Shown here: positions 1 through 64,000 of the stretch, in pieces | Numbering within the stretch: position 1 is the stretch's first letter | Layout: every line of letters begins with the position of its first letter | From: a virus | Virus genome (UHGV): UHGV-0140522 | Reading direction: 5' to 3' (one strand) | DNA length: 64,000 nt | Program-made: the position numbers and the translations under genes | Notes under the pieces: generated by a model | Seen by the model: the letters and a program-made list of their open reading frames with translations, nothing else | Databases searched by the model: none | What the model was told of the DNA's origin: nothing

Positions 1-3000
1 CTTGTGCTGGTCTTCATCCTGACGCAGAGCGAGGTCAATATTGGTTTTGGCCAGAGCCTCGATATTGGTCGATACTTCCGCGCTGGCGCGTTCGACTTCG
101 GCAACGGTCTTTTTCATCTCTTCGACGGCGGCAACGCTGTCATCGACGGAGGATTTCATTGCCTCAATCTGTTTGGCATTTGCCTTATCGCCTTCGACAC
201 GGGCTTCACGCTCTTCAGCAATCAGCGCGGAGGCATTGTCGAGCGCAGCGTGTGCCGCTTCCACAGCACCTGCAACGGCTTTGCCCTGCTCGGAAACGGT
301 CTCCTGCAACTCAACCAGAGCCGCATTAGAGTCCTCAACCTGTTGCAGCGCGTCGTTGACCTTGTCCAGCGTGCCAGAGACTTCATTTTTGAGGTCGTTC
401 TGGGCCTGTTCAAGCCGACCGCTGGTGTCTTCCAGTTTGCTGTCCAGATCGGCAACGGACTGATCAAGCTCTTTCAGGCTTTCTTCCATCTGTTTGTTGA
501 TGGCGTCGACCGCATCCTGAGAGGCTTTAGAGTCGATTTCCTCCAGCAGCTCCTGTCCCAGCTCGGAAGAGGTGATCTTCCCGGTAAGGAATGAGAGGAC
601 GTCTCGCGTCATCGCTTCCGTACCCAGATTGGAGTTCGGCGGGCTTAACATGCCACGCTTGTTCACCGCGCGAACCCAATAGTACCAGGTCTCGCTATCC
701 CCAAGACCGGCATGGGTGAACGTGGTGCTGGCAGCCTCTGCAATCAACTTTGCCGTTTCCAGATCGTTGGTCTGGGAGGCGTACACGTTGATGTGATCGA
801 GGTCGATTGAGTCCGGGTTGACCCAATTCAGAATCACGTTGCGGTAGTCACCAACGGCCGTCAGAGAGGTAGGAGAGCCTGGCGGCGTCATCGTACCTTT
901 CACCTGGTAAACGGTACTGATGATGTCCGTCTTCTTGCCGCTGAACGAAACCGCATAGAGCTGAATGTCGTATTGGCCATTCTCGGCAATATTGAGGATC
1001 TCGAACTGCTCTTCGGTAACGCGTGCGGACTGCCAGTTAGAGACGTTGTTCTCATCGGAACGACGCCAGCTGATCCAATATTCCGCAGACTTACCTTCCC
1101 AGGTGGCAACGAGCTTGATTGAGAGGTTGCCCGGACTGGAGATATACGTCCCTTCCGTCACCTGCAGGTTGGTCGGCTTCGAATAAGTCGGGTCGAGAAC
1201 GGTGTTGTTCTCGGGGATCAGCGTCGCGCCGTTGTCGATGGCTTCGTACTTCGATGCGTTATTCTGGACAACGGTAACGTCAAACGTCCCCTGAGCCTCG
1301 CCCTGGGCAACGTTGATAACACGCACGCGCATTGGTTCCAGATCTGGCTCGGTAATCGTCCAGACGCCATTCATAACCGGCATATCACCAGAATTGAGCG
1401 CTTTGGAGAAGGTTACTTTGGTAATGTCTTCCCCGGTCTCAAGAATATCGCGCTCAACGATTTCTCCTTCCTGATTCAAGATCCGGATGTAGCTACCAGC
1501 CTTATTCAGCGTAACCGGTGCGTCGAGAGTGATGCTGTTCTTTGTGAACGCCACAATGCGGCCAGAGTTGCGTTTACCAGCACGGTATTTGTTCTGAATC
1601 AGCACCGTTTCGCCCGGCATCAGGAAGGAAGCATCCAGCCCTGCCGTAAAGCTGATAACGTCGGACTCCATGCGTGCGGTATACAGCAGCCACAGACCGA
1701 CACGATGCGCCTGGCCACGGCTTGTACAGCCGAACGCAACCACTTCGGTTTTGCGCTCGCCATAACGACGCATCGCCTCCTGGTCTTCGACGTACTCGAT
1801 GTTCTGCTTGTAGCCGTCTTCCTTGTTGTTGTAGGTCACAAGAGCCACTGACGGACGGTCTTTACGCGCAGATCCCTTGTAACTGAACATGCCATCTTTG
1901 ACGTTCGCGTTGGTGAACATCATGACCGGATCTGACGGACTATCCTGCATGACGTTAACCATGCCGCCAGCCCAGAAGACCATTCCGCGGAAGGCGCCAG
2001 CGATATCCTGAATCAGTCGGTACGCATCCTGACGGCTGGTGATCTGGGTGTTGATAGCGAAGCGCTTCTCTTTGCCACCGAAACCATCGTCAATCTCTTC
2101 GTCGCAGTAGCGCCCAATCTGGTAGATCTGCCCGAGGTCAATCATGGACTCAGAAACGTACTGCCCCAGGCCATAACGGGCGTTGGTAAGCAGGTCGAAG
2201 AGAATCCAGGCAGGGTTGGAAGATGACAACAGCTTGAATGTGCCATCCCATACGCCGATATAGGTGTTTGTGTGCTCGTCGTAGTTGGACGGGACTCGGA
2301 TCTTAAGGCCACGCACCAGATACGAACGAGACGGCATCGAGCTGCCGAACTGCTCTGAGTTGACCTTGAGACCAACCAGCGCGGAGTTCGGGTAGTTCAT
2401 CGGCGTATCAACAATCTCACCGATAGAGTCCACCCACGTATCGTTAAAGATGTACTGAGTGTTGCTGTCATCGGTCAGACGAAGCACGCGAACCTTGTAG
2501 GCACGACCTGGCTTGGGCAGTTTTAGCTCATAGCTGCGGTAGTAGACGCCCGTCTTTTTTGCCGTCAGCGTAATTTCGGAAGTGCTCTCCCCTTCTGCGA
2601 TGGCGTCCTTGAAGGCATTATCGCCATTGGCAATCTGGAATTTGTAATTCACGGTCGTACCGTTGGTATCACCGGTCTTTTTGTCGATGCTACGCAGAGA
2701 CGGGAACTTAAGAATGACGCGGACACGGTCTGCCTCATCGTTATCGATGGCAATCGTAACGTCGTGCATTCTTTTCAACTGGATGTTGACTGACTTCGGC
2801 GTTTCAACGAAATCGAACCCGGACATCGGCGTCTGGTCTTGTGAACCATCGCGGAAGTCCCACGTGATACCGCTAAAGTTTGGAGACCCGTCTTCGTTAA
2901 GGATTGGCAGATCATCAACGAAGATCGACTTTGCGCCATCCACCAGCCCGCCAATGACACCCTCCCCGAGCAGGTCGAGGATGGACGCCATAGCACGCGA

Positions 3001-3108
3001 GTTTACGGTATCGTCGGCTTCAACCGGCGTGCGGCTGGAGCCACTGCTTTTCTTACCGCCAGCACCTGCAATCAGGAGAGGCAGTCTCTTCTTCTTGAAC
3101 TGTTCCAT
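1..3108 (-). CDS. central tail fibre / host-specificity protein, lambda J-like (5' portion; ORF runs off the window start)
   Basis: Minus-strand ATG at 3108 (MEQFKKKRLPLLIAGAGGKKSSGSS...) opens a frame with no stop down to coordinate 1; the translation has lambda J-like blocks including a C-terminal coiled-coil region. It follows the I-like gene in lambda order. It is absent from the ORF track because no stop lies inside the window. Confidence 0.75.
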   Translation of the reverse strand, partial: MEQFKKKRLPLLIAGAGGKKSSGSSRTPVEADDTVNSRAMASILDLLGEGVIGGLVDGAKSIFVDDLPILNEDGSPNFSGITWDFRDGSQDQTPMSGFDFVETPKSVNIQLKRMHDVTIAIDNDEADRVRVILKFPSLRSIDKKTGDTNGTTVNYKFQIANGDNAFKDAIAEGESTSEITLTAKKTGVYYRSYELKLPKPGRAYKVRVLRLTDDSNTQYIFNDTWVDSIGEIVDTPMNYPNSALVGLKVNSEQFGSSMPSRSYLVRGLKIRVPSNYDEHTNTYIGVWDGTFKLLSSSNPAWILFDLLTNARYGLGQYVSESMIDLGQIYQIGRYCDEEIDDGFGGKEKRFAINTQITSRQDAYRLIQDIAGAFRGMVFWAGGMVNVMQDSPSDPVMMFTNANVKDGMFSYKGSARKDRPSVALVTYNNKEDGYKQNIEYVEDQEAMRRYGERKTEVVAFGCTSRGQAHRVGLWLLYTARMESDVISFTAGLDASFLMPGETVLIQNKYRAGKRNSGRIVAFTKNSITLDAPVTLNKAGSYIRILNQEGEIVERDILETGEDITKVTFSKALNSGDMPVMNGVWTITEPDLEPMRVRVINVAQGEAQGTFDVTVVQNNASKYEAIDNGATLIPENNTVLDPTYSKPTNLQVTEGTYISSPGNLSIKLVATWEGKSAEYWISWRRSDENNVSNWQSARVTEEQFEILNIAENGQYDIQLYAVSFSGKKTDIISTVYQVKGTMTPPGSPTSLTAVGDYRNVILNWVNPDSIDLDHINVYASQTNDLETAKLIAEAASTTFTHAGLGDSETWYYWVRAVNKRGMLSPPNSNLGTEAMTRDVLSFLTGKITSSELGQELLEEIDSKASQDAVDAINKQMEESLKELDQSVADLDSKLEDTSGRLEQAQNDLKNEVSGTLDKVNDALQQVEDSNAALVELQETVSEQGKAVAGAVEAAHAALDNASALIAEEREARVEGDKANAKQIEAMKSSVDDSVAAVEEMKKTVAEVERASAEVSTNIEALAKTNIDLALRQDEDQHK

Positions 3109-3129
3109 GTTCAAAAATTTCCCTTCTTA

Positions 3130-3717
3130 CTAAAGCTGGTCGATGGTGATCGAAGAACTCACAACCTGTGAGCCGACCAGAATTTCCTCGCCATAAATGA
3201 GCTGAACCGGGTTGCCCTGGTTAGTGGTGTTTTGTGGCCCGTCGAAATAAAACGAGTTCGAGTTATCTGCCTGCCTTACGCTGTCATTGGTCGCCTGGGG
3301 CGAAATTAACTGCGAAATACCTCCCATCATTAGCGACAAGCCGAGCGGGGCCAGCGCTGGGAACCAGAATGAGGCAACCATGACGAGTGCCCCTACGACT
3401 GTCTGGAACCAACCAAAAGCCTTACCGCCACTACCGCGAGGAACCGGCGTGATGCGGATCTTCGCGATGTTGTCGGACTGCCCCATCATTTGAAACTCGC
3501 TCTCATCAACCGACCACTTATGCCCCTGCTTATTGGTGATCTGGATGTGGTAACTGTCGTAGGTCTTCATGTTGCGTTTCATCCAGGCTTTTAAGCCCGG
3601 ACGGTTGGCTTCGACCAAATCCAACGCCTGTTTGGTGTTGCGCACTTTTAAATGCCAGTGGCGGCCGAAATGTCTGGCCATCGGGCCACCAAGTTGCACA
3701 TGAACTAACTCAGACAC
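3130..3717 (-). CDS. tail assembly protein, lambda I-like
   Basis: 195-aa ORF with a Gly-rich GSGGKAFG motif and hydrophobic C-terminal half; lies between the K-like and J-like genes. Confidence 0.65.
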   Translation of the reverse strand: MSELVHVQLGGPMARHFGRHWHLKVRNTKQALDLVEANRPGLKAWMKRNMKTYDSYHIQITNKQGHKWSVDESEFQMMGQSDNIAKIRITPVPRGSGGKAFGWFQTVVGALVMVASFWFPALAPLGLSLMMGGISQLISPQATNDSVRQADNSNSFYFDGPQNTTNQGNPVQLIYGEEILVGSQVVSSSITIDQL

Positions 3718-4529
3718 GTTTCATCTCCCTTGAGTAAGTCTCTGTGACGCAGGTGGTGCGTCGTGTGTTTCTGGTACATGCCACCGTAATAAGCGCGACA
3801 GCTCAGACGGTCGATCTGGTGGTGCAGGATCATTCCGTCTCCGATGTACACCGCGCAGTGGTCAGGCATCTTTCCGTACTGAATGAAGAAGACGTCACCA
3901 CGCTGGGGTTCCGTCCCCGGCGCCAGACGAACAAGCCCTTCATTGCGGTAGTTCTGATCGAGAATGTCGGTATCGCCCGTGTACCACGATGGAATATGCA
4001 GGTGCGGGTTTGGATTCAACTCGACGTTGAACTCACGCTTCAGGTAGTCGCGGCACAGCATCCAGCAGTCGAAGACACCAAACACATAGGGCCGCCCCAG
4101 ATAAGGCATCTCAAAGCCGTCTGGGGTGATCACATTCATCTCACTGAAGTGAAATGGCGCATCGCCCTCGACGTTCTTCCGAACAGCCAGAATCAGCCAC
4201 GGAACTTCCGTTGCCTCGCATCCGGCGCGGTCGGCGTCTGACGCTTCAGCTGATTCGTCAGTGTGGGAGTGCCAGATGGCAACCACGTCTCCCGCATCTT
4301 CCGCTGCGATAATGTCGTCAGCGTGCATAACAAACGTGTTTTCCGGGTTTTCCGACACGTTCCGGGCTTCCATGAAGCGATATTTCTCGCCAGTGGTACG
4401 TACCAGAAAGCCACACGCTTCGTTCGGGTAGCGTTTGATGGCTGTCAGATAGATTTCCTGCATAACGTCCGAACCAAGCTCAGGGAAAGCTCTATTACCC
4501 ATAACGCGTTGCTCCAATGAACCCGCCAA
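3705..4529 (-). CDS. tail tip assembly protein, lambda K-like (JAMM/MPN plus NlpC/P60 domains); alternative start at 4460
   Basis: HSHTDESAEASDAD JAMM-like metal motif near the N-terminus and a CAVYIGDG NlpC/P60-type Cys region; internal Met at 4460 (MQEIYLTAIKRYPNEACGFLV) matches K-family N-termini. Confidence 0.7.
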   Translation of the reverse strand: MAGSLEQRVMGNRAFPELGSDVMQEIYLTAIKRYPNEACGFLVRTTGEKYRFMEARNVSENPENTFVMHADDIIAAEDAGDVVAIWHSHTDESAEASDADRAGCEATEVPWLILAVRKNVEGDAPFHFSEMNVITPDGFEMPYLGRPYVFGVFDCWMLCRDYLKREFNVELNPNPHLHIPSWYTGDTDILDQNYRNEGLVRLAPGTEPQRGDVFFIQYGKMPDHCAVYIGDGMILHHQIDRLSCRAYYGGMYQKHTTHHLRHRDLLKGDETCLS

Positions 4530-5226
4530 AGTGGATTACGCCATTGGCAAAGTAGTTACGGCGTGCGTTGCATGAGTCGTAGCGTTTCGTGCAGTAATCC
4601 GCGCCTGACATGGTGGTTTGCTGGTTGTTTTTGTCGAAATAGGGGCCGGTGTAGCCGCACTCTGGACCGCGGTATTTCCACGGGCAGGTGTTTTTGATGA
4701 TCTGGCGGTACGGCAGCTGCACGCCCATCAGATCGAACACACTCGACAGCTCAAACTCGACAACCTCATGGGTTTCGAGAGTCTTCTGTTCGATGAACCA
4801 CATCTCATCCGGGAAGTGCTGATTTGGATCTGCGGTTGGATTCCCGTCTTTGAAGTTGGCCGCGTCGAGAAAACGCGCCAGCGTCATCTTGCGGATGATG
4901 CGACAGCCAACCAGATCGTCGTTTGCCTGAACTTCAGCGGAGACAGTTCCGGCAAAGTTGGAGACCTGGATTTTTGGACGCGGCAAAGTACCCTGACCAG
5001 TCTTATCAAAGCCTGACGCCTTGATTGGCCACGGTTCGTAGGACACGCCTTGCCAAACGACTGGCTCCATCAGTTCGTTTGTACCAGCGTGGAAAAACAG
5101 CTTGCCCCCAGAGGTGGTGTTCGACATATCAAGTTCGAACAGCTCAATGAGCGCGGAGGGCGACAAGCTCTGAATATCAGCTTTAATACCCATCGTTTCT
5201 TCCTTGAAATAAAGAGGCGCCAACAT
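4495..5226 (-). CDS. minor tail protein, lambda L-like
   Basis: 243-aa ORF between the M-like and K-like genes; C-terminal Cys cluster (CPWKYRGPECGYTG...CTKRYDSC) as in the gpL Fe-S domain. Confidence 0.7.
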   Translation of the reverse strand: MLAPLYFKEETMGIKADIQSLSPSALIELFELDMSNTTSGGKLFFHAGTNELMEPVVWQGVSYEPWPIKASGFDKTGQGTLPRPKIQVSNFAGTVSAEVQANDDLVGCRIIRKMTLARFLDAANFKDGNPTADPNQHFPDEMWFIEQKTLETHEVVEFELSSVFDLMGVQLPYRQIIKNTCPWKYRGPECGYTGPYFDKNNQQTTMSGADYCTKRYDSCNARRNYFANGVIHFGGFIGATRYG

Positions 5227-5239
5227 CCTGTCAGCGCCT

Positions 5240-5271
5240 ATAGATAATAGTAAATAAGTGCTTACTTATCT
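5240..5271. promoter_or_regulatory. AT-rich palindrome family member
   Basis: TAGATAATAGTAAATAAGTGCTTACTTATCTA between the M-like stop and L-like start. Confidence 0.4.
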
Positions 5272-5282
5272 AGTGGGTTGAA

Positions 5283-5618
5283 TTATCCTTCATAAATTTG
5301 TCGGAAGGTCGCAGTGAGAACGAGATAGCCCTGGTAACGCTTCACAGTATGGCTGTCGCACACCACAACCATCTTTTTGCCACGAGGGTTCGTCCAGTAG
5401 AACGACTCAACGGCCGCGCGTGCCGTCAAAAAGTCATCGACGGCATTAATAACGTCGTAAGAGCGCGTAAATGTCAGGCTCCACTCTTCTTTAATGCGAT
5501 TGAGACCTTTGGCCTGGCGCTGTTCGTAATCGTCACCGAAATTCAGCACCGTCACGTTAGGCTTCACGGTCTTTTCCGACTCGTAGTCGGGATACCAGTT
5601 AAAAGTCAGTCTTTCCAT
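5283..5618 (-). CDS. minor tail protein, lambda M-like
   Basis: 111-aa ORF immediately after the tape measure gene; size and position match gpM. Confidence 0.6.
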   Translation of the reverse strand: MERLTFNWYPDYESEKTVKPNVTVLNFGDDYEQRQAKGLNRIKEEWSLTFTRSYDVINAVDDFLTARAAVESFYWTNPRGKKMVVVCDSHTVKRYQGYLVLTATFRQIYEG

Positions 5619-5659
5619 CTCACATCCTTGTGAGGCTGCCCCTTCCGGGGCAGCCGTGG

Positions 5660-8600
5660 TTAGTTACGTTGAGAGTTAGGGTTGAGCGAACCGCCTGGCC
5701 GCTTCTCCTGAGCGATGGTTTCAAGCGCGATCGCCTTCATGCGCTGCGCTGCCTGACTCCATGCGCCTTCGGAATTGCTGTTCTCCGAAACACTGCCGTC
5801 GCTGTTGACGTTGATCTCAATGCTGACAGGTGAGAAAACGCCGCCACCGCCGCCTTTAACACCCTCTGCGTTGAGCGTAACCGGGATGGAACGCCCATCC
5901 GGAAGCGGAACGTAGGCTTCGTTCATATCCCCTTCACCAAACAGCGCCAGCTGTGGAGAGTCAGCGATGCCACCTTTCTGGTACGCACGCAGCGGAACCA
6001 CGCCGTCTTTCCCGAAAATGCCGCCTTTGGCGAACTTCGGAATTGCCGGGATGCCGCCAGTACCATCAGATGCCGATCCGGTGAGATTGTTGAACCCGGA
6101 GTTAGAGCCGGAGGAACCCGATCCGATGTTGTCGAAGCCACCACCAGCCCAGGCAGACACCAGCCCAGAGGCAATGGTAGCGCCGAAGCTCAACCACTTA
6201 TTGCCAGAGCCGGACATGTTTGCTCCCAGCATGGCAAACGCGGCAGAAAGCGCCCCCGTGACAGAGCTAAGGTTCTGCATGGAGAAGATGGATGTCTTCA
6301 CCGCTTTGGTTTCCGCGTCTTTGGCTTCAGTACTGGTGAACAGTCCATTCACCCAGCTGCCGATCGCGTTGGTTGCAGAGCCAATCGCGCTGGTCGTCTG
6401 CTGAGTGGTCTGCCCCAGACCGGAGACCGAGCTGGAGGTCTCTTTCGTCGCCTCACCCACGCTCTTATCGCCGTTGACCGCATTCATCCGGACGCCCTGG
6501 TTGGCAACCGCTGATGCGACACCAGAAAGCAGATTGCCGCTCTGAGAGCTGCCCGCTGCCGTCGTTCCCATCCCCAGCATGTTCATGAGAGGCAGGGTGA
6601 TCTGCGTCTTCACAACCATGTTGGTGATGTCGCGGAGGATGGATTCTGCCAGGCTGGAGAAGTCCATTTTCCCCTTCATGACGAAGTCGGTCAGCGTATC
6701 CGTCATGTTGCTGAACAGGTTGCTCCAGCTGTTTTCCAGCTGATCGGCCAGATTCTCGTACTCAAGCGCCAGCTTCTGTGTCGCCGTACCCGTCTCTTTG
6801 ATGAGAGCGGTGTTGCCTGCCGCCACCAGCTGGTTAATCTGCTTGGTGTAAAGCGCCACGATTTTCGGATCAGAAGCCTGGTCACGCAGATCCATCAACG
6901 CTTTCAGGTTACGGTTGTAGGTGTCGTTGAAATCGGCCACCTTCTCTTCACGAGACGGCTTGTAACCCGCGCTGATGATGGAATCGGATTCCGGCGCCCA
7001 GGTGGAGATCATCTGCTCGACGTTGCGGCGGTTGAACATCTCGCGATAGTCGTCGCTCGCGTTAGCCAGGTCAGCCAGGCGTGACTTGGCTTTGTCGATC
7101 ATCTCCTGAGTGATGAACTCATTCGGTACGGCGTTGGCCAGTTCGGTCAGCGATTTGGTGGTATCGCGTAGAGACTGGTCAAACGACACGGTCGCTTTAG
7201 AGCTTTCACCCATCTGCCCCATAAGCTGATCGGCTTTATCCAGCGCTTTCTGGTAGCCGGCCGCCAGCTTACGCTGCGCATTTTCTTCCTTCCGTGCGGC
7301 ACGCTGAGAAGCATTGGCAGTACGCTGCCCGGCTTTTTCCGCAGCTGCGGCGTCCTGCTCACGCGCTTTGGTTAGTGCGGCGATCGCTGCTGCACGTTCC
7401 TCGTCGCTCATTTTCTCCAGAGAGCTGGCGCTGGAGGCTTTCTGCAGGTTCAGTTGGGTTTTGAGCTGCTTCGGCCCAATGATCGGCTTACCTTCGAAGT
7501 CCAGCATCGCCGTACCGTCTGGCAACGTGCGCTGATAGGTTGCGGAGTCCATCTGGTTGCGCATGTACTGCGCCAGAGCTTTCTGGGCCGCCTTGTCGCT
7601 CGTACCAAGCCCCAAAACGGTTCCCTGGTTGGACATGACACCCTTACCAGTTTTGGCAGCGTTATCACGCTCAAACTCGGCCTGAGTCAACTCCTGAGCG
7701 ACAGCTTCCAGATGCTCCTGATAGCCTCGAATACTGCCTTGTAGCTTCTGAATCTGCTCGGTATTGCCCTCTTTCTTCGCTTTTTCGAGCAGATCGTTGT
7801 AGTGGGCAATCTGCTTCTCGGTCGCGTTTTTACGGGAGGACAGTGAATCGACCAGTTTTTGCGCCGGTTCCAGGTATGACTTGTTCACCGTTTCACGGAG
7901 CGGTGCGAGAAGTTTGTTCTTCTCATCGTCAGACAGTGATTTGTCGTCATTGATTTTCTGGATCTTGTCCAGAGCCTCCTGACGTGCTTTCACAAATGTC
8001 GCAGAGAAGACCTGATTGTCGGCCCGGATTTTCTCAATCTGGGATTCTGCTGCCTCTTTAGCCAGACGTTTGGCTACAGCCCCGTCACCCAGCGCAATGG
8101 TGCCGGTAATCTTCTGGTACTCTTCCTGATTCTTCTTCAGGCGAGCCTCGATATCGGCTTTTGACTCTTTGTGAGTGACAGCGCCAACAGAGTTGGACAC
8201 ATAGCTCACGCTTTCGCCTGTTTTGAGCGCTCGCTGGTCTGCGATGATCTCTTTTTCGAGCTTTTCCGCACGCTCTGCCATCTGCGCACGTTTGGCCGCC
8301 GTCATCGCTTCCGGGATTTTGCGGATCTCGTCAACGACTTTTGACGTTTCGCTGCGGAGCATGGTCATATACGTGATAAGACCGGCTACAGCCACGGTAG
8401 CGACGGTGAACGCTGCACCAATGGGGTTTGCTGCGATGAACGCAGTTAGCCCAGCGAATGCCCCCTGTAACCCCGTGATCGCGCCACGGATAGCGAAGAT
8501 CAGCGATGGGATTGGAGCCAGACCCATACGAGCCGCACGATTAAAGCGGGTGACAGCTGTCGCGCCCAGATTGAACGGCGCCTGGATGACAGTCGACATC

Positions 8601-10264
8601 GTCGCAAACGTGTTAACCATCTGCCCGGCAGTGCCAATCACGCCCATGATGCCCGCGCGCATCAGTTTGAACGCCACCATAGCGGCCACTACTTTGCCCA
8701 GGTTGACAATCAACTCCTGGTTTTTCGCCAGCCACTGCGCCAGCTCACGTAAGCTGTCGATTGCGGTGGTAAGTCCGGAACCCAGCGAGTTAGCGAACGA
8801 AATGCCCTCTGCGCTATTCATGATGGAGGCCAGCTCTTTCATCCCCTTTGAGAGAGAATCCAGATAGCCCGCCTGACCGACACGATCGGCAAACAGCGTA
8901 AAGGAGGTTTGCAATTGCGCCAGCGCACCAGTGTAGGTTTGCATCATGTCTTTGGCGGCGTTTTCGTTCTCCGCACGCAGACCAACGAACATCAGCGATA
9001 GCGCCTGTTTCGCTTCCACAGTACCGGTGGAGACTGCTTTGGTCAGTTCCCCCATAGTGATACCGGCAGCGTCTGCCATCGCCTTCATCGCGTTAGGAAC
9101 GGCTTCACCTAATTGCTGACGCAGTTCTTCCATCGACACGACGCCCTTACCGGACATCTGCTGGACAGCCACGGCAGCACGTTTAAGCAGCTCGCTATCG
9201 CCGCCGAAGCGTGCAACGGAGTCCACCAGTGCTTTCAGCGATCCGTCAGTAGGATCGAGACCTGCCGAGCGGAATTTAACGAAGGAATCGGTCAGCGCCT
9301 GCATCGCAAACGGGGCGTTTTGCGCCATATCCACGATGTACTGCATATCCTCTGCGGCTGCTTTACCAGGGTTGGCCTTGTCCTTGTTCAGCCCGCGCAA
9401 CATGACGCGCATACGCTCCATTTCGGAGGCGGCTTCGACGATTGGCTTCTGCCAGCCAAACAGGATGTCAGTTACCGTTCTTGCCGCATCACCAATCTCG
9501 CCCAGCAGGAAAATATTGCCGCGCAGACCAGAGAACATGCCATTTTCAGCACCGCGCCCGCCGTGGCCATTTGTACCGCCACGTCGACCACCGCCACCAT
9601 TACCACCGCCCTCACCGTAGCCGCTGGTGCGCACACGTACCGGCTTGCTGATCAGTTGCTGGCGGCCAATCACGGCATCCATCTGATCGCGGACTTTCTT
9701 CAGCCCCTCGGCAGCCTGGCTCGTTGTGACGCCCCAATTACTGAGACGCTTCGTCGTGGTGTTAAGGCGCGTATTCATGCCACTCACGGATGAAGAGGCT
9801 TCTTTTACTTCCGTACCGAAGCGGCTGGCGCTCTTGCCAGCGAACGTTGCCCAATCGGAAAACTCGTTGAGTTCAGACTGAACCTTGCGCAGCGATGTGG
9901 TGAGTTTATTAACGGATGAGGTGGTTGTGTCGACGCGCTCAATCAGGGTTTTGAGACCTGAGTTGAGGCTGGTAATGTTGCCTCGCGTCTTGCGCGAAAC
10001 ATCAGACACAAGCTCGAAGCCGGCAGCTACATCCTGTAGTTTGTCTGCCGTGGCATCGAGCTTGGACTCCAGAACGCCGATGATGCGGGAGACCGAACCC
10101 AACGAGCGTTCCAGATTGTTAATTTTCTGAGCGGGCTTTGTGGCCTGCTCCCCGAATCTGGTAAGTAGCTTACCCGCCCGGTCGATTGACGCTGTAAACT
10201 GCTTGTCTTCCAGCGACAGGATAAACTCTACGTTTTGTGACATTCCCTTGTCATCCTCTGCCAA
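5660..10264 (-). CDS. tail tape measure protein, lambda H-like
   Basis: 1534-aa ORF, mostly alpha-helical/coiled, with Gly-rich segments (GYGEGGGNGGGGRRGG) and a Gly-rich C-terminal tail-tip region; sits between G/T and M. Confidence 0.85.
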   Translation of the reverse strand: MAEDDKGMSQNVEFILSLEDKQFTASIDRAGKLLTRFGEQATKPAQKINNLERSLGSVSRIIGVLESKLDATADKLQDVAAGFELVSDVSRKTRGNITSLNSGLKTLIERVDTTTSSVNKLTTSLRKVQSELNEFSDWATFAGKSASRFGTEVKEASSSVSGMNTRLNTTTKRLSNWGVTTSQAAEGLKKVRDQMDAVIGRQQLISKPVRVRTSGYGEGGGNGGGGRRGGTNGHGGRGAENGMFSGLRGNIFLLGEIGDAARTVTDILFGWQKPIVEAASEMERMRVMLRGLNKDKANPGKAAAEDMQYIVDMAQNAPFAMQALTDSFVKFRSAGLDPTDGSLKALVDSVARFGGDSELLKRAAVAVQQMSGKGVVSMEELRQQLGEAVPNAMKAMADAAGITMGELTKAVSTGTVEAKQALSLMFVGLRAENENAAKDMMQTYTGALAQLQTSFTLFADRVGQAGYLDSLSKGMKELASIMNSAEGISFANSLGSGLTTAIDSLRELAQWLAKNQELIVNLGKVVAAMVAFKLMRAGIMGVIGTAGQMVNTFATMSTVIQAPFNLGATAVTRFNRAARMGLAPIPSLIFAIRGAITGLQGAFAGLTAFIAANPIGAAFTVATVAVAGLITYMTMLRSETSKVVDEIRKIPEAMTAAKRAQMAERAEKLEKEIIADQRALKTGESVSYVSNSVGAVTHKESKADIEARLKKNQEEYQKITGTIALGDGAVAKRLAKEAAESQIEKIRADNQVFSATFVKARQEALDKIQKINDDKSLSDDEKNKLLAPLRETVNKSYLEPAQKLVDSLSSRKNATEKQIAHYNDLLEKAKKEGNTEQIQKLQGSIRGYQEHLEAVAQELTQAEFERDNAAKTGKGVMSNQGTVLGLGTSDKAAQKALAQYMRNQMDSATYQRTLPDGTAMLDFEGKPIIGPKQLKTQLNLQKASSASSLEKMSDEERAAAIAALTKAREQDAAAAEKAGQRTANASQRAARKEENAQRKLAAGYQKALDKADQLMGQMGESSKATVSFDQSLRDTTKSLTELANAVPNEFITQEMIDKAKSRLADLANASDDYREMFNRRNVEQMISTWAPESDSIISAGYKPSREEKVADFNDTYNRNLKALMDLRDQASDPKIVALYTKQINQLVAAGNTALIKETGTATQKLALEYENLADQLENSWSNLFSNMTDTLTDFVMKGKMDFSSLAESILRDITNMVVKTQITLPLMNMLGMGTTAAGSSQSGNLLSGVASAVANQGVRMNAVNGDKSVGEATKETSSSVSGLGQTTQQTTSAIGSATNAIGSWVNGLFTSTEAKDAETKAVKTSIFSMQNLSSVTGALSAAFAMLGANMSGSGNKWLSFGATIASGLVSAWAGGGFDNIGSGSSGSNSGFNNLTGSASDGTGGIPAIPKFAKGGIFGKDGVVPLRAYQKGGIADSPQLALFGEGDMNEAYVPLPDGRSIPVTLNAEGVKGGGGGVFSPVSIEINVNSDGSVSENSNSEGAWSQAAQRMKAIALETIAQEKRPGGSLNPNSQRN

Positions 10265-10520
10265 AAATTTGCATCAGTTGCTCTTTGGCGTCAGGGTCTG
10301 CCTTATCCTTGCGTGGATCGTAGACTTTATCGGTTACGACTGGTCTTCCAATCCTGAGTTGCAAACCCTCCATGAACGCCTTCACGCCCTCGCCATCTGC
10401 CTGGGCAGCGCGAGCGACTTGCAGGTTGCGGACATCCTCTTCCGCGCGCAGACGGTCGATGTTGCGACTGAGCATCCAGAACATCGTTAGAGGGACGCCC
10501 AGCAGCTCTAATGGCGACAC
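10251..10520 (-). CDS. tail assembly chaperone T-segment, expressed as a G-T fusion by putative -1 frameshift
   Basis: The frame is open from just after the G stop region (about 10588) down to 10251, with no convincing independent RBS. It overlaps the first codons of the tape measure gene. It is in the -1 frame relative to G. Confidence 0.5.
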   Translation of the reverse strand: MSPLELLGVPLTMFWMLSRNIDRLRAEEDVRNLQVARAAQADGEGVKAFMEGLQLRIGRPVVTDKVYDPRKDKADPDAKEQLMQIFGRG

Positions 10521-10600
10521 GGCGTAGTGAGCAACTACACGACTGAAATAGAATCCGAGATCTATCGATACGGTCTTTACCCCGGATTCATCGCGGGAAA

Positions 10601-10918
10601 TTACTTTGCCCCTTCACCAGCCGCTTTTTCGTTCTCTTCATCAATCACTTCCATAGCGAAGGTGAAGATCTGCTGGAGCTGCGGAACAGTCAGTTTTTCC
10701 AGTACAGCGTCCGGCACGGATGGGATGACCTTGCGAACCAGGTCGGCGTAAGCAGTTACCTGCTCAACAGGCGACATGTTCTGAAGGTCTTTGCCTTCCA
10801 TCTGCTTGATGGAGACGAACAGGCCAACAGTCATTTCAACGATGGGGTATTCCTGACCGCCGAACTTGATGCTTTTCTTCGGAGGCAGAATGGAGTCGAG
10901 ATCGAGTAATTTGGTCAT
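10601..10918 (-). CDS. tail assembly chaperone, lambda G-like
   Basis: 105-aa acidic protein between the major tail gene and the tape measure gene; ends ...AAGEGAK in the sequence GGGGCAAAGTAA where a -1 slip enters the T frame. Confidence 0.6.
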   Translation of the reverse strand: MTKLLDLDSILPPKKSIKFGGQEYPIVEMTVGLFVSIKQMEGKDLQNMSPVEQVTAYADLVRKVIPSVPDAVLEKLTVPQLQQIFTFAMEVIDEENEKAAGEGAK

Positions 10919-10977
10919 TGGTTAAAGTCCTTTTAAAAGAGAGGCTCTTCCTGAGCCTCTGCTTAGTTACGTCGCGA

Positions 10978-11724
10978 TTATTCGGCAGAATTAACCGTTA
11001 CTGCTTTGGTCGCTTTCTTGCCGCCGCTATTGCTGGTAAAGGAGATATTTGCCGAACCTTCAGCTACTCCGCGAACCAGACCAGTCTGGTCAACGGTTGC
11101 TTTCTCCTGATTGTCGGATTCCCACACACCGGTTTTATCGCCGGCATCTGCAGGGGTGATCTGGGCAGTCAGCTGCACGGTCTCACCGGCTTTAACTTCC
11201 GGAGATTCCGGAGAGATAGAGACGGTTTTAACCGGCTTTGGGCCGCTCATTTTCCCCAGCACGCCGTCGTCATCCGGGTAAGCGGTGAACTGAACGGAGA
11301 ACACGCGAACATCATCAGACTGGTAGGTCATGGTGAAGTTACCTGCGGTCGCAGCTTTCGGGATGGTCAGAACGTAGTCGGTGGTATCCTGCGGGGTCAG
11401 AACCAGCTCTTTGGCTACGTCGATCAGGTTGATGCCCTGTGCGGAAGTGATGGTCACAGCGTTATCTTCTTCGCTCAGGGTAGATCCCGGCATCAGATCG
11501 ACCATATTCTGCAACACAGACTCGGCCAGCGGCGCAGTGATAGTGATGTTACGACCCTGCACCAGCTCGGAGATGGTGGTCTGCCCCAGCTGGTCTACGG
11601 TGACTTTCAGAGTTTCGGTCGCAACCTCAACCTGAACACCGCCTTTGGTGTAACCCAGATCAACGCCACCAAACGACACTTTGCAGGCGCCAAGTTTGAT
11701 GTTTTTTACATGGGTATTGGACAT
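10978..11724 (-). CDS. major tail tube protein, lambda V-like, with C-terminal Ig-like (Big_2) domain
   Basis: 248-aa ORF; C-terminal 90 residues have a Big_2-like pattern (VSISPESPEVKAGETVQLTAQITPADA...TVNSAE). Confidence 0.7.
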   Translation of the reverse strand: MSNTHVKNIKLGACKVSFGGVDLGYTKGGVQVEVATETLKVTVDQLGQTTISELVQGRNITITAPLAESVLQNMVDLMPGSTLSEEDNAVTITSAQGINLIDVAKELVLTPQDTTDYVLTIPKAATAGNFTMTYQSDDVRVFSVQFTAYPDDDGVLGKMSGPKPVKTVSISPESPEVKAGETVQLTAQITPADAGDKTGVWESDNQEKATVDQTGLVRGVAEGSANISFTSNSGGKKATKAVTVNSAE

Positions 11725-11769
11725 TGTTGGAAAACTCCTTTTTCCGTTAAATCAGCACCTTCATGGCGC

Positions 11770-11795
11770 TAATGGTAAGTATATACTTACTTATT
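11770..11795. promoter_or_regulatory. AT-rich palindrome family member (perfect 16-bp GTAAGTATATACTTAC)
   Basis: 9 nt after the U-like stop, 55 nt before the V-like start. Confidence 0.45.
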
Positions 11796-11798
11796 TTA

Positions 11799-12182
11799 TT
11801 AATTCAACAAATAGCCCGCAAATTCAATCGGGATACCCGCTTCAATTAATGAGCCTTCGTTTTTGGGATAAGTGATCGGCATAGACATTGGCCGAACCAA
11901 CCGGAAGTAAACGCCCTCTGACACGGTTTCTTCGACCGGGAACATATCCATGATCTTATTGGCTTTCGCCACCGCCTTTGTGATCGTCGCATTACGCACG
12001 ATGACGGTGAAAGAGTCGTGATAAAAGCCTTTCAACTCATGGTCAATAGCGATCCCCGTATTGGGATTAACCAACAGAACACCGGACTTCACATTGGCTG
12101 GCATGTAGTGACAGAAAATGTCAGCGCCGACTGTACCGATCTTCGCCTTCTGCATCAGGCTCGCAAATGCTTCAATAAACAC
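11799..12182 (-). CDS. tail terminator, lambda U-like
   Basis: 127-aa ORF directly upstream of the V-like gene. Confidence 0.5.
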   Translation of the reverse strand: MFIEAFASLMQKAKIGTVGADIFCHYMPANVKSGVLLVNPNTGIAIDHELKGFYHDSFTVIVRNATITKAVAKANKIMDMFPVEETVSEGVYFRLVRPMSMPITYPKNEGSLIEAGIPIEFAGYLLN

Positions 12183-12183
12183 A

Positions 12184-12690
12184 TCAACCTCTCGTAAAAC
12201 CTGCTTTCCTTGCCGCTTCTGCTATCGTCTGAGTGAACTGTTTTTCACTGATCTGTACGGCTCTCTCAAGGAACAAAGGCCCAACTCGTGGCTTCACACC
12301 AGCGACTGGCGGGTTGGTGACGCTCTTCATGCGAGAGAGATAGCCGAGACGATACTTGCCCAACTCCATGTACTCCGCATAATCGCCAACCTCAACGCCC
12401 GGATGCCCTTCGCGTGGTTTGGCTCCAAATACCGATAACTCAATACGAAGCCCGGTATAACCTTCTTTGACCACTCTCGCGAAGATCGCGCTTTCGAGTG
12501 AGCCAGTCTCCAGCGGGGCCATTGCCCGCGCAAGACGCTCAACCAGACGCGCCAGCTTCTCCATGTCACGGATGAGATAACGCTTAAAGGCTTTCTGGCT
12601 GTTATTGAGCCTGTCGCCAGCACGCTTAAACTGATGCGCGTCGTACTTCAGACCCATATGTTTGCCCCTACTTCCAGATGCCCTGGGCAC
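12184..12690 (-). CDS. tail completion protein (lambda Z / HK97 gp10-like)
   Basis: 168-aa basic protein at the Z position of the lambda order; translationally coupled to U. Confidence 0.4.
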   Translation of the reverse strand: MPRASGSRGKHMGLKYDAHQFKRAGDRLNNSQKAFKRYLIRDMEKLARLVERLARAMAPLETGSLESAIFARVVKEGYTGLRIELSVFGAKPREGHPGVEVGDYAEYMELGKYRLGYLSRMKSVTNPPVAGVKPRVGPLFLERAVQISEKQFTQTIAEAARKAGFTRG

Positions 12691-12992
12691 CCACGCAGTC
12701 CCCAGCGACGATGCACGCTGGATACCTTCAGCTTTTGCCCCTCCAGAATGAGAACGTCATCAAGCTGTACTGCGGCCTCAAGTGGGATCACCAGAACAGC
12801 ATCGAACAATTCCAGATCCGCTTTACCGCGACTGCCGGAGCTGTCCGCACGTACCGATGATTTCTCGTTACTTTGCTCAAACTTAACGACGCCGACGTTC
12901 GTCTTCCTGACGAACTGCAATTGCGCTTCACCGTAGACGTTCTTCGAACCCAGACGGTAAATCGCTATCTCTGCTTGCCATGAAATGTTCAT
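12648..12992 (-). CDS. head-tail joining protein (lambda FII-like); track ORF 12648..13106 trimmed to the Met with an RBS
   Basis: The internal start (MNISWQAEIAIYRLG) has an AGGGAGAG Shine-Dalgarno; it gives 114 aa, the size of FII, at the FII position. Confidence 0.4.
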   Translation of the reverse strand: MNISWQAEIAIYRLGSKNVYGEAQLQFVRKTNVGVVKFEQSNEKSSVRADSSGSRGKADLELFDAVLVIPLEAAVQLDDVLILEGQKLKVSSVHRRWGLRGCPGHLEVGANIWV

Positions 12993-13089
12993 GCACTCTC
13001 CCTGTGGTTGGCAGCCGCACTCATTACCAGGCGAAGGCGCGATTGCTCGTCTTGAGCCTTTCGACCAGAAGTAAATAATGCGACTGGCG

Positions 13090-13923
13090 TTACGCACGGC
13101 GAACAATCATGCGGTTATTGATGTAACTGACCAGCAGTCGCCAGGTACTGCGAGCCACATGCACATTTGCCGCTTTGCCGGTGCGGTACATATTGGTCGT
13201 TTCACCAATGGACTCAGACAGAATGCCGTCCTCGCGGGCTGCCGCTACGTCATTACCGTTAGCGATTTCGCAGGCTTCATTAACCACGGCCAGCATTAAT
13301 GCCTGTTTGAAGTAGTCCGGGAACTCGTCGAATTTCTCAGGCGTCATCTGCTCCCAATCGATCAGATCGTGACGATATGCCCCGTCAGCGCCCCACGGAA
13401 TGTCATAGACGTTCAGCATGTTTTGCGGGCGATCGTACCGGTCGAAGTCGATACGCAGGACTTTGCGGATTGAGAACGGCAGCGTTTTGACGCGTCTGGT
13501 GGCCTCAATGAGACGTTTGCGCATCAGCCCTTCGCCATCAGCTAACAGAGTGTCGCCGTTCAGCATATCGATAGCTTGCATCTGGGCGTCTGCGACCGTT
13601 GCGAATGACTGGCCTGGAATTGACAGCTCGAAGCTATTCAGCAGAACGTACATCTTGCGCTCTTCATGCGTCAGCCCGGATGCCACCGCTTTGACAATGA
13701 CGTGTCGCAGATCGCGCTCTTTATCTGAAAGAAGGTTGTGTTCGGCCGACACGACAACCGGAATGGACATCTGCCCCTCAGTAATATCGAGAGGTTCGTT
13801 ATCGACGATGATCGCACCTGCGCCATCTCTGACGGTATACGTGGCCGACTCAATATCCAGAACGTTAAATGCAAACGACAGGGAAACTGCTTCCCCGCTA
13901 CGGTACGTGTCGATCTGCGCCAT
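13090..13923 (-). CDS. hypothetical virion/head-completion protein
   Basis: 277-aa ORF inside the head-tail junction part of the late operon; no recognisable motif. Confidence 0.35.
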   Translation of the reverse strand: MAQIDTYRSGEAVSLSFAFNVLDIESATYTVRDGAGAIIVDNEPLDITEGQMSIPVVVSAEHNLLSDKERDLRHVIVKAVASGLTHEERKMYVLLNSFELSIPGQSFATVADAQMQAIDMLNGDTLLADGEGLMRKRLIEATRRVKTLPFSIRKVLRIDFDRYDRPQNMLNVYDIPWGADGAYRHDLIDWEQMTPEKFDEFPDYFKQALMLAVVNEACEIANGNDVAAAREDGILSESIGETTNMYRTGKAANVHVARSTWRLLVSYINNRMIVRRA

Positions 13924-14369
13924 TACTCACCGCCCTGTGCTTTCAGGATGCCTTCGATCATTTCAACGATACCTTTGGCTTTCACGCCAATCTGGTTGCC
14001 GATCTGACGCAGACCAGCAATACCTTCACAGTCCGCAATCGACTCCAGCTCTTCACGAGTAAAGCGCTGTACCGGTTTGGCTTCCACTTCAGCCGTACCA
14101 CGTTTCATTGGCACAATATCCGGGGCCGCCGTCTCGACAATGTCGTCCGCAGTTAAATCATTGCGGCTGCTGTACGCGGCAGAAGGAGATACATTTTTGC
14201 CTTCAACGGTAGTGGCACGCATGGAGGCACAAATCCGCTGCTGATCGATGAATGGCAGTTCGGCAACCGAGATGCCGTCGACAAACTGGATACCGCAGAG
14301 AATGCCCGTGTACCCCAAAAATTGAGGCTCCAATAAACGAATTTTTGCTGGTTTCATTCTTCTTCTCAC
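13923..14369 (-). CDS. hypothetical head-associated protein (FI position)
   Basis: 148-aa ORF, stop/start overlap with the next gene, late operon context. Confidence 0.35.
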   Translation of the reverse strand: MRRRMKPAKIRLLEPQFLGYTGILCGIQFVDGISVAELPFIDQQRICASMRATTVEGKNVSPSAAYSSRNDLTADDIVETAAPDIVPMKRGTAEVEAKPVQRFTREELESIADCEGIAGLRQIGNQIGVKAKGIVEMIEGILKAQGGE

Positions 14370-14400
14370 TTAATGGGCGGCATCGCCGCCCATGTGTTGG

Positions 14401-15324
14401 TTACGCAGCCGGTGCTGCGGTCACTTCAACGGTCGCAGTGGCTTTGTGGCTACCGTCTTCCGTGGTGACTTCGATAGTGGCAGTACCTGCAGCCACACCG
14501 GTCACAAGTCCAGTTGCGCTATCAACCGTCGCGAACTCGGCATTTTTTGACGCCCAGGTTACGCGCTTATTGGTTGCGCCAGCCGGTTCGATGTTCGCGG
14601 TCAGCTGTACCGTTTTGTTGGCTTCAACGCTGGTGGTGCTCGGATCGACAGAGACGCCAGTAACAGCAACGACAGGCTCAGTGACTTCAACCGTAGCAGT
14701 AGCTTTATGGCTGCCATCCTGCGAAACCACTTCAATGGTTGCCGTACCAACGGCTACGCCAGCTACGTTACCGTTCTGGTCAACGGTCGCTTTGTCGCTA
14801 TTTTTGGAAGTCCAGGTGACTCTTTTATTGGTTGCGTTTGACGGTTGTACATCAACGCGCAACTTGACCGATTTCCCCTTCTCAACAGAGGTAGAGTCTG
14901 GCGTTACCGTAACGGACTCCACGCTGACAGGCTTAACGGTCACTTCGACTGACGCAGAAAGCTGAGTCTGCTTATCGGTGGCGGTGATCTTCACTTTTCC
15001 CGGAGTCACGCCAGTAACCAGACCCGTACCGCTGACTGTGGCGACCTGGTCATTGGCCGACGTCCAGGTGAATGAATCTGCGCTTTTGCTCATGGTGATA
15101 CCTGCACTAAGTTGAACGGTTTTACCCACCAATACGGACGGCGCAGCCGGTGTAATGGTGACAGACTGAGTGAACGGAATTGCCCGGAAGCAAGCCGCAA
15201 GATGATTCTGCTGGCGCTCGCTCAGAGGCTCGTTGGAGATGGAATTGGTGAATTCGGCCCGGCACATATGCCCCGTGAAATCCGCAAACGCCTCTTCCGT
15301 GATCTTCATCTTTTGTTCTGGCAT
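14401..15324 (-). CDS. Ig-like (Big_2 x3) virion surface / head decoration protein
   Basis: Three tandem ~85-aa repeats with a Big_2 pattern (TVQLTANIEPAGATNKRVTWASKN...ATVD...GTATIEV); immediately downstream of the capsid gene. Confidence 0.65.
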   Translation of the reverse strand: MPEQKMKITEEAFADFTGHMCRAEFTNSISNEPLSERQQNHLAACFRAIPFTQSVTITPAAPSVLVGKTVQLSAGITMSKSADSFTWTSANDQVATVSGTGLVTGVTPGKVKITATDKQTQLSASVEVTVKPVSVESVTVTPDSTSVEKGKSVKLRVDVQPSNATNKRVTWTSKNSDKATVDQNGNVAGVAVGTATIEVVSQDGSHKATATVEVTEPVVAVTGVSVDPSTTSVEANKTVQLTANIEPAGATNKRVTWASKNAEFATVDSATGLVTGVAAGTATIEVTTEDGSHKATATVEVTAAPAA

Positions 15325-15336
15325 TTCTCGCTCCTA

Positions 15337-15364
15337 CAAAAAGGGTGGGCGTATAGCCCACCCC
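15337..15364 (-). terminator. rho-independent terminator after the capsid gene
   Basis: Minus-strand GGGGTGGGCTATACGCCCACCC plus TTTTTG; preceded by the palindrome at 15368-15392. Confidence 0.65.
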
Positions 15365-15367
15365 TAA

Positions 15368-15392
15368 ACAGTAGATAATTACTTACCTACTA
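15368..15392. promoter_or_regulatory. AT-rich palindrome family member
   Basis: GTAGATAATTACTTACCTAC, 10 nt after the capsid stop. Confidence 0.4.
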
Positions 15393-15398
15393 TACTGA

Positions 15399-16274
15399 TC
15401 AAATTTTTACGTTGGTCAGCGCGGCGATAGCCTTGTCGTGCTTGTTCGCCAGAGAGCAGTACCACTTAACGCGGGTACGGGTTGCGTCTTTGTTCTGAAC
15501 AGTACCGATGTTCTCAACAACGATACCGGCGTTTTCACCGCCATACAGACCAGTCACACCGTTCTCTTCGGACAGGTGCAGGCAGTAGATGCTTGCTTTG
15601 CCAGAATCAGTCGGGATGAAGTCGTTCACGATGAACGGTACACCGTTGTGGCACAGCATCGGACGACCGAAGTTTTCCATCATGATTTCGGACGGGCCGA
15701 GGCTAACGGTACGCAGCAGAGCGCGATAAGCACGCAGGTGCTCGGAACGCATCATGATGCAGTCTGCGCCCAGATCTTTCACCGCGTCGACCAGCTCGTC
15801 GAACATGGAGAAGGTCATGGAAGCGCCTTCGATGTCGATCTTCTGATCGTCGTGCATCAGCTTCGGAATACCGTCGAACGCTTTGTTGTTGGTGCTGGAG
15901 TCGCCCAGAATCAGGTTGCGGCGGAATGCGCGAGCCAGACCTTTCACCTTCTGACGAACCTGGATTGCCAGCTGGTTGTTGGTGTCGGACATAGTGGTCG
16001 CCAGGAATTTGTCGACGTCTACGTCGCCTGCCAGGATACGCAGCTTCGCAACGTGTTCGGTGAAGGTTGCAGCGCCTTCGGTGATGGTGTCGTTCACATC
16101 AATGAAGGTTGCTTCGCTCAGGGTAGCTTCGCGGTTGTAGAGGTATGCCTTAGAATTAATCTTCATGAAAGGCAGAACAGCGAACAGGTCATCGCGATCG
16201 ATGATGGTCTCGATCACACCCTGCTCAAGTTCGTTGTTAGACAGCTTTTCAGCTTCATCACGCAGTAATGGCAT
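15399..16274 (-). CDS. major capsid protein
   Basis: 291-aa ORF directly after the scaffold-like gene and before a strong terminator. Confidence 0.6.
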   Translation of the reverse strand: MPLLRDEAEKLSNNELEQGVIETIIDRDDLFAVLPFMKINSKAYLYNREATLSEATFIDVNDTITEGAATFTEHVAKLRILAGDVDVDKFLATTMSDTNNQLAIQVRQKVKGLARAFRRNLILGDSSTNNKAFDGIPKLMHDDQKIDIEGASMTFSMFDELVDAVKDLGADCIMMRSEHLRAYRALLRTVSLGPSEIMMENFGRPMLCHNGVPFIVNDFIPTDSGKASIYCLHLSEENGVTGLYGGENAGIVVENIGTVQNKDATRTRVKWYCSLANKHDKAIAALTNVKI

Positions 16275-16300
16275 CTTTCATTTCCCTATGATTTAAGATG

Positions 16301-17197
16301 TTACTTGAGTCCGATTTTCCCCAGACCGGAGGTCAACTTATCCATAGTCGACTTGCTCTTCGGCTGGTTTACTTTGTGGGTCGGTTTGCTATTGGAACCA
16401 GCACCCTGCTTGGCTTCGCTGCGCAACAGTGCGTCAGCTTCCGGATCTGCACGCAGAATGCGCTCAATCGCGGATTCGAACGGTAACGGTTTGCCTTCAC
16501 CGTCAACCAGAACTGCACGTTCTTTCTGACCGGCTGGCTTATCAAAGCCCACAACACTACCGTCTTCACCCACTTCGAAATGAGAGCCGTAGATAACGCG
16601 AGCCTTAGCCGGAGTCATCAGAACTTTGTCACGCAGGAAGGCAGAGCCGCTGAAGGAAGCGCCAACAGTCATTTCGACCAGTTGGGCCTTCAGTGCGGCG
16701 TTCTCGCTCTCCAGAGCGGAGTAGCGTTCGTCGCGCTGTGCCAGTTCAGCCTGGTGCGCTTCGATCATCTGCTTTTTCACAGCATCGAACTCACCACGGC
16801 GTTCCAGTTCAGCCTGCTCCGCCTCCCGACGTGCGGTTTCTGCGGCTTGTTCAGCTTCGAGAAGCTGGCGAGCACGCGCCGGGTCAATATCACCGTACTG
16901 AGCCAGCTGATCGGCCAATGTGCGCTCTTTCTCCTTGCGCTTCATGTTCTCTTTCAGCAGGTCAGCACCGGCTTTCTTGGACTTACGCAGTTCTGCCAGC
17001 AACTCTTCCTGAGTCATACCGGCATACTCGTCGTCGTCACCCTTCGGTTGCTCTTTTTGCTCGCCCTGTTTGCCTGGGTCTTGATTGCCCTGCTCATTGT
17101 CTCCAGCAGGAGCACCGCCACCAGCGCCTCCGCGCTCATGCGCTTCAGCTACATCCATCAGGCCACGACGGGCCATAAGCATTTGCCACAGATTCAT
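16301..17197 (-). CDS. scaffolding protein
   Basis: 298-aa highly charged, Ala/Glu/Gln-rich coiled-coil protein (EAEQAAETARREAEQAELERR) between the portal and capsid genes. Confidence 0.6.
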   Translation of the reverse strand: MNLWQMLMARRGLMDVAEAHERGGAGGGAPAGDNEQGNQDPGKQGEQKEQPKGDDDEYAGMTQEELLAELRKSKKAGADLLKENMKRKEKERTLADQLAQYGDIDPARARQLLEAEQAAETARREAEQAELERRGEFDAVKKQMIEAHQAELAQRDERYSALESENAALKAQLVEMTVGASFSGSAFLRDKVLMTPAKARVIYGSHFEVGEDGSVVGFDKPAGQKERAVLVDGEGKPLPFESAIERILRADPEADALLRSEAKQGAGSNSKPTHKVNQPKSKSTMDKLTSGLGKIGLK

Positions 17198-17219
17198 AGA
17201 AATTCCTTTTCGTTACTTA

Positions 17220-18794
17220 TCACTCGGTCTCTTGAGTAGATGAGTCCCCATTCCCTCGGGGTTGATCATGCCCGCTTTCTTGGGCTGTATCTTGATCATA
17301 AGTAAGTACTGACTTATTTTCAAGGGTGTTAAGATCATTTTTTGGAGGAAATTTCAAGAGATCTTTTTGAAATTCCTTCTGCATCGCATCGGAAATGTTC
17401 GGGAAGACCTTCTCGATGAGCATTTCCATCTGATGACGACGAACAGAATCAGGCGCCTGAAGCAGCGACAGTTTCTCGGCAACGGCAAACTCGTCAGTCA
17501 GACCGCGAATGTCGAAACTTTCCGGGTATGCGATCAGAGAGTGGTCTTCATCCAGTTCGACACCCATCCATTTCGCTGCCAGTTGCATCATCTGGCGCTC
17601 TGCCCTTTCGAGACGTTCTGCTTTCGTCACCAGCAGACTGTTAACGCGCTGGAAGTCGTACATCTTCGCTGCGCCCGAAGAGTTATCGATGCCCTGTGCG
17701 TTATCCTGCTTGGTTCGCTCACCTGCCACGCCAACGGAATGGTAGATCTCGTTAATCACCGTCTTAATCGTGGTGATAATCATCTGGGCCTGTTTCGGGT
17801 CCGGAGACAGGTAGAATGGCTGATTACCGCTCTCAGAGTCGAAGGTGAAGACGCGTTTTGTCCCCATTTCGAGCACTTTGGTGTGGTTTTCATCGCCCGG
17901 CAGCAATGACTGAACCGGGATCGCCAGCTGGCTGAATGTCTGATCCTGAATAATCGCGTCAAGGTTCGACAGGTAGTTGGCCACGGCGCGATCAAGATAG
18001 GCGATATCGTCAATCAACGACGGGCTGAAATACGGAGACTCGCTTTCACCAATGCAATCCACCGGGAACACCGGCACCACGCCCAGATTATGCTGGCCGC
18101 TATCCTCCAGAACGACTTTGGCCTGACGGCGACCGCTATTTCCGGAACCTTTCTTCACTTCTTCACGGAACAGATACCACTCGTTTTGCGTCCACAGACG
18201 GTAACGCTGGTATTCCTGTCCGGTTGAAGTGAACGGATCTTCGTCGTCGCGCGCGATTTCAACAATTAGCGCCCACAACATATTGCCGTCTTCATCCCAG
18301 GCAACATCAAGCAGCTGCTGCGGCGAAATCCAGTATGCGTAGGCACGCGCATCATTTTTCTTCTCGTCTGCAACAGACTCAACATCGACGTTCATCGTGC
18401 TGTCCACGACAACCCAGATACGGCCATAAATGGATGATTGCAGATCGATAGCCGCCATAAACGCATCGATGGAGGCGTTCTGGCGCGTGGCTCGCTTCCA
18501 GAAATTGCGGATCTGCTCCGGTGCTTCATCAGTGTTGCGGTGAATGACCTCTTTGAAGAGGTATTTGTTGATGAGGTTTACCACTTCGCGCGTATGGTTG
18601 AAGCGATAAGCGCGTTCCAGGCGCTCTTTGAACTCCTGATCGCCCTCTTTGAAGTAACGGAAGATATTGTCGTTGAACCAGGCACGCCCGCCAGCGTAGG
18701 TGCTGGCGAGGAAGTCCCAATGTTCTTTTTTCTTCTCATATTCAGGGTGGCGTCGTGCCACAAGGTCTTTGATTTGCTTGTCAGTCAATTCCAT
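17220..18794 (-). CDS. portal protein
   Basis: 524-aa ORF immediately downstream of the large terminase; acidic C-terminus. Confidence 0.7.
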   Translation of the reverse strand: MELTDKQIKDLVARRHPEYEKKKEHWDFLASTYAGGRAWFNDNIFRYFKEGDQEFKERLERAYRFNHTREVVNLINKYLFKEVIHRNTDEAPEQIRNFWKRATRQNASIDAFMAAIDLQSSIYGRIWVVVDSTMNVDVESVADEKKNDARAYAYWISPQQLLDVAWDEDGNMLWALIVEIARDDEDPFTSTGQEYQRYRLWTQNEWYLFREEVKKGSGNSGRRQAKVVLEDSGQHNLGVVPVFPVDCIGESESPYFSPSLIDDIAYLDRAVANYLSNLDAIIQDQTFSQLAIPVQSLLPGDENHTKVLEMGTKRVFTFDSESGNQPFYLSPDPKQAQMIITTIKTVINEIYHSVGVAGERTKQDNAQGIDNSSGAAKMYDFQRVNSLLVTKAERLERAERQMMQLAAKWMGVELDEDHSLIAYPESFDIRGLTDEFAVAEKLSLLQAPDSVRRHQMEMLIEKVFPNISDAMQKEFQKDLLKFPPKNDLNTLENKSVLTYDQDTAQESGHDQPRGNGDSSTQETE

Positions 18795-18810
18795 TTGCTT
18801 TTCCTTTCCG

Positions 18811-18837
18811 TTTAGGTAAGTACTTACCTATCTAGAT
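18811..18837. promoter_or_regulatory. perfect 18-bp palindrome TAGGTAAGTACTTACCTA between terL stop and portal start
   Basis: Contains the terL stop codon; 25 nt upstream of the portal ATG. Confidence 0.5.
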
Positions 18838-20084
18838 CCGCCAAGAATAACACGATTTTTCACCGGATACCTACGATGAACCGGATAACCCAACGCATCC
18901 GCACTGTGTTCGATGCCGCCAGTCTTATCCATATCGCGTGAGCCTGGCTTGTAGATCACCTTCTCCAGCGAGTCGATGAGGTGTTTGCACTTCGGATCGA
19001 TGTACAACCGGGTTTCGCCCGAGGCACTCATCAACATGCGGTTCACTGCGTTAACACGGTCTGCGATCGGCGGGTGCTTCTTCGGATAATCGACTCGAAG
19101 GAAACCTTTTTCCTTGAAGATATCGACGTCCGATTCACCGCGTGCGTGCTGGCGATACGCACCTGCCGGGTCAGGGAAGATAGTGACCTGAGACTTCCAG
19201 CGCCAGAAACGACGCTCCAGCTCATCACACACTTCAGCCGTGTTGGAAGAGAACAGCACAACCTCGTCCACGGCCCACAGCTCACCATTTGGCTGCGGCT
19301 GCAGGATGACCGATGACATAGGGTCGATGTTGAAGTCCTGACCAACCCAGATCGGCAGTTTCGGATTGAACTGGAGTGGCTTCACATGCACATTGCGGTC
19401 GAACGGGTAGTAAACGCGTCCGGACATGTTTTCGAAGCTGGCCAGGTATTCCTGCGCGAACGATTTAGGGTCCATATCGTTCTTCGCCGCTTCGATTTCC
19501 GCGCTCGGTACGAACGGAGAATCGGCCGTAACGAACTGCCAGCTCTTCCACTGCCCTTTGCGTTGCAAATCTATGTTCTGACCGATAGTCCACAGCTTGT
19601 GGAACTCGGAGAAGCCTTTTGGCGTACCGATGATCAGCGCACCGCCACGGGTAGAGGACAGTGTCGGACGCAGTACCTTGTACCAGGTGTCAGGCTTCAT
19701 ATCCTGAAATTCATCGAGCACCACGAAGTGCAGTGCCACACCACGAAGCGTATCGGGCTTATCCGCACCTTTCAGCGCGATTTCAGAGCCGTTCTTCAGC
19801 ACAATGGTCATCGTGGTGTCGTTTTTCTTACGAACCCATTTACGAGGCAGAACTTCCTGCAGGTCATCCCACAAGATCTGGCGAGCCATCTGGTAAGTCG
19901 GTGCGACGTACCAGACACGTTGCTTTTTCTCTTTGGCTGCCGCGCGGATGATGGTGGAGATCGACAACCGGGATTTACCCCAGCGTCGACCCGCACACAC
20001 CACTTTGAAACGATGTGGTGACTGGAAGACTTGCATCTGCCCAGAATGCAGCTGTACGAGACTCAGAGACGACGGGATGGCCAT
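18828..20084 (-). CDS. terL: terminase large subunit
   Basis: Walker A VVCAGRRWGKSRLS, Walker B VVLDEFQD, C-terminal acidic nuclease-like motifs; 418 aa. Confidence 0.8.
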   Translation of the reverse strand: MAIPSSLSLVQLHSGQMQVFQSPHRFKVVCAGRRWGKSRLSISTIIRAAAKEKKQRVWYVAPTYQMARQILWDDLQEVLPRKWVRKKNDTTMTIVLKNGSEIALKGADKPDTLRGVALHFVVLDEFQDMKPDTWYKVLRPTLSSTRGGALIIGTPKGFSEFHKLWTIGQNIDLQRKGQWKSWQFVTADSPFVPSAEIEAAKNDMDPKSFAQEYLASFENMSGRVYYPFDRNVHVKPLQFNPKLPIWVGQDFNIDPMSSVILQPQPNGELWAVDEVVLFSSNTAEVCDELERRFWRWKSQVTIFPDPAGAYRQHARGESDVDIFKEKGFLRVDYPKKHPPIADRVNAVNRMLMSASGETRLYIDPKCKHLIDSLEKVIYKPGSRDMDKTGGIEHSADALGYPVHRRYPVKNRVILGGSR

Positions 20085-20086
20085 AG

Positions 20087-20728
20087 TTAGACGCTCCCAT
20101 CACTTTCATCACCAGACGCGTCAGAATCGCCCTCTGCTTCGCTCAGTGCTTCCTCTTCGAGCGACTCAAGCAGATCGTCATCAATCAGATCCGGCTCATC
20201 ATCTTCCTTACGCAGCTGCGCCACCTGGGAAGGCGTAAGTTCGCCAAATACCAGGTTCGGGATTTCGTCGTCTTCGTTCTCTGCGCGATCCATACCGAGC
20301 GCTTTCGAGGATATTTCGAAGCACTTAGCGAGTGTGCCGCTGGCACGCTGGAGACTCTTCAGGTCATCTTCGATGGTTGCCAGTGGCTTGCCGTCCTTCT
20401 TGGCTGTGGCCACCTCATGCATCACCATTCGACCGAGTGCGAACGCCCAATCGTCGTAACGAGTCCGGCGCTCTTCGATTTTCTCTGCACGCGCCTTTGC
20501 ACGCAGCTCTGCGTCGGATTTGAGCGACTCGCGCACCATCTTCCCAACGGAGTCCGCGCCTTTCTCTAATCCACGCTTTTTGAAATGTCTGGAGAGCGTT
20601 TCACGACGAATGCCGTACTCTTCCTCCAGCTTGGAGAGTGTGTATTCACCGGAAGTCCACTTTGCTTCGGCTTCTGCCCACTCAGCTGGCGTCAGGCGAG
20701 TTTTGCTCTCGTCTTTTTCTACAGTCAT
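20087..20728 (-). CDS. terS: terminase small subunit (putative)
   Basis: 213-aa protein with an N-terminal HTH-like segment and acidic C-terminal tail, translationally coupled to terL. Confidence 0.5.
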   Translation of the reverse strand: MTVEKDESKTRLTPAEWAEAEAKWTSGEYTLSKLEEEYGIRRETLSRHFKKRGLEKGADSVGKMVRESLKSDAELRAKARAEKIEERRTRYDDWAFALGRMVMHEVATAKKDGKPLATIEDDLKSLQRASGTLAKCFEISSKALGMDRAENEDDEIPNLVFGELTPSQVAQLRKEDDEPDLIDDDLLESLEEEALSEAEGDSDASGDESDGSV

Positions 20729-20767
20729 AGATCCCTCTAAAACACTCAGAGCGCATCCTTGCGCTCC

Positions 20768-20820
20768 TAAACAACTTGTTTAATTCTGTGCCTAACCAAT
20801 TTGTTTTCTGGGTGTTTAAA
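20768..20820 (-). promoter_or_regulatory. split early-motif-like element upstream of terS
   Basis: TAAACAACTTGTTTA...CCAATTTGTTTTCTGGGTGTTTA. Confidence 0.4.
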
Positions 20821-20921
20821 ACCGGGCTGGGGAGTATTCAGAGCCTGCTTCCGTATATATTTAATAAGTCACTTAGTATTTATATATACGGAAGCAGGCT
20901 CTCAAACTGGCTCCCAGACCG
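20805..20921. repeat. large palindrome block, copy 1
   Basis: Perfect 20-bp arms GAGCCTGCTTCCGTATATAT / ATATATACGGAAGCAGGCTC (20841-20860 / 20882-20901) around a 21-nt spacer TTAATAAGTCACTTAGTATTT, then TCAAACTGGCTCCCAGACCG; 113 nt upstream of the terS start. Confidence 0.65.
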
Positions 20922-20923
20922 AC

Positions 20924-21190
20924 TTACATCACCAGTAATTTGGCTCTGGCACGACCTAACGTGGTCAGTCCCAGCGTGCGACGGTGGTAGCCGGAATCAC
21001 CGCGCTGGCGGCACATTCCTTTCTCCACCAGCCCCTTTTTCACCAGTGCGCGGATAGAGAACTGCATACTCTGTTTGGTCGTTTTGTACGGCAGCACTTC
21101 AAGCAGCTCGTCCAGATCGAGCAGATGCCCACGCTCATGGCCTAAATTGATGGTTTTGATGATGTCTTTTTGTTTGTCGGTCAACGTCAT
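20924..21190 (-). CDS. winged-helix transcriptional regulator (MarR/PadR-like)
   Basis: 88-aa protein with a predicted HTH (LEVLPYKTTKQSMQFSIRALVKKGLV). It lies directly upstream of the large palindrome block and terS, so it may act as a late regulator. Confidence 0.4.
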   Translation of the reverse strand: MTLTDKQKDIIKTINLGHERGHLLDLDELLEVLPYKTTKQSMQFSIRALVKKGLVEKGMCRQRGDSGYHRRTLGLTTLGRARAKLLVM

Positions 21191-21199
21191 GGCAAATCC

Positions 21200-22099
21200 T
21201 TATGCCGGTAATGCAATTTCAAGAGGTTTATTCAAAGGCTGTTTGTCGAATGCCAGCAGTGGCAACGTGTCCGGCAGCTGACGACCAAAGTCCGGGTTTC
21301 GGTACACGCCATACAGCGGAGAGGTGAAGCTCAGGTTGTGAATGTCCTTGAGCAGCTTCACGATGCTGGCCTCGTCCACCAGGCTGTCGGCAATGTCCTG
21401 AATCGTCGTGCCACGATTACGCCCGGCTTTGGCCAGGGAACTGTTCTTGTGGTAGTCAGCGACCAAATCACGCAGCGCACGACGACGGCGAGACTCACTC
21501 ATGGCGAACAGCTCTTTGACGATCGCTTCGTTGTCACCAGGGTCGGAACGGAAATGACGCTGGAAGACGCGCAACGCACTCTCGTAGCTCTTCGGACGCT
21601 CCGGACGGATGAACTGGAACCCTGCTTTCATGGCGAACGGGTTGTATTTGCTCATCGACGACTGGATCTCGATGATTGGCCGGTCGTGCATCCTGCTAAC
21701 CAGGTTAATCATTCGATAGGAGACGCCGACGCCGCGGTACTGAGTGTCCACAACGGAACGGCTGATCACTGCAAAGTTGTTGTTCACGTACCGGCCCCAA
21801 TACTGGTTGGCCACGGTGGTATTGGTGGTTGGCTTCAGCTTAGGAAACATGCGATGGCGAGGCGCCAGCAGCAGTTTCGGGTAAGCCATAACCACGACGC
21901 CCACCAGCCGGTCGTCCAGTTCGCAGCGATAATACGTTGGCGCGAACGGCTTACCATCCGTCTTGTAGTGCAGCGACTTCAGCGCGTGCCAGTCTTCAAC
22001 CGTGCCTTTGGTAACGGTCATACGCTCCAGAAAGTCCAGATGACGCGGGAACTCTTCCGGGCGGTAGCGTTTGATGATGATGTCTGTCATGTCGATCAC
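21200..22099 (-). CDS. GNAT-fold-like protein (acyl-CoA N-acyltransferase motif), last gene of the ParB-ABC operon
   Basis: Motif VVDTQYRGVGVSYRMINLV resembles the GNAT CoA-binding Q/RxxGxG/A block; 4-nt start overlap with the upstream ORF. Confidence 0.3.
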   Translation of the reverse strand: MIDMTDIIIKRYRPEEFPRHLDFLERMTVTKGTVEDWHALKSLHYKTDGKPFAPTYYRCELDDRLVGVVVMAYPKLLLAPRHRMFPKLKPTTNTTVANQYWGRYVNNNFAVISRSVVDTQYRGVGVSYRMINLVSRMHDRPIIEIQSSMSKYNPFAMKAGFQFIRPERPKSYESALRVFQRHFRSDPGDNEAIVKELFAMSESRRRRALRDLVADYHKNSSLAKAGRNRGTTIQDIADSLVDEASIVKLLKDIHNLSFTSPLYGVYRNPDFGRQLPDTLPLLAFDKQPLNKPLEIALPA

Positions 22100-22350
22100 C
22101 TGCGCTCGATATTGGCATTGATGAAGTCCAGGCGAAGCGATTCCATCGCCCCAACCATGACGTATGGACGCCCACCGTTATGCCAGCAATCCAGAACACT
22201 GCCGTCGTTGTTAATCATCAGCAGCGCCAGGCTCTGGCTTTTGCCTTCTCTGGCGTACTGGAGTGCTTCTTCCAGCAGGCGGATGACTTCAAGGTTGTTG
22301 TTATCTGCCTCTTTCGATGGTTTCAGCTCTACGATCTTCAAATCAGGCAT
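22096..22350 (-). CDS. hypothetical small protein (84 aa) in the ParB-ABC operon
   Basis: Overlapping stop/start on both sides indicates translational coupling. Confidence 0.4.
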   Translation of the reverse strand: MPDLKIVELKPSKEADNNNLEVIRLLEEALQYAREGKSQSLALLMINNDGSVLDCWHNGGRPYVMVGAMESLRLDFINANIERR

Positions 22351-22981
22351 ATTCCACCTTCACGCGTTCTTTGTAGTGCTTGGTAATCTGCATATCCGGG
22401 CGCAGCGCGTTCTTCAGGTCTTCGTGGGTCGTCGCCACCATTACCGTCGCACCAACCTTTCGAGCGGCACGCTGGAGGTTCGACGCCACAACCTGAGCGG
22501 TTACACGGTCGAGAACAGCGCCAAATTCGTCGGCTGCCCAGACTTTGGCGCCTGACTCGATCAGCTTGGCAATCTTGAGGCGGTATTTCTGGCCGTCAGA
22601 CATCTCGGATGGCTTGCGCACAAAGAGATAGGCGTCATTCAATCCGGCCATAGACAGCAGCCCCAGCGCTTCGCTGGTGGTTTTGCCCAGCTGGTCGATG
22701 ACGTTAACCTCATTGTCGAAGGTAAAGTCATCGATGGAGGCTACAGAAAGCCCTTCATCCTTCATCTGGCGTTGCAGTTCGCGCAGCACAACGGATTTGC
22801 CGGAACCGGATTGGCCGGTGATGTACACCACATCGCCCTGCTTCACTTCCAGCTCCAGATTGTCGTAAAGCGTCCACTCTTTTTCGTCCAGGCCAAGACC
22901 GAACGATTCGGCAATCTCCAGCGTGCGCGTGGTTTTGTTCACGCGGGTCTGAAACGATACATTGATGGTGTATTTGCTCAC
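22343..22981 (-). CDS. compact ABC-type ATPase (212 aa)
   Basis: Walker A YITGQSGSGKS, ABC signature-like MSDGQKYRLKIA, Walker B KVWAADEFGAVLD, H-loop VATTHEDL; no transmembrane or coiled-coil partner domain. Confidence 0.65.
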   Translation of the reverse strand: MSKYTINVSFQTRVNKTTRTLEIAESFGLGLDEKEWTLYDNLELEVKQGDVVYITGQSGSGKSVVLRELQRQMKDEGLSVASIDDFTFDNEVNVIDQLGKTTSEALGLLSMAGLNDAYLFVRKPSEMSDGQKYRLKIAKLIESGAKVWAADEFGAVLDRVTAQVVASNLQRAARKVGATVMVATTHEDLKNALRPDMQITKHYKERVKVEYA

Positions 22982-23679
22982 GCAGCCAGCTCCCCTGAAG
23001 AAACTTTCTCCGCATATGCCACGAAAGCGTCTACCCCGCTCTCTCCCGTGATTTCTTCCATGTGGGCAAGCAAATCCCCAACCACAATGGCAGAGCCAGC
23101 AGGGAGCGTTTTAAAGCCCAATACGTCGATGACGCGGACTTCTTCAGAGGCTACTTCGCGACTGATCTCGGTGTGCTCTTCTTTCTGGCGTTCCGTCTCT
23201 TCGCCCAGATCGAGCACCAGAGAGCCGGTTTCCATCTCTTCGGTCATGCTGCCGACAAGCACGTTCAGCTCGCGCTCTTCAAAACCGAAGACCTCGACGT
23301 CGCCCAGCACCAGGGATTCCAGTTCCTGCTGCAATTTGATGGCGTCGTAGTCAATACTGGCCAGGCGGTTGTCTTCCAGACGCTTCGCCTTCACTTCTTC
23401 TTCGCTCAGATCGTCGCGAACGATGACCGGCACACGCTCCAGACCAGCCAGAAGTGCCGCCTCGCGACGACCGTGGCCAGTAATGATGACGTCGTGCTTG
23501 TCGACCGTGATCGGCTGGTCAAAACCGCGCTTTTTGATGGCGGCCGCCAGGTCGCGGATCTGCTGTTCGTCATGTTTTTTGGCGTTCATCTCATACGGGA
23601 TGAGTTCTGCCGGGTTTCGATAGACGATTTCAAAGTTTTTGGTCATTACATACGCTCCTTGTAGTAGTCGACCAGCCAC
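22978..23679 (-). CDS. ParB/Srx-fold N-terminal domain protein with acidic C-terminal half (ParB-like 1)
   Basis: ParB box motifs (IVYRNPAELIPYEMNAKKH; ITGHGRREAA) followed by a Glu/Asp-rich region. Confidence 0.6.
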   Translation of the reverse strand: MAGRLLQGAYVMTKNFEIVYRNPAELIPYEMNAKKHDEQQIRDLAAAIKKRGFDQPITVDKHDVIITGHGRREAALLAGLERVPVIVRDDLSEEEVKAKRLEDNRLASIDYDAIKLQQELESLVLGDVEVFGFEERELNVLVGSMTEEMETGSLVLDLGEETERQKEEHTEISREVASEEVRVIDVLGFKTLPAGSAIVVGDLLAHMEEITGESGVDAFVAYAEKVSSGELAA

Positions 23680-24344
23680 ACCAGGGCTTCCCCGGCGTTC
23701 TCCATTTCGTTACCGGTATTGATTCCCTGCTCTTTGATGATGGTTTTGATGGTGTCGGCGACGCGATCTGACGCATCAAACGTCACTTTGAAGCGCATCG
23801 TCTGGTGTTCAGCGCCGACTCGCTCGGTTTTCTCGCGTTTGTCCTCATCGACCGGCTCGTCATCGCCACGGGAGAGCGCTTCCAGCGCTTCAAGATCGAT
23901 AACGGACGCTTTGGCGAGTGTTGCCGCCATTTCGTCGTCATACGGGGCGATATCGGACAACCGGTAGTCGATTTCAGACTGGATTTCTTCGATTAAGCGC
24001 TGCAAAGCGACCTGATCGTCTTCGCCGTAGCGTTCGTTATCGACGAGAGACATCTGTTTGGCCACCAGGTCGTTAATTTTGCCCACGGAGATGACGGGAA
24101 CCGTTGAAATGCCCTGCTCCATCGCGGCACGCCAGCGGTGTTCGCCACCGAGGATCTCAAAAATGCCCCCGTCCAGCTCCCGCGCCAGAATTGGCTTAAA
24201 AAAGCCCAATTTTTCGATCGAGCCTTTCAGTTTTTCGAAGTTTTGCGCCCCAACGGAGTTGGTATTCCAGGGATTCGGACGCAGGTTCGCGACTTCCACC
24301 TGCAGAATCGTAATTTTCACATCCATAATTCTGATACAATCCAT
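23646..24344 (-). CDS. ParB/Srx-fold N-terminal domain protein (ParB-like 2), first gene of operon; probable start 24326
   Basis: EVANLRPNPWNTN and EILGGEHRWRAA ParB-type motifs; acidic central region. Confidence 0.6.
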   Translation of the reverse strand: MDCIRIMDVKITILQVEVANLRPNPWNTNSVGAQNFEKLKGSIEKLGFFKPILARELDGGIFEILGGEHRWRAAMEQGISTVPVISVGKINDLVAKQMSLVDNERYGEDDQVALQRLIEEIQSEIDYRLSDIAPYDDEMAATLAKASVIDLEALEALSRGDDEPVDEDKREKTERVGAEHQTMRFKVTFDASDRVADTIKTIIKEQGINTGNEMENAGEALVWLVDYYKERM

Positions 24345-24408
24345 TGTATAAGTACTTACTTACTATAATAGCCAATTACCATACAAAAGGCACGAAGGAA
24401 AGAGGTTT
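24345..24408. promoter_or_regulatory. 64-bp divergent control region (ParB operon / helicase) containing palindrome TAAGTACTTA
   Basis: cattGTATAAGTACTTACTTACtataatagcc; TATAAT-like hexamers on both strands. Confidence 0.45.
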
Positions 24409-25968
24409 ATGACAGTTCGGATTGTATCGAATGCAGTCAATGCGCTGATTTCTGGCGCTGATGACAACGTGAAACGGCTCGTTCAGGAGATGTTGAGCTA
24501 TGAAGTGGAGGCTGGTGACTGGAAAGGAACCAGCACGATGTTCAACTGGAGCAAAAACGCGTTCCCGGCTGGGTTTGCGAAGCCAGTTGCAGCCAACCTT
24601 CTGAAAGCTGGCATCAAATGCGTGCATGTGCGCAAGGAAAAAGCCCCCGCGCTTGGCAAGCCGAACCCGGTAGTTAACCCATTCCCGTATAACCCGGACT
24701 ATGCGTATCAGGATCAGACTGTGGAAACACTGGTGCGAGAAGGGATGATGATTGCCCAGATTGCGACGGGTGGCGGTAAATCGAACGTAGCGTGTAAGGC
24801 AGCTGCTCGCATTGGTCGTATGACGCTGTTTTTAACCACGCGCTCGGTTCTGATGTTCCAGATGGCAGAGAACTTCCAGAAATCCATCGACTACCGCGCG
24901 GAGAATGGCGAGCCGTGGCTGAAAGGTCAGAAAGTTGGGGTGATTGGATCTGGTGAGTTCCAGGTCTCGCGCCATATCAACGTTGCCACGGTGCAGACCC
25001 TGGCCAGTTTTCTCGAAGAGCCACCGCGCGACGCATCACCGGAGAAAAAACAGTACCACCTGAAGCGCCGGGAACTGGTTAAGCGCTTTCTGTCCAGCGT
25101 TTCTCTGCTGATTCTGGAAGAGGCACACGAATCATCTGGTTCAAACTTCTACGATATCGCCCGGTTGTGCATCAATGCCGATTACCGTCTGGCGCTGACA
25201 GCTACGCCGTTCATGAAGGACTCGACCGAAGCAAATATGCGTCTCATGGCCGTTGCCGGTCGCATTGAGATAAAGGTAACGGAGAAATATTTGATCGATC
25301 GAGGTATTTTAGCGAAACCATACTTTCTATATCATAAAATCGCGTACACTCCAGACGAGGTGCGGATTAGGGCCGAACTTGCTTCGAAACACCTGAACTT
25401 TCGGGTTGGAATGAGTACGGCTTACCAGAAAGCCTATCAGTTAGGCATCGTTTACAATCTGGGCCGCAACGAGGCTATTGTGCGCGAAGCGTTAATGTAC
25501 AAAAGTCACGGTCTGAACTGTATGACGCTGGTTCGTTTGAAGCGTCATGGTCAGATTTTGATGGAAATGATGAAGGAAAGCGGCCTGAAGGTCGATTTCA
25601 TCTACGGAGAATCAAACCAGACTACCCGACAAGCAAAGCTCAACAGTCTGGCGGCAGGCAAGATAGATGTTCTGATTGGTTCAACCATTCTGGATGTTGG
25701 TGTCGACGTTCCAAGCGTAGGGGCGGTGATTCTGGGTGGTGGCGGCAAAGCCGAAGTTGAGATGCGCCAACGTGTTGGTCGCGGTCTTCGAGCCAAAAAG
25801 AATCAGGCTAACGTGTGCTTTATTACCGACTTTATCGACGTGAGCAACAAATATCTCATGTCGCATTCATATGAGCGGAAGCACATTATCGATACGACGC
25901 CTGGGTTTGCCGAGGGCGTTTTGCCGGTGGGTAGCACATTCGATTTCACTGTTTTGAATAGAGAGTAA
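24409..25968 (+). CDS. SF2 helicase (DEAH-like)
   Basis: Motif I AQIATGGGKSNVA, motif II LILEEAHE, motif VI QRVGRGLRA; 519 aa; divergent from the ParB operon across a 64-bp gap. Confidence 0.8.
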   Translation: MTVRIVSNAVNALISGADDNVKRLVQEMLSYEVEAGDWKGTSTMFNWSKNAFPAGFAKPVAANLLKAGIKCVHVRKEKAPALGKPNPVVNPFPYNPDYAYQDQTVETLVREGMMIAQIATGGGKSNVACKAAARIGRMTLFLTTRSVLMFQMAENFQKSIDYRAENGEPWLKGQKVGVIGSGEFQVSRHINVATVQTLASFLEEPPRDASPEKKQYHLKRRELVKRFLSSVSLLILEEAHESSGSNFYDIARLCINADYRLALTATPFMKDSTEANMRLMAVAGRIEIKVTEKYLIDRGILAKPYFLYHKIAYTPDEVRIRAELASKHLNFRVGMSTAYQKAYQLGIVYNLGRNEAIVREALMYKSHGLNCMTLVRLKRHGQILMEMMKESGLKVDFIYGESNQTTRQAKLNSLAAGKIDVLIGSTILDVGVDVPSVGAVILGGGGKAEVEMRQRVGRGLRAKKNQANVCFITDFIDVSNKYLMSHSYERKHIIDTTPGFAEGVLPVGSTFDFTVLNRE

Positions 25969-25970
25969 GC

Positions 25971-26249
25971 ATGAGCGAGAAACGCGCTATACACTGCCAG
26001 GTTCAGTTAACCGAAAAAGCAAACGACAAGCTGGAAACCTTTCAGAATCGACTGCGTGAACGCAATATTAAGCTGTCAAAGGCAGACATCATCAATCTGG
26101 TGCTGTCCAACATGACGATGGCTGATTTTGATAAGGCAGCTACGTCATTAGAGGCTTCTGCAAAGGCCCGTGAAAAGGTCATGAAGATTTACGAATCCTC
26201 TGGCATGACCAAAGAAGATCTGGCCGATATTCTCAAACGTCTCGATTAA
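25971..26249 (+). CDS. small DNA-binding protein, ribbon-helix-helix-like (putative)
   Basis: 92 aa; N-terminal KRAIHCQVQLTEKANDKLETF fits an RHH beta-strand plus helix; start overlaps the helicase stop. Confidence 0.3.
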   Translation: MSEKRAIHCQVQLTEKANDKLETFQNRLRERNIKLSKADIINLVLSNMTMADFDKAATSLEASAKAREKVMKIYESSGMTKEDLADILKRLD

Positions 26250-26307
26250 GCATTAAGGGCGTCGCAAGACGCCTTGTTCGTTGAGTGATAAGGATTTAGT
26301 TCAAGCC

Positions 26308-26730
26308 ATGAAACACGTTCTACTTCCACTGATTACCATCCCCGTTTTACTCCTGAGTGCATGTTCATCCCGCCCTGTGTCTGTAGCTGATGCAAAACCG
26401 GCTCCGCAGGCCAGAGTTTTCAAATACCAGACGTCTGCACCAACCACGCTGGTGGTTATGAGGGACAAAGGTATGATAGGTGCGGGCTGTGACGCATCCA
26501 TCTTCATCAATGGTGAGACGGTTGCGAAACTTGAGACCGGTGAAAAAGCGACGTTCCATCTTGATGCCGGGCAATGGATTGTTGGCGCTTCACTGGAAGG
26601 CGCCGGGCTGTGCGCACTGAACCCTGCTCGTCAGGAACGCGAGACCTTCACCAAAGCTGGCGAGACGAAAGTCTTCCGGGTGTTCACCAGCAACGCAGGT
26701 GACATCGATATCCTACCAACGACACTGTGA
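26308..26730 (+). CDS. lipoprotein (candidate exclusion/envelope protein)
   Basis: MKHVLLPLITIPVLLLSAC signal peptide with an LSAC lipobox; the track ORF begins at an upstream TTG at 26281. Confidence 0.55.
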   Translation: MKHVLLPLITIPVLLLSACSSRPVSVADAKPAPQARVFKYQTSAPTTLVVMRDKGMIGAGCDASIFINGETVAKLETGEKATFHLDAGQWIVGASLEGAGLCALNPARQERETFTKAGETKVFRVFTSNAGDIDILPTTL

Positions 26731-26734
26731 CGAT

Positions 26735-27262
26735 ATGACGAATATTACTGACATCACCTACGGGATTCCTGCAGAAGTCTGGCCGCGCGATTACACCAAC
26801 GTGGAGAAGGCGCTGATGTTCTGGCGTAAGTCTCTCATTCCTGTAAGGGTCACGATGGAAGATGGTCAGGTGTTCTGCATGTACGTTCAGGGTCTCATGT
26901 CGTCGCGCAACAAAGTCGATCTTTGCCCTGCCCCGTTCGACAAAGAAAATCGTATAAGGCTCCCACTTGAGCGAATCAGTACGATTGAATCAGGTGTGAC
27001 AGAAAGCATTGCGCACGATTTCACGGGTCGGACAACGGTACACCCAGACTATGTGGACAATCGGCCATCTCGCCGTGATTTCTTCAAAATTTGTCGCCAG
27101 GCTCATGAGATGCAGAAGTCTATAAGGGTCTACATGGCGGATGGCCGTGAAATTGAGGGTGTGTCTTCAGGCGTTGACGCTTGCCAGGTCACGCTCAACA
27201 TGGGGGACGGTCGGAAGACAGTCGTCATGTTCGATTGGGTCGAACGGATTTTACCGTTTTAA
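26735..27262 (+). CDS. hypothetical protein with internal ~80-aa duplication
   Basis: Halves align (KSLIPVRVTMEDGQVF.. vs KSIRVYMADGREI..); DNA repeat TCTATAAGGGT appears in both halves; followed by a rho-independent terminator. Confidence 0.4.
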   Translation: MTNITDITYGIPAEVWPRDYTNVEKALMFWRKSLIPVRVTMEDGQVFCMYVQGLMSSRNKVDLCPAPFDKENRIRLPLERISTIESGVTESIAHDFTGRTTVHPDYVDNRPSRRDFFKICRQAHEMQKSIRVYMADGREIEGVSSGVDACQVTLNMGDGRKTVVMFDWVERILPF

Positions 27263-27274
27263 ATCTATAAGGGT

Positions 27275-27305
27275 AATAACCGGCTAAGTCCGGTTATTAT
27301 TTTAT
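27275..27305 (+). terminator. rho-independent terminator
   Basis: Hairpin AACCGGCTAAGTCCGGTT followed by ATTATTTTA. Confidence 0.6.
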
Positions 27306-27585
27306 GTGTCACTTCCCGTTATATTTATTTCCCCTAATCCCTATTCCACTTTAAATATATAAGGGTGAATGACCGAATAGGGAATTTATTTAGGCAACAC
27401 CTTCGAGAAAACGCGATTTATTTCTAAGACTTTGATTTTTGTTGAAGAAAATTTTTTTTCGTTCCCGTGTAAAAAACTCTTGATTTTAATTTCTGTATAT
27501 CGATAATTAGTCACATCGAAAGCGAACACGCTAACGATAAACAAATAACAAATTAAGTTATCAATATTACATAAGGATTAATATC

Positions 27586-28236
27586 ATGTCTAACGTTGCT
27601 ATCTCTAAAAAATCCATCATCGACGCTGCTGTAGTTATCGCTAATGAATTACAAGTTGCAGCCAATAATGCTACTCAGACTTATAACAATCATTATCAGA
27701 ATGGTACGCACACAAAAGCAGATAAAGCTAACATGCTTGCAGCGACTACCAAACTTGCATACTTCACCAACAACGTTTTAAACGCTGTTAATGATGAGAA
27801 ATTAGCTGGTGTCTTTTACTACGCGATTAAAGCAAGCAAACAAGCGCCAGAAGTGTTTTTCCGCGAAGCTATGACCAATAGCTATTCACTCGAAAAATTG
27901 GTTTATCTGGTTAAATCTATCAAGTCTGGTAAATGCGTTTATTCCGTCGCTGATATGTCCGGATCTCGCGTATTCGCATTAATCGAAATGATTAATGATG
28001 AATTAGAAACATTCACAAATGGCGCTGTTTTCGATTTGATGAATGAAGCGAAAAAAGCCAACGAAATTAAATTGGACGCTGGCTACACTCAAGCCAACCA
28101 GCTGATCAATCTTTGCGAGCGTCTCGGACTGGTCGAGAAGATCAAAGGAATGGGCGCAGCGAAAAACGGATCGCAACAATATCGCTTTATCAAGAATGAT
28201 TTTTATAACTATCTGGCTGATGCTTTCAAAGCGTAA
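27586..28236 (+). CDS. hypothetical protein (216 aa) in an AT-rich, strongly punctuated module
   Basis: Codon choice biased to GCT/GTT/CGT/AAA unlike neighbours; 280-bp AT-rich leader; terminator immediately downstream. Confidence 0.5.
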   Translation: MSNVAISKKSIIDAAVVIANELQVAANNATQTYNNHYQNGTHTKADKANMLAATTKLAYFTNNVLNAVNDEKLAGVFYYAIKASKQAPEVFFREAMTNSYSLEKLVYLVKSIKSGKCVYSVADMSGSRVFALIEMINDELETFTNGAVFDLMNEAKKANEIKLDAGYTQANQLINLCERLGLVEKIKGMGAAKNGSQQYRFIKNDFYNYLADAFKA

Positions 28237-28246
28237 TTAGATGGAT

Positions 28247-28274
28247 ATAGCGCCCACTATGGGCGCTAGTTTTA
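28247..28274 (+). terminator. rho-independent terminator
   Basis: GCGCCCACTATGGGCGC hairpin plus TAGTTTT. Confidence 0.6.
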
Positions 28275-28286
28275 AGGATAAAAATC

Positions 28287-28490
28287 ATGATTAGTTATGA
28301 CCAGATCCGCGCGGAGTATCGCGCAAAATATCGCGCTTATAAACTTGAATTAATCGACGACTTAAAAGCGCAACGTGACAAATTAAATTTTACGTTTTCT
28401 GATTTGCTTAACAGCAAAAGAGACTGTAAACGCAAACGTGAATATTTGCGCTTGTCTGAAATGATCGGAAAACTACAAAACAGCATTTAA
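28287..28490 (+). CDS. hypothetical small coiled-coil protein (67 aa)
   Basis: Charged heptad-like sequence; bracketed by the same hairpin in opposite orientations. Confidence 0.4.
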   Translation: MISYDQIRAEYRAKYRAYKLELIDDLKAQRDKLNFTFSDLLNSKRDCKRKREYLRLSEMIGKLQNSI

Positions 28491-28492
28491 GC

Positions 28493-28518
28493 AATAGCGC
28501 CCATAGTGGGCGCTTTTT
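28493..28518 (+). terminator. rho-independent terminator
   Basis: GCGCCCATAGTGGGCGC plus TTTTTT. Confidence 0.65.
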
Positions 28519-28540
28519 TCGTTTCAAGATCCGCACACCA

Positions 28541-28568
28541 TAACGCGCCATTGTTGGCGCGTTTTTTA
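28541..28568 (+). terminator. second tandem terminator
   Basis: AACGCGCCATTGTTGGCGCGTT plus TTTTTT. Confidence 0.55.
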
Positions 28569-28989
28569 TTGTCTGAAGTCAGCCAAAACAGACCCAAAAT
28601 AAGCGCCATAAACGCGCCAATTTAACGCGTTTTTATGTGTGGTGGTACATGCCCATTACCCACAATAAAAAACACGTTATAGCGCGTTTTACAGCGTTTT
28701 AGCGCGTGGCTTATTTTTTCGTGTCGTGGGCGTGATCGTCTGGCGATATCTGGCGACGTGATCCGCGCTATCCTTCGGGACGTGTCGGCAATATTGGCAT
28801 GATCCGTGGGCGCTCGCGTATCATTGGCACGTTGGCGTGACGTGTACGCGCTTGCAGTGGTTTACCCACGGATTCACATAATCACATAGCGAAAGCTATC
28901 TGGATGGCTCAGGGGCTGAAACCCCACCAGCGCTACCCCAGCGCCCCTGCGATATTTTCTGGCAGGATTCTGGGCTTCTCCCGCTCTGT

Positions 28990-29100
28990 TTTCTACATAA
29001 AGGCAAACCCAGCCGTTTCCCGAAAATTCCCTGGCCGTTTCCCTTCGGTTCCCCGGACAGCCCTCTGGCCGTTTCTGAATATCCCTGCGGCAGCTGGTGG
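28990..29100. repeat. three direct copies of GCCGTTTCC(C) in a non-coding stretch; related triplet at 32225-32300
   Basis: agCCGTTTCCCg / gGCCGTTTCCCt / gGCCGTTTCtg spaced 22-32 bp; no ORF. Confidence 0.5.
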
Positions 29101-29130
29101 ACGAAAAGAAAGGGGCGTTTCCAGCCCCTC
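29100..29130 (-). terminator. rho-independent terminator for the 29136..29618 gene
   Basis: Minus-strand hairpin AGGGGCTGGAAACGCCCCT followed by TTCTTTTCG. Confidence 0.55.
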
Positions 29131-29135
29131 CCCTC

Positions 29136-29618
29136 TTACTTGCCAGCCAGGATGTGAATGCGGTTCTTTCCGTACACCTCTTTCACGTAGTCCCCGCACG
29201 AGATACTCCACGAGTCGATTCCTGCTTCATAGATGACGTTTTTGCACTTGATGGCGTTGTTGGCGATGCGCATTCCCTCCCCCACTGCTTCCTGTTCGCT
29301 GAAGTCGAACCCGGATTCTGTTTTAACCCATAGCGCGATCTGCGTGGCGAACTCGATGAGTTTTGACTGGCAGAAGCGACCGCTGCGTACCGGGAAGATG
29401 AATACGCCAAATCCCGAGGTGGAGACATACGCTTTCTCAAATACGCGCTTATGGCGACGGTTGCAGATAATGTCATTGGTGATCTGCTGTTTCTCTTTCC
29501 CGGACAGCTCGATGGCTACATTGTCACGCCAGGCGCCCAGCACGCTTTTCTCGTTATCAGAGAACGTCACAGAAATATGGCCATGCGCAGGGGTGTTAAC
29601 AGTAGCGATAAAATTCAT
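29136..29618 (-). CDS. hypothetical early protein (160 aa)
   Basis: Early operator motif then AAAGGA 8 nt before the ATG. Confidence 0.5.
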   Translation of the reverse strand: MNFIATVNTPAHGHISVTFSDNEKSVLGAWRDNVAIELSGKEKQQITNDIICNRRHKRVFEKAYVSTSGFGVFIFPVRSGRFCQSKLIEFATQIALWVKTESGFDFSEQEAVGEGMRIANNAIKCKNVIYEAGIDSWSISCGDYVKEVYGKNRIHILAGK

Positions 29619-29631
29619 ATCATCAATCCTT

Positions 29632-29666
29632 TAAACAACTTGTTTTCTTGTTGGTTTAATTATCGC
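29632..29666 (-). promoter_or_regulatory. early promoter/operator motif copy
   Basis: TAAACAACTTGTTTTCTTGTTGGTTTAATTATCGC; 14 nt upstream of the start codon on the gene strand. Confidence 0.6.
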
Positions 29667-29734
29667 TACGCGCATAAGGTGTCCAAGCGTTCTGTTCCGG
29701 CAGCTGGTGGCCGGCAGGGAGTCGGAGAGTTGTT

Positions 29735-29770
29735 CGGTAGCCTGGCGGCAAGAGGTGGGTGTTTTTAGCC
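29735..29770. repeat. TAGCCTG-N-AAGAGGTGGGTGTTT element, also present 3 times at 32905-32995
   Basis: cggTAGCCTGgcggcAAGAGGTGGGTGTTTTtagcctg. Confidence 0.45.
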
Positions 29771-29823
29771 TGCGGGAAACAGGATGGTCATTTAAGGCCA
29801 CCAGCGTGGGTGGCCTCGTTCTC

Positions 29824-30105
29824 TTAGTGGAGCAAACCGACGTCGATGGTATCGCCGGAGCCATCCACGCGGATCATCAGCATGGCGAAGGCATTTAGTG
29901 GGTAGCCTGCGTGCCAGTCCGGGAAGCGGTCATCGCGCATGAAGTCGGCAATGTCATAAACGCTGTCCTCAAAGCGGAAGAAACGGGCATCACATTGTTC
30001 GTCCTGTTCAACGTGATCCATTTCCTGCTGCTCTTCCGGCGACAGGTCGAGCCAGGATTCCAGCCATACGTTTTCAGCTTTAGGGGAGATGGTGAAATCG
30101 GTCAT
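29824..30105 (-). CDS. small acidic protein (93 aa from Met at 30105), DNA-mimic/anti-restriction-like composition
   Basis: About 27 percent Asp+Glu; GGAGGA 7 nt before the ATG at 30105. Confidence 0.45.
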   Translation of the reverse strand: MTDFTISPKAENVWLESWLDLSPEEQQEMDHVEQDEQCDARFFRFEDSVYDIADFMRDDRFPDWHAGYPLNAFAMLMIRVDGSGDTIDVGLLH

Positions 30106-30123
30106 GTGCATATCCTCCATGCG

Positions 30124-30158
30124 TAAACATCTTGTTTTCTTGTTGGTGTAATTATCGC
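30124..30158 (-). promoter_or_regulatory. early promoter/operator motif copy
   Basis: TAAACATCTTGTTTTCTTGTTGGTGTAATTATCGC. Confidence 0.6.
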
Positions 30159-30231
30159 AATGTGGATAAGGCAAAAAACATTTTGTTATCGGGAATAAGA
30201 AAATGGCGCGGGGTACGCGCCATTGGAGGGA

Positions 30232-30627
30232 TTAAGCGAATACGCTTTCCGGGATGTAGTTTTCAACCGGTTCGTTGGACACGATGCGCAGACCGTATTG
30301 TCCAAGCCAGGTGTTGCTCGGGTTCAAGTAGGAGGTGTACAGCTCGTCTGCTTTCACCATCATCTTCTCAAACATCTCTTTGTTTACGCCGCGGAAATAC
30401 GTTTCCAGTTTCAGCAGCATTGGTTCGGATGCGTTGCTGATGCTCTGGAAGCCTACGGTGTACACCCCATCCTCTTCTGTCCCGGTGCGGATCAGGGTGG
30501 TGGTGAGCACTTCAGTCCCGTTCGTGCTGTCACGCAGAATAGCGGTCAGTTTTGCAACTTTTCCGCCTGAGGTTGTTTCTGACGCATAGTACAAATCAAG
30601 AACCAGGTTTTCACGAATTACAGTCAT
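30232..30627 (-). CDS. hypothetical protein (131 aa from internal Met with GGGAGA RBS)
   Basis: Track ORF 30232..30678 trimmed to MTVIRENLV. Confidence 0.45.
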   Translation of the reverse strand: MTVIRENLVLDLYYASETTSGGKVAKLTAILRDSTNGTEVLTTTLIRTGTEEDGVYTVGFQSISNASEPMLLKLETYFRGVNKEMFEKMMVKADELYTSYLNPSNTWLGQYGLRIVSNEPVENYIPESVFA

Positions 30628-30665
30628 TTTTGGTCTCCCTGTTGTTGACCTGATTATATTATTGT

Positions 30666-30695
30666 CGTAGGTAAGCACTTACAATACAGGTAAGC
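30666..30695. promoter_or_regulatory. AT-rich palindrome family member (GGTAAGCACTTAC)
   Basis: cgTAGGTAAGCACTTACaatacaGGTAAGC, about 40 nt upstream of the 30627 start. Confidence 0.4.
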
Positions 30696-30755
30696 AAAAA
30701 AGCCCCGAAGGATGGACGGGGCTGTCGTAGGGACGACTAATCGCTTTTGCACATG

Positions 30756-31067
30756 TCAGGCTGTCGCCAGGAGAGAGGCACGCTGGATTTCTTGCTGGGC
30801 TACTTTGTTCGCTTCCAGTAGCGCCTGTTCCAGCTCTCCTTCCGGCCAGATGATCTGTTTTGCCATCCACCCTCTTCCACTCTGGCGACGCACACTCATT
30901 ACGTAACGCGTGCGGGAACCATTGTCGAACGAGACCAGCGTCTCTTTGAACAGGCGAATAGCAGTGCCGTTGGCGATGATATCGAGCAGGGTCAGCTGGC
31001 TCATTACGGTTGGTTTTTCTTTACGTGGCTGGCCCGCGCTCAGTTTGGTGATCATCGCGTTTTTCAT
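30756..31067 (-). CDS. hypothetical early protein (103 aa)
   Basis: GGAGTG RBS; motif copy upstream. Confidence 0.5.
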   Translation of the reverse strand: MKNAMITKLSAGQPRKEKPTVMSQLTLLDIIANGTAIRLFKETLVSFDNGSRTRYVMSVRRQSGRGWMAKQIIWPEGELEQALLEANKVAQQEIQRASLLATA

Positions 31068-31078
31068 AATTCACTCCG

Positions 31079-31114
31079 TAAACAACTTGTTTTCTTATTG
31101 GTGTAAATAATACC
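31079..31114 (-). promoter_or_regulatory. early promoter/operator motif copy
   Basis: TAAACAACTTGTTTTCTTATTGGTGTAAATAATACC. Confidence 0.6.
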
Positions 31115-31207
31115 AGCGAGAAAACGGCTACAAAGCATAGCGTTACGGTGCTGCGCTGCCCCGGAGGTTGCAAACAGCAAAAAGCCACCGTGCTGGTGGT
31201 CTCACTC

Positions 31208-31426
31208 TTAATCTTCGTCGTCCGGGAACTCGATGTGTACCGCGTCCACCAGCTCCCGCTGTTCATCTTCACTGAGCAGATGCCAGATATCCTTCCCTTT
31301 GGGTGATTCCCCTTCAGCCGGGACGAACGACCACAACTTGCGGTACAACTCCGGCCCCACAGCATCCAGGCACTCAGCCAAGGAATCCTCGCTCCACACC
31401 TCAACCATCACAGGCATCTTAATCAT
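31208..31426 (-). CDS. small acidic protein (72 aa, MIKMPVMVEVW...)
   Basis: Track ORF 31208..31618 trimmed to the Met 11 nt after the upstream stop; Asp/Glu-rich. Confidence 0.4.
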   Translation of the reverse strand: MIKMPVMVEVWSEDSLAECLDAVGPELYRKLWSFVPAEGESPKGKDIWHLLSEDEQRELVDAVHIEFPDDED

Positions 31427-31436
31427 CTCTTCACCC

Positions 31437-31652
31437 TCACTTCGTTTCTGACGTCGTGCAGTTCCACGCGACGGACATTGGGTTGTCCTCGATATGGAAA
31501 TCAAACGTCCCTTCTCTATATCCTTCAGAGATGAGCGTCGCCACGCGACCAGCAACATCCTGGGAACGGATAACGTCATCGAGGGAGATCTCACACTCGG
31601 AGGACTCTTCCTCGCCACAGAGGGTGATGCTGATATTCAGATGCTTGTACAT
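31437..31652 (-). CDS. small acidic protein (71 aa)
   Basis: AAGGAG RBS; motif copy upstream. Confidence 0.5.
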   Translation of the reverse strand: MYKHLNISITLCGEEESSECEISLDDVIRSQDVAGRVATLISEGYREGTFDFHIEDNPMSVAWNCTTSETK

Positions 31653-31668
31653 GTGTTTCTCCTTTGTC

Positions 31669-31703
31669 TAAACACGTTGTTTTCTTGTTGGTGTTATTAT
31701 CGC
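31669..31703 (-). promoter_or_regulatory. early promoter/operator motif copy (between divergent genes)
   Basis: TAAACACGTTGTTTTCTTGTTGGTGTTATTATCGC. Confidence 0.6.
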
Positions 31704-31794
31704 AATAAGAAAACGGGGAAAAAGAATTCCTTAAAGGCTGATGTGCTTGTGCCGATTTATTGCTATGTATGTATCTGGCTAACTCAGAGGGAAT

Positions 31795-32040
31795 GTGATG
31801 AGCACTAAAGACTACACAGACGGGTACTTCAGCATCGACGCCGAGAGAGGCGAGTTGCTACATGGCGGCATCACTGTCGGACGCGTCATTTTGGTTAACG
31901 GTCAGATTTACACAGAGCTGGACGATACCAGTTCAAGCGCACCTGTCGTCTCCGGCCCCTTCGGGACAAGAGAAGAGGCGCTCGATGATTTGTGGGACAA
32001 CAGGGACGATGCGAATCAGGGCAGTGAGATTTTCGAATAA
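31795..32040 (+). CDS. small acidic protein (81 aa), plus strand
   Basis: GAGGGAA RBS; divergent from the 31652 gene. Confidence 0.45.
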   Translation: MMSTKDYTDGYFSIDAERGELLHGGITVGRVILVNGQIYTELDDTSSSAPVVSGPFGTREEALDDLWDNRDDANQGSEIFE

Positions 32041-32049
32041 ACGTCCTCG

Positions 32050-33030
32050 GCGATTTCACCACCAAAACCCGTAACCCTTTACACTAGATCTGGCTTCCCG
32101 ATATGAGCGTGCGAAGCTGATCTGGTCTCAATGCTCAACTGCGGGATTCACCAATTCCCGCACTATTCAGGTGAATGAGGAAAAGGCATACTCCCGCAGC
32201 CGTCCCTCGCTCTGAACTGGGATGTACCCGTTTCCCGACCGGCAGCCAGCCTTTTCCCTGCGGCGATGCCCCCGTTCCTGAAAAGGAACATGGCCTTTTC
32301 CCTAGATGGCCCGAAGGCTGACCGAAGGGGTGGATAGGGACGTTACGGGGGATGAAAACTATGGCTTGAATTTCTACGGAGAAAGTAGCGATACCCCTCT
32401 TCCCCTTCCCACTTATACCTCCAGTTAAATCTCTACGGATTTTCTCTCCTGTGGACGTGTAAACCTTCCCCCTGATAACGCTCTATACGGCGAGTATTCC
32501 TTTGGGTGAAATGGGTGGTTTGTTCTCTCTACCGGCGTATGTGGTTTCGTTGTTCTTGAGGTGGTTCTTCTCTGTGTTTTCGTCTGGGTTGTTCTCGTCG
32601 TTTTGGTGAGTGTTCTTCTCCGTGTATAGAGTAATGGCATGTGCGCTTCTCTCTTCGTTTACGTGAAGAGATGGAAGTGTGGGTAATGGCAGTAGGGCGC
32701 TTTTGTTGTTCTCCGCATATGAAGTAATGGCGTTCCCTGCTATTCAGGAATTTGCGCTCCCTTTCGGGGTAATGGTGGGTAAACGAGATTGCGACGGTTC
32801 CTGTTCTGGTCTGGGTTTGTCCGGGGTTTCGTTCTGGCTGTTCTTCTCCGTGTATTGGGTAATGGCGTGTAGGGGTTTGCGTGCGCGAGCTGCGTTCTCG
32901 GTTGCCTGGGGAGATTAGGTGGGTGGTCTGTAGCCTGGGGCAAAGAGGTGGGTCTTTTCGGTAGCCTGACAGGAAGAGGTGGGTGTTTCCGGGATTGTGG
33001 GTAATGGCGTCTCTGGTTTTCCTGTGGGTG
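32050..33030 (-). ncRNA. candidate ~1 kb non-coding RNA / repeat-rich regulatory region
   Basis: No credible ORF; strong strand skew; six or more GTAATGGC repeats, a 226-bp internal duplication, three CCCACCTCTT...CAGGCTA repeats; an early motif copy at 33033-33070 is positioned to drive minus-strand transcription with no start codon or RBS after it. Confidence 0.4.
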
Positions 33031-33032
33031 TG

Positions 33033-33070
33033 GTTAACTTGTTTTCTTGTGCCTGAAAACAACTTGTTTA
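33033..33070 (-). promoter_or_regulatory. early promoter/operator motif (double partial copy) at upstream end of the non-coding region
   Basis: GTTAACTTGTTTTCTTGTGCCTGAAAACAACTTGTTTA. Confidence 0.5.
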
Positions 33071-33262
33071 GATGTCCAATATAACGCAACGGGAGCGCTT
33101 CTGAGCGTGTCTGTTTTTGGGTGGTATCACGAGTCGTTTTTGACGTTTTGGTCGCAGGGAGATGGATTCTGGTGCGTAGGATTTTGGGTATAAGAGATGG
33201 CTTGCGAAAACGTCAACTTTTTAGACCAAATCAAGGGAAAGCGTTGACTTTTCGTTGATGTG

Positions 33263-33295
33263 TTATTTATTTGTTTTCTTATGGGTGTAATTGGC
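33263..33295 (-). promoter_or_regulatory. degenerate early motif copy
   Basis: TTATTTATTTGTTTTCTTATGGGTGTAATTGG. Confidence 0.35.
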
Positions 33296-33412
33296 TTAAA
33301 TGCCTTGTCACGCCTGGGCTGGGGCAGGTTGGAGGGGTGGGGAAAGTGGCGATCAACGGACTCTTATAGAAATCCTCAATTTGTGACCGCCAATGTCAAC
33401 GAGTTGCAGCCG

Positions 33413-33982
33413 CTAGTTGTTCAGATAGGCATCAGGAACGCGGACATAAAAGTTTCTGTCGCCGGTCAGTTCCAGAGTAACGTTAATGTCATTGCCGTTA
33501 TCCAGCGTAGCCGTCGCTTTATAGAACTTGTCCGTCACCTTGTCCTGAATTGTCACCTTCATACATTTCGGCGCTGTGGTTCCGTTATTCTCTTTCAGAA
33601 TGGTCGTTACGAGAGGACAAGCCGCTTCTTCAAGAGCAACCTCTTCCTGGTGCGGGATGCCGATAAAGATGATGCAAGCCAGCGAAGCGACAATGACGAT
33701 AAACGGAATCCGACTCCCTTTTGTGATGGTCGCACGCTTCCAGAGATAGACCGGCAGGAAGAGTACGCCCCACAAAATGGCCGGTGGTTCATAGCCTGCT
33801 TCTGAGAGTGCCATTCTGTCGGCCACCAGCAAACCGATGACGGCAACACCGCCAATGACCATTGCGTAATTGAAGTACTCGTCTGGCGGTACGCCAAAGA
33901 AGAGAGGCAGGAACGCTAATATCCACGCATAAATATTTTTCAGAGGTTTTGTTTGTTGGTTCTGGGTTTCCATCACATCCAT
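33413..33982 (-). CDS. integral membrane protein (4 predicted transmembrane helices)
   Basis: Hydrophobic segments IYAWILAFLPLFF, VIGGVAVIGLLV, ILWGVLFLPVYLW, IVIVASLACIIFIGI. Confidence 0.55.
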   Translation of the reverse strand: MDVMETQNQQTKPLKNIYAWILAFLPLFFGVPPDEYFNYAMVIGGVAVIGLLVADRMALSEAGYEPPAILWGVLFLPVYLWKRATITKGSRIPFIVIVASLACIIFIGIPHQEEVALEEAACPLVTTILKENNGTTAPKCMKVTIQDKVTDKFYKATATLDNGNDINVTLELTGDRNFYVRVPDAYLNN

Positions 33983-34059
33983 TCCATCAGATTAAAACAG
34001 TGGTCATATGTTACCAATTTTCCTCGCTTATATAACCTGATTACTCAACGGGTGGGCGA

Positions 34060-34380
34060 TCACCAATCCCATGCAGGCAGCCCATCCACCATCTCGGCGT
34101 CGCAATCGAAGTGAACCGCGTCATAGCCGGCATCCAGTACCTTCTGAATGTTCTCGATGGTTTGCCATGTGACGCCGTAATCACGTAGCTCTTCTTTCCA
34201 GTCGTTGCCACGCATACCTGCGCGGACAATCCATCCGTACTCCGTGCCGTGTACCCAATTCAGTCCACGATCTGTTAGTGGGTCGAAACAGATATTAGGC
34301 AGACACTCAGAGTCATGCTGTGTAACGTGGGCGGTGCTGATCACCGCCGTCTTATACGATTCGGTGATTTTCAGCATCAT
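34060..34380 (-). CDS. hypothetical early protein (106 aa)
   Basis: Coupled to the upstream gene (ATGA overlap). Confidence 0.45.
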   Translation of the reverse strand: MMLKITESYKTAVISTAHVTQHDSECLPNICFDPLTDRGLNWVHGTEYGWIVRAGMRGNDWKEELRDYGVTWQTIENIQKVLDAGYDAVHFDCDAEMVDGLPAWDW

Positions 34381-34631
34381 GCCTTCTCCTTTGGAAACAG
34401 AATGTCGGCCGTGTCAGAAATGACATCCCAATTCACACCGACGCTGGCGTCATGGCACTCTTTGATTTTTCGCAAAACCTGAACGCACTGTTTGTCAGTC
34501 AGATCTGGTCGCACTTCACCTACATCTTCCTTGTGCCACATTACCATCAGCAGCGGCTCGTCTTCTGGGTAGTTCTCCAGCTTTTCGATGATGTCTTTTG
34601 CGGTTCCGAACATGATTAACTCCTTAAACAA
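34377..34631 (-). CDS. hypothetical early protein (84 aa)
   Basis: AAGGAG RBS; motif copy upstream. Confidence 0.5.
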   Translation of the reverse strand: MFKELIMFGTAKDIIEKLENYPEDEPLLMVMWHKEDVGEVRPDLTDKQCVQVLRKIKECHDASVGVNWDVISDTADILFPKEKA

Positions 34632-34657
34632 CTTGTTTTCTTGTTGGCGTTATTATC
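34624..34657 (-). promoter_or_regulatory. early promoter/operator motif copy
   Basis: TTAAACAACTTGTTTTCTTGTTGGCGTTATTATC. Confidence 0.6.
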
Positions 34658-34698
34658 TAAAATAACAAAAGGCAGAAAACAAGATGTTTAAGGGATGA

Positions 34699-34965
34699 TT
34701 AGGTGAGTTTGAAGTCGTCCGCATCGTCGACGAACTCCATAAATCTGGCCTCCACGCTTGAGTGCGTTATCAGAAACTCAAGACCCCTTCCAAGCGAGGT
34801 TGGTTCTTCCAGCAAAAACTCGAACCCATCTTCATGAGTCCTGCCTAACCAGTATCCGCCGCCATACTCCTTCAATCGTTGAAAGAAAACGTACTGCCCC
34901 GGTTTGAAATTTTGAAGAGTCTCGCCCCTATAAACGATCTGATAGTTTGAGTCTTTGAGTCCCAT
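34699..34965 (-). CDS. hypothetical protein (88 aa from MGLKDSNYQ...)
   Basis: Trimmed from 34699..35022 to the Met with RBS. Confidence 0.4.
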   Translation of the reverse strand: MGLKDSNYQIVYRGETLQNFKPGQYVFFQRLKEYGGGYWLGRTHEDGFEFLLEEPTSLGRGLEFLITHSSVEARFMEFVDDADDFKLT

Positions 34966-35152
34966 TTTTTCGCCCTCAATACTGTATATACAAACAGTAG
35001 TATTTATTACTATACCGGTCAACTTTGCGGGTTAAGGGAATAACAAGGTGGTGAAAACAATTTGTTTCGGCACTTGAGATTTTGCAAACCGCACATACAT
35101 GAAAAGCGGCAATTTTTGAAACCTGATTTGACCCAAGTGAAAGGAGGAAACG

Positions 35153-35356
35153 ATGAAGACCTATGATCGCAACCGTAACGCTATCACTACCGGCAGCCGA
35201 GTGATGGTGGCAACGAATGGTGCAACGGGAGTCATCAAGGAAATCTGCGGAGAAGGCAAATCAGAAGAACAATTACGCCGTTCTGACTGCGTGTCTATCG
35301 AAGGTGTGGAGGGTCTGTTCTGCCCAATGGATTTAGTTCGCCTGGGATTCCATTAA
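35153..35356 (+). CDS. hypothetical small protein (67 aa)
   Basis: AAGGAGGAAACG RBS; plus strand. Confidence 0.5.
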   Translation: MKTYDRNRNAITTGSRVMVATNGATGVIKEICGEGKSEEQLRRSDCVSIEGVEGLFCPMDLVRLGFH

Positions 35357-35384
35357 TTTAATAATCTAGAAAACAAATTGTTTA

Positions 35385-35404
35385 AGGCCACTACTGTGGC
35401 CTTC
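35385..35404. terminator. hairpin between convergent genes (possible bidirectional terminator)
   Basis: AAGGCCACTACTGTGGCCTT; stem resembles the hairpin upstream of nrdA. Confidence 0.35.
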
Positions 35405-35406
35405 AT

Positions 35407-35778
35407 TTACTCTGCGATAAGCGATCCAATCATCGCCTGTAGCTCTCGTTCTTTTTCTTTGGCTACACGGAGTAATTCGGCATTTACATGACGTTGCAGC
35501 TTATCCATTACGCGGAACGACGGACGGCGCATGACGCTCTCGTCGATGGCTTTGGTATTCAAGCTAATAAGATGCCCGAAGTGGTTGAAGCCAGCCCCGA
35601 CGAACACTTCATATAGCTGGGCATCGCGCTCAAACAGAGCGATCCCATTTCGCACCTCAAGCAGCGTTCCTTCCTCAATAAGCGTATCCAGCGCCTTATC
35701 CCAGACCGGACAAAAGCGATAATTGAAACCTTCCAGTAATGCTGTAAAAAACAGCGAAACGGCATTACCCAACTTCAT
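35407..35778 (-). CDS. hypothetical protein (123 aa)
   Basis: Three-gene minus-strand cassette with 35781..36071 and 36059..36748. Confidence 0.45.
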   Translation of the reverse strand: MKLGNAVSLFFTALLEGFNYRFCPVWDKALDTLIEEGTLLEVRNGIALFERDAQLYEVFVGAGFNHFGHLISLNTKAIDESVMRRPSFRVMDKLQRHVNAELLRVAKEKERELQAMIGSLIAE

Positions 35779-35780
35779 AG

Positions 35781-36071
35781 TTACTCTTCCTTACTCCTTG
35801 CTCTGTTAGCCTGCACTTCCTTAGCCAGCTCGTAGGTAATTTTGCACGGCACAATCATCGCCCAGCCTTTTTCGTGGCTGTTAATCACCTGCTGAACATG
35901 GCCGTCTGTAATGGGCAGATCCGGCAACTGTTTAAAAACTTCCATCTGCTCATGGATATGCAGAAACCACCTTGCCAGCTCCATCTGCTCACCGCGGGTG
36001 AGGGGATTATCCAGCGGGGACTTAACAAAAGCGGAGACGCGCTCGACAGGCAGATCATTCATGCCGCGCAC
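35781..36071 (-). CDS. hypothetical protein (96 aa)
   Basis: Start overlaps the upstream gene. Confidence 0.45.
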   Translation of the reverse strand: MRGMNDLPVERVSAFVKSPLDNPLTRGEQMELARWFLHIHEQMEVFKQLPDLPITDGHVQQVINSHEKGWAMIVPCKITYELAKEVQANRARSKEE

Positions 36072-36748
36072 CTCTCTGCTTTATCCTGCAATTCGCGGAC
36101 ATACTCGACCAAAGAGCCGCCTGGTGGGACCTGGCATTCCTCAACTAACTGGAAGTAGATGTCTGCGGCCGCGCGTGTGTTCGAGCCTTTGTTTAGCTGC
36201 TCTTCGCGCAGCGCATCACGTTCGTTGATCAAACGAACACACTCGCCGTTACGCTGATCAACAACGGCCTCAAGTTCAGCGATACGTTCGCCTGGCGTCT
36301 TGCCTTCTTTGCGCTGGATGGTGACGGTAAACTCGCCCATTTCAGGAACGTTGTATCCCAGCTCCAGGTAATTTCTGGCGCCGCTGCGGACGAACTCACC
36401 TGCGAACATGGTGGCGAACATCGCAGAGGCCATCTCTCCTTTGAAAAGCGACTCCAGAGCTAACGGAGTGCCGGCAGACAGAGCCTCTTTTGCTGTGTCC
36501 ATTGCGTCCATGAACCGGTCGAACTCATTGGCGCGTTTCTCAAGGTCTCTCCACTGCTGGCTCCAACGGCGTGCCAGATGTTCGATAAAAACCTGCGCCG
36601 ATTCATCAAAGTTACCTTCGAACGTCACAAGCTCCTTGTCGATTTTGATGGTTCCGGCAGGCGTTCCTTCGTTCCCCTGTAGCACTAAATTAAATGGCAG
36701 CTTCGCCTGATTAACGCTGGCGAATGTAATTCTCGATTTTTCGCTCAT
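36059..36748 (-). CDS. hypothetical protein (229 aa)
   Basis: First gene after the methyltransferase. Confidence 0.45.
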   Translation of the reverse strand: MSEKSRITFASVNQAKLPFNLVLQGNEGTPAGTIKIDKELVTFEGNFDESAQVFIEHLARRWSQQWRDLEKRANEFDRFMDAMDTAKEALSAGTPLALESLFKGEMASAMFATMFAGEFVRSGARNYLELGYNVPEMGEFTVTIQRKEGKTPGERIAELEAVVDQRNGECVRLINERDALREEQLNKGSNTRAAADIYFQLVEECQVPPGGSLVEYVRELQDKAERCAA

Positions 36749-36784
36749 GTGTTCACCTCTGATAAAGTGGCTCTATTCTTACAT

Positions 36785-36814
36785 AAATTAGGTAAGTATT
36801 TACCTATCATTTTA
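36785..36814. promoter_or_regulatory. AT-rich palindrome family member
   Basis: aaatTAGGTAAGTATTTACCTAtcatttta overlapping the methyltransferase stop. Confidence 0.45.
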
Positions 36815-38510
36815 CGCGTTTGAAAACGTATACGCTTACAGTGATTCCGGTGTCTTCAAACTCGTCAGTAAACGACTTCCCTTTGGCATAAACGTAATTA
36901 TCCAGCGTCATCCAGTTCAGAGCTGGCGCATCACCCGGCAGTACTGCCACCAGTCGCCCGCCGACTTTAAGATGCTCCAGCGCGGTCAGCGTATGCTCTC
37001 TGTGACGGCCAAGAGAGTAGGGCGGGTTCATGACGATTTTGTCGAACTGATAGCCTGCGTTGTCCTCAGACCACTTCATGAAGTCGCAGCAGACCGTATT
37101 TGTGTACCCCTTGCCAATCAGGATATCAGCGAAGAGAGGTGCGACTTCTATGCAGGTAACGTCTTCCGGATTGGCGTCGATGCAGGCCAACAGATCTCCG
37201 CGCCCGGCTTCAGGCTCCAGCAGCTTCTCACCTGACTTCAGCTCGATGGCTCTGGCAACGTACTCCGCTATCAAACGCGGGGTAGGGTAGAACTGGTGTG
37301 ATTTTGTATCCGGTATTAAGCCAGTGGCCACAATCGTATTTAGCGTATGACCGATCTCATACGGGAACTGCCAGTGCTTTTTCTCCTGCACACCGCCAAT
37401 GAAGTTCAGTGTGCGCTCAAGCTCTTCCACCTGTGACTTCTGTAGGTTGGAATCAGAGAAGTACCAGACGCCTTTGTCTTTGCTGAATCGCCCGTCGCGC
37501 AGCGCGGTACGAACCGGCTCGGAGATCGTCTTCTGGATTAACCCGAACTCTTTTGGTGCCGGTGTTTTGGGTGCAGTACGGCATGGCGCCGGGATTGCTG
37601 CAGGCATACTGTAAGCCAGCACCTCATTCAGCTTCCAGGCCACGTCAGGATGTATTTCAAAGTGAACGTTGCCGTTCTTGAACATCTTCACGCGCATCAG
37701 GTTTCCGTCGACATTCATCCAGTCACCGGTCTGGCAGTCGTTTGCCCGGTACGCAGCTGATAGCATCTCAGTTGTGCGGTTGATGGTGATGAACTCTTTG
37801 TGCGCGAAGAAATGAAGCATGACGCGCAGATCGTCGATGTAGTCCTCTTTCCGGTAGTTCACGCTCACGCTGTCCCGCCAGAACTCGGAAATGAAGTTGG
37901 CGATGATCAGACGCTCGCTAAAGCCGTTCGTCTTATTGGTCTTGTGGGCAGGACTCAGCGCCTTAAACAAGCCATACACGCGCTCAGAGAGATATTTGTG
38001 CCTGTCATTCAGCAGATTGAGCATCGTGGGGATGACCGTTTCTGCTTTGAACTCCGGCACGCCAACGAACTCCTTAACCTTCATCTGGTAGCCGGTTCTG
38101 TCAGTCCTGATGGTTTCCTGTTTGCCTTCGATGAACTGCTCACGCCACTCGTCGCGGCGGGAAGCTGGCATGATCAGCAGAACGTTTGTCATATCCGTGA
38201 CCTTCTTCCAGTACTCGGCCCAGATATTCTGTTTCACCCATTCAAGGTCGACCTTGTCCAGCCAGGCTCTGTTAAAGCGTGTGCGCTCGTCATCCGGCCG
38301 GTGGTTGAGTCGCAGTAGGCGGTTAATCATGTTGTGGCGTTCGTCGCCATAAATGAAGTCGTGAACCTGATGCATGAATGCGATCTCTTTCTCGCACTCG
38401 GCCACAATTTCGTGGATGACGTTCATTTCCTGCCGGTAGTCGATATCAGTGTTTGGGGTGATAGCGTCAATGATAGAAAGAGCTGTATTCATGATTGCAC
38501 CATTAAACAA
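36807..38510 (-). CDS. orphan N6-adenine DNA methyltransferase fused to a ~400-aa N-terminal domain of unknown function
   Basis: C-terminal motifs QFYPTP, EPEAGRGDLL, NPPYS (NPPY catalytic motif IV); N-terminal 400 aa without recognisable motif; no adjacent restriction endonuclease. Confidence 0.6.
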   Translation of the reverse strand: MFNGAIMNTALSIIDAITPNTDIDYRQEMNVIHEIVAECEKEIAFMHQVHDFIYGDERHNMINRLLRLNHRPDDERTRFNRAWLDKVDLEWVKQNIWAEYWKKVTDMTNVLLIMPASRRDEWREQFIEGKQETIRTDRTGYQMKVKEFVGVPEFKAETVIPTMLNLLNDRHKYLSERVYGLFKALSPAHKTNKTNGFSERLIIANFISEFWRDSVSVNYRKEDYIDDLRVMLHFFAHKEFITINRTTEMLSAAYRANDCQTGDWMNVDGNLMRVKMFKNGNVHFEIHPDVAWKLNEVLAYSMPAAIPAPCRTAPKTPAPKEFGLIQKTISEPVRTALRDGRFSKDKGVWYFSDSNLQKSQVEELERTLNFIGGVQEKKHWQFPYEIGHTLNTIVATGLIPDTKSHQFYPTPRLIAEYVARAIELKSGEKLLEPEAGRGDLLACIDANPEDVTCIEVAPLFADILIGKGYTNTVCCDFMKWSEDNAGYQFDKIVMNPPYSLGRHREHTLTALEHLKVGGRLVAVLPGDAPALNWMTLDNYVYAKGKSFTDEFEDTGITVSVYVFKRVK

Positions 38511-38538
38511 ATTGTTTTCTTGTTGGTGTTATTTTCCC
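38503..38538 (-). promoter_or_regulatory. early promoter/operator motif copy upstream of methyltransferase
   Basis: TTAAACAAATTGTTTTCTTGTTGGTGTTATTTTCCC. Confidence 0.6.
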
Positions 38539-38633
38539 AAACTAGAAAAGGCGTAAAAGCAGCATTCACAGGCGTTGCAGCTGATTTAAGGCGTAAAAAT
38601 GGGGGCTTTCGCCCCCTGTCGGCAGGTGAGAAA

Positions 38634-39233
38634 TTAGTGGTGTACGTGCTGCGTTTTGTGCGGCTGTTTGTTCAGGTCGTGGCGATGCGTAAGCTCGCGC
38701 ATCATGTCTTCAAGACGACTCTTGGTGTCGTCAAGCTGGTCGGCCATTGCCCCCAGCAGCTGGCGAACGGCCATCGGATCGTCGCTGTTCAGCTCAGGCA
38801 TTTTGAACCCAGACTGTGAAGACATCAGTTTGAAAGCGGCCAGCAACATCGCCAGAGAAGACTTCAACCCGGCGATTTCACGATCTTTGCTGGCGTTGGT
38901 TTCATCTGCCTTGACTGAATCCGGTGAGCACTTCGGCTTGCTTACCATTTCCAGAGTTGCCTGAAGTTTGTCGGCGCGTTCTTTCTCTTCCAGATACGCT
39001 TCGCCGAAATGACGCGCCAGCATCACAATTTCAATAGGATCATCAATCATGCTAGAGAACTTGAGAGCGCTGAAAAGGCGGTCGATAGGGGAGGCGTAGT
39101 CTTCGTGACCAACCACAAGACCCATGATCTCAACCAGTTCGGCCGCACCAACTTTTTTAATCACGCTTTCAACTTTGGCATTAGTTTTTTTGCATTTTTC
39201 GCACATGTGTTTTTTCCTTATGTTTTTAAACAA
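38634..39233 (-). CDS. hypothetical protein (199 aa) with N-terminal CxxC
   Basis: MCEKCKK near the N-terminus; His-rich C-terminus. Confidence 0.45.
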   Translation of the reverse strand: MFKNIRKKHMCEKCKKTNAKVESVIKKVGAAELVEIMGLVVGHEDYASPIDRLFSALKFSSMIDDPIEIVMLARHFGEAYLEEKERADKLQATLEMVSKPKCSPDSVKADETNASKDREIAGLKSSLAMLLAAFKLMSSQSGFKMPELNSDDPMAVRQLLGAMADQLDDTKSRLEDMMRELTHRHDLNKQPHKTQHVHH

Positions 39234-39262
39234 GTTGTTTTCTAGATGGCGTTATTATGGCG
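39226..39262 (-). promoter_or_regulatory. early promoter/operator motif copy
   Basis: TTAAACAAGTTGTTTTCTAGATGGCGTTATTATGGCG. Confidence 0.55.
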
Positions 39263-39323
39263 TGACTGAAAAGGTGGGCAAACGCTACGTAAAGGCGGAC
39301 GCCCACGCTGAAGGTCTTCATTG

Positions 39324-39512
39324 TTAAAAAAATCCGAGAATGCTACCCACCGGAACAACGAAAATTCCCACGACACGCGCAAGTGTCATTCCGGCATCAA
39401 ACTGAAGATCGCCACCGTTCACGAGTTTCACCAGATTCATGATCCAGCCATCAAGCAGAAAAATGGCGAAGCCAACAATCATCTCGATGACTTTCTGGAA
39501 GCTCCATTTCAT
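39324..39512 (-). CDS. small two-helix membrane protein (62 aa; holin-like topology)
   Basis: Two hydrophobic helices (VIEMIVGFAIFLLDGWIM; ARVVGIFVVPVGSILGFF). Confidence 0.4.
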   Translation of the reverse strand: MKWSFQKVIEMIVGFAIFLLDGWIMNLVKLVNGGDLQFDAGMTLARVVGIFVVPVGSILGFF

Positions 39513-39521
39513 GCAATAGCC

Positions 39522-40016
39522 TCAGTCACAGCAGAAGGAAGATCCGGAGTTGCAGGTCGAGCTGGAATCGTGTCCAGCAGCATCCCATCCAGAGAGACAG
39601 GGGGTCGTTCTGGCAGTGGTGTCGTCTGCAGGGTTGTAGTGGAAGTAGTTGTGTCCGGTATCAACAGACTCTGACCGGCTGGTACGGCTACCGCTGCCAG
39701 GGTTGCTAAAATTACTCCGTAGGCCATTGGCTTCAGTCGATTTCGTTGAAAATTTTCCATGAGAACTGTCCTTGTGTGCCTGGGATTCACGCAACACACG
39801 AGAGGCGACGGAATCACGCACCTTCTCCATGCCTACTGTCGCGCCCAGATTTGCTATGGCGGTAGCTTGCGCATCAATGCGCTTCTCCAGCTCAAACACT
39901 CGTTCTTCCAGTTCCGCAAGGCGTGCAGAAACACAACCGCTAAACAGCTCGGCCAGAACCAGGCGAATTGAACGGGGACGTTTATTGAAAGAAGTGAAAG
40001 GCGTTTGACGTGCCAT
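39522..40016 (-). CDS. hypothetical protein (164 aa) with N-terminal coiled coil; second overlapping frame 39509..39817 encodes a signal-peptide/Pro-Thr-rich product
   Basis: LAELEERVFELEKRIDAQATAIANL heptads; the overlapped frame reads MAYGVILATLAAVAVPAG...TTTSTTTLQTTPLPERPP. Confidence 0.35.
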   Translation of the reverse strand: MARQTPFTSFNKRPRSIRLVLAELFSGCVSARLAELEERVFELEKRIDAQATAIANLGATVGMEKVRDSVASRVLRESQAHKDSSHGKFSTKSTEANGLRSNFSNPGSGSRTSRSESVDTGHNYFHYNPADDTTARTTPCLSGWDAAGHDSSSTCNSGSSFCCD

Positions 40017-40140
40017 TTGGATTCCATTCAGTGTCAGAAAGAGTTGCGGCTGGCCAAGCCAGCCGCCTTTTGGCGTTCCATCCTAGAACAGTACCTAACC
40101 GGTACTTCGTCATCCTGACGAACGGTAAGATACCTGATTT

Positions 40141-40172
40141 AAAATGATAGGTAAATACTTACCTATCATTTT
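40141..40172. promoter_or_regulatory. 32-bp near-perfect palindrome of the GGTAAGTACTTACC family at the left edge of the cargo island
   Basis: AAAATGATAGGTAAATACTTACCTATCATTTT. Confidence 0.5.
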
Positions 40173-40410
40173 GTGACAAAAATCCAATGTCACGCTTGTG
40201 AGGCATATCGGCTGCGGAGTAGGCGGCGATCAGAGCAGGCCGTTCAATAGATCTGCTTTGAGAGAGGATTGGACCAAGCCCTAGATAACGAGAGAGCACG
40301 GTGCTAATACCCAAGACGACAACAGACGAGTTCATGGCAACATTTTGGAAGGTATCTTCGTATCATGATGTGGTTAAATAGACACAATTTAACCCAATGG
40401 AATTTTAGCC

Positions 40411-41013
40411 ATGCTAACCTTCTGGCACGAATATTCAGATCTCATCTCCGCATTTTTAGCGGCTCTTTTAGGTGGCTGTTTCACGATGAAAGGAGTGACA
40501 GCTCAGGTGAAACAGCAGGCAAAACAGCAGGCAACAGCGGCCAGAGAGAAGCGTATAACAACGCTATTGGGTGTCAGAGAGGAAATAGACTCACTGATTA
40601 AGTTGTATAAGGCCAGAATTGAAGAGGAAATCAAACAATACGACCGGAACTCACCGTTCGATAACATTTTCCCCATTACTCAAAACTACTTCACTTTCTA
40701 TGAAGCTAACTCGGCATCTCTACCTGAAGTTCATAGAGAAACACTATCAAAAATTGTGGCTTTTTATACAAGCGCAAGAAGCCTAATTGATTCCTATCGC
40801 GGTAATAATGCCCTTATCGAAAGGCTGGACTCCACGCAGGTTGCCAGTGACATTACTGGCAACAAAGAGCATCTTGCACACCTGAAAAGATACACAATCC
40901 TAGCCACAGAGTACGGCCGCGGATTAATGATGATTCATGAAGAGGTCATGCTGCGCTATAAACAGGTTATAGAAGCCATCGATGGTGAAATCTCGCAGCT
41001 ACAATGCAGTTAG
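40411..41013 (+). CDS. membrane-anchored hypothetical protein (200 aa)
   Basis: N-terminal transmembrane helix LISAFLAALLGGCF followed by a helical cytoplasmic domain; own promoter region; opposite strand to the phage genes. Confidence 0.5.
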   Translation: MLTFWHEYSDLISAFLAALLGGCFTMKGVTAQVKQQAKQQATAAREKRITTLLGVREEIDSLIKLYKARIEEEIKQYDRNSPFDNIFPITQNYFTFYEANSASLPEVHRETLSKIVAFYTSARSLIDSYRGNNALIERLDSTQVASDITGNKEHLAHLKRYTILATEYGRGLMMIHEEVMLRYKQVIEAIDGEISQLQCS

Positions 41014-41147
41014 TACTACAGCCTGTCCGCTTATGGCGCGTAGCGGACTAGCTCATTGGGCAGAAGGTCCGCTCTGAGCGAGGAGCGGACATTCGCCCCT
41101 CTGTCGTATGTCCTTAAAGAGCGCACACCAGATATAAAAGAATTGCG

Positions 41148-42350
41148 TTAGTGTACCTTCCTATTTTGACGGGATGTTGCATATGTCATCACTACCGCCC
41201 CCAGTAGTAACAAACCACTTAAACCAAATGCACTTCTCCATCCCAGACTGTCGAATGCCAGACCTCCAGCCGTTGAACCAAGCGCAATCGATAGCTGGAT
41301 CACCGCAACCATGAGGCCACCACCCCTCTCTGCATCTTCGGGTAACGCTCGTGCTATCCATGTCCACCATCCTGTTGGCGCAGCCGTCGCAAGTAGCCCC
41401 CACAGGCTTAATAATACGGCAACGGCCCAGATGTGGTGTCCGACCAGCAGTAACGCACCAGTAATCGCGGCCATAAGCAACGGGATCATGATTAAGGTCT
41501 TGTAAAATTTGGCGTTCAGGAATGTTGAGACGATCATTGTGCCGACAAAACCTGCTATGCCTATTGCAAGCAAAATCAGAGAAAGGTTAGAAGGTCCCAC
41601 TCTGGTGACGCTCTCCAGAAAGGGGCGCACGTAGGTAAACAAAGCAAACTGTCCCATAAAGAAGAGCCCGCAGGCAAGCATTCCCGTTGGTACGATGGCA
41701 ACGCTGAACAGACGAAGCACAGACCCCTGTGGTTTTTGTGTTTTATCGCTTTCCATCGAAGGCAGGCTGAACCATTGCCAGATGAACGCAGCTATCGCAA
41801 GAGGGACGAGACATAAAAAGGCCCCACGCCAACCGACCGTTGTCCCCAGATAACTACCAAGCGGCGCAGCCACAACGGTGGCCAGCGCGTTACCGCCGTT
41901 AAAAATTGCCAGTGCGCGGGGAACCTGGTGCTGTGGCACGAGCCGAATGGCGGTTGCAGCCGACATTGACCAGAACCCTCCGATGACGACGCCAATCAGA
42001 GCCCTCCCCAGCATATAAATCGGATAGTCAGGCGCCATGGTGATAACTAACCCTGATATGGCCATTAAGACCGTTAGCCCAAGCAGAAGATATTTACGAT
42101 TCAGGTCTCCGGCAATATGGGAGATAGTCAGACTGGTCAGCACTGCCAGTGCGCCAGAGACGGCAATTCCTTGCCCTGCCAACCCTTCGGTAACGTGCAA
42201 ATCGCGGGCAATGAGCGTAAGCAGGCTGACTGGCATAAACTCAGAAGCGATCAGCACAAACACGCAAAGCGTCATGGCAAATACGCCGCTCCAGTATGCA
42301 TGCTTTTTTTCGTATGATGGTTTTAGACTTACAGTGGACATTATTAGCAT
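41148..42350 (-). CDS. MFS efflux transporter, NepI (purine ribonucleoside efflux) family-like
   Basis: 12-transmembrane DHA1 MFS; N-terminal region closely resembles E. coli NepI as I recall it ([38 protein letters not shown]). Confidence 0.8.
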   Translation of the reverse strand: MLIMSTVSLKPSYEKKHAYWSGVFAMTLCVFVLIASEFMPVSLLTLIARDLHVTEGLAGQGIAVSGALAVLTSLTISHIAGDLNRKYLLLGLTVLMAISGLVITMAPDYPIYMLGRALIGVVIGGFWSMSAATAIRLVPQHQVPRALAIFNGGNALATVVAAPLGSYLGTTVGWRGAFLCLVPLAIAAFIWQWFSLPSMESDKTQKPQGSVLRLFSVAIVPTGMLACGLFFMGQFALFTYVRPFLESVTRVGPSNLSLILLAIGIAGFVGTMIVSTFLNAKFYKTLIMIPLLMAAITGALLLVGHHIWAVAVLLSLWGLLATAAPTGWWTWIARALPEDAERGGGLMVAVIQLSIALGSTAGGLAFDSLGWRSAFGLSGLLLLGAVVMTYATSRQNRKVH

Positions 42351-42518
42351 CCCTTAATATCGAACCAGCCAGATTCAGGCGCAGTCGGGTCAGAAGTTAT
42401 TCAGGGAATAACGACATAATAGGTGGGTGAGAATATGGGGCGATGTGACATATTCGGCGTCACACCAGGCAGGTAAAAGCCACCCGTTTATGACAGGTGG
42501 CCTGGTAAACTTTTCGGG

Positions 42519-43667
42519 TTACCTTAAGTTTGCTTTGAAAAATTGCTCAAATTTGGCAAATGGGATCTTACCCGCAACGTTGTCGTACAGATCAACATGG
42601 TTTGCCCCAGGGACAATCACTAACTCTTTCTCTTTGCTGCCGATTGCCTTAAAGGCATCTTCAGCAAAATAGCGTGAATGGGCTTTTTCGCCGGTCACGA
42701 TGAGTGTAGGGATAGTAACTTCATTGGCGTAACTCAGCAGCGGCATATTCATAAATGACAGCGGCATGGTTGCGTTCCAGGCACCGGTTGAGTTGACCGA
42801 ACGCTCATGGAAACCACGCGGCATGCGGTAATAATCAAAGAACTCTTTCAATACTGGGTTAGGATTCGCGGGCAGAGTTTCCGGCAGAATACGATCGGAA
42901 GCGGTGACGTTGCCCTTCTCATCAACATAAATGTCATGCCCGCCTGGCGCGAAAGCGCCATTTTCCGCATCCTTCCAGCGCTGCGTGTTCAGATACTGCA
43001 ATACGGCACGACGATCGGCAGTGGTATAGCGGTCTTTGCCATCGCCCACGCCATGCCCCATCGCACGGCTCATGTCATACATCACGCTGGTCGCCACCGC
43101 CTTGACACGCGTGTCCATCGCGGCGTCGTTTAAGGCCATGCCGCCCCATCCGCAGATACCGAGCAGCCCGATACGGTTGCGATCCACCTCTTTTTGCAGG
43201 CCTAAGAAATCAACCGCCGCGCTGAAATCCTCGGTGTTGATATCCGGAGATGCGACGTTGCGCGGGTAGCCGCCGCTTTCGCCCGTGTATGAAGGGTCGA
43301 AAGCCAGAGTGACAAATCCCTGTTCAGCCAGCGTCTGCGCATACAGGCCGCTGGATTGCTCTTTCACCGCCCCGAAGGGGCCGCTAACAGCAATAGCTGC
43401 CAGCTTGCGATCACCACGATCCTTCGGGATGTAGAGATCCCCGACTAAGGTGATCCCGTATCGGTTCGGAAAGGTCACCTTACGGTGATCAACTTTCGTG
43501 CTCTCAGCAAAAGTTTTATCCCATTTTTCGACCAGCGAAACGGGCGCGTTCGGATTGGCTGTATCAGCGTAACTCATATTTGTGACTCCACTTAATGATG
43601 CGCATAACAACAGGGCGGGTATCGCAGTTGTCAATTTTTGGGTGAAAGCAGTCATCAAAATCCCCTT
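42519..43667 (-). CDS. secreted alpha/beta hydrolase (dienelactone hydrolase/YcjY-like)
   Basis: Signal peptide MKGILMTAFTQKLTTAIPALLLCASLSGV; nucleophile elbow GICGWGG; track ORF 42519..43733 has an upstream extension. Confidence 0.65.
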   Translation of the reverse strand, partial: KGILMTAFTQKLTTAIPALLLCASLSGVTNMSYADTANPNAPVSLVEKWDKTFAESTKVDHRKVTFPNRYGITLVGDLYIPKDRGDRKLAAIAVSGPFGAVKEQSSGLYAQTLAEQGFVTLAFDPSYTGESGGYPRNVASPDINTEDFSAAVDFLGLQKEVDRNRIGLLGICGWGGMALNDAAMDTRVKAVATSVMYDMSRAMGHGVGDGKDRYTTADRRAVLQYLNTQRWKDAENGAFAPGGHDIYVDEKGNVTASDRILPETLPANPNPVLKEFFDYYRMPRGFHERSVNSTGAWNATMPLSFMNMPLLSYANEVTIPTLIVTGEKAHSRYFAEDAFKAIGSKEKELVIVPGANHVDLYDNVAGKIPFAKFEQFFKANLR

Positions 43668-43825
43668 CATAAAACGTGCCAGAAACAGGTTTCCTACGGA
43701 CAACGCTGCTGTGCTTTGTTGCAATGCGCACATTATAGTTAGCAGAAATAGTACTGATTAGAGGGTGAAAAATGCTAAGATTGATAACATATTGTTCTGA
43801 ATTGTGATGCGGCAGCAGGGGAAGG

Positions 43826-44713
43826 ATGATGGCGAAACGGGAAAACTATAACGATCTCTATCTGTTTATGCAGGTCGTGCGAGAAGGGAGTTTTACTGCC
43901 GCCGCGCAGAGGCTTGGCCTGGCGCAGTCAGGAATTAGTCGTGCAGTGCGCGAGCTGGAAGAACGACTGGGCGTGCAGCTTCTGGTGCGTACCACGCGCA
44001 AGTTATCGCTCACCCATGCCGGCGAGTTGCTCTATCGAACCGTCGAATCTGGATTTGACGCTTTAGATATGGGGCTTGCCACGCTGGCCCATTATCGCCA
44101 TACCCCATCGGGTACGGTCCGTATTAATGCCAGTCAGCACGCCATTGATAAAGTGCTGCTGCCGAAGCTGGCGGTGTTTAAACAACGCTACCCAGATATT
44201 CGGCTGGAGCTCATCAGCGAAAGCCGGTTTGTCGATATTATTGCTGAGCGCTTCGATGCCGGTATACGTCTGGGCTCGGAAGTAGGTAGCGGTATGGTCG
44301 CTGTGCGCATTTCGCCCGATATGGAGATGGCCATTGTCGGCACGCCCGAGCACTTTCGTCGCTACGGATTTCCGCAAACTCCCTCCGATTTAGTTATTCA
44401 TCCCTGCATCGCTTACCAGTTTGGAGACGGCAGCCTGTATGCATGGGAACTCAATCAAGACGGTAAAAAGATAACCCATCAACCTCAGGGACAATGGGCC
44501 TTTGCTGACAGCTATATGGAAGCCAAAGCCGCCCGGCTAGGCCTGGGACTGGCTTATGTTCCGGAGGAATTAGTTTCTGATGATATAGAACAGGGGGCGC
44601 TGATCAGAGTTTTGCAATGCTACAGTCAGCGCCTGGAAGGTTCATATCTCTATTATCCGCACCGCAATGTGTCACCCGCTCTAAGAGCGGTTATCGATAC
44701 ATTGAGAATTTAA
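43826..44713 (+). CDS. LysR-family transcriptional regulator
   Basis: N-terminal HTH LYLFMQVVREGSFTAAAQRLGLAQSGISRAVRELEERLG, LysR substrate-binding fold length; divergent from the hydrolase. Confidence 0.85.
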   Translation: MMAKRENYNDLYLFMQVVREGSFTAAAQRLGLAQSGISRAVRELEERLGVQLLVRTTRKLSLTHAGELLYRTVESGFDALDMGLATLAHYRHTPSGTVRINASQHAIDKVLLPKLAVFKQRYPDIRLELISESRFVDIIAERFDAGIRLGSEVGSGMVAVRISPDMEMAIVGTPEHFRRYGFPQTPSDLVIHPCIAYQFGDGSLYAWELNQDGKKITHQPQGQWAFADSYMEAKAARLGLGLAYVPEELVSDDIEQGALIRVLQCYSQRLEGSYLYYPHRNVSPALRAVIDTLRI

Positions 44714-45335
44714 GGGATAAAGATGAGGTGGTTCGCAGGCCTGGGTAATAGTTGGAAAACAACGTCCGCTCCTGGCACATTGAAGACATTACGATGGGCG
44801 ATTTTTCCCCTCACGCGTGTGCGTAAATATTAAAATTTTTTCTAGAAAAGAAAAACTTACTTCCCAGAACAGGTTTTAATAAAACCTGAACTGAACGAAC
44901 GAAGTGAGTGAAGTTCACCTCGAACGAAGTGAGAGGTTGTCTTTTCAGGTAATACTCTCCCAGGGAGGTGAGTACAAAATTCCCTCACCAACCTGGTCGT
45001 TACATAACCTGAAAAGTTATGACCTAAGTCTACTGCCAGCTTAGGCTTGGGAAGTTATGGATGACAGCACCCCAGAACCGAGATCTTCCCACACTTTATG
45101 AAGGGGAGTACTGGATTCAACCTCTCGAAACACTCCAGACTCGACAATCATAAAGTGACCTTTCTCTCTGCCCACTTTGGTTCCCCCTTCCCCAACCCCT
45201 AAACGGTGCTGGTTCTACGCTGGTAGTGAGCTTTTTTAAACCTGACGCCAGTGACGCTATCCCCCACCCATCAGGTCGAGCTGCCGGAATCAATCCGGAA
45301 AGCGGGTAGATTTTATCACTGGCGATCTGCGTTTT

Positions 45336-45360
45336 AAATGGTAAGTACTTACCGATTATT
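45336..45360. promoter_or_regulatory. AT-rich palindrome family member at right edge of cargo island
   Basis: aaatGGTAAGTACTTACCgattatt. Confidence 0.45.
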
Positions 45361-45586
45361 TCGATTGATTATTTTCTCGACCATGAAGCTGGACGTTCAG
45401 GGCAAACACCTCATTGATGAGTTCCCCTAACAGCTGCTCGACCAGCTCTTTGTGCTCACCTGAGTGAAGGCACTTGAGCGACCATTCGTAGAGACTGAAA
45501 GCCTTATCGCGATCTTTCATCATGTCGCGTACTTTGGTCAGAAAATCGCTCTCAACGAGCGCTACGACGTTCGTCGGGTATACCAT
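45356..45586 (-). CDS. hypothetical small protein (76 aa)
   Basis: Lies about 116 nt downstream of the second copy of the large palindrome block, the same spacing as terS from the first copy. Confidence 0.4.
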   Translation of the reverse strand: MVYPTNVVALVESDFLTKVRDMMKDRDKAFSLYEWSLKCLHSGEHKELVEQLLGELINEVFALNVQLHGRENNQSK

Positions 45587-45654
45587 GATAGTTTTCCTTA
45601 CTGTGGTTCATAAAATCGATTCTAGAGCGTCTGGAGAGGGGTTCCAGTGGGTTC

Positions 45655-45785
45655 TGGAGGTGTAAAACGGTCTGGGAGTTGTTTGGAAATCACGTCTTAA
45701 AAAGCCTGCGTCTGTATATATTAATAATTAGTACTTAGTTATTTATATATACGGAAGCAGGTTCTCAAACTAACTCCCAGACTGG
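45655..45785. repeat. large palindrome block, copy 2 (degenerate)
   Basis: Arms AAGCCTGCGTCTGTATATAT and ATATATACGGAAGCAGGTTC around a 23-nt spacer containing AGTACTTAG, then TCAAACTAACTCCCAGAC; flanks also similar to copy 1. Confidence 0.6.
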
Positions 45786-45788
45786 TGT

Positions 45789-46406
45789 TTACGCTGCCTT
45801 TTTACGTGGTCTCTTCTTCCTGACAACATTGGCAGGATCATAACCACCCAGCTTTTTCATCACCGCCAGCGGTATCTTGCTGATGGTGTGCCCAGCTTCC
45901 TGACAGTAGCCACGGAAGATAAGCAACATGCTACCACCAGGGTTGATGTTCACCTCCACCAGCCCAAGTTCAACATCCGGCTCAACGAACGCCACGCGGC
46001 CGCCAGACAAGATGACGGTTTCGTTGGCGCATTCAGCCGCACGCTCGTACCACTGCGTATCGAGGGATTGTGGTATCAACATGACTGTCGTCACTCCACG
46101 CGCCTGCTCGCGAATGGCTGCGTCTATCCAGGGGGTGATTTTGGAGTAGGGCGGGTTAAGGAACGCCACAGTGCCAGGTTCTCCCCAGCTGCACTTGAGC
46201 GCATCACGCTCAACACCGATAAAGTTCGGCAGGAGGGCATTATCTTTGTTGCAGGCGACGTCCACATCGAACTTTACGCCTATGTAACGTTGGATGGCGA
46301 CAAACAACCACTGCGGTGTGCGCCAAAGGTCGCGAAGAGAGGCATCACGCTCTCGCTTTTTGATTTTTTCGGCTGCGATCATTACTTTGTTCTGATAGGT
46401 AAACAC
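45789..46406 (-). CDS. dam: DNA N6-adenine methyltransferase (phage Dam family)
   Basis: LWRTPQWLF and FLNPPYS motifs; alternative ATG at 46382 because the listed start is a GTG inside a palindrome. Confidence 0.6.
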   Translation of the reverse strand: MFTYQNKVMIAAEKIKKRERDASLRDLWRTPQWLFVAIQRYIGVKFDVDVACNKDNALLPNFIGVERDALKCSWGEPGTVAFLNPPYSKITPWIDAAIREQARGVTTVMLIPQSLDTQWYERAAECANETVILSGGRVAFVEPDVELGLVEVNINPGGSMLLIFRGYCQEAGHTISKIPLAVMKKLGGYDPANVVRKKRPRKKAA

Positions 46407-46419
46407 TTACCTATTTTTT
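46393..46419. promoter_or_regulatory. AT-rich palindrome family member
   Basis: TGATAGGTAAACACTTACCTATTTTTT. Confidence 0.45.
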
Positions 46420-46567
46420 CATTTAATCCAACGGATAGCAAACAAAGAAGAACGCGCCAGATCCGCAAACGGGAAGCTCTCTGGCGCGTTTTATCGATGC
46501 TGGGTATGCGATTAGCTTACCCAGCGTCCTAAAGCTCTCAGGGGGCTTTAGATCGGGTAGGGGAACA

Positions 46568-47413
46568 TCATCCAATGGAATACTCCGCTATGAATTTTTT
46601 GACGATCGGCGACTCTTTATTAAGGGTTAGATTTCCACCTTCCCTGGTGGCAATGCCAGTAGCTGGAAACACAGCCATCATCTGGCCAGCCTGAGTCGAA
46701 GCGGTGTTGAGCGGATATGGTTTTTCCGGGTTGCTCATTAGCGCCAGTTTAATGCTATTGCTGGTCGCCGTGTTCGCGTCAAGGATATGGCGCATTGCGA
46801 TTACCGTGTAGACGCTGATTTCCGGCCCACCACTAAACCAGTTCAAAAGGTTTAAGATCTTGTCTTTCGCTTTGACTGGCGCCCCTTCGAATGCGGCAGT
46901 AAAGCTCTCACTTTCCAGACCGGCTGTCGCATAGAACGATTCGTCCTTACCTTCCAGCGTGAAGCGAGGTTTGGCCGGTGTACGCTCTGATTTTGCCTTC
47001 TGGCGTTTTGGCTGCTCTTCTTCAGGTTTAGGCTCTGACGCCACTGAAGGTAAAGGGGTTGGATCTGTACCGGTAGTCTCAGTACTTCGAGCGTCAAGTT
47101 CAGGCGCTGTCTCGTTCACTATCTCCGCAACAAGGTCACGCTCTGGTTCCTCGACCTTCACCGATTCGTGCTCAATCTCAAGTTCTTCCAGAACGCTACT
47201 CAGATCGCCGGTAGAGCTGGCATTCATGACTTCATCCGCCACCGCCTCGACTGGTTTTGCGATTGCATCATCCAGACCAGAGAGAAGATCGTCTATCTCG
47301 TCGACCCCGCTCATTTTCGCAGCTTTCTGAACTGGTTCGTCGAGAGATTGCAGCATTGCAGTCAGTTCGTCCAGGTCATCGTTTTTAACAGTGTTTGTAA
47401 CTGCGCTCATTTT
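46568..47413 (-). CDS. hypothetical acidic protein (281 aa from Met with AAGGAG RBS)
   Basis: Track ORF 46568..47494 trimmed; Asp/Glu-rich N-terminal half. Confidence 0.45.
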   Translation of the reverse strand, partial: KMSAVTNTVKNDDLDELTAMLQSLDEPVQKAAKMSGVDEIDDLLSGLDDAIAKPVEAVADEVMNASSTGDLSSVLEELEIEHESVKVEEPERDLVAEIVNETAPELDARSTETTGTDPTPLPSVASEPKPEEEQPKRQKAKSERTPAKPRFTLEGKDESFYATAGLESESFTAAFEGAPVKAKDKILNLLNWFSGGPEISVYTVIAMRHILDANTATSNSIKLALMSNPEKPYPLNTASTQAGQMMAVFPATGIATREGGNLTLNKESPIVKKFIAEYSIG

Positions 47414-47538
47414 TAACTCCTTATGTTTTCGTTGGTGCGTTTCCGCGTTTTGGTTGAGCGTATTTTGGCAAAACCTATCAGGCGGAAAAGTCATAATTAC
47501 AGGCAGTTAGAAGAACTGAAGGCAAAGAAAAAGCGCCA

Positions 47539-48096
47539 TCAGGCGCTTTCGAATGGGAGTTTGAAGAAGCCGTATTTCTCTCGGGCTTTGAAGAAACACT
47601 GCATCATCAGGTCAGTATCGTAGAGAGCGCTGTGGGCCTTCTCACGGTCGTAAGTGAACCCAAGTGAGAACGCCAGCTCTTCCAGGCGTGGGCGCTTCCC
47701 ATCCTCGGTAGCCCACAAGCCATCCAGCATGGAGTCAACCAGAGGGATATCTGGCAATTTCACCCCATAGCTACCGAACTCGTGGCGAATGAACGGAAGG
47801 TCAAAAGCCTCTCCGTTATGGGCGACTAACGCGCTACATGCGCCCATGTACGCAGCAATCTTGCCTGCGTGGTCAGCCAGTAGCGGTTCCGTCGCCAGAT
47901 CTTCCAGTGAAATGCCATGCACTGCCTGCGCCTTCGGATCTATGCTTCGACGCGGGTTGAAGCGCATCTCAAGGCTGTCGATGTGCTTCTGGGTTTCCAG
48001 TTCATAACGGGTTATCGCGATTTCGATAATTTTGTGGCCGGATGTGAAGTCCAGCCCTGTGGACTCAATATCGACGCCACCGACAATCGTGGTCAT
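47539..48096 (-). CDS. DnaQ-like 3'-5' exonuclease (DEDDh)
   Basis: Exo I VDIESTGLD, Exo II HNGEAFDLPF, Exo III HSALYDTD. Confidence 0.7.
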   Translation of the reverse strand: MTTIVGGVDIESTGLDFTSGHKIIEIAITRYELETQKHIDSLEMRFNPRRSIDPKAQAVHGISLEDLATEPLLADHAGKIAAYMGACSALVAHNGEAFDLPFIRHEFGSYGVKLPDIPLVDSMLDGLWATEDGKRPRLEELAFSLGFTYDREKAHSALYDTDLMMQCFFKAREKYGFFKLPFESA

Positions 48097-48105
48097 TCGT
48101 ACTCC

Positions 48106-48525
48106 TTACAGCTTCTTCGCGCCTTTCAGCAGTGCGCCACGCACAAACTGAGCAGCCTTTTTCAGTGCGTCCTCGCCACTTTCACAGACGACCGGCTCGC
48201 GCCATTCGCCCGTTGATGTGTTGAGGATCTGGATTTGGTTGGTCTCCAGGCAAACGGACACGTACAGAACCGTACCGCCTGAGAGTTTGAGGTGCATAGG
48301 AAACAGAGGGCGCTTGGTGCCGCCATTGAACTGCGACATCGCCACATTGATGGCTTCGCCAACCTCTTCCCCAACAAGCCCTTGAACGGACTCAAACACT
48401 GCGCGGATAGCCAGACGTGCTTCACGTTCACTCATCAAAGAGCGGGATTGTTCGTCAGCAATGCGGATCAGTGCTTCAATCGCTTTACGATCTAATTCAT
48501 CCGAGAGGGGAAGTTCGTCTATCAT
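48106..48525 (-). CDS. hypothetical protein (139 aa)
   Basis: Within the minus-strand DNA-metabolism operon. Confidence 0.4.
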   Translation of the reverse strand: MIDELPLSDELDRKAIEALIRIADEQSRSLMSEREARLAIRAVFESVQGLVGEEVGEAINVAMSQFNGGTKRPLFPMHLKLSGGTVLYVSVCLETNQIQILNTSTGEWREPVVCESGEDALKKAAQFVRGALLKGAKKL

Positions 48526-48588
48526 TCTGTTTTTCCTCGATTCATTTCGCGTGTCTTATTGTCACACTGCCCAACAGGGGAGCAACAT

Positions 48589-49233
48589 TCAGTGGAAGGT
48601 CACTCGTCCTGTTATACGGCGCTCGATGTTTTCAGCGGCTCTGTCCAGCACTCGCAATACCGATCTGGCTCGCGCTTCAACCGTGCGGCACTTTTCAGAA
48701 ATAACGAACACCTGCAGATCGCCGGTTTGGGGAAGCGTGTTGATTTTCGTCAGCTCACCGCACATAAGTGCATCGATGCGAGCAACATAGAGACGGTCAA
48801 GCGATCCTCGCTGGGGACGCGCGAGATCTTTGCTGGAAAGCTCAACGCCCGGGCGAAGACCCGCGATAGCATTGAAGTTGGAAATGGCCGCTTTGTGGCA
48901 AAACTGCTCAATGTCGAGAGCCAGCTCGATGCAGCGGTCTTCGTTGGTCTGGCCGACCAGGTCAAGCGTATAAGCCATGACATCGGCTGGCGTGCGGTCG
49001 ATAACAAAACCTTCAACGCCGCGGGTGATCATCTCGATGTGTCTGGCAATCTCCATCTGAACCTGAAGACGTTCGTAAAGGGGCAAACGCTCGCCAACCT
49101 TCACCCCCAGACTGCTCATCAGCTTGCCAACGCCGGCATCCACATACGGAATGCCATAATGCGCATCGATGTACCTTGCCAGGGTTGTTTTTCCACTGCC
49201 CTGTGCGCCAGTGATTCCAATCCGGTAATCCAT
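48589..49233 (-). CDS. P-loop nucleoside/nucleotide kinase (putative dNMP kinase)
   Basis: GITGAQGSGKTTLA Walker A at N-terminus, DRTPAD lid-like motif; adjacent to dhfr/thyA. Confidence 0.45.
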   Translation of the reverse strand: MDYRIGITGAQGSGKTTLARYIDAHYGIPYVDAGVGKLMSSLGVKVGERLPLYERLQVQMEIARHIEMITRGVEGFVIDRTPADVMAYTLDLVGQTNEDRCIELALDIEQFCHKAAISNFNAIAGLRPGVELSSKDLARPQRGSLDRLYVARIDALMCGELTKINTLPQTGDLQVFVISEKCRTVEARARSVLRVLDRAAENIERRITGRVTFH

Positions 49234-49709
49234 TACGACCTTCTGTATACGATCTGCAAAAAGCCAGACTCATCCTCATTTGCACGTTGGGTATAAGCCG
49301 TTTCGACTGGTACGAACCCTAAAGAACGCATCATTGGCGCCGGGAAGAACGCATCCGCGCCCGGCACATCCACGCCAATATGCGACAGCCAGATCTCTTC
49401 TACGTGTGGCATAAAGAGCGAGTAAATCTGCCCGCCACCAATCACCCAGACCGGATCTGGTAGTCTCAAAACGTCATCGATGCCAGCGGGGTAGAACCCA
49501 TTGGGGATATAGCCACGAGAGCGCGTCAAAACGAGGTTATGGCGCTCTGGCAGCGGGCGTTTAAGACTTTCCATCGTCTTACGTCCCATCACGACAGTGG
49601 CGTTTTTGGTGAGTTGTTTGAACAGTTTCAGATCGGTCGGGCAACGCCAGGGAAGTTCGTTGCCAATGCCGATTTCATAGTTGCGGCCGACAGCTGCAAT
49701 CATCTTCAT
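49233..49709 (-). CDS. folA: dihydrofolate reductase
   Basis: MKMIAAVGRNYEIGIGNELPWRCPTDLKLFKQLT...VVMGRKT matches the DHFR N-terminal pattern; 158 aa. Confidence 0.75.
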   Translation of the reverse strand: MKMIAAVGRNYEIGIGNELPWRCPTDLKLFKQLTKNATVVMGRKTMESLKRPLPERHNLVLTRSRGYIPNGFYPAGIDDVLRLPDPVWVIGGGQIYSLFMPHVEEIWLSHIGVDVPGADAFFPAPMMRSLGFVPVETAYTQRANEDESGFLQIVYRRS

Positions 49710-50118
49710 TGGCTTACCTCATAGATGGTTGGTCGCTGGTGAGAATCTGCCAGCGCAGAACGCAGACGCGGATCGTGAACCAGTGCGGCGATAAGTAAGT
49801 CGCCTTTGTGCTCTGCCAGCGTGCGCTTGATATGGGTTTCAAAACTGACACCGCGCGGAACCAGGTGGAGCCAGTCATAATCAATGCCGAAGTCCTTCAG
49901 CCAGCGTTTGGTTGGGCCTTCGAGCGCTTCCGGACGACTACTGATAAGCACCACTTCAGCACCGGAGCGAGCAAAACCACGCAACATGCGGCTGGTGGGA
50001 AAGATGAGTTCATCACCGGCAATGAGAGCGCCTGCATCCGCATCAGGCACTGCTTTGCGATGGCTGGCTCTCGCCAGCACACCTTCAATTTCACACAACA
50101 CATACATCCCTCTGGCCA
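49706..50118 (-). CDS. hypothetical protein (137 aa), degenerate HAD-like N-terminal motif
   Basis: Start 2 nt after the thyA stop; VLCEIEGVL resembles the HAD motif I with Glu in place of Asp. Confidence 0.35.
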
Positions 50119-50120
50119 TA

Positions 50121-51236
50121 TCACACCGCCACTGGAACCTTGATCCACGGAAGAGGGCTGTAGCCGCACACCTGCACACCTTCCCATTTGAAGTCGTCCA
50201 GTTCGGCCCATTCATGCGGGAAGATGACAACCGGGTCGGACTCTTTGGGCGGCTCGCGCTTCATCAGTTCCTCAACGCCTTCCATGTGGTTGTCGTAGAG
50301 ATGAACGTCAAAGCCAAAATGCACGAATGCGCCAGCCATGTGGCCGGTGATCTTCGCGAGGAAGTGGGTGAGAATGCCGTAACCGGCGATGTTGAACGGC
50401 ATACCAACAAAGGTATCGACGCTGCGCTGCACCAGGCATGAGTTCAGAATGCGTTTCGGGATGCCCAGCTCGTCCAGCATGTTCTCAGTAATGCCGCCAT
50501 CTCTTTCCAGAAGACACAGCATCTGGGTGTAAATGGACTCGTGGCCGTGGCGGTTGTGCTGAATGCCAATATCGGTGGCCATCGTCAGTCGGGTCTCAAA
50601 GTCCAGCTCGCGACTCCACAGTGAAAACACGAAATGGCATGGCGGCAGCTTCATATCTTCCAGTTCGCCAACATTCCAGGCATTCAGCAGGATGCGACGA
50701 TCTGTCGGGTTGGTGCGAAGCGTGTGAACGATACGCTGTAGCTGGTCGATTTCACGGGACAACACAACGCGATCTTCGCTTACGCCCAGATACCCCTCGA
50801 CCTTGTACCCGCGCTCACGGAACGTGTCGATTTTGCTCAAATACTCGCTATGGCTCACGATGCGGGTGTCTTCCCACCGACGCCATTGCTTGCCATAGAC
50901 CGGGCCTAAATCGCCATTTTCATCAGCCCAGGCATCCCAGATTTTGACGCCATTGTCTTTCAGGAACTGGATGTTGCCCGTTCCTTTGAGATACCACTCC
51001 AGCTCAACCAGTAACGGCTTCAGATTGACGGCTTTTCCGGAGATAAGTGGAACAGAGCCGCCCGTCAGCATGTAGTAGGAAGGGACATATGAAACGCTTT
51101 TTGTGCCGGTTCCGGTGCGATCACCAGCGTGAACGCCAGTGTTGAGCACCGTTTCAACCACTTTGGCATACGAACCACTGGCAAACTGACCGTTCGTAAA
51201 GTCTCGATTCAGTAGGATAGACAAAATCAACCTCAC
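50121..51236 (-). CDS. thyA: thymidylate synthase (ThyA family) with ~50-aa insertion
   Basis: Catalytic KLPPCHFVFSLW and CLVQRSVD...GMPFNIAGYGILTHF motifs; 371 aa vs ~264 for E. coli ThyA. Confidence 0.75.
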   Translation of the reverse strand: MRLILSILLNRDFTNGQFASGSYAKVVETVLNTGVHAGDRTGTGTKSVSYVPSYYMLTGGSVPLISGKAVNLKPLLVELEWYLKGTGNIQFLKDNGVKIWDAWADENGDLGPVYGKQWRRWEDTRIVSHSEYLSKIDTFRERGYKVEGYLGVSEDRVVLSREIDQLQRIVHTLRTNPTDRRILLNAWNVGELEDMKLPPCHFVFSLWSRELDFETRLTMATDIGIQHNRHGHESIYTQMLCLLERDGGITENMLDELGIPKRILNSCLVQRSVDTFVGMPFNIAGYGILTHFLAKITGHMAGAFVHFGFDVHLYDNHMEGVEELMKREPPKESDPVVIFPHEWAELDDFKWEGVQVCGYSPLPWIKVPVAV

Positions 51237-51390
51237 ACAAGATAAGTAAGTACATACACATTATTTTATACAAGTTTATCTGTCAGAAGTGTGTAAGGCT
51301 AGGAGGGGAGTAAAAAAAATGGTGGCTCTTAGGCCACCATTGCAATGAGCAATTAAGAACTTGGACAATAAAACACGCCAAGGCAATATA

Positions 51391-51420
51391 TAATGATAAG
51401 TAGATACTTACAATTATTTT
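51391..51420. promoter_or_regulatory. degenerate AT-rich palindrome family member
   Basis: taatgATAAGTAGATACTTACaattatttt. Confidence 0.3.
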
Positions 51421-52283
51421 TTTACCATCTCGTAAAGAGATGATGATTTCGCCTTCTCAACAAAGCGAGTCAGATCCACATCGCTGTAGGTCGGGGATTT
51501 GAGGATCTTGCCATCAGAAATTCTGAAGCCAATCATCATGTCAGTCCCTTCAGCATGGCGGAAGCCCAGGTCTTCCTTGTCGTATTTGCAATTCTCTACC
51601 GCCACACGACGCTCTTCGGCGTCAGCCGGCCACAGCTTGGTCATGTTGGAGCGATGGATTTCTGCCACCAGCTCAACAATATCGATACCGAGAAAATCAG
51701 CCAGGCGGTAGGTCATCATGCAGGCAACGTAGATTTTGTTCATCACGCGGCGCAGCTCCTGCACCAATTCGGAATCGCTTATCGGCTTCGCTTCTAGTTT
51801 GTCAGCCAGCGCATTCAGCATTAATGCAGCTTCTTTTGCTTCTTCAAACGGGATGGCCATATCGTCAAAGACCGTGTTGCCCGGAACCATGATGGTGTGG
51901 ATGAAGCGATCAACACTCTGCTCTTGGGTGTAGTAGCTCATGCCCGTAGAGATTCCGCCTTTGATGGCCACCATTGTGCCGACGCCCACGTAAAGGAAGT
52001 CAGCCATCGCGTCCAGCAGTGCCGTCATATCCCCATTTTTGGCTGCCGGGATGCCCTCGGTAACAGCTTCTTCGTGGATCAGCTTGGCACGCAGACGCAG
52101 TAATGCCGGATCTGGAATGGCACGGCGTGGGTGCTGAAACAGTGTGTGGAACTGGTCAACCATCAGGTAGATGCTTTCCGTTGCCTTGCCAAAACCAGGA
52201 TTCAACTCGTAAGGCTCTGGCTTAAATCCCACGAGTTTGTCTGCGGCAAGTTTCAGATGATCGGTCAGTTTCGTAAATTTCAT
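51414..52283 (-). CDS. all-alpha NTP pyrophosphohydrolase-like protein (MazG/dimeric dUTPase-like), putative
   Basis: EExxE...DxxD-like acidic helices (LIHEEAVTEGIP...DAMADFLYV; ELVAEIHRSNMTKLW); start taken at MKFTKLTD. Confidence 0.3.
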   Translation of the reverse strand: MKFTKLTDHLKLAADKLVGFKPEPYELNPGFGKATESIYLMVDQFHTLFQHPRRAIPDPALLRLRAKLIHEEAVTEGIPAAKNGDMTALLDAMADFLYVGVGTMVAIKGGISTGMSYYTQEQSVDRFIHTIMVPGNTVFDDMAIPFEEAKEAALMLNALADKLEAKPISDSELVQELRRVMNKIYVACMMTYRLADFLGIDIVELVAEIHRSNMTKLWPADAEERRVAVENCKYDKEDLGFRHAEGTDMMIGFRISDGKILKSPTYSDVDLTRFVEKAKSSSLYEMVKK

Positions 52284-52365
52284 GTCTTCTTTCTTTCCTT
52301 TGGACTTCATTTGATACGTCAATTGTGACCCAGCAGCGCCAGGCCACAAAGTGGTTAAACTCGGC

Positions 52366-53508
52366 TTAAAGGTCTGCGAACTGGCTCAGGCCGGAGCGAT
52401 CGACAGCGGAGTCAATCTGGCCAACGAGGTAGTTGCTTTGTTCAGCTTCCTGCGGAGCGATCTGCAGGGTGTCTGACAGCAGCCATTTGTTCATCCATAC
52501 CAGTGGATCGTCTTTGATTTCCGGGAACAGCGGTCGCAGCCCAAGACGACGCATTGCCAGGTTGGTGCGGTATTTCACATAGCTTTTGAGGATGTCGGCA
52601 TTCAAGCCAATCATTGCGCCGTCTTTAAACAGATAGTCAGCCCAGCGCATTTCCTGCCCGGCCACGTCCATCATGGTCTGATAGATGAAGCTCTCTTCTT
52701 CTGCGGCAATCATCTTCCACATCAGACCTTCACGACCGGTACGCATAAAGCGGATCATGCGTTCAGTACCTTCGCAATGCAGAGCCTCGTCGCGCGCGAT
52801 GAAGCGCATGATCTTCGTGTTGCCCTCCAGCAGCTTCCGCTCACCAAAGGCGAACGTACATGCAAAGCTCACGTAGAAGCGAATCGCCTCCAGTGCATTC
52901 ACTGACACCAGTGTGCGGAACAGCTGGCGCTGGAGAGGGTAGGGCTTGCCATCAAACTCGCTGACATACAGCCGTTCAAATTCGTCTTCGCCAAGATGCT
53001 GGCGAGCGCAGGTCATTTCGTACAGTCTGTCATATTCGCTTGAGATGCTTACAGCCCGGCTGATGATCTCTTCGTCCGTGACGATGCCGTCGAAAACGAT
53101 GCTCGGGTCATCCACCATACCGCGGATAATGTGGGTATAGCTGCGGCTGTGAATCGTCTCAGAGAACGACCAGGTCTCAACCCATGTCTCCAGCTCAGGA
53201 ATGGAGATCAGCGGCAGTAGTGTTGCGTTTGGACTGCGACCCTGAACGGAATCCAACAGCGTCTGGTAACGCAGGTTGCTCAGAAAAATATGGCGTTCGT
53301 GCTCTTGCAGCTTGGTATTGAAGTCGATGCGGTCAGTGGTAATGTCGACTTCTTCAGGGCGCCAGAAGAACGAGAGTTGTTTCTCAATCAGCTTTTCGAA
53401 GTCACGGTACTTTTGCTGATCGTAGCGTGCTACGTTGACAGACTGGCCGAGGAACATAGGTTCCTTCGTTGCGTCGTTAGCGCCCAAACGGAAAGTAGAA
53501 TAAGTCAT
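52366..53508 (-). CDS. nrdB: ribonucleotide reductase class Ia beta subunit
   Basis: Strong identity to E. coli NrdB blocks including [15 protein letters not shown]. Confidence 0.9.
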
Positions 53509-53537
53509 GTGTTTCCCTCTGAATGTTATCGAGTGGC

Positions 53538-53573
53538 TTTAAACAAATTGTTATCTTATTGGTTTAAATAAGG
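53538..53573 (-). promoter_or_regulatory. early promoter/operator motif copy upstream of nrdB
   Basis: TTTAAACAAATTGTTATCTTATTGGTTTAAATAAGG. Confidence 0.55.
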
Positions 53574-53615
53574 TGCTCAACTCAATGAAAAGGTGGGGAT
53601 TTCTCCCCACGCTCA

Positions 53616-55931
53616 TCAGATTTTGCACGCGCCATCGCACTCATCTTCTGGCTCAACAACCTCCGCAGCGGAAGGTTCTGACACCTGATCGTCGTCATCA
53701 CGCTTACCTGCGCCATCACGCGTGTTGTGGTAATAAAGCGTCTTCACACCTTGCTGATACGCAAACAGCAGATCCTCCAGCAGCTTCATCATTGGAACCT
53801 TGTCGCCAGGGAAGCGAGTCGGGTCGTAGTTGGTGTTCGCAGAGATGGCCTGATCGAAGAACTTCTGAATGATGGCCACCTTAGTCAGATAGCCGCGGTT
53901 ATCAGGCATATCCCACAGGTACTCGTACTGGTCTTTCAGTTGCGCGAAGTCCGGAACGACCATCTTCACGATGCCGTCTTTGGAAGACTTCACGGACACC
54001 GGGCCGCGGGGCGGCTCAATACCATTGGTGGAGTTGGTGATCTGGCTGGACGTCTCACACGGCATTTGAGCGGTCAGAGTGGAGTTACGCAGACCATGCT
54101 CACGGATACGGCCACGCAGTTCTTCCCACGGCATTTTCAGCTCGAAAGAGGTCTCCGGGTTGGTATCCAGCGTTTTGCGATAGTGGTCGACTGGCAGCTG
54201 GCCCTGTGCATATTTGGTGTGGGAGAACCAGTCACATGCACCTTTCGCTTCGGCCAGTCGGCAGCTCGCATCGAGCAGGTAGTACTGAATGGCTTCGAAG
54301 GTCTCATGTACCAACTGGTTGCCCGCAGCGTCAGAGTAGTTAAAGCCGTTCTTCGCCAGATAGTAGGCAAAGTTGGTCACGCCAATACCCAGACTACGAC
54401 GAGCTTTAGCCGGGATTTCTGCAGCAGCCATCGGGTAGTCCTGATAGTCGAGCAGAGAGTCCAGTGCCGCCACAGCGTAAAACGCCACGTCTTTCAGTGA
54501 GTCCAGCGTGCGGATCGCGCCCAGGTTGAACGCAGACAGGGTGCAAAGCGCGATTTCCCCGTTCGGATCGTCAGTGAACGCCAGTGGCTTGGTCGGTAGC
54601 GTGATCTCCATGCAGAGATTGGACTGGTGTACCGGTGCAATTTCCGGAACGAATGCGCCGTGATCGTTCATGTGGTCGACGTTGGCAATGTAAACACGAC
54701 CAGTGGAGGCACGCTCCTGCATCAGCGTAGAGAACAGGTCGACGGCCGGGATAGATTTCTTACGGATGCTCTCGTCGGCCTCGTACTTCAGGTACAGCTC
54801 TTCGAACTTGTCCTGATCAACAAAGAACGCGTCGTACAGTCCCGGCACATCGTGTGGGCTGAACAGCGTAATGTTTTCGTTGCGCACCAGGCGGCGATAC
54901 ATCAGACGGTTAATCATCACGCCATAGTCGAGATGACGAACGCGGTTCTCTTCAATGCCACGGTTGTTTTTCAGCACCAGCAGACTTTCAACTTCCAGAT
55001 GCCAGATCGGATAGAACGCTGTAGCAGCGCCGCCGCGAACACCGCCCTGAGAGCAGGATTTCACCGCCGTCTGGAAGTGCTTTAGGAATGGAATAACACC
55101 TGTGTGGGTGGCCTCGCCATTGCGGATCTCACTTCCCAGCGCACGCAGACGCCCAAAGCCAATACCAATGCCCGCGCGACGTGACACGTAGTCAATGATT
55201 GCGGAAGACGCAGCGCTAATCCCTTTCAGACTATCAGCAGCTTCAATCAGCACGCAGCTGGAGAACTGGCGAGTAGGGGTGCGCACGCCGGCCATAATTG
55301 GCGTTGGCAGAGACAGCTTGAATGTACTGGTCACATCGTAGAAGCCTTTAACCATCTCCAGACGCGTCTTACCGGCGTAGCCATCTTCCCAATTCTGGAA
55401 CAGGCACATGCCGACCAGCATGTAGAGTTGCTGTGGCCCTTCGTAGATAGCGCCAGTTACACGGTTTTGAACGAGATACTTGCTCGCCAGCTGCACGGTT
55501 GCGGCATAGCCGAAGTATTCGTCGCGCTTAGGCTTGATGTACACGCCCAGCTCGGCAATTTCTTCCTGAGAGTAGTACTTGAGAAGGTCTTCATCGTAAA
55601 CGCCACGGCTGACGTTGCTGACGATGTGATTGTAGAAATTCGGGTAGTCATACTGCCCGAAGGCGTCCTTGCGGATCTTGAACAGGCTCAGTCGCGCGGC
55701 AACCTGCGAGTAGTTCGGGGTTTCCGGAGAGATCAGATCGGCAGCGGACTTCACCAGCGCTTCATGCAGCTGGCAGGTGGTCATTCCGTCGAAAATGCTG
55801 GCAGCGGCGCCCATAGCGACAGCAGACGCGCTAACGTTGCGAATGTTTTCGACTCCCCACATCACAACGCGGTTGTATTTTTCCTCTGACAACGGCTCTG
55901 TGGAACCGTTACGTTTTACGATGCTTATCAT
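53616..55931 (-). CDS. nrdA: ribonucleotide reductase class Ia alpha subunit
   Basis: ATP-cone N-terminus (VKRNGSTEPL) and long blocks matching E. coli NrdA through the C-terminal ...GACKI. Confidence 0.9.
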   Translation of the reverse strand: MISIVKRNGSTEPLSEEKYNRVVMWGVENIRNVSASAVAMGAAASIFDGMTTCQLHEALVKSAADLISPETPNYSQVAARLSLFKIRKDAFGQYDYPNFYNHIVSNVSRGVYDEDLLKYYSQEEIAELGVYIKPKRDEYFGYAATVQLASKYLVQNRVTGAIYEGPQQLYMLVGMCLFQNWEDGYAGKTRLEMVKGFYDVTSTFKLSLPTPIMAGVRTPTRQFSSCVLIEAADSLKGISAASSAIIDYVSRRAGIGIGFGRLRALGSEIRNGEATHTGVIPFLKHFQTAVKSCSQGGVRGGAATAFYPIWHLEVESLLVLKNNRGIEENRVRHLDYGVMINRLMYRRLVRNENITLFSPHDVPGLYDAFFVDQDKFEELYLKYEADESIRKKSIPAVDLFSTLMQERASTGRVYIANVDHMNDHGAFVPEIAPVHQSNLCMEITLPTKPLAFTDDPNGEIALCTLSAFNLGAIRTLDSLKDVAFYAVAALDSLLDYQDYPMAAAEIPAKARRSLGIGVTNFAYYLAKNGFNYSDAAGNQLVHETFEAIQYYLLDASCRLAEAKGACDWFSHTKYAQGQLPVDHYRKTLDTNPETSFELKMPWEELRGRIREHGLRNSTLTAQMPCETSSQITNSTNGIEPPRGPVSVKSSKDGIVKMVVPDFAQLKDQYEYLWDMPDNRGYLTKVAIIQKFFDQAISANTNYDPTRFPGDKVPMMKLLEDLLFAYQQGVKTLYYHNTRDGAGKRDDDDQVSEPSAAEVVEPEDECDGACKI

Positions 55932-55939
55932 GTATCACC

Positions 55940-55970
55940 CAATAAAAAAGGCCACTAAATATAGTGGCCT
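55940..55970 (-). terminator. rho-independent terminator 10 nt upstream of the nrdA start
   Basis: Minus-strand GGCCACTATATTTAGTGGCC plus TTTTTTATT. Confidence 0.6.
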
Positions 55971-55976
55971 CATGTT

Positions 55977-56006
55977 AATAGATAAGCACTTACCTATCAA
56001 TTACCG
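55977..56006. promoter_or_regulatory. AT-rich palindrome family member; possible TTGATA-N17-TAACAT promoter on the minus strand
   Basis: taatAGATAAGCACTTACCTATCaattacc. Confidence 0.4.
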
Positions 56007-56008
56007 AC

Positions 56009-56614
56009 TTATAAAATTCCCGCAAGAACATCGCGAACCTGACGGAATTGATCAGTTTGCATACCTGTGTAAATCGACGCGACAGCGTCCGCAAGGTGCT
56101 CGTTTTTATTCACCAGCACTTCCTTACCAGATTGCTTCCGGCGCAACCACGGGGCGTTTGGCTGCTTCTGCGTAGCCCACTGAATGATCTCTTCCTTCGA
56201 CGTGGTCAGCTTATTCCCAACATAGTGCTTAATCTCGTTTGGCGTGACCTGTATCAGTGGCTTATCCACGCACGCCAGTACGCCAATGCAGATGCCGTAT
56301 GAGGTTTGTGCGCGACTGGACTGGCTACCAACCGGCAACTCGCAAAACACCATATGAGCCTGCTCGATTATGGGCTTGGCGGTACGCCAGATTTCGTTAG
56401 CGCGGCGCAGATCGTCGCTGTTTACGCGAACCGTCTTCTTGTTGCCACCAGCTTTGGTTTCCACCAATGTCAGGCCATGAATGTCCAGCTTATCCGTTTC
56501 CAGATCCAGCGTGCCAATCGCCAGGCCAAAGTTGCTCATTGAAGGGTCGACGCCGACCACACGAATGGTTTTACTCATTTTTGGTCTCCTTACCACGTAG
56601 CCCAGGTTGGGCAT
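56009..56614 (-). CDS. RuvC/YqgF-like Holliday junction resolvase (putative)
   Basis: IRVVGVDPSMSNFGLAIG resembles the RuvC-fold motif I. Confidence 0.45.
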   Translation of the reverse strand: MPNLGYVVRRPKMSKTIRVVGVDPSMSNFGLAIGTLDLETDKLDIHGLTLVETKAGGNKKTVRVNSDDLRRANEIWRTAKPIIEQAHMVFCELPVGSQSSRAQTSYGICIGVLACVDKPLIQVTPNEIKHYVGNKLTTSKEEIIQWATQKQPNAPWLRRKQSGKEVLVNKNEHLADAVASIYTGMQTDQFRQVRDVLAGIL

Positions 56615-57336
56615 TCCATTAGTTTCTGTTCAAGTGTCTTCTCCGGCTCGCGAGTTGGCGGCTTCGGAATGTCGCTAACAACATGAATGCTATCGTTGGT
56701 TAGAACGCCTGCCGCAATATCTGCATCAATCATGCTCTGGCCGATGAAATGTCGCATGATGTCGATCAGATGGCGTGCAGCCGTTTCATTCGCGCTGAAT
56801 ACATGGGGGAGAAGAACTTCAATAACCGCTACTTCACATCCCTCCTCGTAAAAGCAAAGTTTCGCCCGCTTTGAGATTGGCGCGTGCCGATCATAGTCAA
56901 CAGAGAAGCTGGCGAAGGCAGCACCCGGCATTGCAACGTGATCTGCGCGTGCGTTAGCGTGTCGAATCAGATTAGTGAATGCGGTGCTGATGTGCGTCTC
57001 CATCGCATTGAAGAGCGCATTTTCTTGGATGTTCAGCGTTCCGGTTTCAGGAATCACAACGAACCCCGGCCCAGAATGTGGGAGATATCCACCTTCCGTA
57101 AATGGATTAATAAGGATCGGCGCAGTGCTTCCTGACGGCAGCATAGACAAACTCGGCATCAACGGAGTCGATGACAACAGACTGGTTAATACCGAGAACT
57201 GGTCGTCATTGATGTTTTCGTTTTTCCACAAAAGTGCAGGCGCAGCTGCTTTTGCCGTATGGTGGTTTATCAGCTTTATAGACTGCATCACGGCAAACAT
57301 CTGCAAAAACTGCGTTCGGCTCAAGTTAAACGACAT
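56590..57336 (-). CDS. hypothetical protein (248 aa)
   Basis: Between the SbcC-like and RuvC-like genes. Confidence 0.4.
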   Translation of the reverse strand: MSFNLSRTQFLQMFAVMQSIKLINHHTAKAAAPALLWKNENINDDQFSVLTSLLSSTPLMPSLSMLPSGSTAPILINPFTEGGYLPHSGPGFVVIPETGTLNIQENALFNAMETHISTAFTNLIRHANARADHVAMPGAAFASFSVDYDRHAPISKRAKLCFYEEGCEVAVIEVLLPHVFSANETAARHLIDIMRHFIGQSMIDADIAAGVLTNDSIHVVSDIPKPPTREPEKTLEQKLMECPTWATW

Positions 57337-59242
57337 AGCTGCGACCCTCTTTGACTTCGACTGTGATGGTTTCCCGGAACCACGATTTCATCTCTTTGTG
57401 GGAAATGATCATCACTGTGCCGCGTTCACGCGCTTTGGCTTCCAGAATCCCCATGAGACGCTCCAGACCGGCAGTGTCGAGCGCGTCGTCAATTTCATCC
57501 CCGATAAACAGCTCGATATTCTTACTGGCGCGACTGGCAACCAGATCCTGCAAAGCAAGAGAGCACGCAATGCGTACCTTACGCTTCTCGCCACCAGACA
57601 ACGTCTGGAAGGATTTGCTGGAGCCTGTTTTGGTTACGCTGATATTGAATTTGTCGCGATACTCGCCTTTCTTTGTTGTCTCCATTGTCGACCATTCGGC
57701 AACGATATTGCCGTCCGACAGCGTGTTGAGATACTCCGCAGTCCTGATGTTCAGGAAAGGCGTAACAGAAGTCAGGATGTGTGAACGCACGCCAGCTGGG
57801 GAGTAAACCTGGCGAGCTTTCTCCAGCAACAGAGCCTGTTCCTGAATGCTTTTTAACTCTTTTTTAAGTACTGCATGATTAGATTTATTGGCAGCCAGGT
57901 TGTCTTCATGGCGCTTAATGACAGCCAGAAATGGGTTTACCTCTGCCATGATGCGATTCACGTCAGTACGCGCCCGCGCCACCATCGCTTCGACGGCCAC
58001 AACTTCACGTTCTCGATGACGCAGCGCACTTAGCTCATTGGTCAGGCGTTCGATTCTGGCGATGATTTCTGAGACGTCGGGTGTGGCTGCGACCAGTGCA
58101 GACTCGATGCCGAGCGCTTTCTCAAGACGAGCTTTGTGTTGAGCCACTGCCGCTGCTGATGCCTGCGCCTGGCCGATCTCATTACGCGCTTGTTCAATGA
58201 AACTCTCCTTCACGGTGGACAAATCTTCTTCGCAGTAGGGCTTTCCGCACGTAACACAAGGCGCCCCGACCTTTGTGCTGACCTCTTCTGCTTTGGTTTT
58301 AAACGAACGAGCACGGTTCATGGACTCGTTCTGTGCCGCTTCTGAAGTGCGGATGCTTGAGCGGATCTCCGTAATCGCACCGCGCACCTTCAGCAGTTTG
58401 GCGTCATGCTCTTCTTTGGAGGCCAGCTTGCTGCGTTCGCCAGCAATCGCGTTTTCCGTATCCCGGATCTGTTCCGGCAGCGAGCGAATTTCCATCACGA
58501 CTTCAGACAGTGTTACCTCCGCGCCAGCCAAATCGAATCGAGCCTTGTCCAGACGTTCGCCGCGATCGCGCTCCCAGCTATCAGAGGACGCTTTGGCCGC
58601 CTCAATCTCTGACTGTGCGGTCTCGATAAGCGTGAGACAGGCGTCCATTTTGGATTTGGTAACATCCATACGTGCGGCAGCTGCGTTGGCTCGCTCGCGA
58701 GCAATTGCATAGGCTCGCGTTAACCGGTCGACGCCAGCGGCTTCTTCAACGATGGTTTTGAGGTTCTTGTCGGACATACCCGGCAGATCTGGCATTGCTT
58801 CCTGACTGGCGTAGATGGACGCCATGAACACCTCTTTCGATGCACCAATCAGGCGTTCAACGAACTCCTGCGTCAGTGTGTCTTTGCCTTTGGTCATATC
58901 ACCGTCTTCGCCACGGACGATCAGCCGGTTCTTGAACTCTTTGTGTTTGCGGTGGCGAATGATGGCGTAACGCTTTCCTTCATCCTCAACAGTCACCATC
59001 ACGCGACAGTTTTTCTCGTGGCCTGTAGACAACACGTCGTCACCTTTAACGCCATGCGCAGTTTCGCCATACAGACACCACATCAGGCTGTTCATCAAAG
59101 TCGATTTGCCCGCGCCATTGCTGGCAGCAGAGGAGTCGCCACTGTTAACACCCTGAATGAGCACCAGACCGCGTTGGTCTAACTCAACTTCGGCGCTGGC
59201 TAACGCCATGAAGTTCTCAACCTGGAGCTTTAGAAATTTCAT
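57326..59242 (-). CDS. sbcC: SbcC/Rad50-like ATPase (T4 gp46-like recombination nuclease subunit)
   Basis: N-terminal Walker A GVNSGDSSAASNGAGKST, long coiled-coil middle with CxxC zinc hook (CVTCGKPYC), C-terminal signature and Walker B. Confidence 0.75.
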   Translation of the reverse strand: MKFLKLQVENFMALASAEVELDQRGLVLIQGVNSGDSSAASNGAGKSTLMNSLMWCLYGETAHGVKGDDVLSTGHEKNCRVMVTVEDEGKRYAIIRHRKHKEFKNRLIVRGEDGDMTKGKDTLTQEFVERLIGASKEVFMASIYASQEAMPDLPGMSDKNLKTIVEEAAGVDRLTRAYAIARERANAAAARMDVTKSKMDACLTLIETAQSEIEAAKASSDSWERDRGERLDKARFDLAGAEVTLSEVVMEIRSLPEQIRDTENAIAGERSKLASKEEHDAKLLKVRGAITEIRSSIRTSEAAQNESMNRARSFKTKAEEVSTKVGAPCVTCGKPYCEEDLSTVKESFIEQARNEIGQAQASAAAVAQHKARLEKALGIESALVAATPDVSEIIARIERLTNELSALRHREREVVAVEAMVARARTDVNRIMAEVNPFLAVIKRHEDNLAANKSNHAVLKKELKSIQEQALLLEKARQVYSPAGVRSHILTSVTPFLNIRTAEYLNTLSDGNIVAEWSTMETTKKGEYRDKFNISVTKTGSSKSFQTLSGGEKRKVRIACSLALQDLVASRASKNIELFIGDEIDDALDTAGLERLMGILEAKARERGTVMIISHKEMKSWFRETITVEVKEGRSYVV

Positions 59243-59471
59243 ACAATGCCTCTAACTTTTTGATTCAAATGCTGGCCTTTTCGCAGTTGAAACTCCGTGT
59301 GGGCTGGGAAAGATCTGCGTTTCAGTACGCCTTGTTTGCTCAGTCTTCCCAGATAAAACGCCACAGGGTTTCCGTCAGGTGGGTAGGGCTTGTGGAACAT
59401 CACCGTCTGGCCTCGTTCAAGTCTTTTCATCGTGGAGATGAAGTCCCGAAAGCTCCCAGAATGGCTCGTAC

Positions 59472-60557
59472 TCACACTGCCTCCGCACTCTCCGCTTCGG
59501 TCAGGATCTCCTGACACAGCATGTCCAGCTTGCTCAGGTCGAAGCCGCCGTCAGTGTCGTGAACGATCTTGCAGTACGCCGCGACGGACTCGCCCAGGCT
59601 GTCTATTTTGCTGGTCTCCGCAGTACTGGCAGTGCCTTCCATCATCGATGCCTTGCGGATGAAGTTGCAGACGACACCCTTAGCGCCCATTGTTTTCAGG
59701 ACGTTCTGGAGTTTGATGCCTTCTTCATCGCTCTCAACAACGGCACGAAAGCGCACGTAGTTACCGCGAATTTGGTCGTCTTCCACATCGTCCTCAAGGT
59801 TGACGAACTTGGGTGCGGAGGTTTCGTGGTGGGTGAATGTGCCGTCAGGGTTGACGATCATGAAGCCAGCCAGAGAGCCAACATCGCCCCAATTCTGGTG
59901 CGTCAGCGCCCCGATGCTAACCACTCCAGGCAGCACTTCTTTGTGGTTGTGGTAGTGTCCGGACAGCAACAAACGGAAGCCGATATCTTTCAGTTCCTGT
60001 GCGTCGATGCCGACATCAGGCATGGTGGGGATCGCTTTGTTGATCGAGGTATGCACAACGACATCGTGGTTGTCGCCATCCAGCCCGGAACGCAGTGTTT
60101 TGAGGTCGCTGATAAGCTCTGCGTGGTTATTGCGCCAGCTAATCAGGTGGACGGTAACGTCGCCCATTTTGATGGAGTGAGAGCGTTTGCCGCAGACGAT
60201 TTCCACACCGATTGAGCGCAGAGAGGCCGCTGCATTGGCGCTGTATACGGAATCGTTGGTTTCGAGGTCGTGGTTGCCGGCCAGCATGACCACTTCGAGG
60301 CCCAACTCTTTGATGATCCACTCGTAAGTTTCGGTCACGAAATGCAGGACGGAAGGCGATATAGCACCACGAACATGGAAAGTATCACCAGCCACCAGCA
60401 TGTGCTTGCAGCCCGCAGCTTTCATGGCTTTGGCAGCTTCTTTCGTGGCGTCCAGTTGGATCTCCAGTCGAGAGTTCAGCCCGTCAGCGTTTGTTGTCGC
60501 AAAAGCATCCCAACGATGATAATGGGGATCTGATATCACCCCGTATGGCAATGTCAT
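59472..60557 (-). CDS. sbcD: SbcD/Mre11-like nuclease (T4 gp47-like)
   Basis: Calcineurin-like phosphoesterase motifs (SDPHYH, AGDTFH, GNHD, SGHYH). Confidence 0.75.
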   Translation of the reverse strand: MTLPYGVISDPHYHRWDAFATTNADGLNSRLEIQLDATKEAAKAMKAAGCKHMLVAGDTFHVRGAISPSVLHFVTETYEWIIKELGLEVVMLAGNHDLETNDSVYSANAAASLRSIGVEIVCGKRSHSIKMGDVTVHLISWRNNHAELISDLKTLRSGLDGDNHDVVVHTSINKAIPTMPDVGIDAQELKDIGFRLLLSGHYHNHKEVLPGVVSIGALTHQNWGDVGSLAGFMIVNPDGTFTHHETSAPKFVNLEDDVEDDQIRGNYVRFRAVVESDEEGIKLQNVLKTMGAKGVVCNFIRKASMMEGTASTAETSKIDSLGESVAAYCKIVHDTDGGFDLSKLDMLCQEILTEAESAEAV

Positions 60558-60669
60558 GTGTCTTTTCCTTTGTGGTTATTTTGATACAGATGTTAAGCGT
60601 GTTTGAGAGGCGAACAACCCAGACAACACGGCACAGAAGAAAATCTACAGGCACATGATTATGACAAGA

Positions 60670-60696
60670 TATATAAGTAAATACCTACTTATTTTT
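60670..60696. promoter_or_regulatory. degenerate AT-rich palindrome family member
   Basis: atatAAGTAAATACCTACTTATTTTTA upstream of the sbcD start. Confidence 0.3.
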
Positions 60697-60732
60697 ATGG
60701 TGGTGACAATATCTCAACCGTATGGGGGCTTA

Positions 60733-61227
60733 TTACTTCGGATCGCGAAACAGCATCTGCGTGCCTTTGGGGGACGTGTCAAAAAGGAGAAAACCTCTGC
60801 GTTTTAGCATGTCGGCCATTTGCGAGGATTTGACATAGCACTTCGCCATCATCGGCTGGATCGGGTTTGAATCGATCATGTCGGACACCAGCATTGACCC
60901 ATAGCCTTTCCCGCGTAGCTCTTTGACGATACTGACGGCACGGAGTTCAAGTCGTGGCGCACCGGTTGGATCGAGTGCGGCACAGAGCCAGATTAGCCCT
61001 GCTTTTTTGTCATCAGAACGGCGCAGCAGGATGTAGATATAATGCCCGGAGTATTGGCCCTGCTCGTTCGTCTTGATGGCTAGCCTGGTCTGCTTCTCAA
61101 AGGTTTTACCCCCCTTTGATGTGAGGATCTCTTCGTAGAAGTGACCCTTGCGTGCGCCGTCTTCGAACTCACCCATGATAAATGGCATGTCTGCCACAGT
61201 TGCTGCCCTTGAATAAAATTCACTCAT
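60733..61227 (-). CDS. GNAT-family N-acetyltransferase
   Basis: ELRGKGYGSMLVSDMI (Q/RxxGxG/A CoA-binding motif); 164 aa. Confidence 0.6.
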   Translation of the reverse strand: MSEFYSRAATVADMPFIMGEFEDGARKGHFYEEILTSKGGKTFEKQTRLAIKTNEQGQYSGHYIYILLRRSDDKKAGLIWLCAALDPTGAPRLELRAVSIVKELRGKGYGSMLVSDMIDSNPIQPMMAKCYVKSSQMADMLKRRGFLLFDTSPKGTQMLFRDPK

Positions 61228-61302
61228 GTATTAATCCCTAAAGCTCTCAGTGTCTTTCTAAGACACCATATTTTATGCCCCGGTAAAACCATGAGTTTAC
61301 GT

Positions 61303-61947
61303 TTAAAACGTCTCAGGGGGCTTCTGACGCGCTACGCTGATGTCGATTACCCCAGCTTTTGGGCGAGGGTCGACAAGATTCAACTCTTCAGCGCTGTGAT
61401 ACTCCGTATCGAACTCCCGATCGACATGGCGAATGTAGATGGCCGTGAGAAGGCTGTCGTCGTTCAGGAAGTGTCCGTAGGATTTGCGGATCACTTCGCC
61501 AACCTTCTCGATCTTCTCCCCACCCATGCAAAGATGGTTAAACCGGCTATGTTTCCGCAGCATCTCATCCACCGGGCCGGAGTAGACCTTATCGACTCTC
61601 CCGAACCGGATGATATTTCCAGTATCAGCCTCAACCAGACAAACGAGCTTGCCAGGTTCGACCCGGTCTCGCCATGTTACACCAGAGCGCAGTGTGTTGA
61701 AGTAGGGAGCGTCTAATCCGATGATCGGTTTACGAAATGCCAGCAGTGGCACGTAACGTATGCAACTGTTCAGGTGGAAGTGCGCACCGGCGTCGTGGAG
61801 TTTGAGCCGGGTTTCGTTAATCGGGCACTTCGACGCAATGCCACACAGGTCGCAGAGCAACTTCTGTTTGTTCAGGCTAGTGTTCGATTCAATGGTGTAG
61901 GAGCCATCTTCAAGACGGCGAACCCAGCGCGTGCGTTTGAGATCCAT
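61303..61947 (-). CDS. hypothetical protein (214 aa) adjacent to replication origin
   Basis: No motif recognised. Confidence 0.4.
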   Translation of the reverse strand: MDLKRTRWVRRLEDGSYTIESNTSLNKQKLLCDLCGIASKCPINETRLKLHDAGAHFHLNSCIRYVPLLAFRKPIIGLDAPYFNTLRSGVTWRDRVEPGKLVCLVEADTGNIIRFGRVDKVYSGPVDEMLRKHSRFNHLCMGGEKIEKVGEVIRKSYGHFLNDDSLLTAIYIRHVDREFDTEYHSAEELNLVDPRPKAGVIDISVARQKPPETF

Positions 61948-62035
61948 AATTCTTATTCAAATAGTTTTGTCCGGGGCAACGATAACTGACAAGGCGCACC
62001 GATGTTTGCAAATGCCTGTTTTACTTATACCCATT

Positions 62036-62112
62036 ATTCACAGGACCGATCCAATAATTAGATCCCCAGAGAGATCCTACAGAAGATCAAAAGAGATCCC
62101 CGATCGTCTCCA
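62036..62112. promoter_or_regulatory. GATC-rich origin block A (6 Dam sites in ~60 bp)
   Basis: GATC at 62048, 62061, 62073, 62085, 62095, 62102; block repeated with 3 GATC at 62413-62490. Confidence 0.55.
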
Positions 62113-62142
62113 GCCGTTGCGGTTACTGGCCTGAGAGGGGGT

Positions 62143-62252
62143 TACTATCCACTATGGGGAGGAAAGTAACCTCTGTAGAGAGCATATTAACCGCTATGAA
62201 GAGCAAAACAACCTCTCTGGAGAGTGGTCGGCATCCACTGTAGTGAGTAGGA
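62143..62252 (+). repeat. iteron array 1 (5 x ~21 bp)
   Basis: ATCCACTATGGGGAGG / ACCTCTGTAGAGAGCA / ACCGCTATGAAGAGCA / ACCTCTCTGGAGAGTG / ATCCACTGTAGTGAGTAGG. Confidence 0.6.
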
Positions 62253-62412
62253 GACATTGTCTTAACTGGATAACTCAGTGCCTGTGTTTCTACGTCAGGT
62301 AGCTGATATTCATAGAGATGTTGGAAGTTTTGCGTTCAGGCGTGTTTGTTTCGACCACACATTATCCCCAGAAGGGGAGTGATGGCTGGTTATGCAATTA
62401 CCTGATTTTTAT

Positions 62413-62490
62413 ACACAGGCCCGATCCAGTAATTCAGATCCCAAAGAGAACCCAAGAGACCCACAAAGACCCAAAAAGATCCCCGCACCC
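62413..62490. promoter_or_regulatory. GATC-containing origin block B (paralogue of block A)
   Basis: ACACAGGCCCGATCCAGTAATTCAGATCCCAAAGAGA...AAAGATCCCC. Confidence 0.5.
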
Positions 62491-62528
62491 CGCAAACCGT
62501 TGTGCCGCATGGTCTTAGAGGTGATCGA

Positions 62529-62655
62529 TATCCACTATAGAGAGAAGATCAGCCACTATGAAGAGCAAACCAACCACTGTAGAGAGTAGAAAAACCACTA
62601 TAGGCGGTAGGATAACCGCTGTGATGAGTGCTACTATCCACTGTAATCAGCAAAG
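62529..62655 (+). repeat. iteron array 2 (6 x 21 bp) immediately upstream of repA
   Basis: Consensus AACCACTGTAGAGAGTAG; e.g. CCAACCACTGTAGAGAGTAGA, AAAACCACTATAGGCGGTAGG. Confidence 0.7.
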
Positions 62656-62691
62656 GCCACCAAAGCGGTCGAATAAAAAGAGACACTTGGA

Positions 62692-63747
62692 ATGAGCGAA
62701 AACGGCAATAAAAACATAGCGATCGTTGAAGCATTCTCAGAAACAGACAAAAAGACAGGCGAAGTTGTTACGTTAGTTCCTAACACCAACAACACAGTTC
62801 AGCCCGTTGCTCTGATGCGTCTTGGTCTCTTCGTTCCAACGCTGAAATCGACCGCCAGGGGCAGAAAGGGGCAAATGGTCTCTATGGACGCCTCTGCTGA
62901 ACTCAAACAGCTGTCTCTGGCCAAAGCTGAAGGGTACGAGGACATAAGGATCTCCGGTGTTCGTCTGGATATGGATAACGACTTCAAAACGTGGGTTGGC
63001 ATCATCCACGCGTTCGCTAAGCACAAGGTTGTTGGCGACACTGTCACGTTACCGTTCGTCGAGTTCGTCAGGCTCTGTGGTATACCAACGGCCAGATCGT
63101 CAGCGAAGTTACGTAAGCGCCTGGACAGTTCTCTAACTCGTATCGCCACAAACACGATCTCATTCCGCAGTAAAGGCTCTGATGAGTATTACGTGACGCA
63201 CCTTGTGCAGACAGCAAAGTACAGCACCAAGAACGACACGGTCTCTCTGCAGGCTGATCCTAAGATTTTCGAACTCTACCAGTTCGACAAAAAGGTTCTT
63301 CTGCAACTCCGGGCAATCAACGAACTCTCCAGAAAAGAATCCGCGCAGGCGCTCTACACCTTCATCGAAAGTTTGCCTCCTGACCCGGCACCAATCTCGT
63401 TGGCTCGCTTACGCGCCAGACTTAACTTAACCAGCCGCACCATCACCCAGAACGCGACAGTCAGGAAGGCGATGGAGCAGCTGCGGGAGATCGGCTATCT
63501 CGATTACACCGAAGTGAAGCGCGGCAGCTCGGTCTACTTCATCATCCACTATAGGCGGCCGAAATTACGCCCAGCACTGCCACCAACTAAAGCTGCGCCT
63601 GAAGAACCAGAAGACATCTTGCCTGGTGATGATCAGGAGGACATTATCGATGTTGTTCCTGAAGAAAAAGAGGGTGAGATGGTCATGTTGAGCAAGGAAG
63701 AACTGGCGATTCTCGAAGAGCTGCGCAAGGCAAAGGCTCGCAAATAG
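62692..63747 (+). CDS. repA: replication initiator RepA (P1 / RepFIB family)
   Basis: N-terminal [27 protein letters not shown] and [25 protein letters not shown] blocks match P1/RepFIB RepA as I recall them; flanked by iterons. Confidence 0.8.
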
Positions 63748-63980
63748 CCCAACCACTGTAGAGAGTAGAAAGGCTCACTATCCGCTGTAGTGAGCCTTTT
63801 GTTTATCTGAAATCCGCTAACCACTGTAGTGAGTAACAACTACCGAATAGTAACCACTGTAGGCAGTAGCGCTCAAATAACGAAATAAATGTTAGTGGTT
63901 ACAAACCTAGATGAAACAAGGGCTGCGAGGTTAGTGGTCACTGGGTGACTTGTTAAATCCACTCTCTATAGTGGTTATCG
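63748..63980. repeat. iteron array 3 downstream of repA (copies in both orientations) including the repA terminator hairpin
   Basis: CCAACCACTGTAGAGAGTAG, TAACCACTGTAGTGAGTAAC, TAACCACTGTAGGCAGTAGC; inverted copies GTTAGTGGTTAC, GGTTAGTGGTCAC, CTATAGTGGTTATCG; hairpin AGGCTCACTATCCGCTGTAGTGAGCCTTTT at 63770-63801. Confidence 0.65.
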
Positions 63981-64000
63981 TTGCTCCCTTCGCTATTGGC

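Follow-up and report, generated by a model that had tools for sequence, protein, structure and literature searches.

The locus studied here raises the question of how a block of host-type genes came to lie inside a phage-plasmid backbone, and what marks the places at which it entered. The window, a 64,000-nucleotide stretch of the virus genome UHGV-0140522, had been given a preliminary description in which positions 40141-45360 formed a single 5.2-kb island, bounded by AT-rich palindromes that would serve as points of module exchange.

An accessory slot with variable cargo

Alignment identifies the backbone of the window as that of an SSU5/pHCM2-like phage-plasmid. Either side of the slot it is collinear with SSU5 at 97% identity (window 39326-40231 matches SSU5, L002, 3242-4147 at 97.4%, overlapping the end of the rnhA coding sequence at 4075-4839), and it is 99.2-99.9% identical, on both sides, to plasmids of C. 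freundii and E. hormaechei. The cargo found at this position in relatives was rnhA (SSU5), DUF2254 with betT, two GNAT genes, two hypothetical genes, a 107-aa hypothetical gene, or IS110 with DUF262; the last, in a Salmonella relative, stands in place of both cassettes of the window. With collinear, similar flanks and varied cargo at one position, this is an accessory slot of the SSU5/pHCM2-like kind, and the other cargo in relatives bears out the reading of the island genes as horizontally acquired. The slot would have displaced the rnhA gene and would consist of two cassettes, a fixed one with a 200-aa gene and a recently swapped-in 3.7-kb one with a transporter-hydrolase-regulator trio. Because the C. 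freundii plasmid pRHBSTW-00302_3 has slot flanks 99.2-99.9% identical to those of the window and carries DUF2254 and betT in place of the trio, we consider the trio a recent swap.

All four ORFs of the preliminary description are present (Table 1). The family label given to the MFS transporter holds only approximately; the protein is NepI-like and scores 289.7 bits on the NepI equivalog model (NCBIfam NF007578) against a cutoff of 584. The hydrolase, correctly predicted to be secreted, has a Sec-type leader; it matches PDB 2HDW (PA2218) at E 1e-123 and 5XB6 (YcjY) at E 2e-42, and its Pfam matches are PETase/DLH. The LysR regulator is YafC-like (192 bits, under the cutoff). As a guess, the trio might provide inducible hydrolysis and export of some ester or lactone compound. 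The hydrophobic N-terminus of the 200-aa plus-strand product was confirmed, and the protein had no match in Pfam, NCBIfam, PHROG or PADLOC; its gene also occurs in relatives L001 and L006-L008, and in L001 it is merely split by ISSen4. GC and codon-usage profiling did not mark the trio as foreign (GC 0.52-0.53; RSCU distance to backbone 0.45-0.53 versus a backbone mean of 0.46 +/- 0.14). The 200-aa gene alone is AT-rich.

Table 1. Features of the slot and its surroundings. Coordinates refer to the window except in the last row.
Feature	Position	Strand	Remarks
AT-rich 32-bp palindrome	40141..40172	.	Perfect 14-bp arms; backbone, no joint
3' remnant of SSU5 rnhA (RNase H)	40159..40231	-	Alignment to SSU5
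Degenerate A site ATCTGCTTTGAGAGAGGATTGGAC	40249..40274	+	Weak match to A half of doublet profile; left edge of cassette 1
Cassette 1: 200-aa protein, hydrophobic N-terminus	40411..41013	+	ORF; GC 0.44
B-type site GTCCGCT-TATGGCGCGT-AGCGGAC, degenerate core	41025..41048	+	End of cassette 1; first half of doublet
A site GTCCGCTC-TGAGCGAG-GAGCGGAC	41067..41090	+	Exact match; left joint of trio cassette
DHA1-type MFS exporter, NepI-like	41148..42350	-	MFS_1, E 6e-39
Secreted alpha/beta hydrolase, PA2218/YcjY-like	42519..43655	-	ORF start possible as far up as 43733
LysR-type regulator, divergent	43826..44713	+	HTH_1 and LysR_substrate
B half-site	44764..44787	+	Right joint of trio cassette
Non-coding backbone leader, conserved	44780..45335	.	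97-99.8% shared with all relatives; with SSU5 from 44812
Direct repeats in leader	44896-44908, 44921-44933		Within 44780..45335
AT-rich palindrome, core GGTAAGTACTTACC	45336..45360	.	Backbone; overlaps promoter-like site on minus strand
Sites around P2 fun(Z)	NC_001895 15335-15358 and about 17432-17455		Same types as window 41067, 44764

The flanking palindromes are real members of a family (17 strand-matches to the core versus 0.2 expected, corresponding to 8 sites in the window), and the left one folds as DNA at -11.7 kcal/mol (z -8.4). Two members of this TAGGTAAGTACTTACCTA family do flank the variable region, and palindromes could in principle be recombinogenic. It is nevertheless extremely improbable that they are module-exchange points and that 40141-45360 was inserted in its entirety as a single island. 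Both palindromes sit in backbone that SSU5, which is without the island, has too, and they are retained under any cargo; the left one was found in SSU5 and every relative examined. The six remaining copies lie in conserved backbone directly upstream of genes. A minus-strand gene begins 0-130 nt downstream of each of the 8 copies, and the family looks like promoter or operator punctuation. Joints coincide with palindromes in none of six relatives with six different contents; each joint falls 60-900 bp inside the palindromes, at the GC-rich A and B sites described below. Compared with SSU5, the foreign DNA spans 40232-44811, and compared with the closest relatives only 41091-44764. Both the 200-aa gene and 44780-45335 are also found in relatives carrying other cargo, so the right flank, once counted as island, is backbone leader. 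Its two direct repeats (CGAACGAAGTGAG, 0.03 expected) were confirmed.

Two site types at the joints

Alignment to six relatives lacking the trio placed the joints at 40231/40267, 41090 and 44764. Two 24-bp palindromic sites occur there, A and B (GTCCGCTC-CTGGCACA-GAGCGGAC), which have the 8-bp inverted arms GTCCGCTC and GAGCGGAC in common and differ in their 8-bp centres (TGAGCGAG versus CTGGCACA). The window thus reads A-remnant, 200-aa gene, B-A doublet, trio, B half-site, backbone. On the left, five relatives with different cargo break at 41089-41093 and one, the DUF262/IS110 relative L009, at 40267, where it has an A-like site of its own (GTCGGCTTTGAGCGAGG). On the right, all six converge at 44760-44765. 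Across cargoes, joint A keeps its left arm and the 5' part of its core and changes its right arm, while joint B changes its left arm and keeps TGGCACA with TTGAAGAC. The window half-site consists of a cassette-borne left arm and core (GTCCGCTCC-TGGCACA) followed by the backbone arm TTGAAGAC; in the P2-like phage and E. coli copies of the trio, the B hairpin at this end is complete. The B-type site that ends cassette 1 folds as a separate hairpin. Since TTGAAGAC agrees with the consensus at no more than 4 of 8 positions and cassette 1 has a B site with a degenerate core, present-day activity of the window sites is uncertain. Arms of 8-9 bp are also short for a recombinase binding site.

On this evidence the slot is bounded by GC-rich 24-bp putative recombination sites, the same ones that flank the P2 fun gene. 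In P2, fun(Z) lies between the same B site (GTCCGCTTTTGGCACAGAGTGGAC) and an A site that is degenerate, and in many P2-like prophages the variable cargo ends at B and is followed by constant TGTCAGATTAG backbone. Nilsson, Karlsson and Haggard-Ljungquist reportedly proposed in 2004 (Mol Biol Evol 21:1) that the Z/fun variable locus of P2-like phages is exchanged by way of flanking inverted repeats. The window cargo lies between the same repeats, and the trio itself occupies that slot in a P2-like phage; the window differs from P2 in its unrelated backbone, where rnhA was replaced, and in its two-cassette array with a B-A doublet.

The trio is no fixture of the relatives: at the slot position it was absent from all PLSDB plasmids and GenBank phages, and only two PLSDB plasmids, neither SSU5-like, cover at least 80% of it. 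With the same ends it occurs in four unrelated contexts, namely the window, a Kosakonia plasmid (99.2-99.6%), the Z/fun slot of the Yersinia P2-like phage vB_YpM_115 (93%) and CP4-like islands of about 103 E. coli chromosomes (93.3%). Klebsiella, Pantoea and E. coli have more distant hydrolase-LysR pairs (79-83%), on chromosomes as well as plasmids. The suggested chromosomal origin is no more than loosely right: the nearest copies of the trio are on mobile elements. Other cassettes recur as well: a 984-bp cassette at 9 loci in 4 flank classes, and a 2.2-kb cassette at 6 loci including an SSU5-like plasmid (both counts with some loci double-counted on both strands). E. hormaechei pMS-37c carries the array doublet-GNAT-doublet-GNAT-B, and Kosakonia and Pantoea plasmids carry co-oriented multi-site arrays. 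The site rules are not strict, because the betT module of pPGRT46 has a B site on both sides rather than A and B. By these comparisons, the same cassettes travel among phages, plasmids and genomic islands.

Could the cargo have arrived by transposition, IS-mediated capture or Xer/dif-like module exchange? ISSen4, IS110 and IS5 occur in the slot of relatives, and module exchange with the recombinase in trans has a known precedent in Xer-dependent pdif modules. Such modules in Acinetobacter are likewise discrete, bordered by short recombinase sites, moved between replicons and served by an enzyme in trans. We give these routes almost no credence for the window. The island has no terminal inverted repeats or target duplication, no transposase ORF was present in 40141-45360, and the joints there are A/B sites; ISSen4 in L001 just interrupts a gene. 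With up to 7 mismatches allowed, a search of 40000-45500 with the dif consensus gave no dif-like 28-mer, and with up to 1 mismatch it gave no XerD arm. The sites are thus unrelated to dif.

Probable site-specific exchange and a candidate recombinase

We consider it probable that cassettes are exchanged site-specifically by a recombinase acting in trans, which would extend the exchange proposal made for P2 fun(Z). One end of a cassette would bear the right arm of A and its other end the left arm of B, and the backbone would retain the complementary halves. Crossover within the centres would pair A with A and B with B, either as a double exchange or through a circle excised via one site type and re-inserted via the other.

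One comparison is between E. coli plasmid regions of pPGRT46 and NZ_CP020517, which are 99.4-99.96% identical here and have the orders S1-S2-int-S4-S5 and S1-S4-int-S2-S5. All four permutation breakpoints fall within TGGCACA or GAGCGA cores, with arms swapped as predicted, and B x B excision followed by A x A re-insertion would explain the permutation. A 10-kb array containing the candidate recombinase described below is the allelic counterpart of the trio in a CP4-like island of E. coli, with backbone identity of 99.2-99.4% and joints in the A/B cores. Breakpoints inside 7-nt cores lend comparative support to site-specific, enzyme-dependent recombination.

The candidate enzyme is a conserved 200-aa tyrosine recombinase (PF00589, 5e-19) consisting of the catalytic domain only, whose gene is flanked by a B half-site and an A half-site in other arrays. 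The block conserved around this gene in five enterobacterial contexts has TGGCACA and GTCCCTTATGAGCGA as its exact ends, and all sequence outside it differs. Proteus loci retain the TGGCACA and GAGCGA cores at the same positions and have TIR, SIR2 and DUF3800 genes nearby; in marine contigs with the recombinase the B core is retained and the upstream core is not clear. Of 5426 complete E. coli genomes, 863 have the gene, as do at least 112 enterobacterial plasmids; no GenBank phage record has it at more than 60% identity. It is missing from the 64-kb window, where tblastn and phmmer gave no tyrosine recombinase resembling the two array-associated integrases, so the recombinase would come in trans from a co-resident element. 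Similarity of the 200-aa recombinase to XerC/D is weak and sub-threshold, which sets the system apart from pdif exchange in its enzyme as well. The joints, shared cassettes, permutation and recombinase-site linkage are shown by comparison; that this enzyme catalyses the exchange is an inference.

Alternatively, the A/B hairpins could be REP/BIME/REPIN-like host repeats or terminators carried along with genes. Cargo would then be swapped between doublets of roughly 70 bp, without a dedicated site-specific enzyme, by recombination of the RecA-dependent, relaxed-homology phage-recombinase or illegitimate kind. The two-hairpin doublets do resemble BIMEs or REPINs, every unit folds into a stable hairpin (z -2.9 to -3.6), and in most arrays the recombinase is missing in cis (it is present at about 8 of roughly 250 loci). 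The same B hairpin is also present in many copies per alphaproteobacterial contig, often just past gene ends, and because of this REP-like repetition the sites could have another primary role. We regard the alternative as unlikely. The E. coli doublet is low-copy and accessory: it matches in 2248 of 5426 genomes, the positive ones having a median of 1 place and at most 6, and 59% of E. coli genomes have none. Crossovers are limited to 7-nt cores with 8-9 bp arms, outer sequence differs between partners, and with homology so limited RecA is insufficient. Moreover, in both Enterobacteriaceae and Proteus a recombinase gene is enclosed by half-sites whose cores are conserved. The organisation does recall REP/BIME/REPIN elements with RAYT, with paired short palindromic units, many miniature pairs without an enzyme gene, rarer copies with one between the units, and a high-copy alphaproteobacterial relative. 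However, the enzyme here is a tyrosine recombinase, not a Y1 HUH transposase, and the A/B sites in E. coli are low-copy, on mobile elements, and delimit cargo cassettes.

Integrons offer another comparison, having exchangeable cassette arrays, imperfect palindromic sites between cassettes, a tyrosine recombinase and a pool common to replicons; the many A/B arrays without a recombinase in cis resemble CALINs. Under an integron-type mechanism the B-A doublet would fold as single-stranded DNA into an attC-like site, on which an integron integrase would act. This fits arrays whose cassettes are set apart by imperfect palindromes, each about 70 nt long and composed of two 'simple sites', and the four like arms might form an outer and an inner stem with unpaired centres, as in attC. 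We judge it very unlikely. The RYYYAAC...GTTRRRY pair occurs at none of the three joints, the predicted doublet fold is two separate hairpins, and an IntI gene is absent; the TIGR02249 score of a 332-aa integrase close to the Kosakonia array is 71 bits (cutoff 265), and the 200-aa recombinase has no match to integron-integrase models. Unlike integrons, the system has no attC/attI consensus and two heterospecific cores, its multi-gene cassettes have genes in both orientations and their own regulators, and its catalytic-domain-only recombinase is encoded between cassettes, not at the array head. Its two non-cross-reacting centres flanking each cassette follow the design of engineered cassette exchange with heterospecific lox/FRT sites.

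Implications for phage and plasmid hotspots

The two-core A/B logic and the candidate recombinase are the outcome of the present analysis. A broader reading, which we put forward tentatively as possible, is that they form an uncharacterised, integron-like and mechanistically distinct exchange system. It would have two heterospecific cores, an inter-cassette recombinase gene and mostly recombinase-less arrays served in trans, and would shuttle metabolic, resistance-type and defence cargo across Gammaproteobacteria on P2-like phages, lambdoid prophages, SSU5-like phage-plasmids, CP4-like islands and plasmids. The miniature B-A doublets would be kin of the high-copy alphaproteobacterial palindromic repeat family.

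Variable-cargo hotspots have been catalogued widely for temperate phages, satellites and phage-plasmids, with entry and exit mostly ascribed to 'recombination'. Our slot resembles the phage-plasmid and temperate-phage hotspots of PMC9122126, PMC13586616 and bioRxiv 10.1101/2024.10.15.618418 in its fixed backbone position, highly variable cargo and defence-type genes, such as DUF262 in the Salmonella relative; the TIR, SIR2 and DUF3800 genes of the Proteus loci are further examples. At the joints, these three reports mention neither hairpins or palindromes nor a dedicated recombinase; for another P2 hotspot, cos-end or homologous recombination has been proposed (PMC9122126). The present case supplies base-pair joints, a site pair, a natural permutation resembling a recombination product and a small, testable enzyme. 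If this account is right, it would explain the same gene modules in unrelated phages, plasmids and islands, would make cassette boundaries predictable and so aid the mining of defence and resistance cargo, and may provide a compact natural two-site tool for cassette exchange. For the window itself, the case shows a recent swap of a transporter-hydrolase-regulator module into a transmissible phage-plasmid.

Joints of the cargo segment in SSU5-like relatives

The window is an SSU5/pHCM2-like phage-plasmid. Its backbone shares 97% identity with Salmonella phage SSU5, and identity with the IncFIB 'plasmids' of C. freundii and E. hormaechei reaches 99.9%. The preliminary description placed a cargo island at 40141-45360, bounded by AT-rich palindromes and holding genes for a 200-aa protein, a NepI-family pump, an alpha/beta hydrolase and a LysR regulator. 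ORF listing and family scans recovered all four genes. The transporter is NepI-like, but at 289.7 bits against the NepI equivalog model (cutoff 584) it does not have equivalog status. The nearest solved relatives of the hydrolase are P. aeruginosa PA2218 (2HDW, E 1e-123) and E. coli YcjY, and the 200-aa ORF had no family match in Pfam, NCBIfam, PHROGs or PADLOC. GC content and codon usage, which the same description proposed to profile, did not set the trio of exporter, hydrolase and LysR genes apart from the backbone; it is the comparison with relatives that marks it as foreign.

Coordinates of features in the window
Feature	Position	Strand	Basis or remark
AT-rich palindrome copies (n=8)	15374, 18815, 30670, 36791, 40150, 45340, 46398, 55981		
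rnhA 3' end remnant	40159-40231	-	SSU5 alignment
Degenerate A unit	40249-40274		SSU5 and L009 (IS110+DUF262 relative) joints fall there
200-aa ORF, hydrophobic N-terminus	40411-41013	+	ORF listing
Second B-type unit	41025-41048		pairs with A site as B-A doublet
A site, GTCCGCTC-TGAGCGAG-GAGCGGAC	41067-41090		
MFS_1 transporter, NepI-like	41148-42350	-	ORF listing, family scan
Alpha/beta hydrolase, signal-peptide-like leader	42519-43733	-	ORF listing, family scan
LysR regulator, divergent	43826-44713	+	ORF listing, family scan
B site, GTCCGCTC-CTGGCACA-GAGCGGAC	44764 onward		cut after centre, then backbone TTGAAGAC

We compared the segment with its relatives. Similarity to SSU5 ends at 40231 and restarts at 44812, and SSU5 carries rnhA between these points. 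Remnants of the SSU5 rnhA locus lie on both sides of the array, the 3' end within 40159-40335 on the minus strand and the upstream leader at 44812-44915; the slot therefore arose through replacement of RNase H. A 58-aa minus-strand ORF at 40159-40335 is probably an rnhA relic. The near-identical C. freundii plasmid pRHBSTW-00302_3 differs from the window in 41091-44764 alone, where DUF2254 and betT stand in place of the trio; the 200-aa gene, split by ISSen4, and all of 44765-48000 are common to both. In four further relatives the slot is filled by a GNAT pair, by two hypothetical genes, by a 107-aa gene, or by IS110 with DUF262, with left joints at 41089-41093 (40267 in the IS110 and DUF262 element) and right joints at 44760-44764. 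Because the joints lie inside the segment and differ by relative, the segment is layered. Thus, the idea of foreign cargo held, but that of a single unit bounded by palindromes did not. The ISSen4 copy, of the IS3 family, lies at 3844-5064 of the stretch L001 from pRHBSTW-00302_3, the closest relative, and suggests that the 200-aa gene is dispensable.

The palindromes at 40141 and 45336 do exist and belong to an AT-rich family (17 strand-matches versus 0.2 expected, consensus about TAGGTAAGTACTTACCTA), but neither is a joint in the relatives' alignments, as would be needed for the exchange points they had been taken for. All eight copies fall in narrow gaps between genes, each 0-130 nt upstream of a gene start on the minus strand. 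We infer that they punctuate the backbone as promoters or operators, either as the operator of a regulon or as a promoter element specific to the phage. The right flank is non-coding and contains direct repeats, as described: the 13-nt repeat CGAACGAAGTGAG occurs twice at 44896-44933, versus 0.03 expected. The 550-bp non-coding leader that holds them (44780-45335) is conserved in all relatives including SSU5, and is therefore backbone rather than part of an island. This leader, upstream of the slot, might have a regulatory role or encode a small RNA. An Rfam scan of 39900-45800 gave chance-level matches only, and predicted sigma-70 promoters and terminators were no commoner than in shuffled sequence. 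At 40046-40066 on the minus strand, between the 40141 palindrome and the start of the 164-aa gene, lies a strong terminator-like hairpin, GC-rich, with nine pairs followed by a T-run; this would fit a boundary between transcription units at the slot edge.

Paired palindromic sites and the trio cassette

A GC-rich palindromic unit of 24 bp marks every joint. The arms are identical between units and the centres define two types, A and B; the hairpin pattern occurs twice in the window versus 0.01 expected. Across relatives, the left arm and first centre bases of A are fixed and its right arm varies by cargo, whereas the left arm of B varies by cargo and TGGCACA with the backbone arm is fixed. This is the pattern expected if strand exchange occurs within the centres. 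The window reads A remnant, cassette 1 (the 200-aa gene), B-A doublet, cassette 2 (the trio), B half-site, backbone; E. hormaechei pMS-37c reads doublet, GNAT, doublet, GNAT, B. In the window, degeneracy of the backbone arm of B and of the cassette 1 B unit makes the present activity of the sites uncertain. We did not count SSU5 rnhA as a cassette, since the A/B-like resemblance at its borders is too weak to call.

The trio itself recurs in other settings as a 3.7-kb cassette. It has identical ends in a Kosakonia cowanii plasmid (99.2-99.6%) and the same ends in the Yersinia P2-like phages vB_YpM_115 and vB_YpM_117 (93%), where it lies between tail-fibre assembly and the sheath gene FI, the Z/fun position. 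The proposed search of Enterobacterales chromosomes found it in about 103 E. coli chromosomes (93.3%), within a CP4-like island and again with the same ends. In the SSU5 slot, the trio was found in no other PLSDB plasmid or GenBank phage. Judged from these alignments, we conclude that the trio is a discrete mobile cassette.

The best trio match among plasmids, K. cowanii NZ_CP107078 (41.7-49.6 kb; L010 41728 to L011 4575), is an array of DUF523, the trio, small ORFs, an aldo-keto reductase with AraC, and lpxP, with B-A doublets between the modules. A 332-aa XerC-like integrase lies 1.8 kb upstream; we dropped it as a candidate enzyme because among the loci examined it occurs at this one alone.

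Natural rearrangements and a candidate recombinase

At the E. coli CP4-like island, strain ATCC 25922 has a 10-kb array of several cassettes as the allelic counterpart of the trio. Across the two alleles, the island backbone (99.2-99.4% identical) stops at ...GTCCGTTGTGAGCGA and restarts at GTCCGCTCCTGGCACAGAGCGGACTGTCAGATTAG. RecA-type homologous exchange needs longer homology than the 8-9 bp arms of the sites, and is therefore disfavoured.

The E. coli plasmids pPGRT46 and NZ_CP020517 share a region (99.4-99.96% identical) with betT and DUF2254, two other cassettes and a small recombinase gene. Their betT and DUF2254 are 90% identical to the module of the SSU5-like relatives and have the same B core end. 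Segment order is S1-S2-int-S4-S5 in the former versus S1-S4-int-S2-S5 in the latter. The four breakpoints fall in two B and two A sites and overlap by 19-25 bp, with arms swapped around TGGCACA and GAGCGA. A B x B exchange that excises a circle, followed by A x A re-insertion, reproduces the difference in order. In this pair of plasmids, the regions L254 1-9611 and L256 3055-12665 are distinguished only by the permutation of two cassettes around the recombinase gene, so that nature supplies a 'before and after' for the reaction proposed. Both regions carry IS26, and one adjoins qnrS1.

The recombinase (WP_001305361) is a 200-aa protein consisting of a tyrosine-recombinase catalytic domain only (PF00589, 5e-19), encoded 2 kb from doublets in E. 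coli. Its similarity to XerC, XerA and FimB-type invertases is weak and sub-threshold, sequence search gave no solved structural relative, and family names are generic. In five enterobacterial contexts, the conserved block at this gene runs exactly from the B centre TGGCACA to GTCCCTTATGAGCGA: TGGCACA is followed by a GGGCTGC...GCAGCCC hairpin and then the stop codon, GTCCCTTATGAGCGA lies upstream of the start codon, and outside the block all five contexts differ. These limits indicate that the gene occupies the spacer position of a B-A doublet. A Proteus homolog (86% identity) keeps both cores in different surroundings, and marine gammaproteobacterial contigs (84%) keep the B core, the upstream core being not clear-cut. 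Linkage to the sites points to this protein as the putative exchange enzyme.

Of 5426 complete E. coli genomes, 863 carry the gene, as do at least 112 enterobacterial plasmids; GenBank phage records gave none above 60% identity. It was not found in the 64-kb window, so it would have to act in trans there. The window's own 200-aa ORF came under suspicion because it has the same length, 603 bp, as the recombinase gene; the two are unrelated, and the ORF matches no family. Among the matches listed, the recombinase family is large (76-96% identity, Enterobacterales to Idiomarina and Cycloclasticus). Its relatives span Enterobacterales, Morganellaceae, marine Alteromonadales and Cycloclasticus, a conservation unusually high for a mobile-element recombinase. 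Neighbours are defence-type genes in Proteus (TIR, SIR2, DUF3800, SMC-like ATPase), and arsenic and copper resistance genes in the marine contigs.

Distribution of the sites and relation to known systems

An exact-pattern scan allowing 64 possible centres returned at least 120 stretches each from genome and viral collections. Among the matches listed, TGGCACA/TGGCGCA (201) and TGAGCGA (73) account for nearly all. Of complete E. coli genomes, 41% contain at least one match to the doublet, at a median of one place per positive genome. It is not a high-copy host repeat there, and its copy number is too low for a REP element. In prophage contigs, the cargo to the left of B takes many forms, and the P2-type backbone that follows the site, TGTCAGATTAG..., is constant. 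Another backbone, assigned to a lambdoid prophage through L140 and L253, reads constant, A, variable, and then variable, B, constant. Arrays of several co-oriented sites occur on Pantoea LPP-1-type and Kosakonia plasmids. We used only clear multi-context clusters from automated cassette clustering, which counts near-palindromic sites on both strands; with that double counting, the cassettes that recur in several contexts include one of 984 bp, at 9 loci, and one of 2.2 kb, at 6 loci with an SSU5-like plasmid among them.

The same B hairpin is abundant in alphaproteobacterial contigs, often straight after gene ends and paired with a different second hairpin, of centre TTCGGGGGTAA. In Bradyrhizobium, Pseudolabrys, Xanthobacteraceae and Rhizobium contigs (L013-L131, e.g. 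L019, L033, L094, L129) it reads AAT-GTCCGCTwTTGGCACAAAGCGGAC-AT, and the second hairpin, GTCCGCTTTCGGGGGTAAAGCGGAC, follows after about 18 nt. With several copies per contig, often just past gene ends, these pairs resemble REP/BIME elements. Its likeness to the enterobacterial B site may stem from shared ancestry, from binding by the same protein or from convergent evolution.

The A/B system is like an integron in its working and unlike one in having no IntI and no attC motifs here. The joint region contains neither dif-like nor attC-like motifs, which also sets it apart from Xer/dif modules. Its logic is similar to engineered cassette exchange between heterospecific sites. In phage P2, a B site directly follows gene G, and the A site that lies upstream of fun(Z) is degenerate. 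This match identifies the window's joints as the P2 Z/fun repeats in an unrelated phage-plasmid. For P2 Z/fun, exchange of inverted-repeat-flanked DNA was proposed in 2004, according to the statement in PMC8987985 that cites it. Recent papers on hotspots say nothing of palindromes, hairpins or a dedicated enzyme at these joints, and neither the exact hairpin strings nor the recombinase accessions had a match in the papers searched.

Taken together, the cargo-island idea stands and the palindrome mechanism attached to it does not, since the joints lie at A/B sites. Cassette exchange at A/B sites is the better-supported mechanism, and it extends a little-known phenomenon of phage P2.

Follow-up and report, generated by a model that had tools for sequence, protein, structure and literature searches.

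The replicon common to Salmonella phage SSU5, plasmid pHCM2 of S. Typhi and plasmid pMT1 of Yersinia pestis, namely a repA gene together with its binding-site repeats, is already known, and phage-plasmids of the SSU5 supergroup are typed as IncFIB (PMC7969092; bioRxiv 10.1101/2025.09.12.675607). Also, Escherichia phage Cyrano was described as a ciprofloxacin-inducible plasmid with ~5.5 copies per chromosome (PMC9928086), and a table in PMC6199537 lists the curing of pMT1 through incompatibility by the cloned pMT1 replicon (Ni et al. 2008). In the searchable literature (Lindler 1998 and Saul 1989 fall outside this scope), we nonetheless found no account of the fine structure of the pHCM2/pMT1 replicon; a 2026 preprint on a 49-kb phage-plasmid turned out to be irrelevant, as the replicon there is CopA/CopT-controlled. 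Two better-dissected replicons share the general layout. In P1, which is a phage-plasmid like the element examined here, oriR-repA-incA consists of a DnaA box, GATC heptamers, iterons spaced by 21 bp, repA and downstream iterons. In RepFIB (F / P307 / pO157), the origin is made up of ~5 upstream iterons (BCDD'D'') that come after a DnaA box and a GATC block, and the downstream iterons E-K serve control; indeed, the downstream iterons of the F/pO157 RepFIB alone displace the replicon (PMC11983097).

We have examined a stretch of 64,000 nucleotides from the virus genome UHGV-0140522 (the window), near the 3' end of which lies a locus of this kind. The locus is very probably the plasmid-maintenance replicon (IncFIB, pHCM2/pMT1 type) of an SSU5/pHCM2-type phage-plasmid, and its mode of action is most likely that of P1 oriR and RepFIB.

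Kinship of the replicon and its initiator

A region of 2051 bp that covers the locus is 97.7% identical in nucleotide sequence to the reference pHCM2 (NC_003385.1), 96.5% to phage SSU5, 96.1% to pMT1 of Y. pestis CO92 and 83% to Cyrano. pHCM2 of S. Typhi CT18, SSU5, pMT1/pFra and Cyrano/pLF82 have both origin modules, the three iteron arrays and the neighbour genes in common with the window, and nothing but point differences distinguishes the replicon of the window from theirs. In PLSDB, pHCM2 is typed as IncFIB, as is every retrieved relative with the same repeat type (pN16S089-2, pMT1, pP59A-2, pGS04EC-1 and a plasmid of E. albertii, besides pHCM2 itself); the IncFIB assignment of the window comes from this typing of relatives.

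The gene repA (62692-63747, + strand) encodes a protein of 351 aa, by homology an iteron-binding initiator of the Rep_3 family (WH1-WH2). A resemblance to RepA of P1/RepFIB had been proposed in the preliminary description of this DNA, and the similarity search agrees: the identity is 49% to P1 RepA over 267 aa (E 4e-92) and 64% to Rep of the F RepFIB over 300 aa (E 9e-144), so that the homology to both extends across the whole core, and the block ending in (L/V)FVP is identical in P1 RepA. Rep of IncFIB(K) is 52% identical. With Pfam profiles, Rep3_N is detected at 43 bits (E 7.6e-11, cut-off 22.4) and Rep3_C is borderline at 21.0 bits against a cut-off of 21.1; PHROG 775 is matched at 1.3e-147, and the NCBIfam models gave no match. 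Since no relative was detected among PDB chains by sequence or profile, the fold assignment rests on Pfam; judged from these profiles, the predicted Rep_3-type fold is not in doubt.

In terms of the protein termini, the ATG of repA aligns with the start of the RepFIB Rep, a CTG that was determined experimentally (PMC11983097). At the other end, RepA carries an acidic tail of ~58 aa, which is absent from P1 RepA. We considered that this tail might arise from read-through into incA but rejected the idea, because Rep of F, of IncFIB(K) and of the Klebsiella phage-plasmid have the tail as well and P1 is the exception. Right after the repA stop, a terminator-like hairpin with a 14-bp stem and a T-run (63768-63800, + strand) overlaps an iteron. 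An Rfam scan of 61000-64000 returned sub-threshold noise only, and hence no known antisense or regulatory RNA is recognized at the locus.

More distant kin are found in SSU5-like phage-plasmids of the pKpn/pSLy3 type (p1_020037 of K. pneumoniae and pECAZ155_2 of E. coli), whose Rep is ~47-50% identical and whose origin core is P1-like. Their replicon occupies the same genomic position, beside a conserved 214-aa gene and SbcCD-like genes, but has one origin module in an intergenic gap of ~200 bp, a different iteron (TATGCTGTCAGCGGTAA) and DnaA boxes flanking the iterons at either end.

Iterons around repA

Sixteen strong 20-bp iterons surround repA, namely five and six in two upstream arrays and, downstream, four direct ones and one inverted. 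About 15 iterons in three arrays, those downstream in both orientations, had been counted before, and the scan with a position weight matrix (PWM) thus bears this out. The consensus AACCACTGTAGAGAGTAG has eight matches at three or fewer mismatches, all within 62168-63976, where 0.03 would be expected by chance, and the PWM found just one site of at least 13 bits in the remaining 61.9 kb. The iterons are unrelated in sequence to those of P1 (GATGTGTGCTGGAGGGAAA) and differ also from those of the F RepFIB.

Array A (62146-62251, + strand) comprises five 20-bp RepA-type iterons at 21-23 bp spacing, with PWM scores of 19.8-24.9 bits, and array B (62529-62654, + strand) six iterons at 21-22 bp spacing with 18.3-28.2 bits; P1 has five origin iterons at 21-bp spacing. 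Array B ends 37 bp ahead of the repA ATG and is presumed to combine the origin iterons with the operator/promoter region of repA. A scan of the + strand of array B for sigma-70 promoters gave no convincing match; the repA promoter would be placed in this array by analogy with P1, in which it sits inside the equivalent incC iterons. A further iteron-like site (CATCCACTATAGGCGGCCGA; 63543-63562, + strand, 18.5 bits) lies in the 3' part of repA, near the point where P1 RepA ends and incA starts, and has an identical 13-mer in common with the iteron at 62595-62607.

Downstream of repA, an incA-like array begins with the four direct iterons (63750-63870, + strand) at an irregular spacing of 29-39 bp and with 20.5-28.2 bits. 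Two inverted half-iterons on the minus strand follow (GTAACCACTAAC at 63891-63902 and GTGACCACTAAC at 63930-63941), which came from a repeat search and are both under the PWM threshold, and then an inverted full iteron of 26.7 bits (63958-63977, minus strand), from which the array runs on past the end of the window. The end of the replicon at 63980, as given in the preliminary description, is accordingly an artefact of the window edge that cuts the array. Indeed, the array in pN16S089-2, pHCM2 and SSU5 is ~350 bp longer and holds ~10 further iterons, namely 2-3 direct and then 5-7 inverted ones at ~40-bp spacing, which brings the total downstream array in these complete relatives to ~15 iterons. 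A second array 3' of rep is the arrangement of incA and of E-K, and by this analogy we infer that it would be a copy-control locus. The downstream array of P1 likewise starts at the end of repA, but the nine incA iterons listed in the present annotation are all on the same strand, whereas those of the window are in both orientations. Also, parAB of P1 lies immediately 3' of incA, while the relatives of the window have small hypothetical genes or a Cra-like gene there; no parA-parB-parS was found right after the array among the downstream genes of the relatives. Genes with a ParB-N domain are located at 22978-24344, ~38 kb from the replicon.

Two tandem origin modules

The whole origin module, namely a DnaA box, a GATC block and iterons, is tandemly duplicated in the pHCM2-type lineage only, which is a mildly new and little-described feature. 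The arrangement of P1 and RepFIB origins, with ~5 direct iterons 21 bp apart ahead of rep besides a DnaA box and GATC repeats, is thus found twice; P1, with two DnaA boxes on each side, and the F RepFIB have a single module. Modules A (62020-62260) and B (62395-62665) align at 77% identity, and two paralogous blocks with six and three GATC sites, as noted previously, are indeed present. A DnaA box ahead of each GATC block, which the preliminary description did not include, reads TTATTCACA in module A (62034-62042, + strand), where it matches TTATNCACA, and TTATACACA in module B (62409-62417, + strand), where it was found by a box scan. The former reads TTATCCAC in Cyrano and, in the alignment with P1 oriR, falls on the DnaA site annotated there; the latter is a perfect TTATCCACA in Cyrano and E. 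albertii. Unlike in P1 and the Klebsiella phage-plasmid, no DnaA box was found to the right of the iterons.

GATC cluster A (62048-62105) contains six GATC in repeats of the (A/C)GATCC type and is the densest of the window, with a Poisson expectation of ~0.2 such clusters per 64 kb. All six sites are kept in eight lineages, and an alignment places the cluster on the five Dam sites annotated in P1 oriR; the origin core aligns with that of P1 at the DNA level (GATCCAATAAT, AGATCC heptamers, CCGATCG) and also with the origins of IncFIB(K) and the Klebsiella phage-plasmid. Moreover, this block has matches at 79-81% identity in ~3000 FIB plasmids, and cluster A is presumed to be the region of opening and of control by Dam/SeqA. 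Block B (62423-62481) has three GATC and three decayed repeats (GAACC, GACCC, GACCC), the latter being the same in nearly all of the eight lineages compared and older than the split of the pHCM2 and Cyrano lineages. A second GATC cluster of the window, at 43360-43436, sits in a hydrolase gene and is probably due to chance.

Compared with Cyrano, whose replicon is also double-origin, module A is 81-84% identical (iteron array A, 84%), and in module B the GATC block is 85% and iteron array B 90.5% identical. The spacer between the modules (62252-62396), at 63%, evolves at the neutral rate, like the third codon positions of repA at 65%. Judged from these figures, the two modules change more slowly than neutral sequence and are under purifying selection. 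An acquisition of module A from some other FIB replicon was considered and rejected, as its iterons fit the same PWM as those of module B.

It is somewhat better than an even bet that only one of the tandem modules is the working origin. Either module A would be the origin and module B merely the operator of repA, or module B would be the origin and module A an upstream locus for handcuffing or titration, like a second incA. The first version is favoured by the six GATC that module A has in every lineage and by its match to so many other FIB plasmids. The second is favoured by the position of module B, which matches that of the single origin of P1 (immediately next to repA), of F, of IncFIB(K) and of the Klebsiella phage-plasmids, and by its being the more conserved copy (85-90% vs 81-84%) despite the loss of three GATC. 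Against a single working origin, both modules retain a DnaA box, GATC repeats and a full iteron array, and both evolve more slowly than neutral sites; with both complete and conserved, neither copy can be demoted from sequence alone. Alternatively, and more doubtfully, the tandem origin might not be redundant but might constitute two origins, or one origin with a control locus built in, that differ in their sensitivity to Dam/SeqA sequestration. Such a difference could follow from the six GATC kept in module A and the three non-methylatable repeats in module B; we found no description of a double origin of this type in the searchable literature, the older papers on pMT1/pHCM2 being outside its scope.

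Maintenance of the element and proposed working

An extrachromosomal phage-plasmid had been proposed from the window, and the database matches of the replicon are in line with this proposal: all of them are plasmid records (337, of which 317 are non-mobilizable and some others are typed as conjugative) or phage records (three), and among 5426 complete genomes of E. coli, all 192 places found were on plasmids and none was chromosomal. The window aligns collinearly with pN16S089-2, a circular plasmid of 107 kb, mostly at 91-98% identity with a few short stretches at 81-88%; among the genes of this plasmid are those for terminase, portal, capsid, tape measure and tail, and a cargo insertion of 3.7 kb sits in the window genome, away from the replicon. 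The element thus shows the traits of the SSU5 supergroup, namely a collinear genome, a lambda-like siphovirus virion module, a plasmid replicon and an extrachromosomal state. The siphovirus tail module sets the element apart from P1, the virions of which are of the myovirus type.

That the element is instead an integrated prophage, with the replicon as a relic, is hardly credible. An integrase had been stated to be lacking, and indeed no homologue is present inside the window; the statement does not extend to the rest of the element, because the closest relative has a “site-specific integrase” ~17 kb past the point where the window ends, and such a tyrosine recombinase could be taken to favour integration. 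Also, S. Agona genomes were reported to contain a chromosomally integrated plasmid matching the repB/parA region of SSU5 (bioRxiv 10.1101/2025.09.12.675607). Nonetheless, tyrosine recombinases belong to the persistent gene set of the SSU5 supergroup, and phage-plasmids may carry recombinases for dimer resolution (PMC7969092), a role that the SSU5-type enzyme may likewise have. Both the lack of chromosomal places and the purifying selection on repA and the two modules argue against a relic.

A replicon of this position might also be, or double as, the origin of lytic phage replication, since its neighbours are genes for replication and recombination (SbcCD-like ones at 57326-60557 and, 3' of the locus in SSU5, RecA-like and polymerase genes) and the element encodes replisome parts of its own (DnaE, primase and helicase). 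We regard this as improbable: iteron/Rep_3 replicons that have control arrays downstream serve maintenance at low copy number, the lytic growth of P1 proceeds from a separate oriL/repL, and the same replicon drives the plasmid pMT1 as well as plasmids typed as conjugative. The incompatibility listed for the cloned pMT1 replicon points in the same direction, to plasmid maintenance.

For a maintenance replicon of this type, P1 and RepFIB suggest that RepA monomers would bind the upstream iterons on one helix face and, together with host DnaA, open the adjacent GATC-rich region, after which the host replisome would carry out theta replication. Firing would require Dam methylation of the GATC repeats, and SeqA would sequester the hemimethylated sites after initiation. 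With its promoter inside the proximal iteron array, repA would be repressed by its own product, and the downstream array would titrate RepA and handcuff the origin iterons, resulting in a low copy number and incompatibility.

Gating of initiation by methylation is a reasonable inference from the homology of the GATC core with P1 oriR. The Dam that had been ascribed to the element was recognized as a phage-type N6-adenine methyltransferase of the Dam family (45789-46406, minus strand; PF05869, 4.9e-37; TIGR01712, 2.7e-32, above the cut-off), but its gene is ~16 kb away and is not part of the replicon proper. Enterobacterial hosts carry their own Dam and SeqA, and a dependence of the replicon on the Dam of the element is unsupported.

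As a discovery, the locus carries little weight, for plasmid-typing databases already include the replicon and good descriptions of the SSU5/pHCM2/pMT1 group exist; the locus is still of use as annotation, in the form of a base-level map of DnaA boxes, GATC repeats and ~27 iterons. Minimal-replicon or curing constructs made from 62036-63980 would be without most of the downstream control array and, by analogy with P1 incA and E-K of F-FIB, would probably show a raised copy number and weak incompatibility. The map could also aid the design of incompatibility-based curing tools, given that pMT1 of Y. pestis and pHCM2 of S. Typhi are driven by this replicon too. Should the two modules indeed differ in their sensitivity to sequestration, furthermore, copy number or host range would be under an additional level of control that is not described for P1 or RepFIB.

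The initiator and the element

The repA gene (62692-63747, plus strand) is an open reading frame for a product of 351 amino acids, in which Pfam detected Rep3_N above the curated cut-off (E 7.6e-11) and Rep3_C at threshold, namely the pair of winged-helix domains found in plasmid initiators that bind iterons. Its assignment to the P1/RepFIB type in the preliminary description was borne out: RepA is 64% identical to the RepFIB Rep of F over 300 amino acids (E 9e-144), 52% to IncFIB(K) Rep, and 49% to P1 RepA over 267 amino acids (E 4e-92), and the N-terminal block described there as P1 type is identical in P1 RepA. As in the F and IncFIB(K) proteins, furthermore, RepA has an acidic C-terminal tail of about 58 amino acids, which P1 RepA lacks. 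P1-type RepA is labelled "replication helicase" in RefSeq phage records (NC_018843, NC_005856 and NC_050152) and in PHROG 775, which is a wrong name for a winged-helix iteron-binding initiator.

When records were searched with the 2051-bp replicon region (61950-64000), 337 plasmid records matched, 317 of them non-mobilizable. The region was 98.4% identical to Salmonella plasmid pN16S089-2, 97.7% to pHCM2 (S. Typhi CT18), 96.1% to pMT1 (Y. pestis CO92) and 83-90% to plasmids of E. coli and E. albertii; among phage records, the identity was 96.5% to Salmonella phage SSU5 and 83% to Escherichia phage Cyrano. The whole window is collinear, mostly at 91-98% identity, with circular 107-kb pN16S089-2, in which terminase, portal, capsid, tape-measure and lambda-like tail genes are annotated along with nucleotide-metabolism and SbcCD-like genes. 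Every retrieved relative with the same repeat type was typed IncFIB, and SSU5, pHCM2 and pMT1 belong to one phage-plasmid supergroup with members typed IncFIB (PMC7969092; bioRxiv 10.1101/2025.09.12.675607). Both the replicon and the kind of element that carries it are, therefore, already known, and the earlier interpretation is supported.

Extrachromosomal state and other loci

The proposed extrachromosomal state agrees with the records: in 5426 complete E. coli genomes, every match (192/192) lay on a plasmid, and all matches in plasmid and phage collections were plasmid or phage genomes. The lack of an integrase, also claimed, holds within the window, where nothing homologous to the tyrosine recombinase of the relatives was found, but not beyond it; about 17 kb past the window's right end, pN16S089-2 has a "site-specific integrase" (55810-56916 in its record). 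An integrase just outside had been regarded as a sign of integration; such a gene exists in the relative, but no chromosomal place was found in those E. coli genomes. The persistent genes of the SSU5 supergroup include tyrosine recombinases, and recombinases carried by phage-plasmids may serve to resolve dimers (PMC7969092), a role that the SSU5 recombinase might also have.

A 3.7-kb cargo insertion (41086-44759), absent from the closest phage-plasmid relative, contains genes for an MFS transporter (41148-42350, minus strand), an alpha/beta hydrolase of the dienelactone-hydrolase/PETase-like type (42519-43733, minus strand) and a LysR regulator (43826-44713, plus strand), and is 99.6% identical to part of the 80-kb Kosakonia cowanii plasmid NZ_CP107078. 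At 60699-60721, the window lacks a segment of about 0.6 kb (34525-35135 of CP082664) with a 167-aa hypothetical gene (504 bp) that lies between SbcD-like and GNAT genes and is present in pHCM2, SSU5 and pN16S089-2.

In all SSU5-like phage-plasmids examined, the replicon is adjoined by a divergent 214-aa ORF (61303-61947, minus strand; phrog_2105), labelled "ASCH RNA-binding domain" protein in Cyrano and without a Pfam match. This ORF also adjoins Klebsiella and E. coli replicons whose Rep and iterons differ, and its gap to rep is about 200 bp in the SSU5-like phage-plasmids of Klebsiella and E. coli versus 745 bp in the window; its product may be functionally linked to replication. Unlike in P1, no parAB operon adjoins the replicon. 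At 22343-24344 (minus strand), about 38 kb from repA, a gene for an ABC/AAA-type ATPase (212 aa) accompanies two adjacent genes with ParB N-terminal domains (233 and 232 aa); the three may serve in partition or make up a ParB/Srx-type nuclease set.

Iterons and their proposed roles

The 18-mer iteron consensus proposed earlier had eight matches with at most three mismatches, all within 62168-63976, against 0.03 expected by chance. A PWM, built from consensus-matching sites and then iterated, located five iterons in array A (62146-62251; spacing 21, 21, 21 and 23 bp), six in array B (62529-62654; spacing 21 or 22 bp), which ends 37 bp ahead of the repA ATG, and, downstream of repA, four direct iterons (63750-63870) and an inverted one (63958-63977). 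Two inverted half-iterons (63891-63941) are also present there. The remaining 61.9 kb of the window had just one site above 13 bits. An iteron-like site (63543-63562, 18.5 bits) in the 3' part of repA, near where P1 RepA ends and incA starts, is kept in pHCM2, SSU5 and pN16S089-2. While the content ascribed to the replicon (62036-63980) was correct, its end at 63980 is an artefact of the window edge, because the window stops, at 64000, within the downstream array: pN16S089-2, pHCM2 and SSU5 have about 350 bp more of it, with 2-3 direct and then 5-7 inverted iterons at about 40-bp spacing. Judging from these relatives, the complete downstream array has about 15 iterons and the whole replicon about 27.

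The same order is seen in the P1 record, namely a DnaA site, five Dam sites, five incC iterons (21-bp spacing), repA and nine incA iterons; the P1 repA promoter lies within the incC iterons, and the incA iterons start at the repA stop. The P1 iterons are unrelated in sequence to those of the window. The origin core, in contrast, shows homology in its DNA sequence: shared by the window, P1 oriR, an IncFIB(K) plasmid and a Klebsiella SSU5-like phage-plasmid are GATCCAATAAT, AGATCC repeats, CCCGATCG and a CTGGC-T-AGA stretch. P1 has DnaA boxes right of the iterons, whereas the window replicon has none there; the last upstream iteron (62635, TATCCACTG...) sits where P1 and the Klebsiella phage-plasmid have right-hand DnaA boxes. 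The 5' half of many iterons (62146-62654 and 63750-63977), TATCCAC(T), is similar to the DnaA-box core TTATCCACA.

The sequence thus contains the initiator family, iterons, DnaA boxes, a P1-like GATC core and a downstream array. By analogy with P1/RepFIB, RepA and DnaA would open the GATC-rich region, initiation would need methylation, and SeqA would sequester the hemimethylated origin. Since enterobacterial hosts provide Dam and SeqA, tying this gating to the element's own predicted Dam-family methyltransferase (45789-46406) is speculative. RepA would also repress its own expression via array B, and the downstream array would control copy number and incompatibility by handcuffing. Functional support comes from relatives: pMT1 was cured by the cloned pMT1 replicon, as cited in a later paper (Ni 2008, via PMC6199537), Cyrano has a copy number of about 5.5 per chromosome (PMC9928086), and the RepFIB of F/pO157 was displaced by its downstream iterons alone (PMC11983097).

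The duplicated origin

DnaA-box matches TTATTCACA (62034) and TTATACACA (62409) precede, respectively, GATC block A (62048-62105), which with six sites within 58 bp is the densest cluster in the window, and block B (62423-62481; three sites). Because 62020-62260 and 62395-62665 align end to end at 77% identity, the complete unit formed by a DnaA box, a GATC block and an array of iterons is repeated in tandem at a distance of about 375-383 bp, as a distal module A and a module B next to repA. The iteron arrays and paralogous six- and three-GATC blocks had hence been described accurately, as judged from the PWM scan, GATC count and module alignment. The second-densest GATC cluster (43360-43436, four sites in 77 bp) lies inside the cargo hydrolase ORF and is probably due to chance. 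About 3000 FIB-type plasmids match the GATC block of module A at 79-81% identity; the origin module is single in P1, F, IncFIB(K) and the SSU5-like phage-plasmids of Klebsiella and E. coli but duplicated in the window.

The two-module segment was at least 80% covered in 334 of the 337 replicon-bearing records. Both modules were present in all eight aligned lineages, as were the six GATC sites of module A, and the decayed repeats of module B (GAACC, GACCC and GACCC) were the same in nearly all eight. In comparison with Cyrano, furthermore, repA third codon positions, used as a neutral proxy, were 65% identical and the inter-module spacer 63%, versus 81% for core A, 84% for iterons A, 85% for core B and 90.5% for iterons B. 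Kept across lineages and more conserved than the proxy, the duplication is old, with both copies under purifying selection. The one point possibly worth experiment is this conservation of two tandem origin modules that differ in their number of GATC sites.
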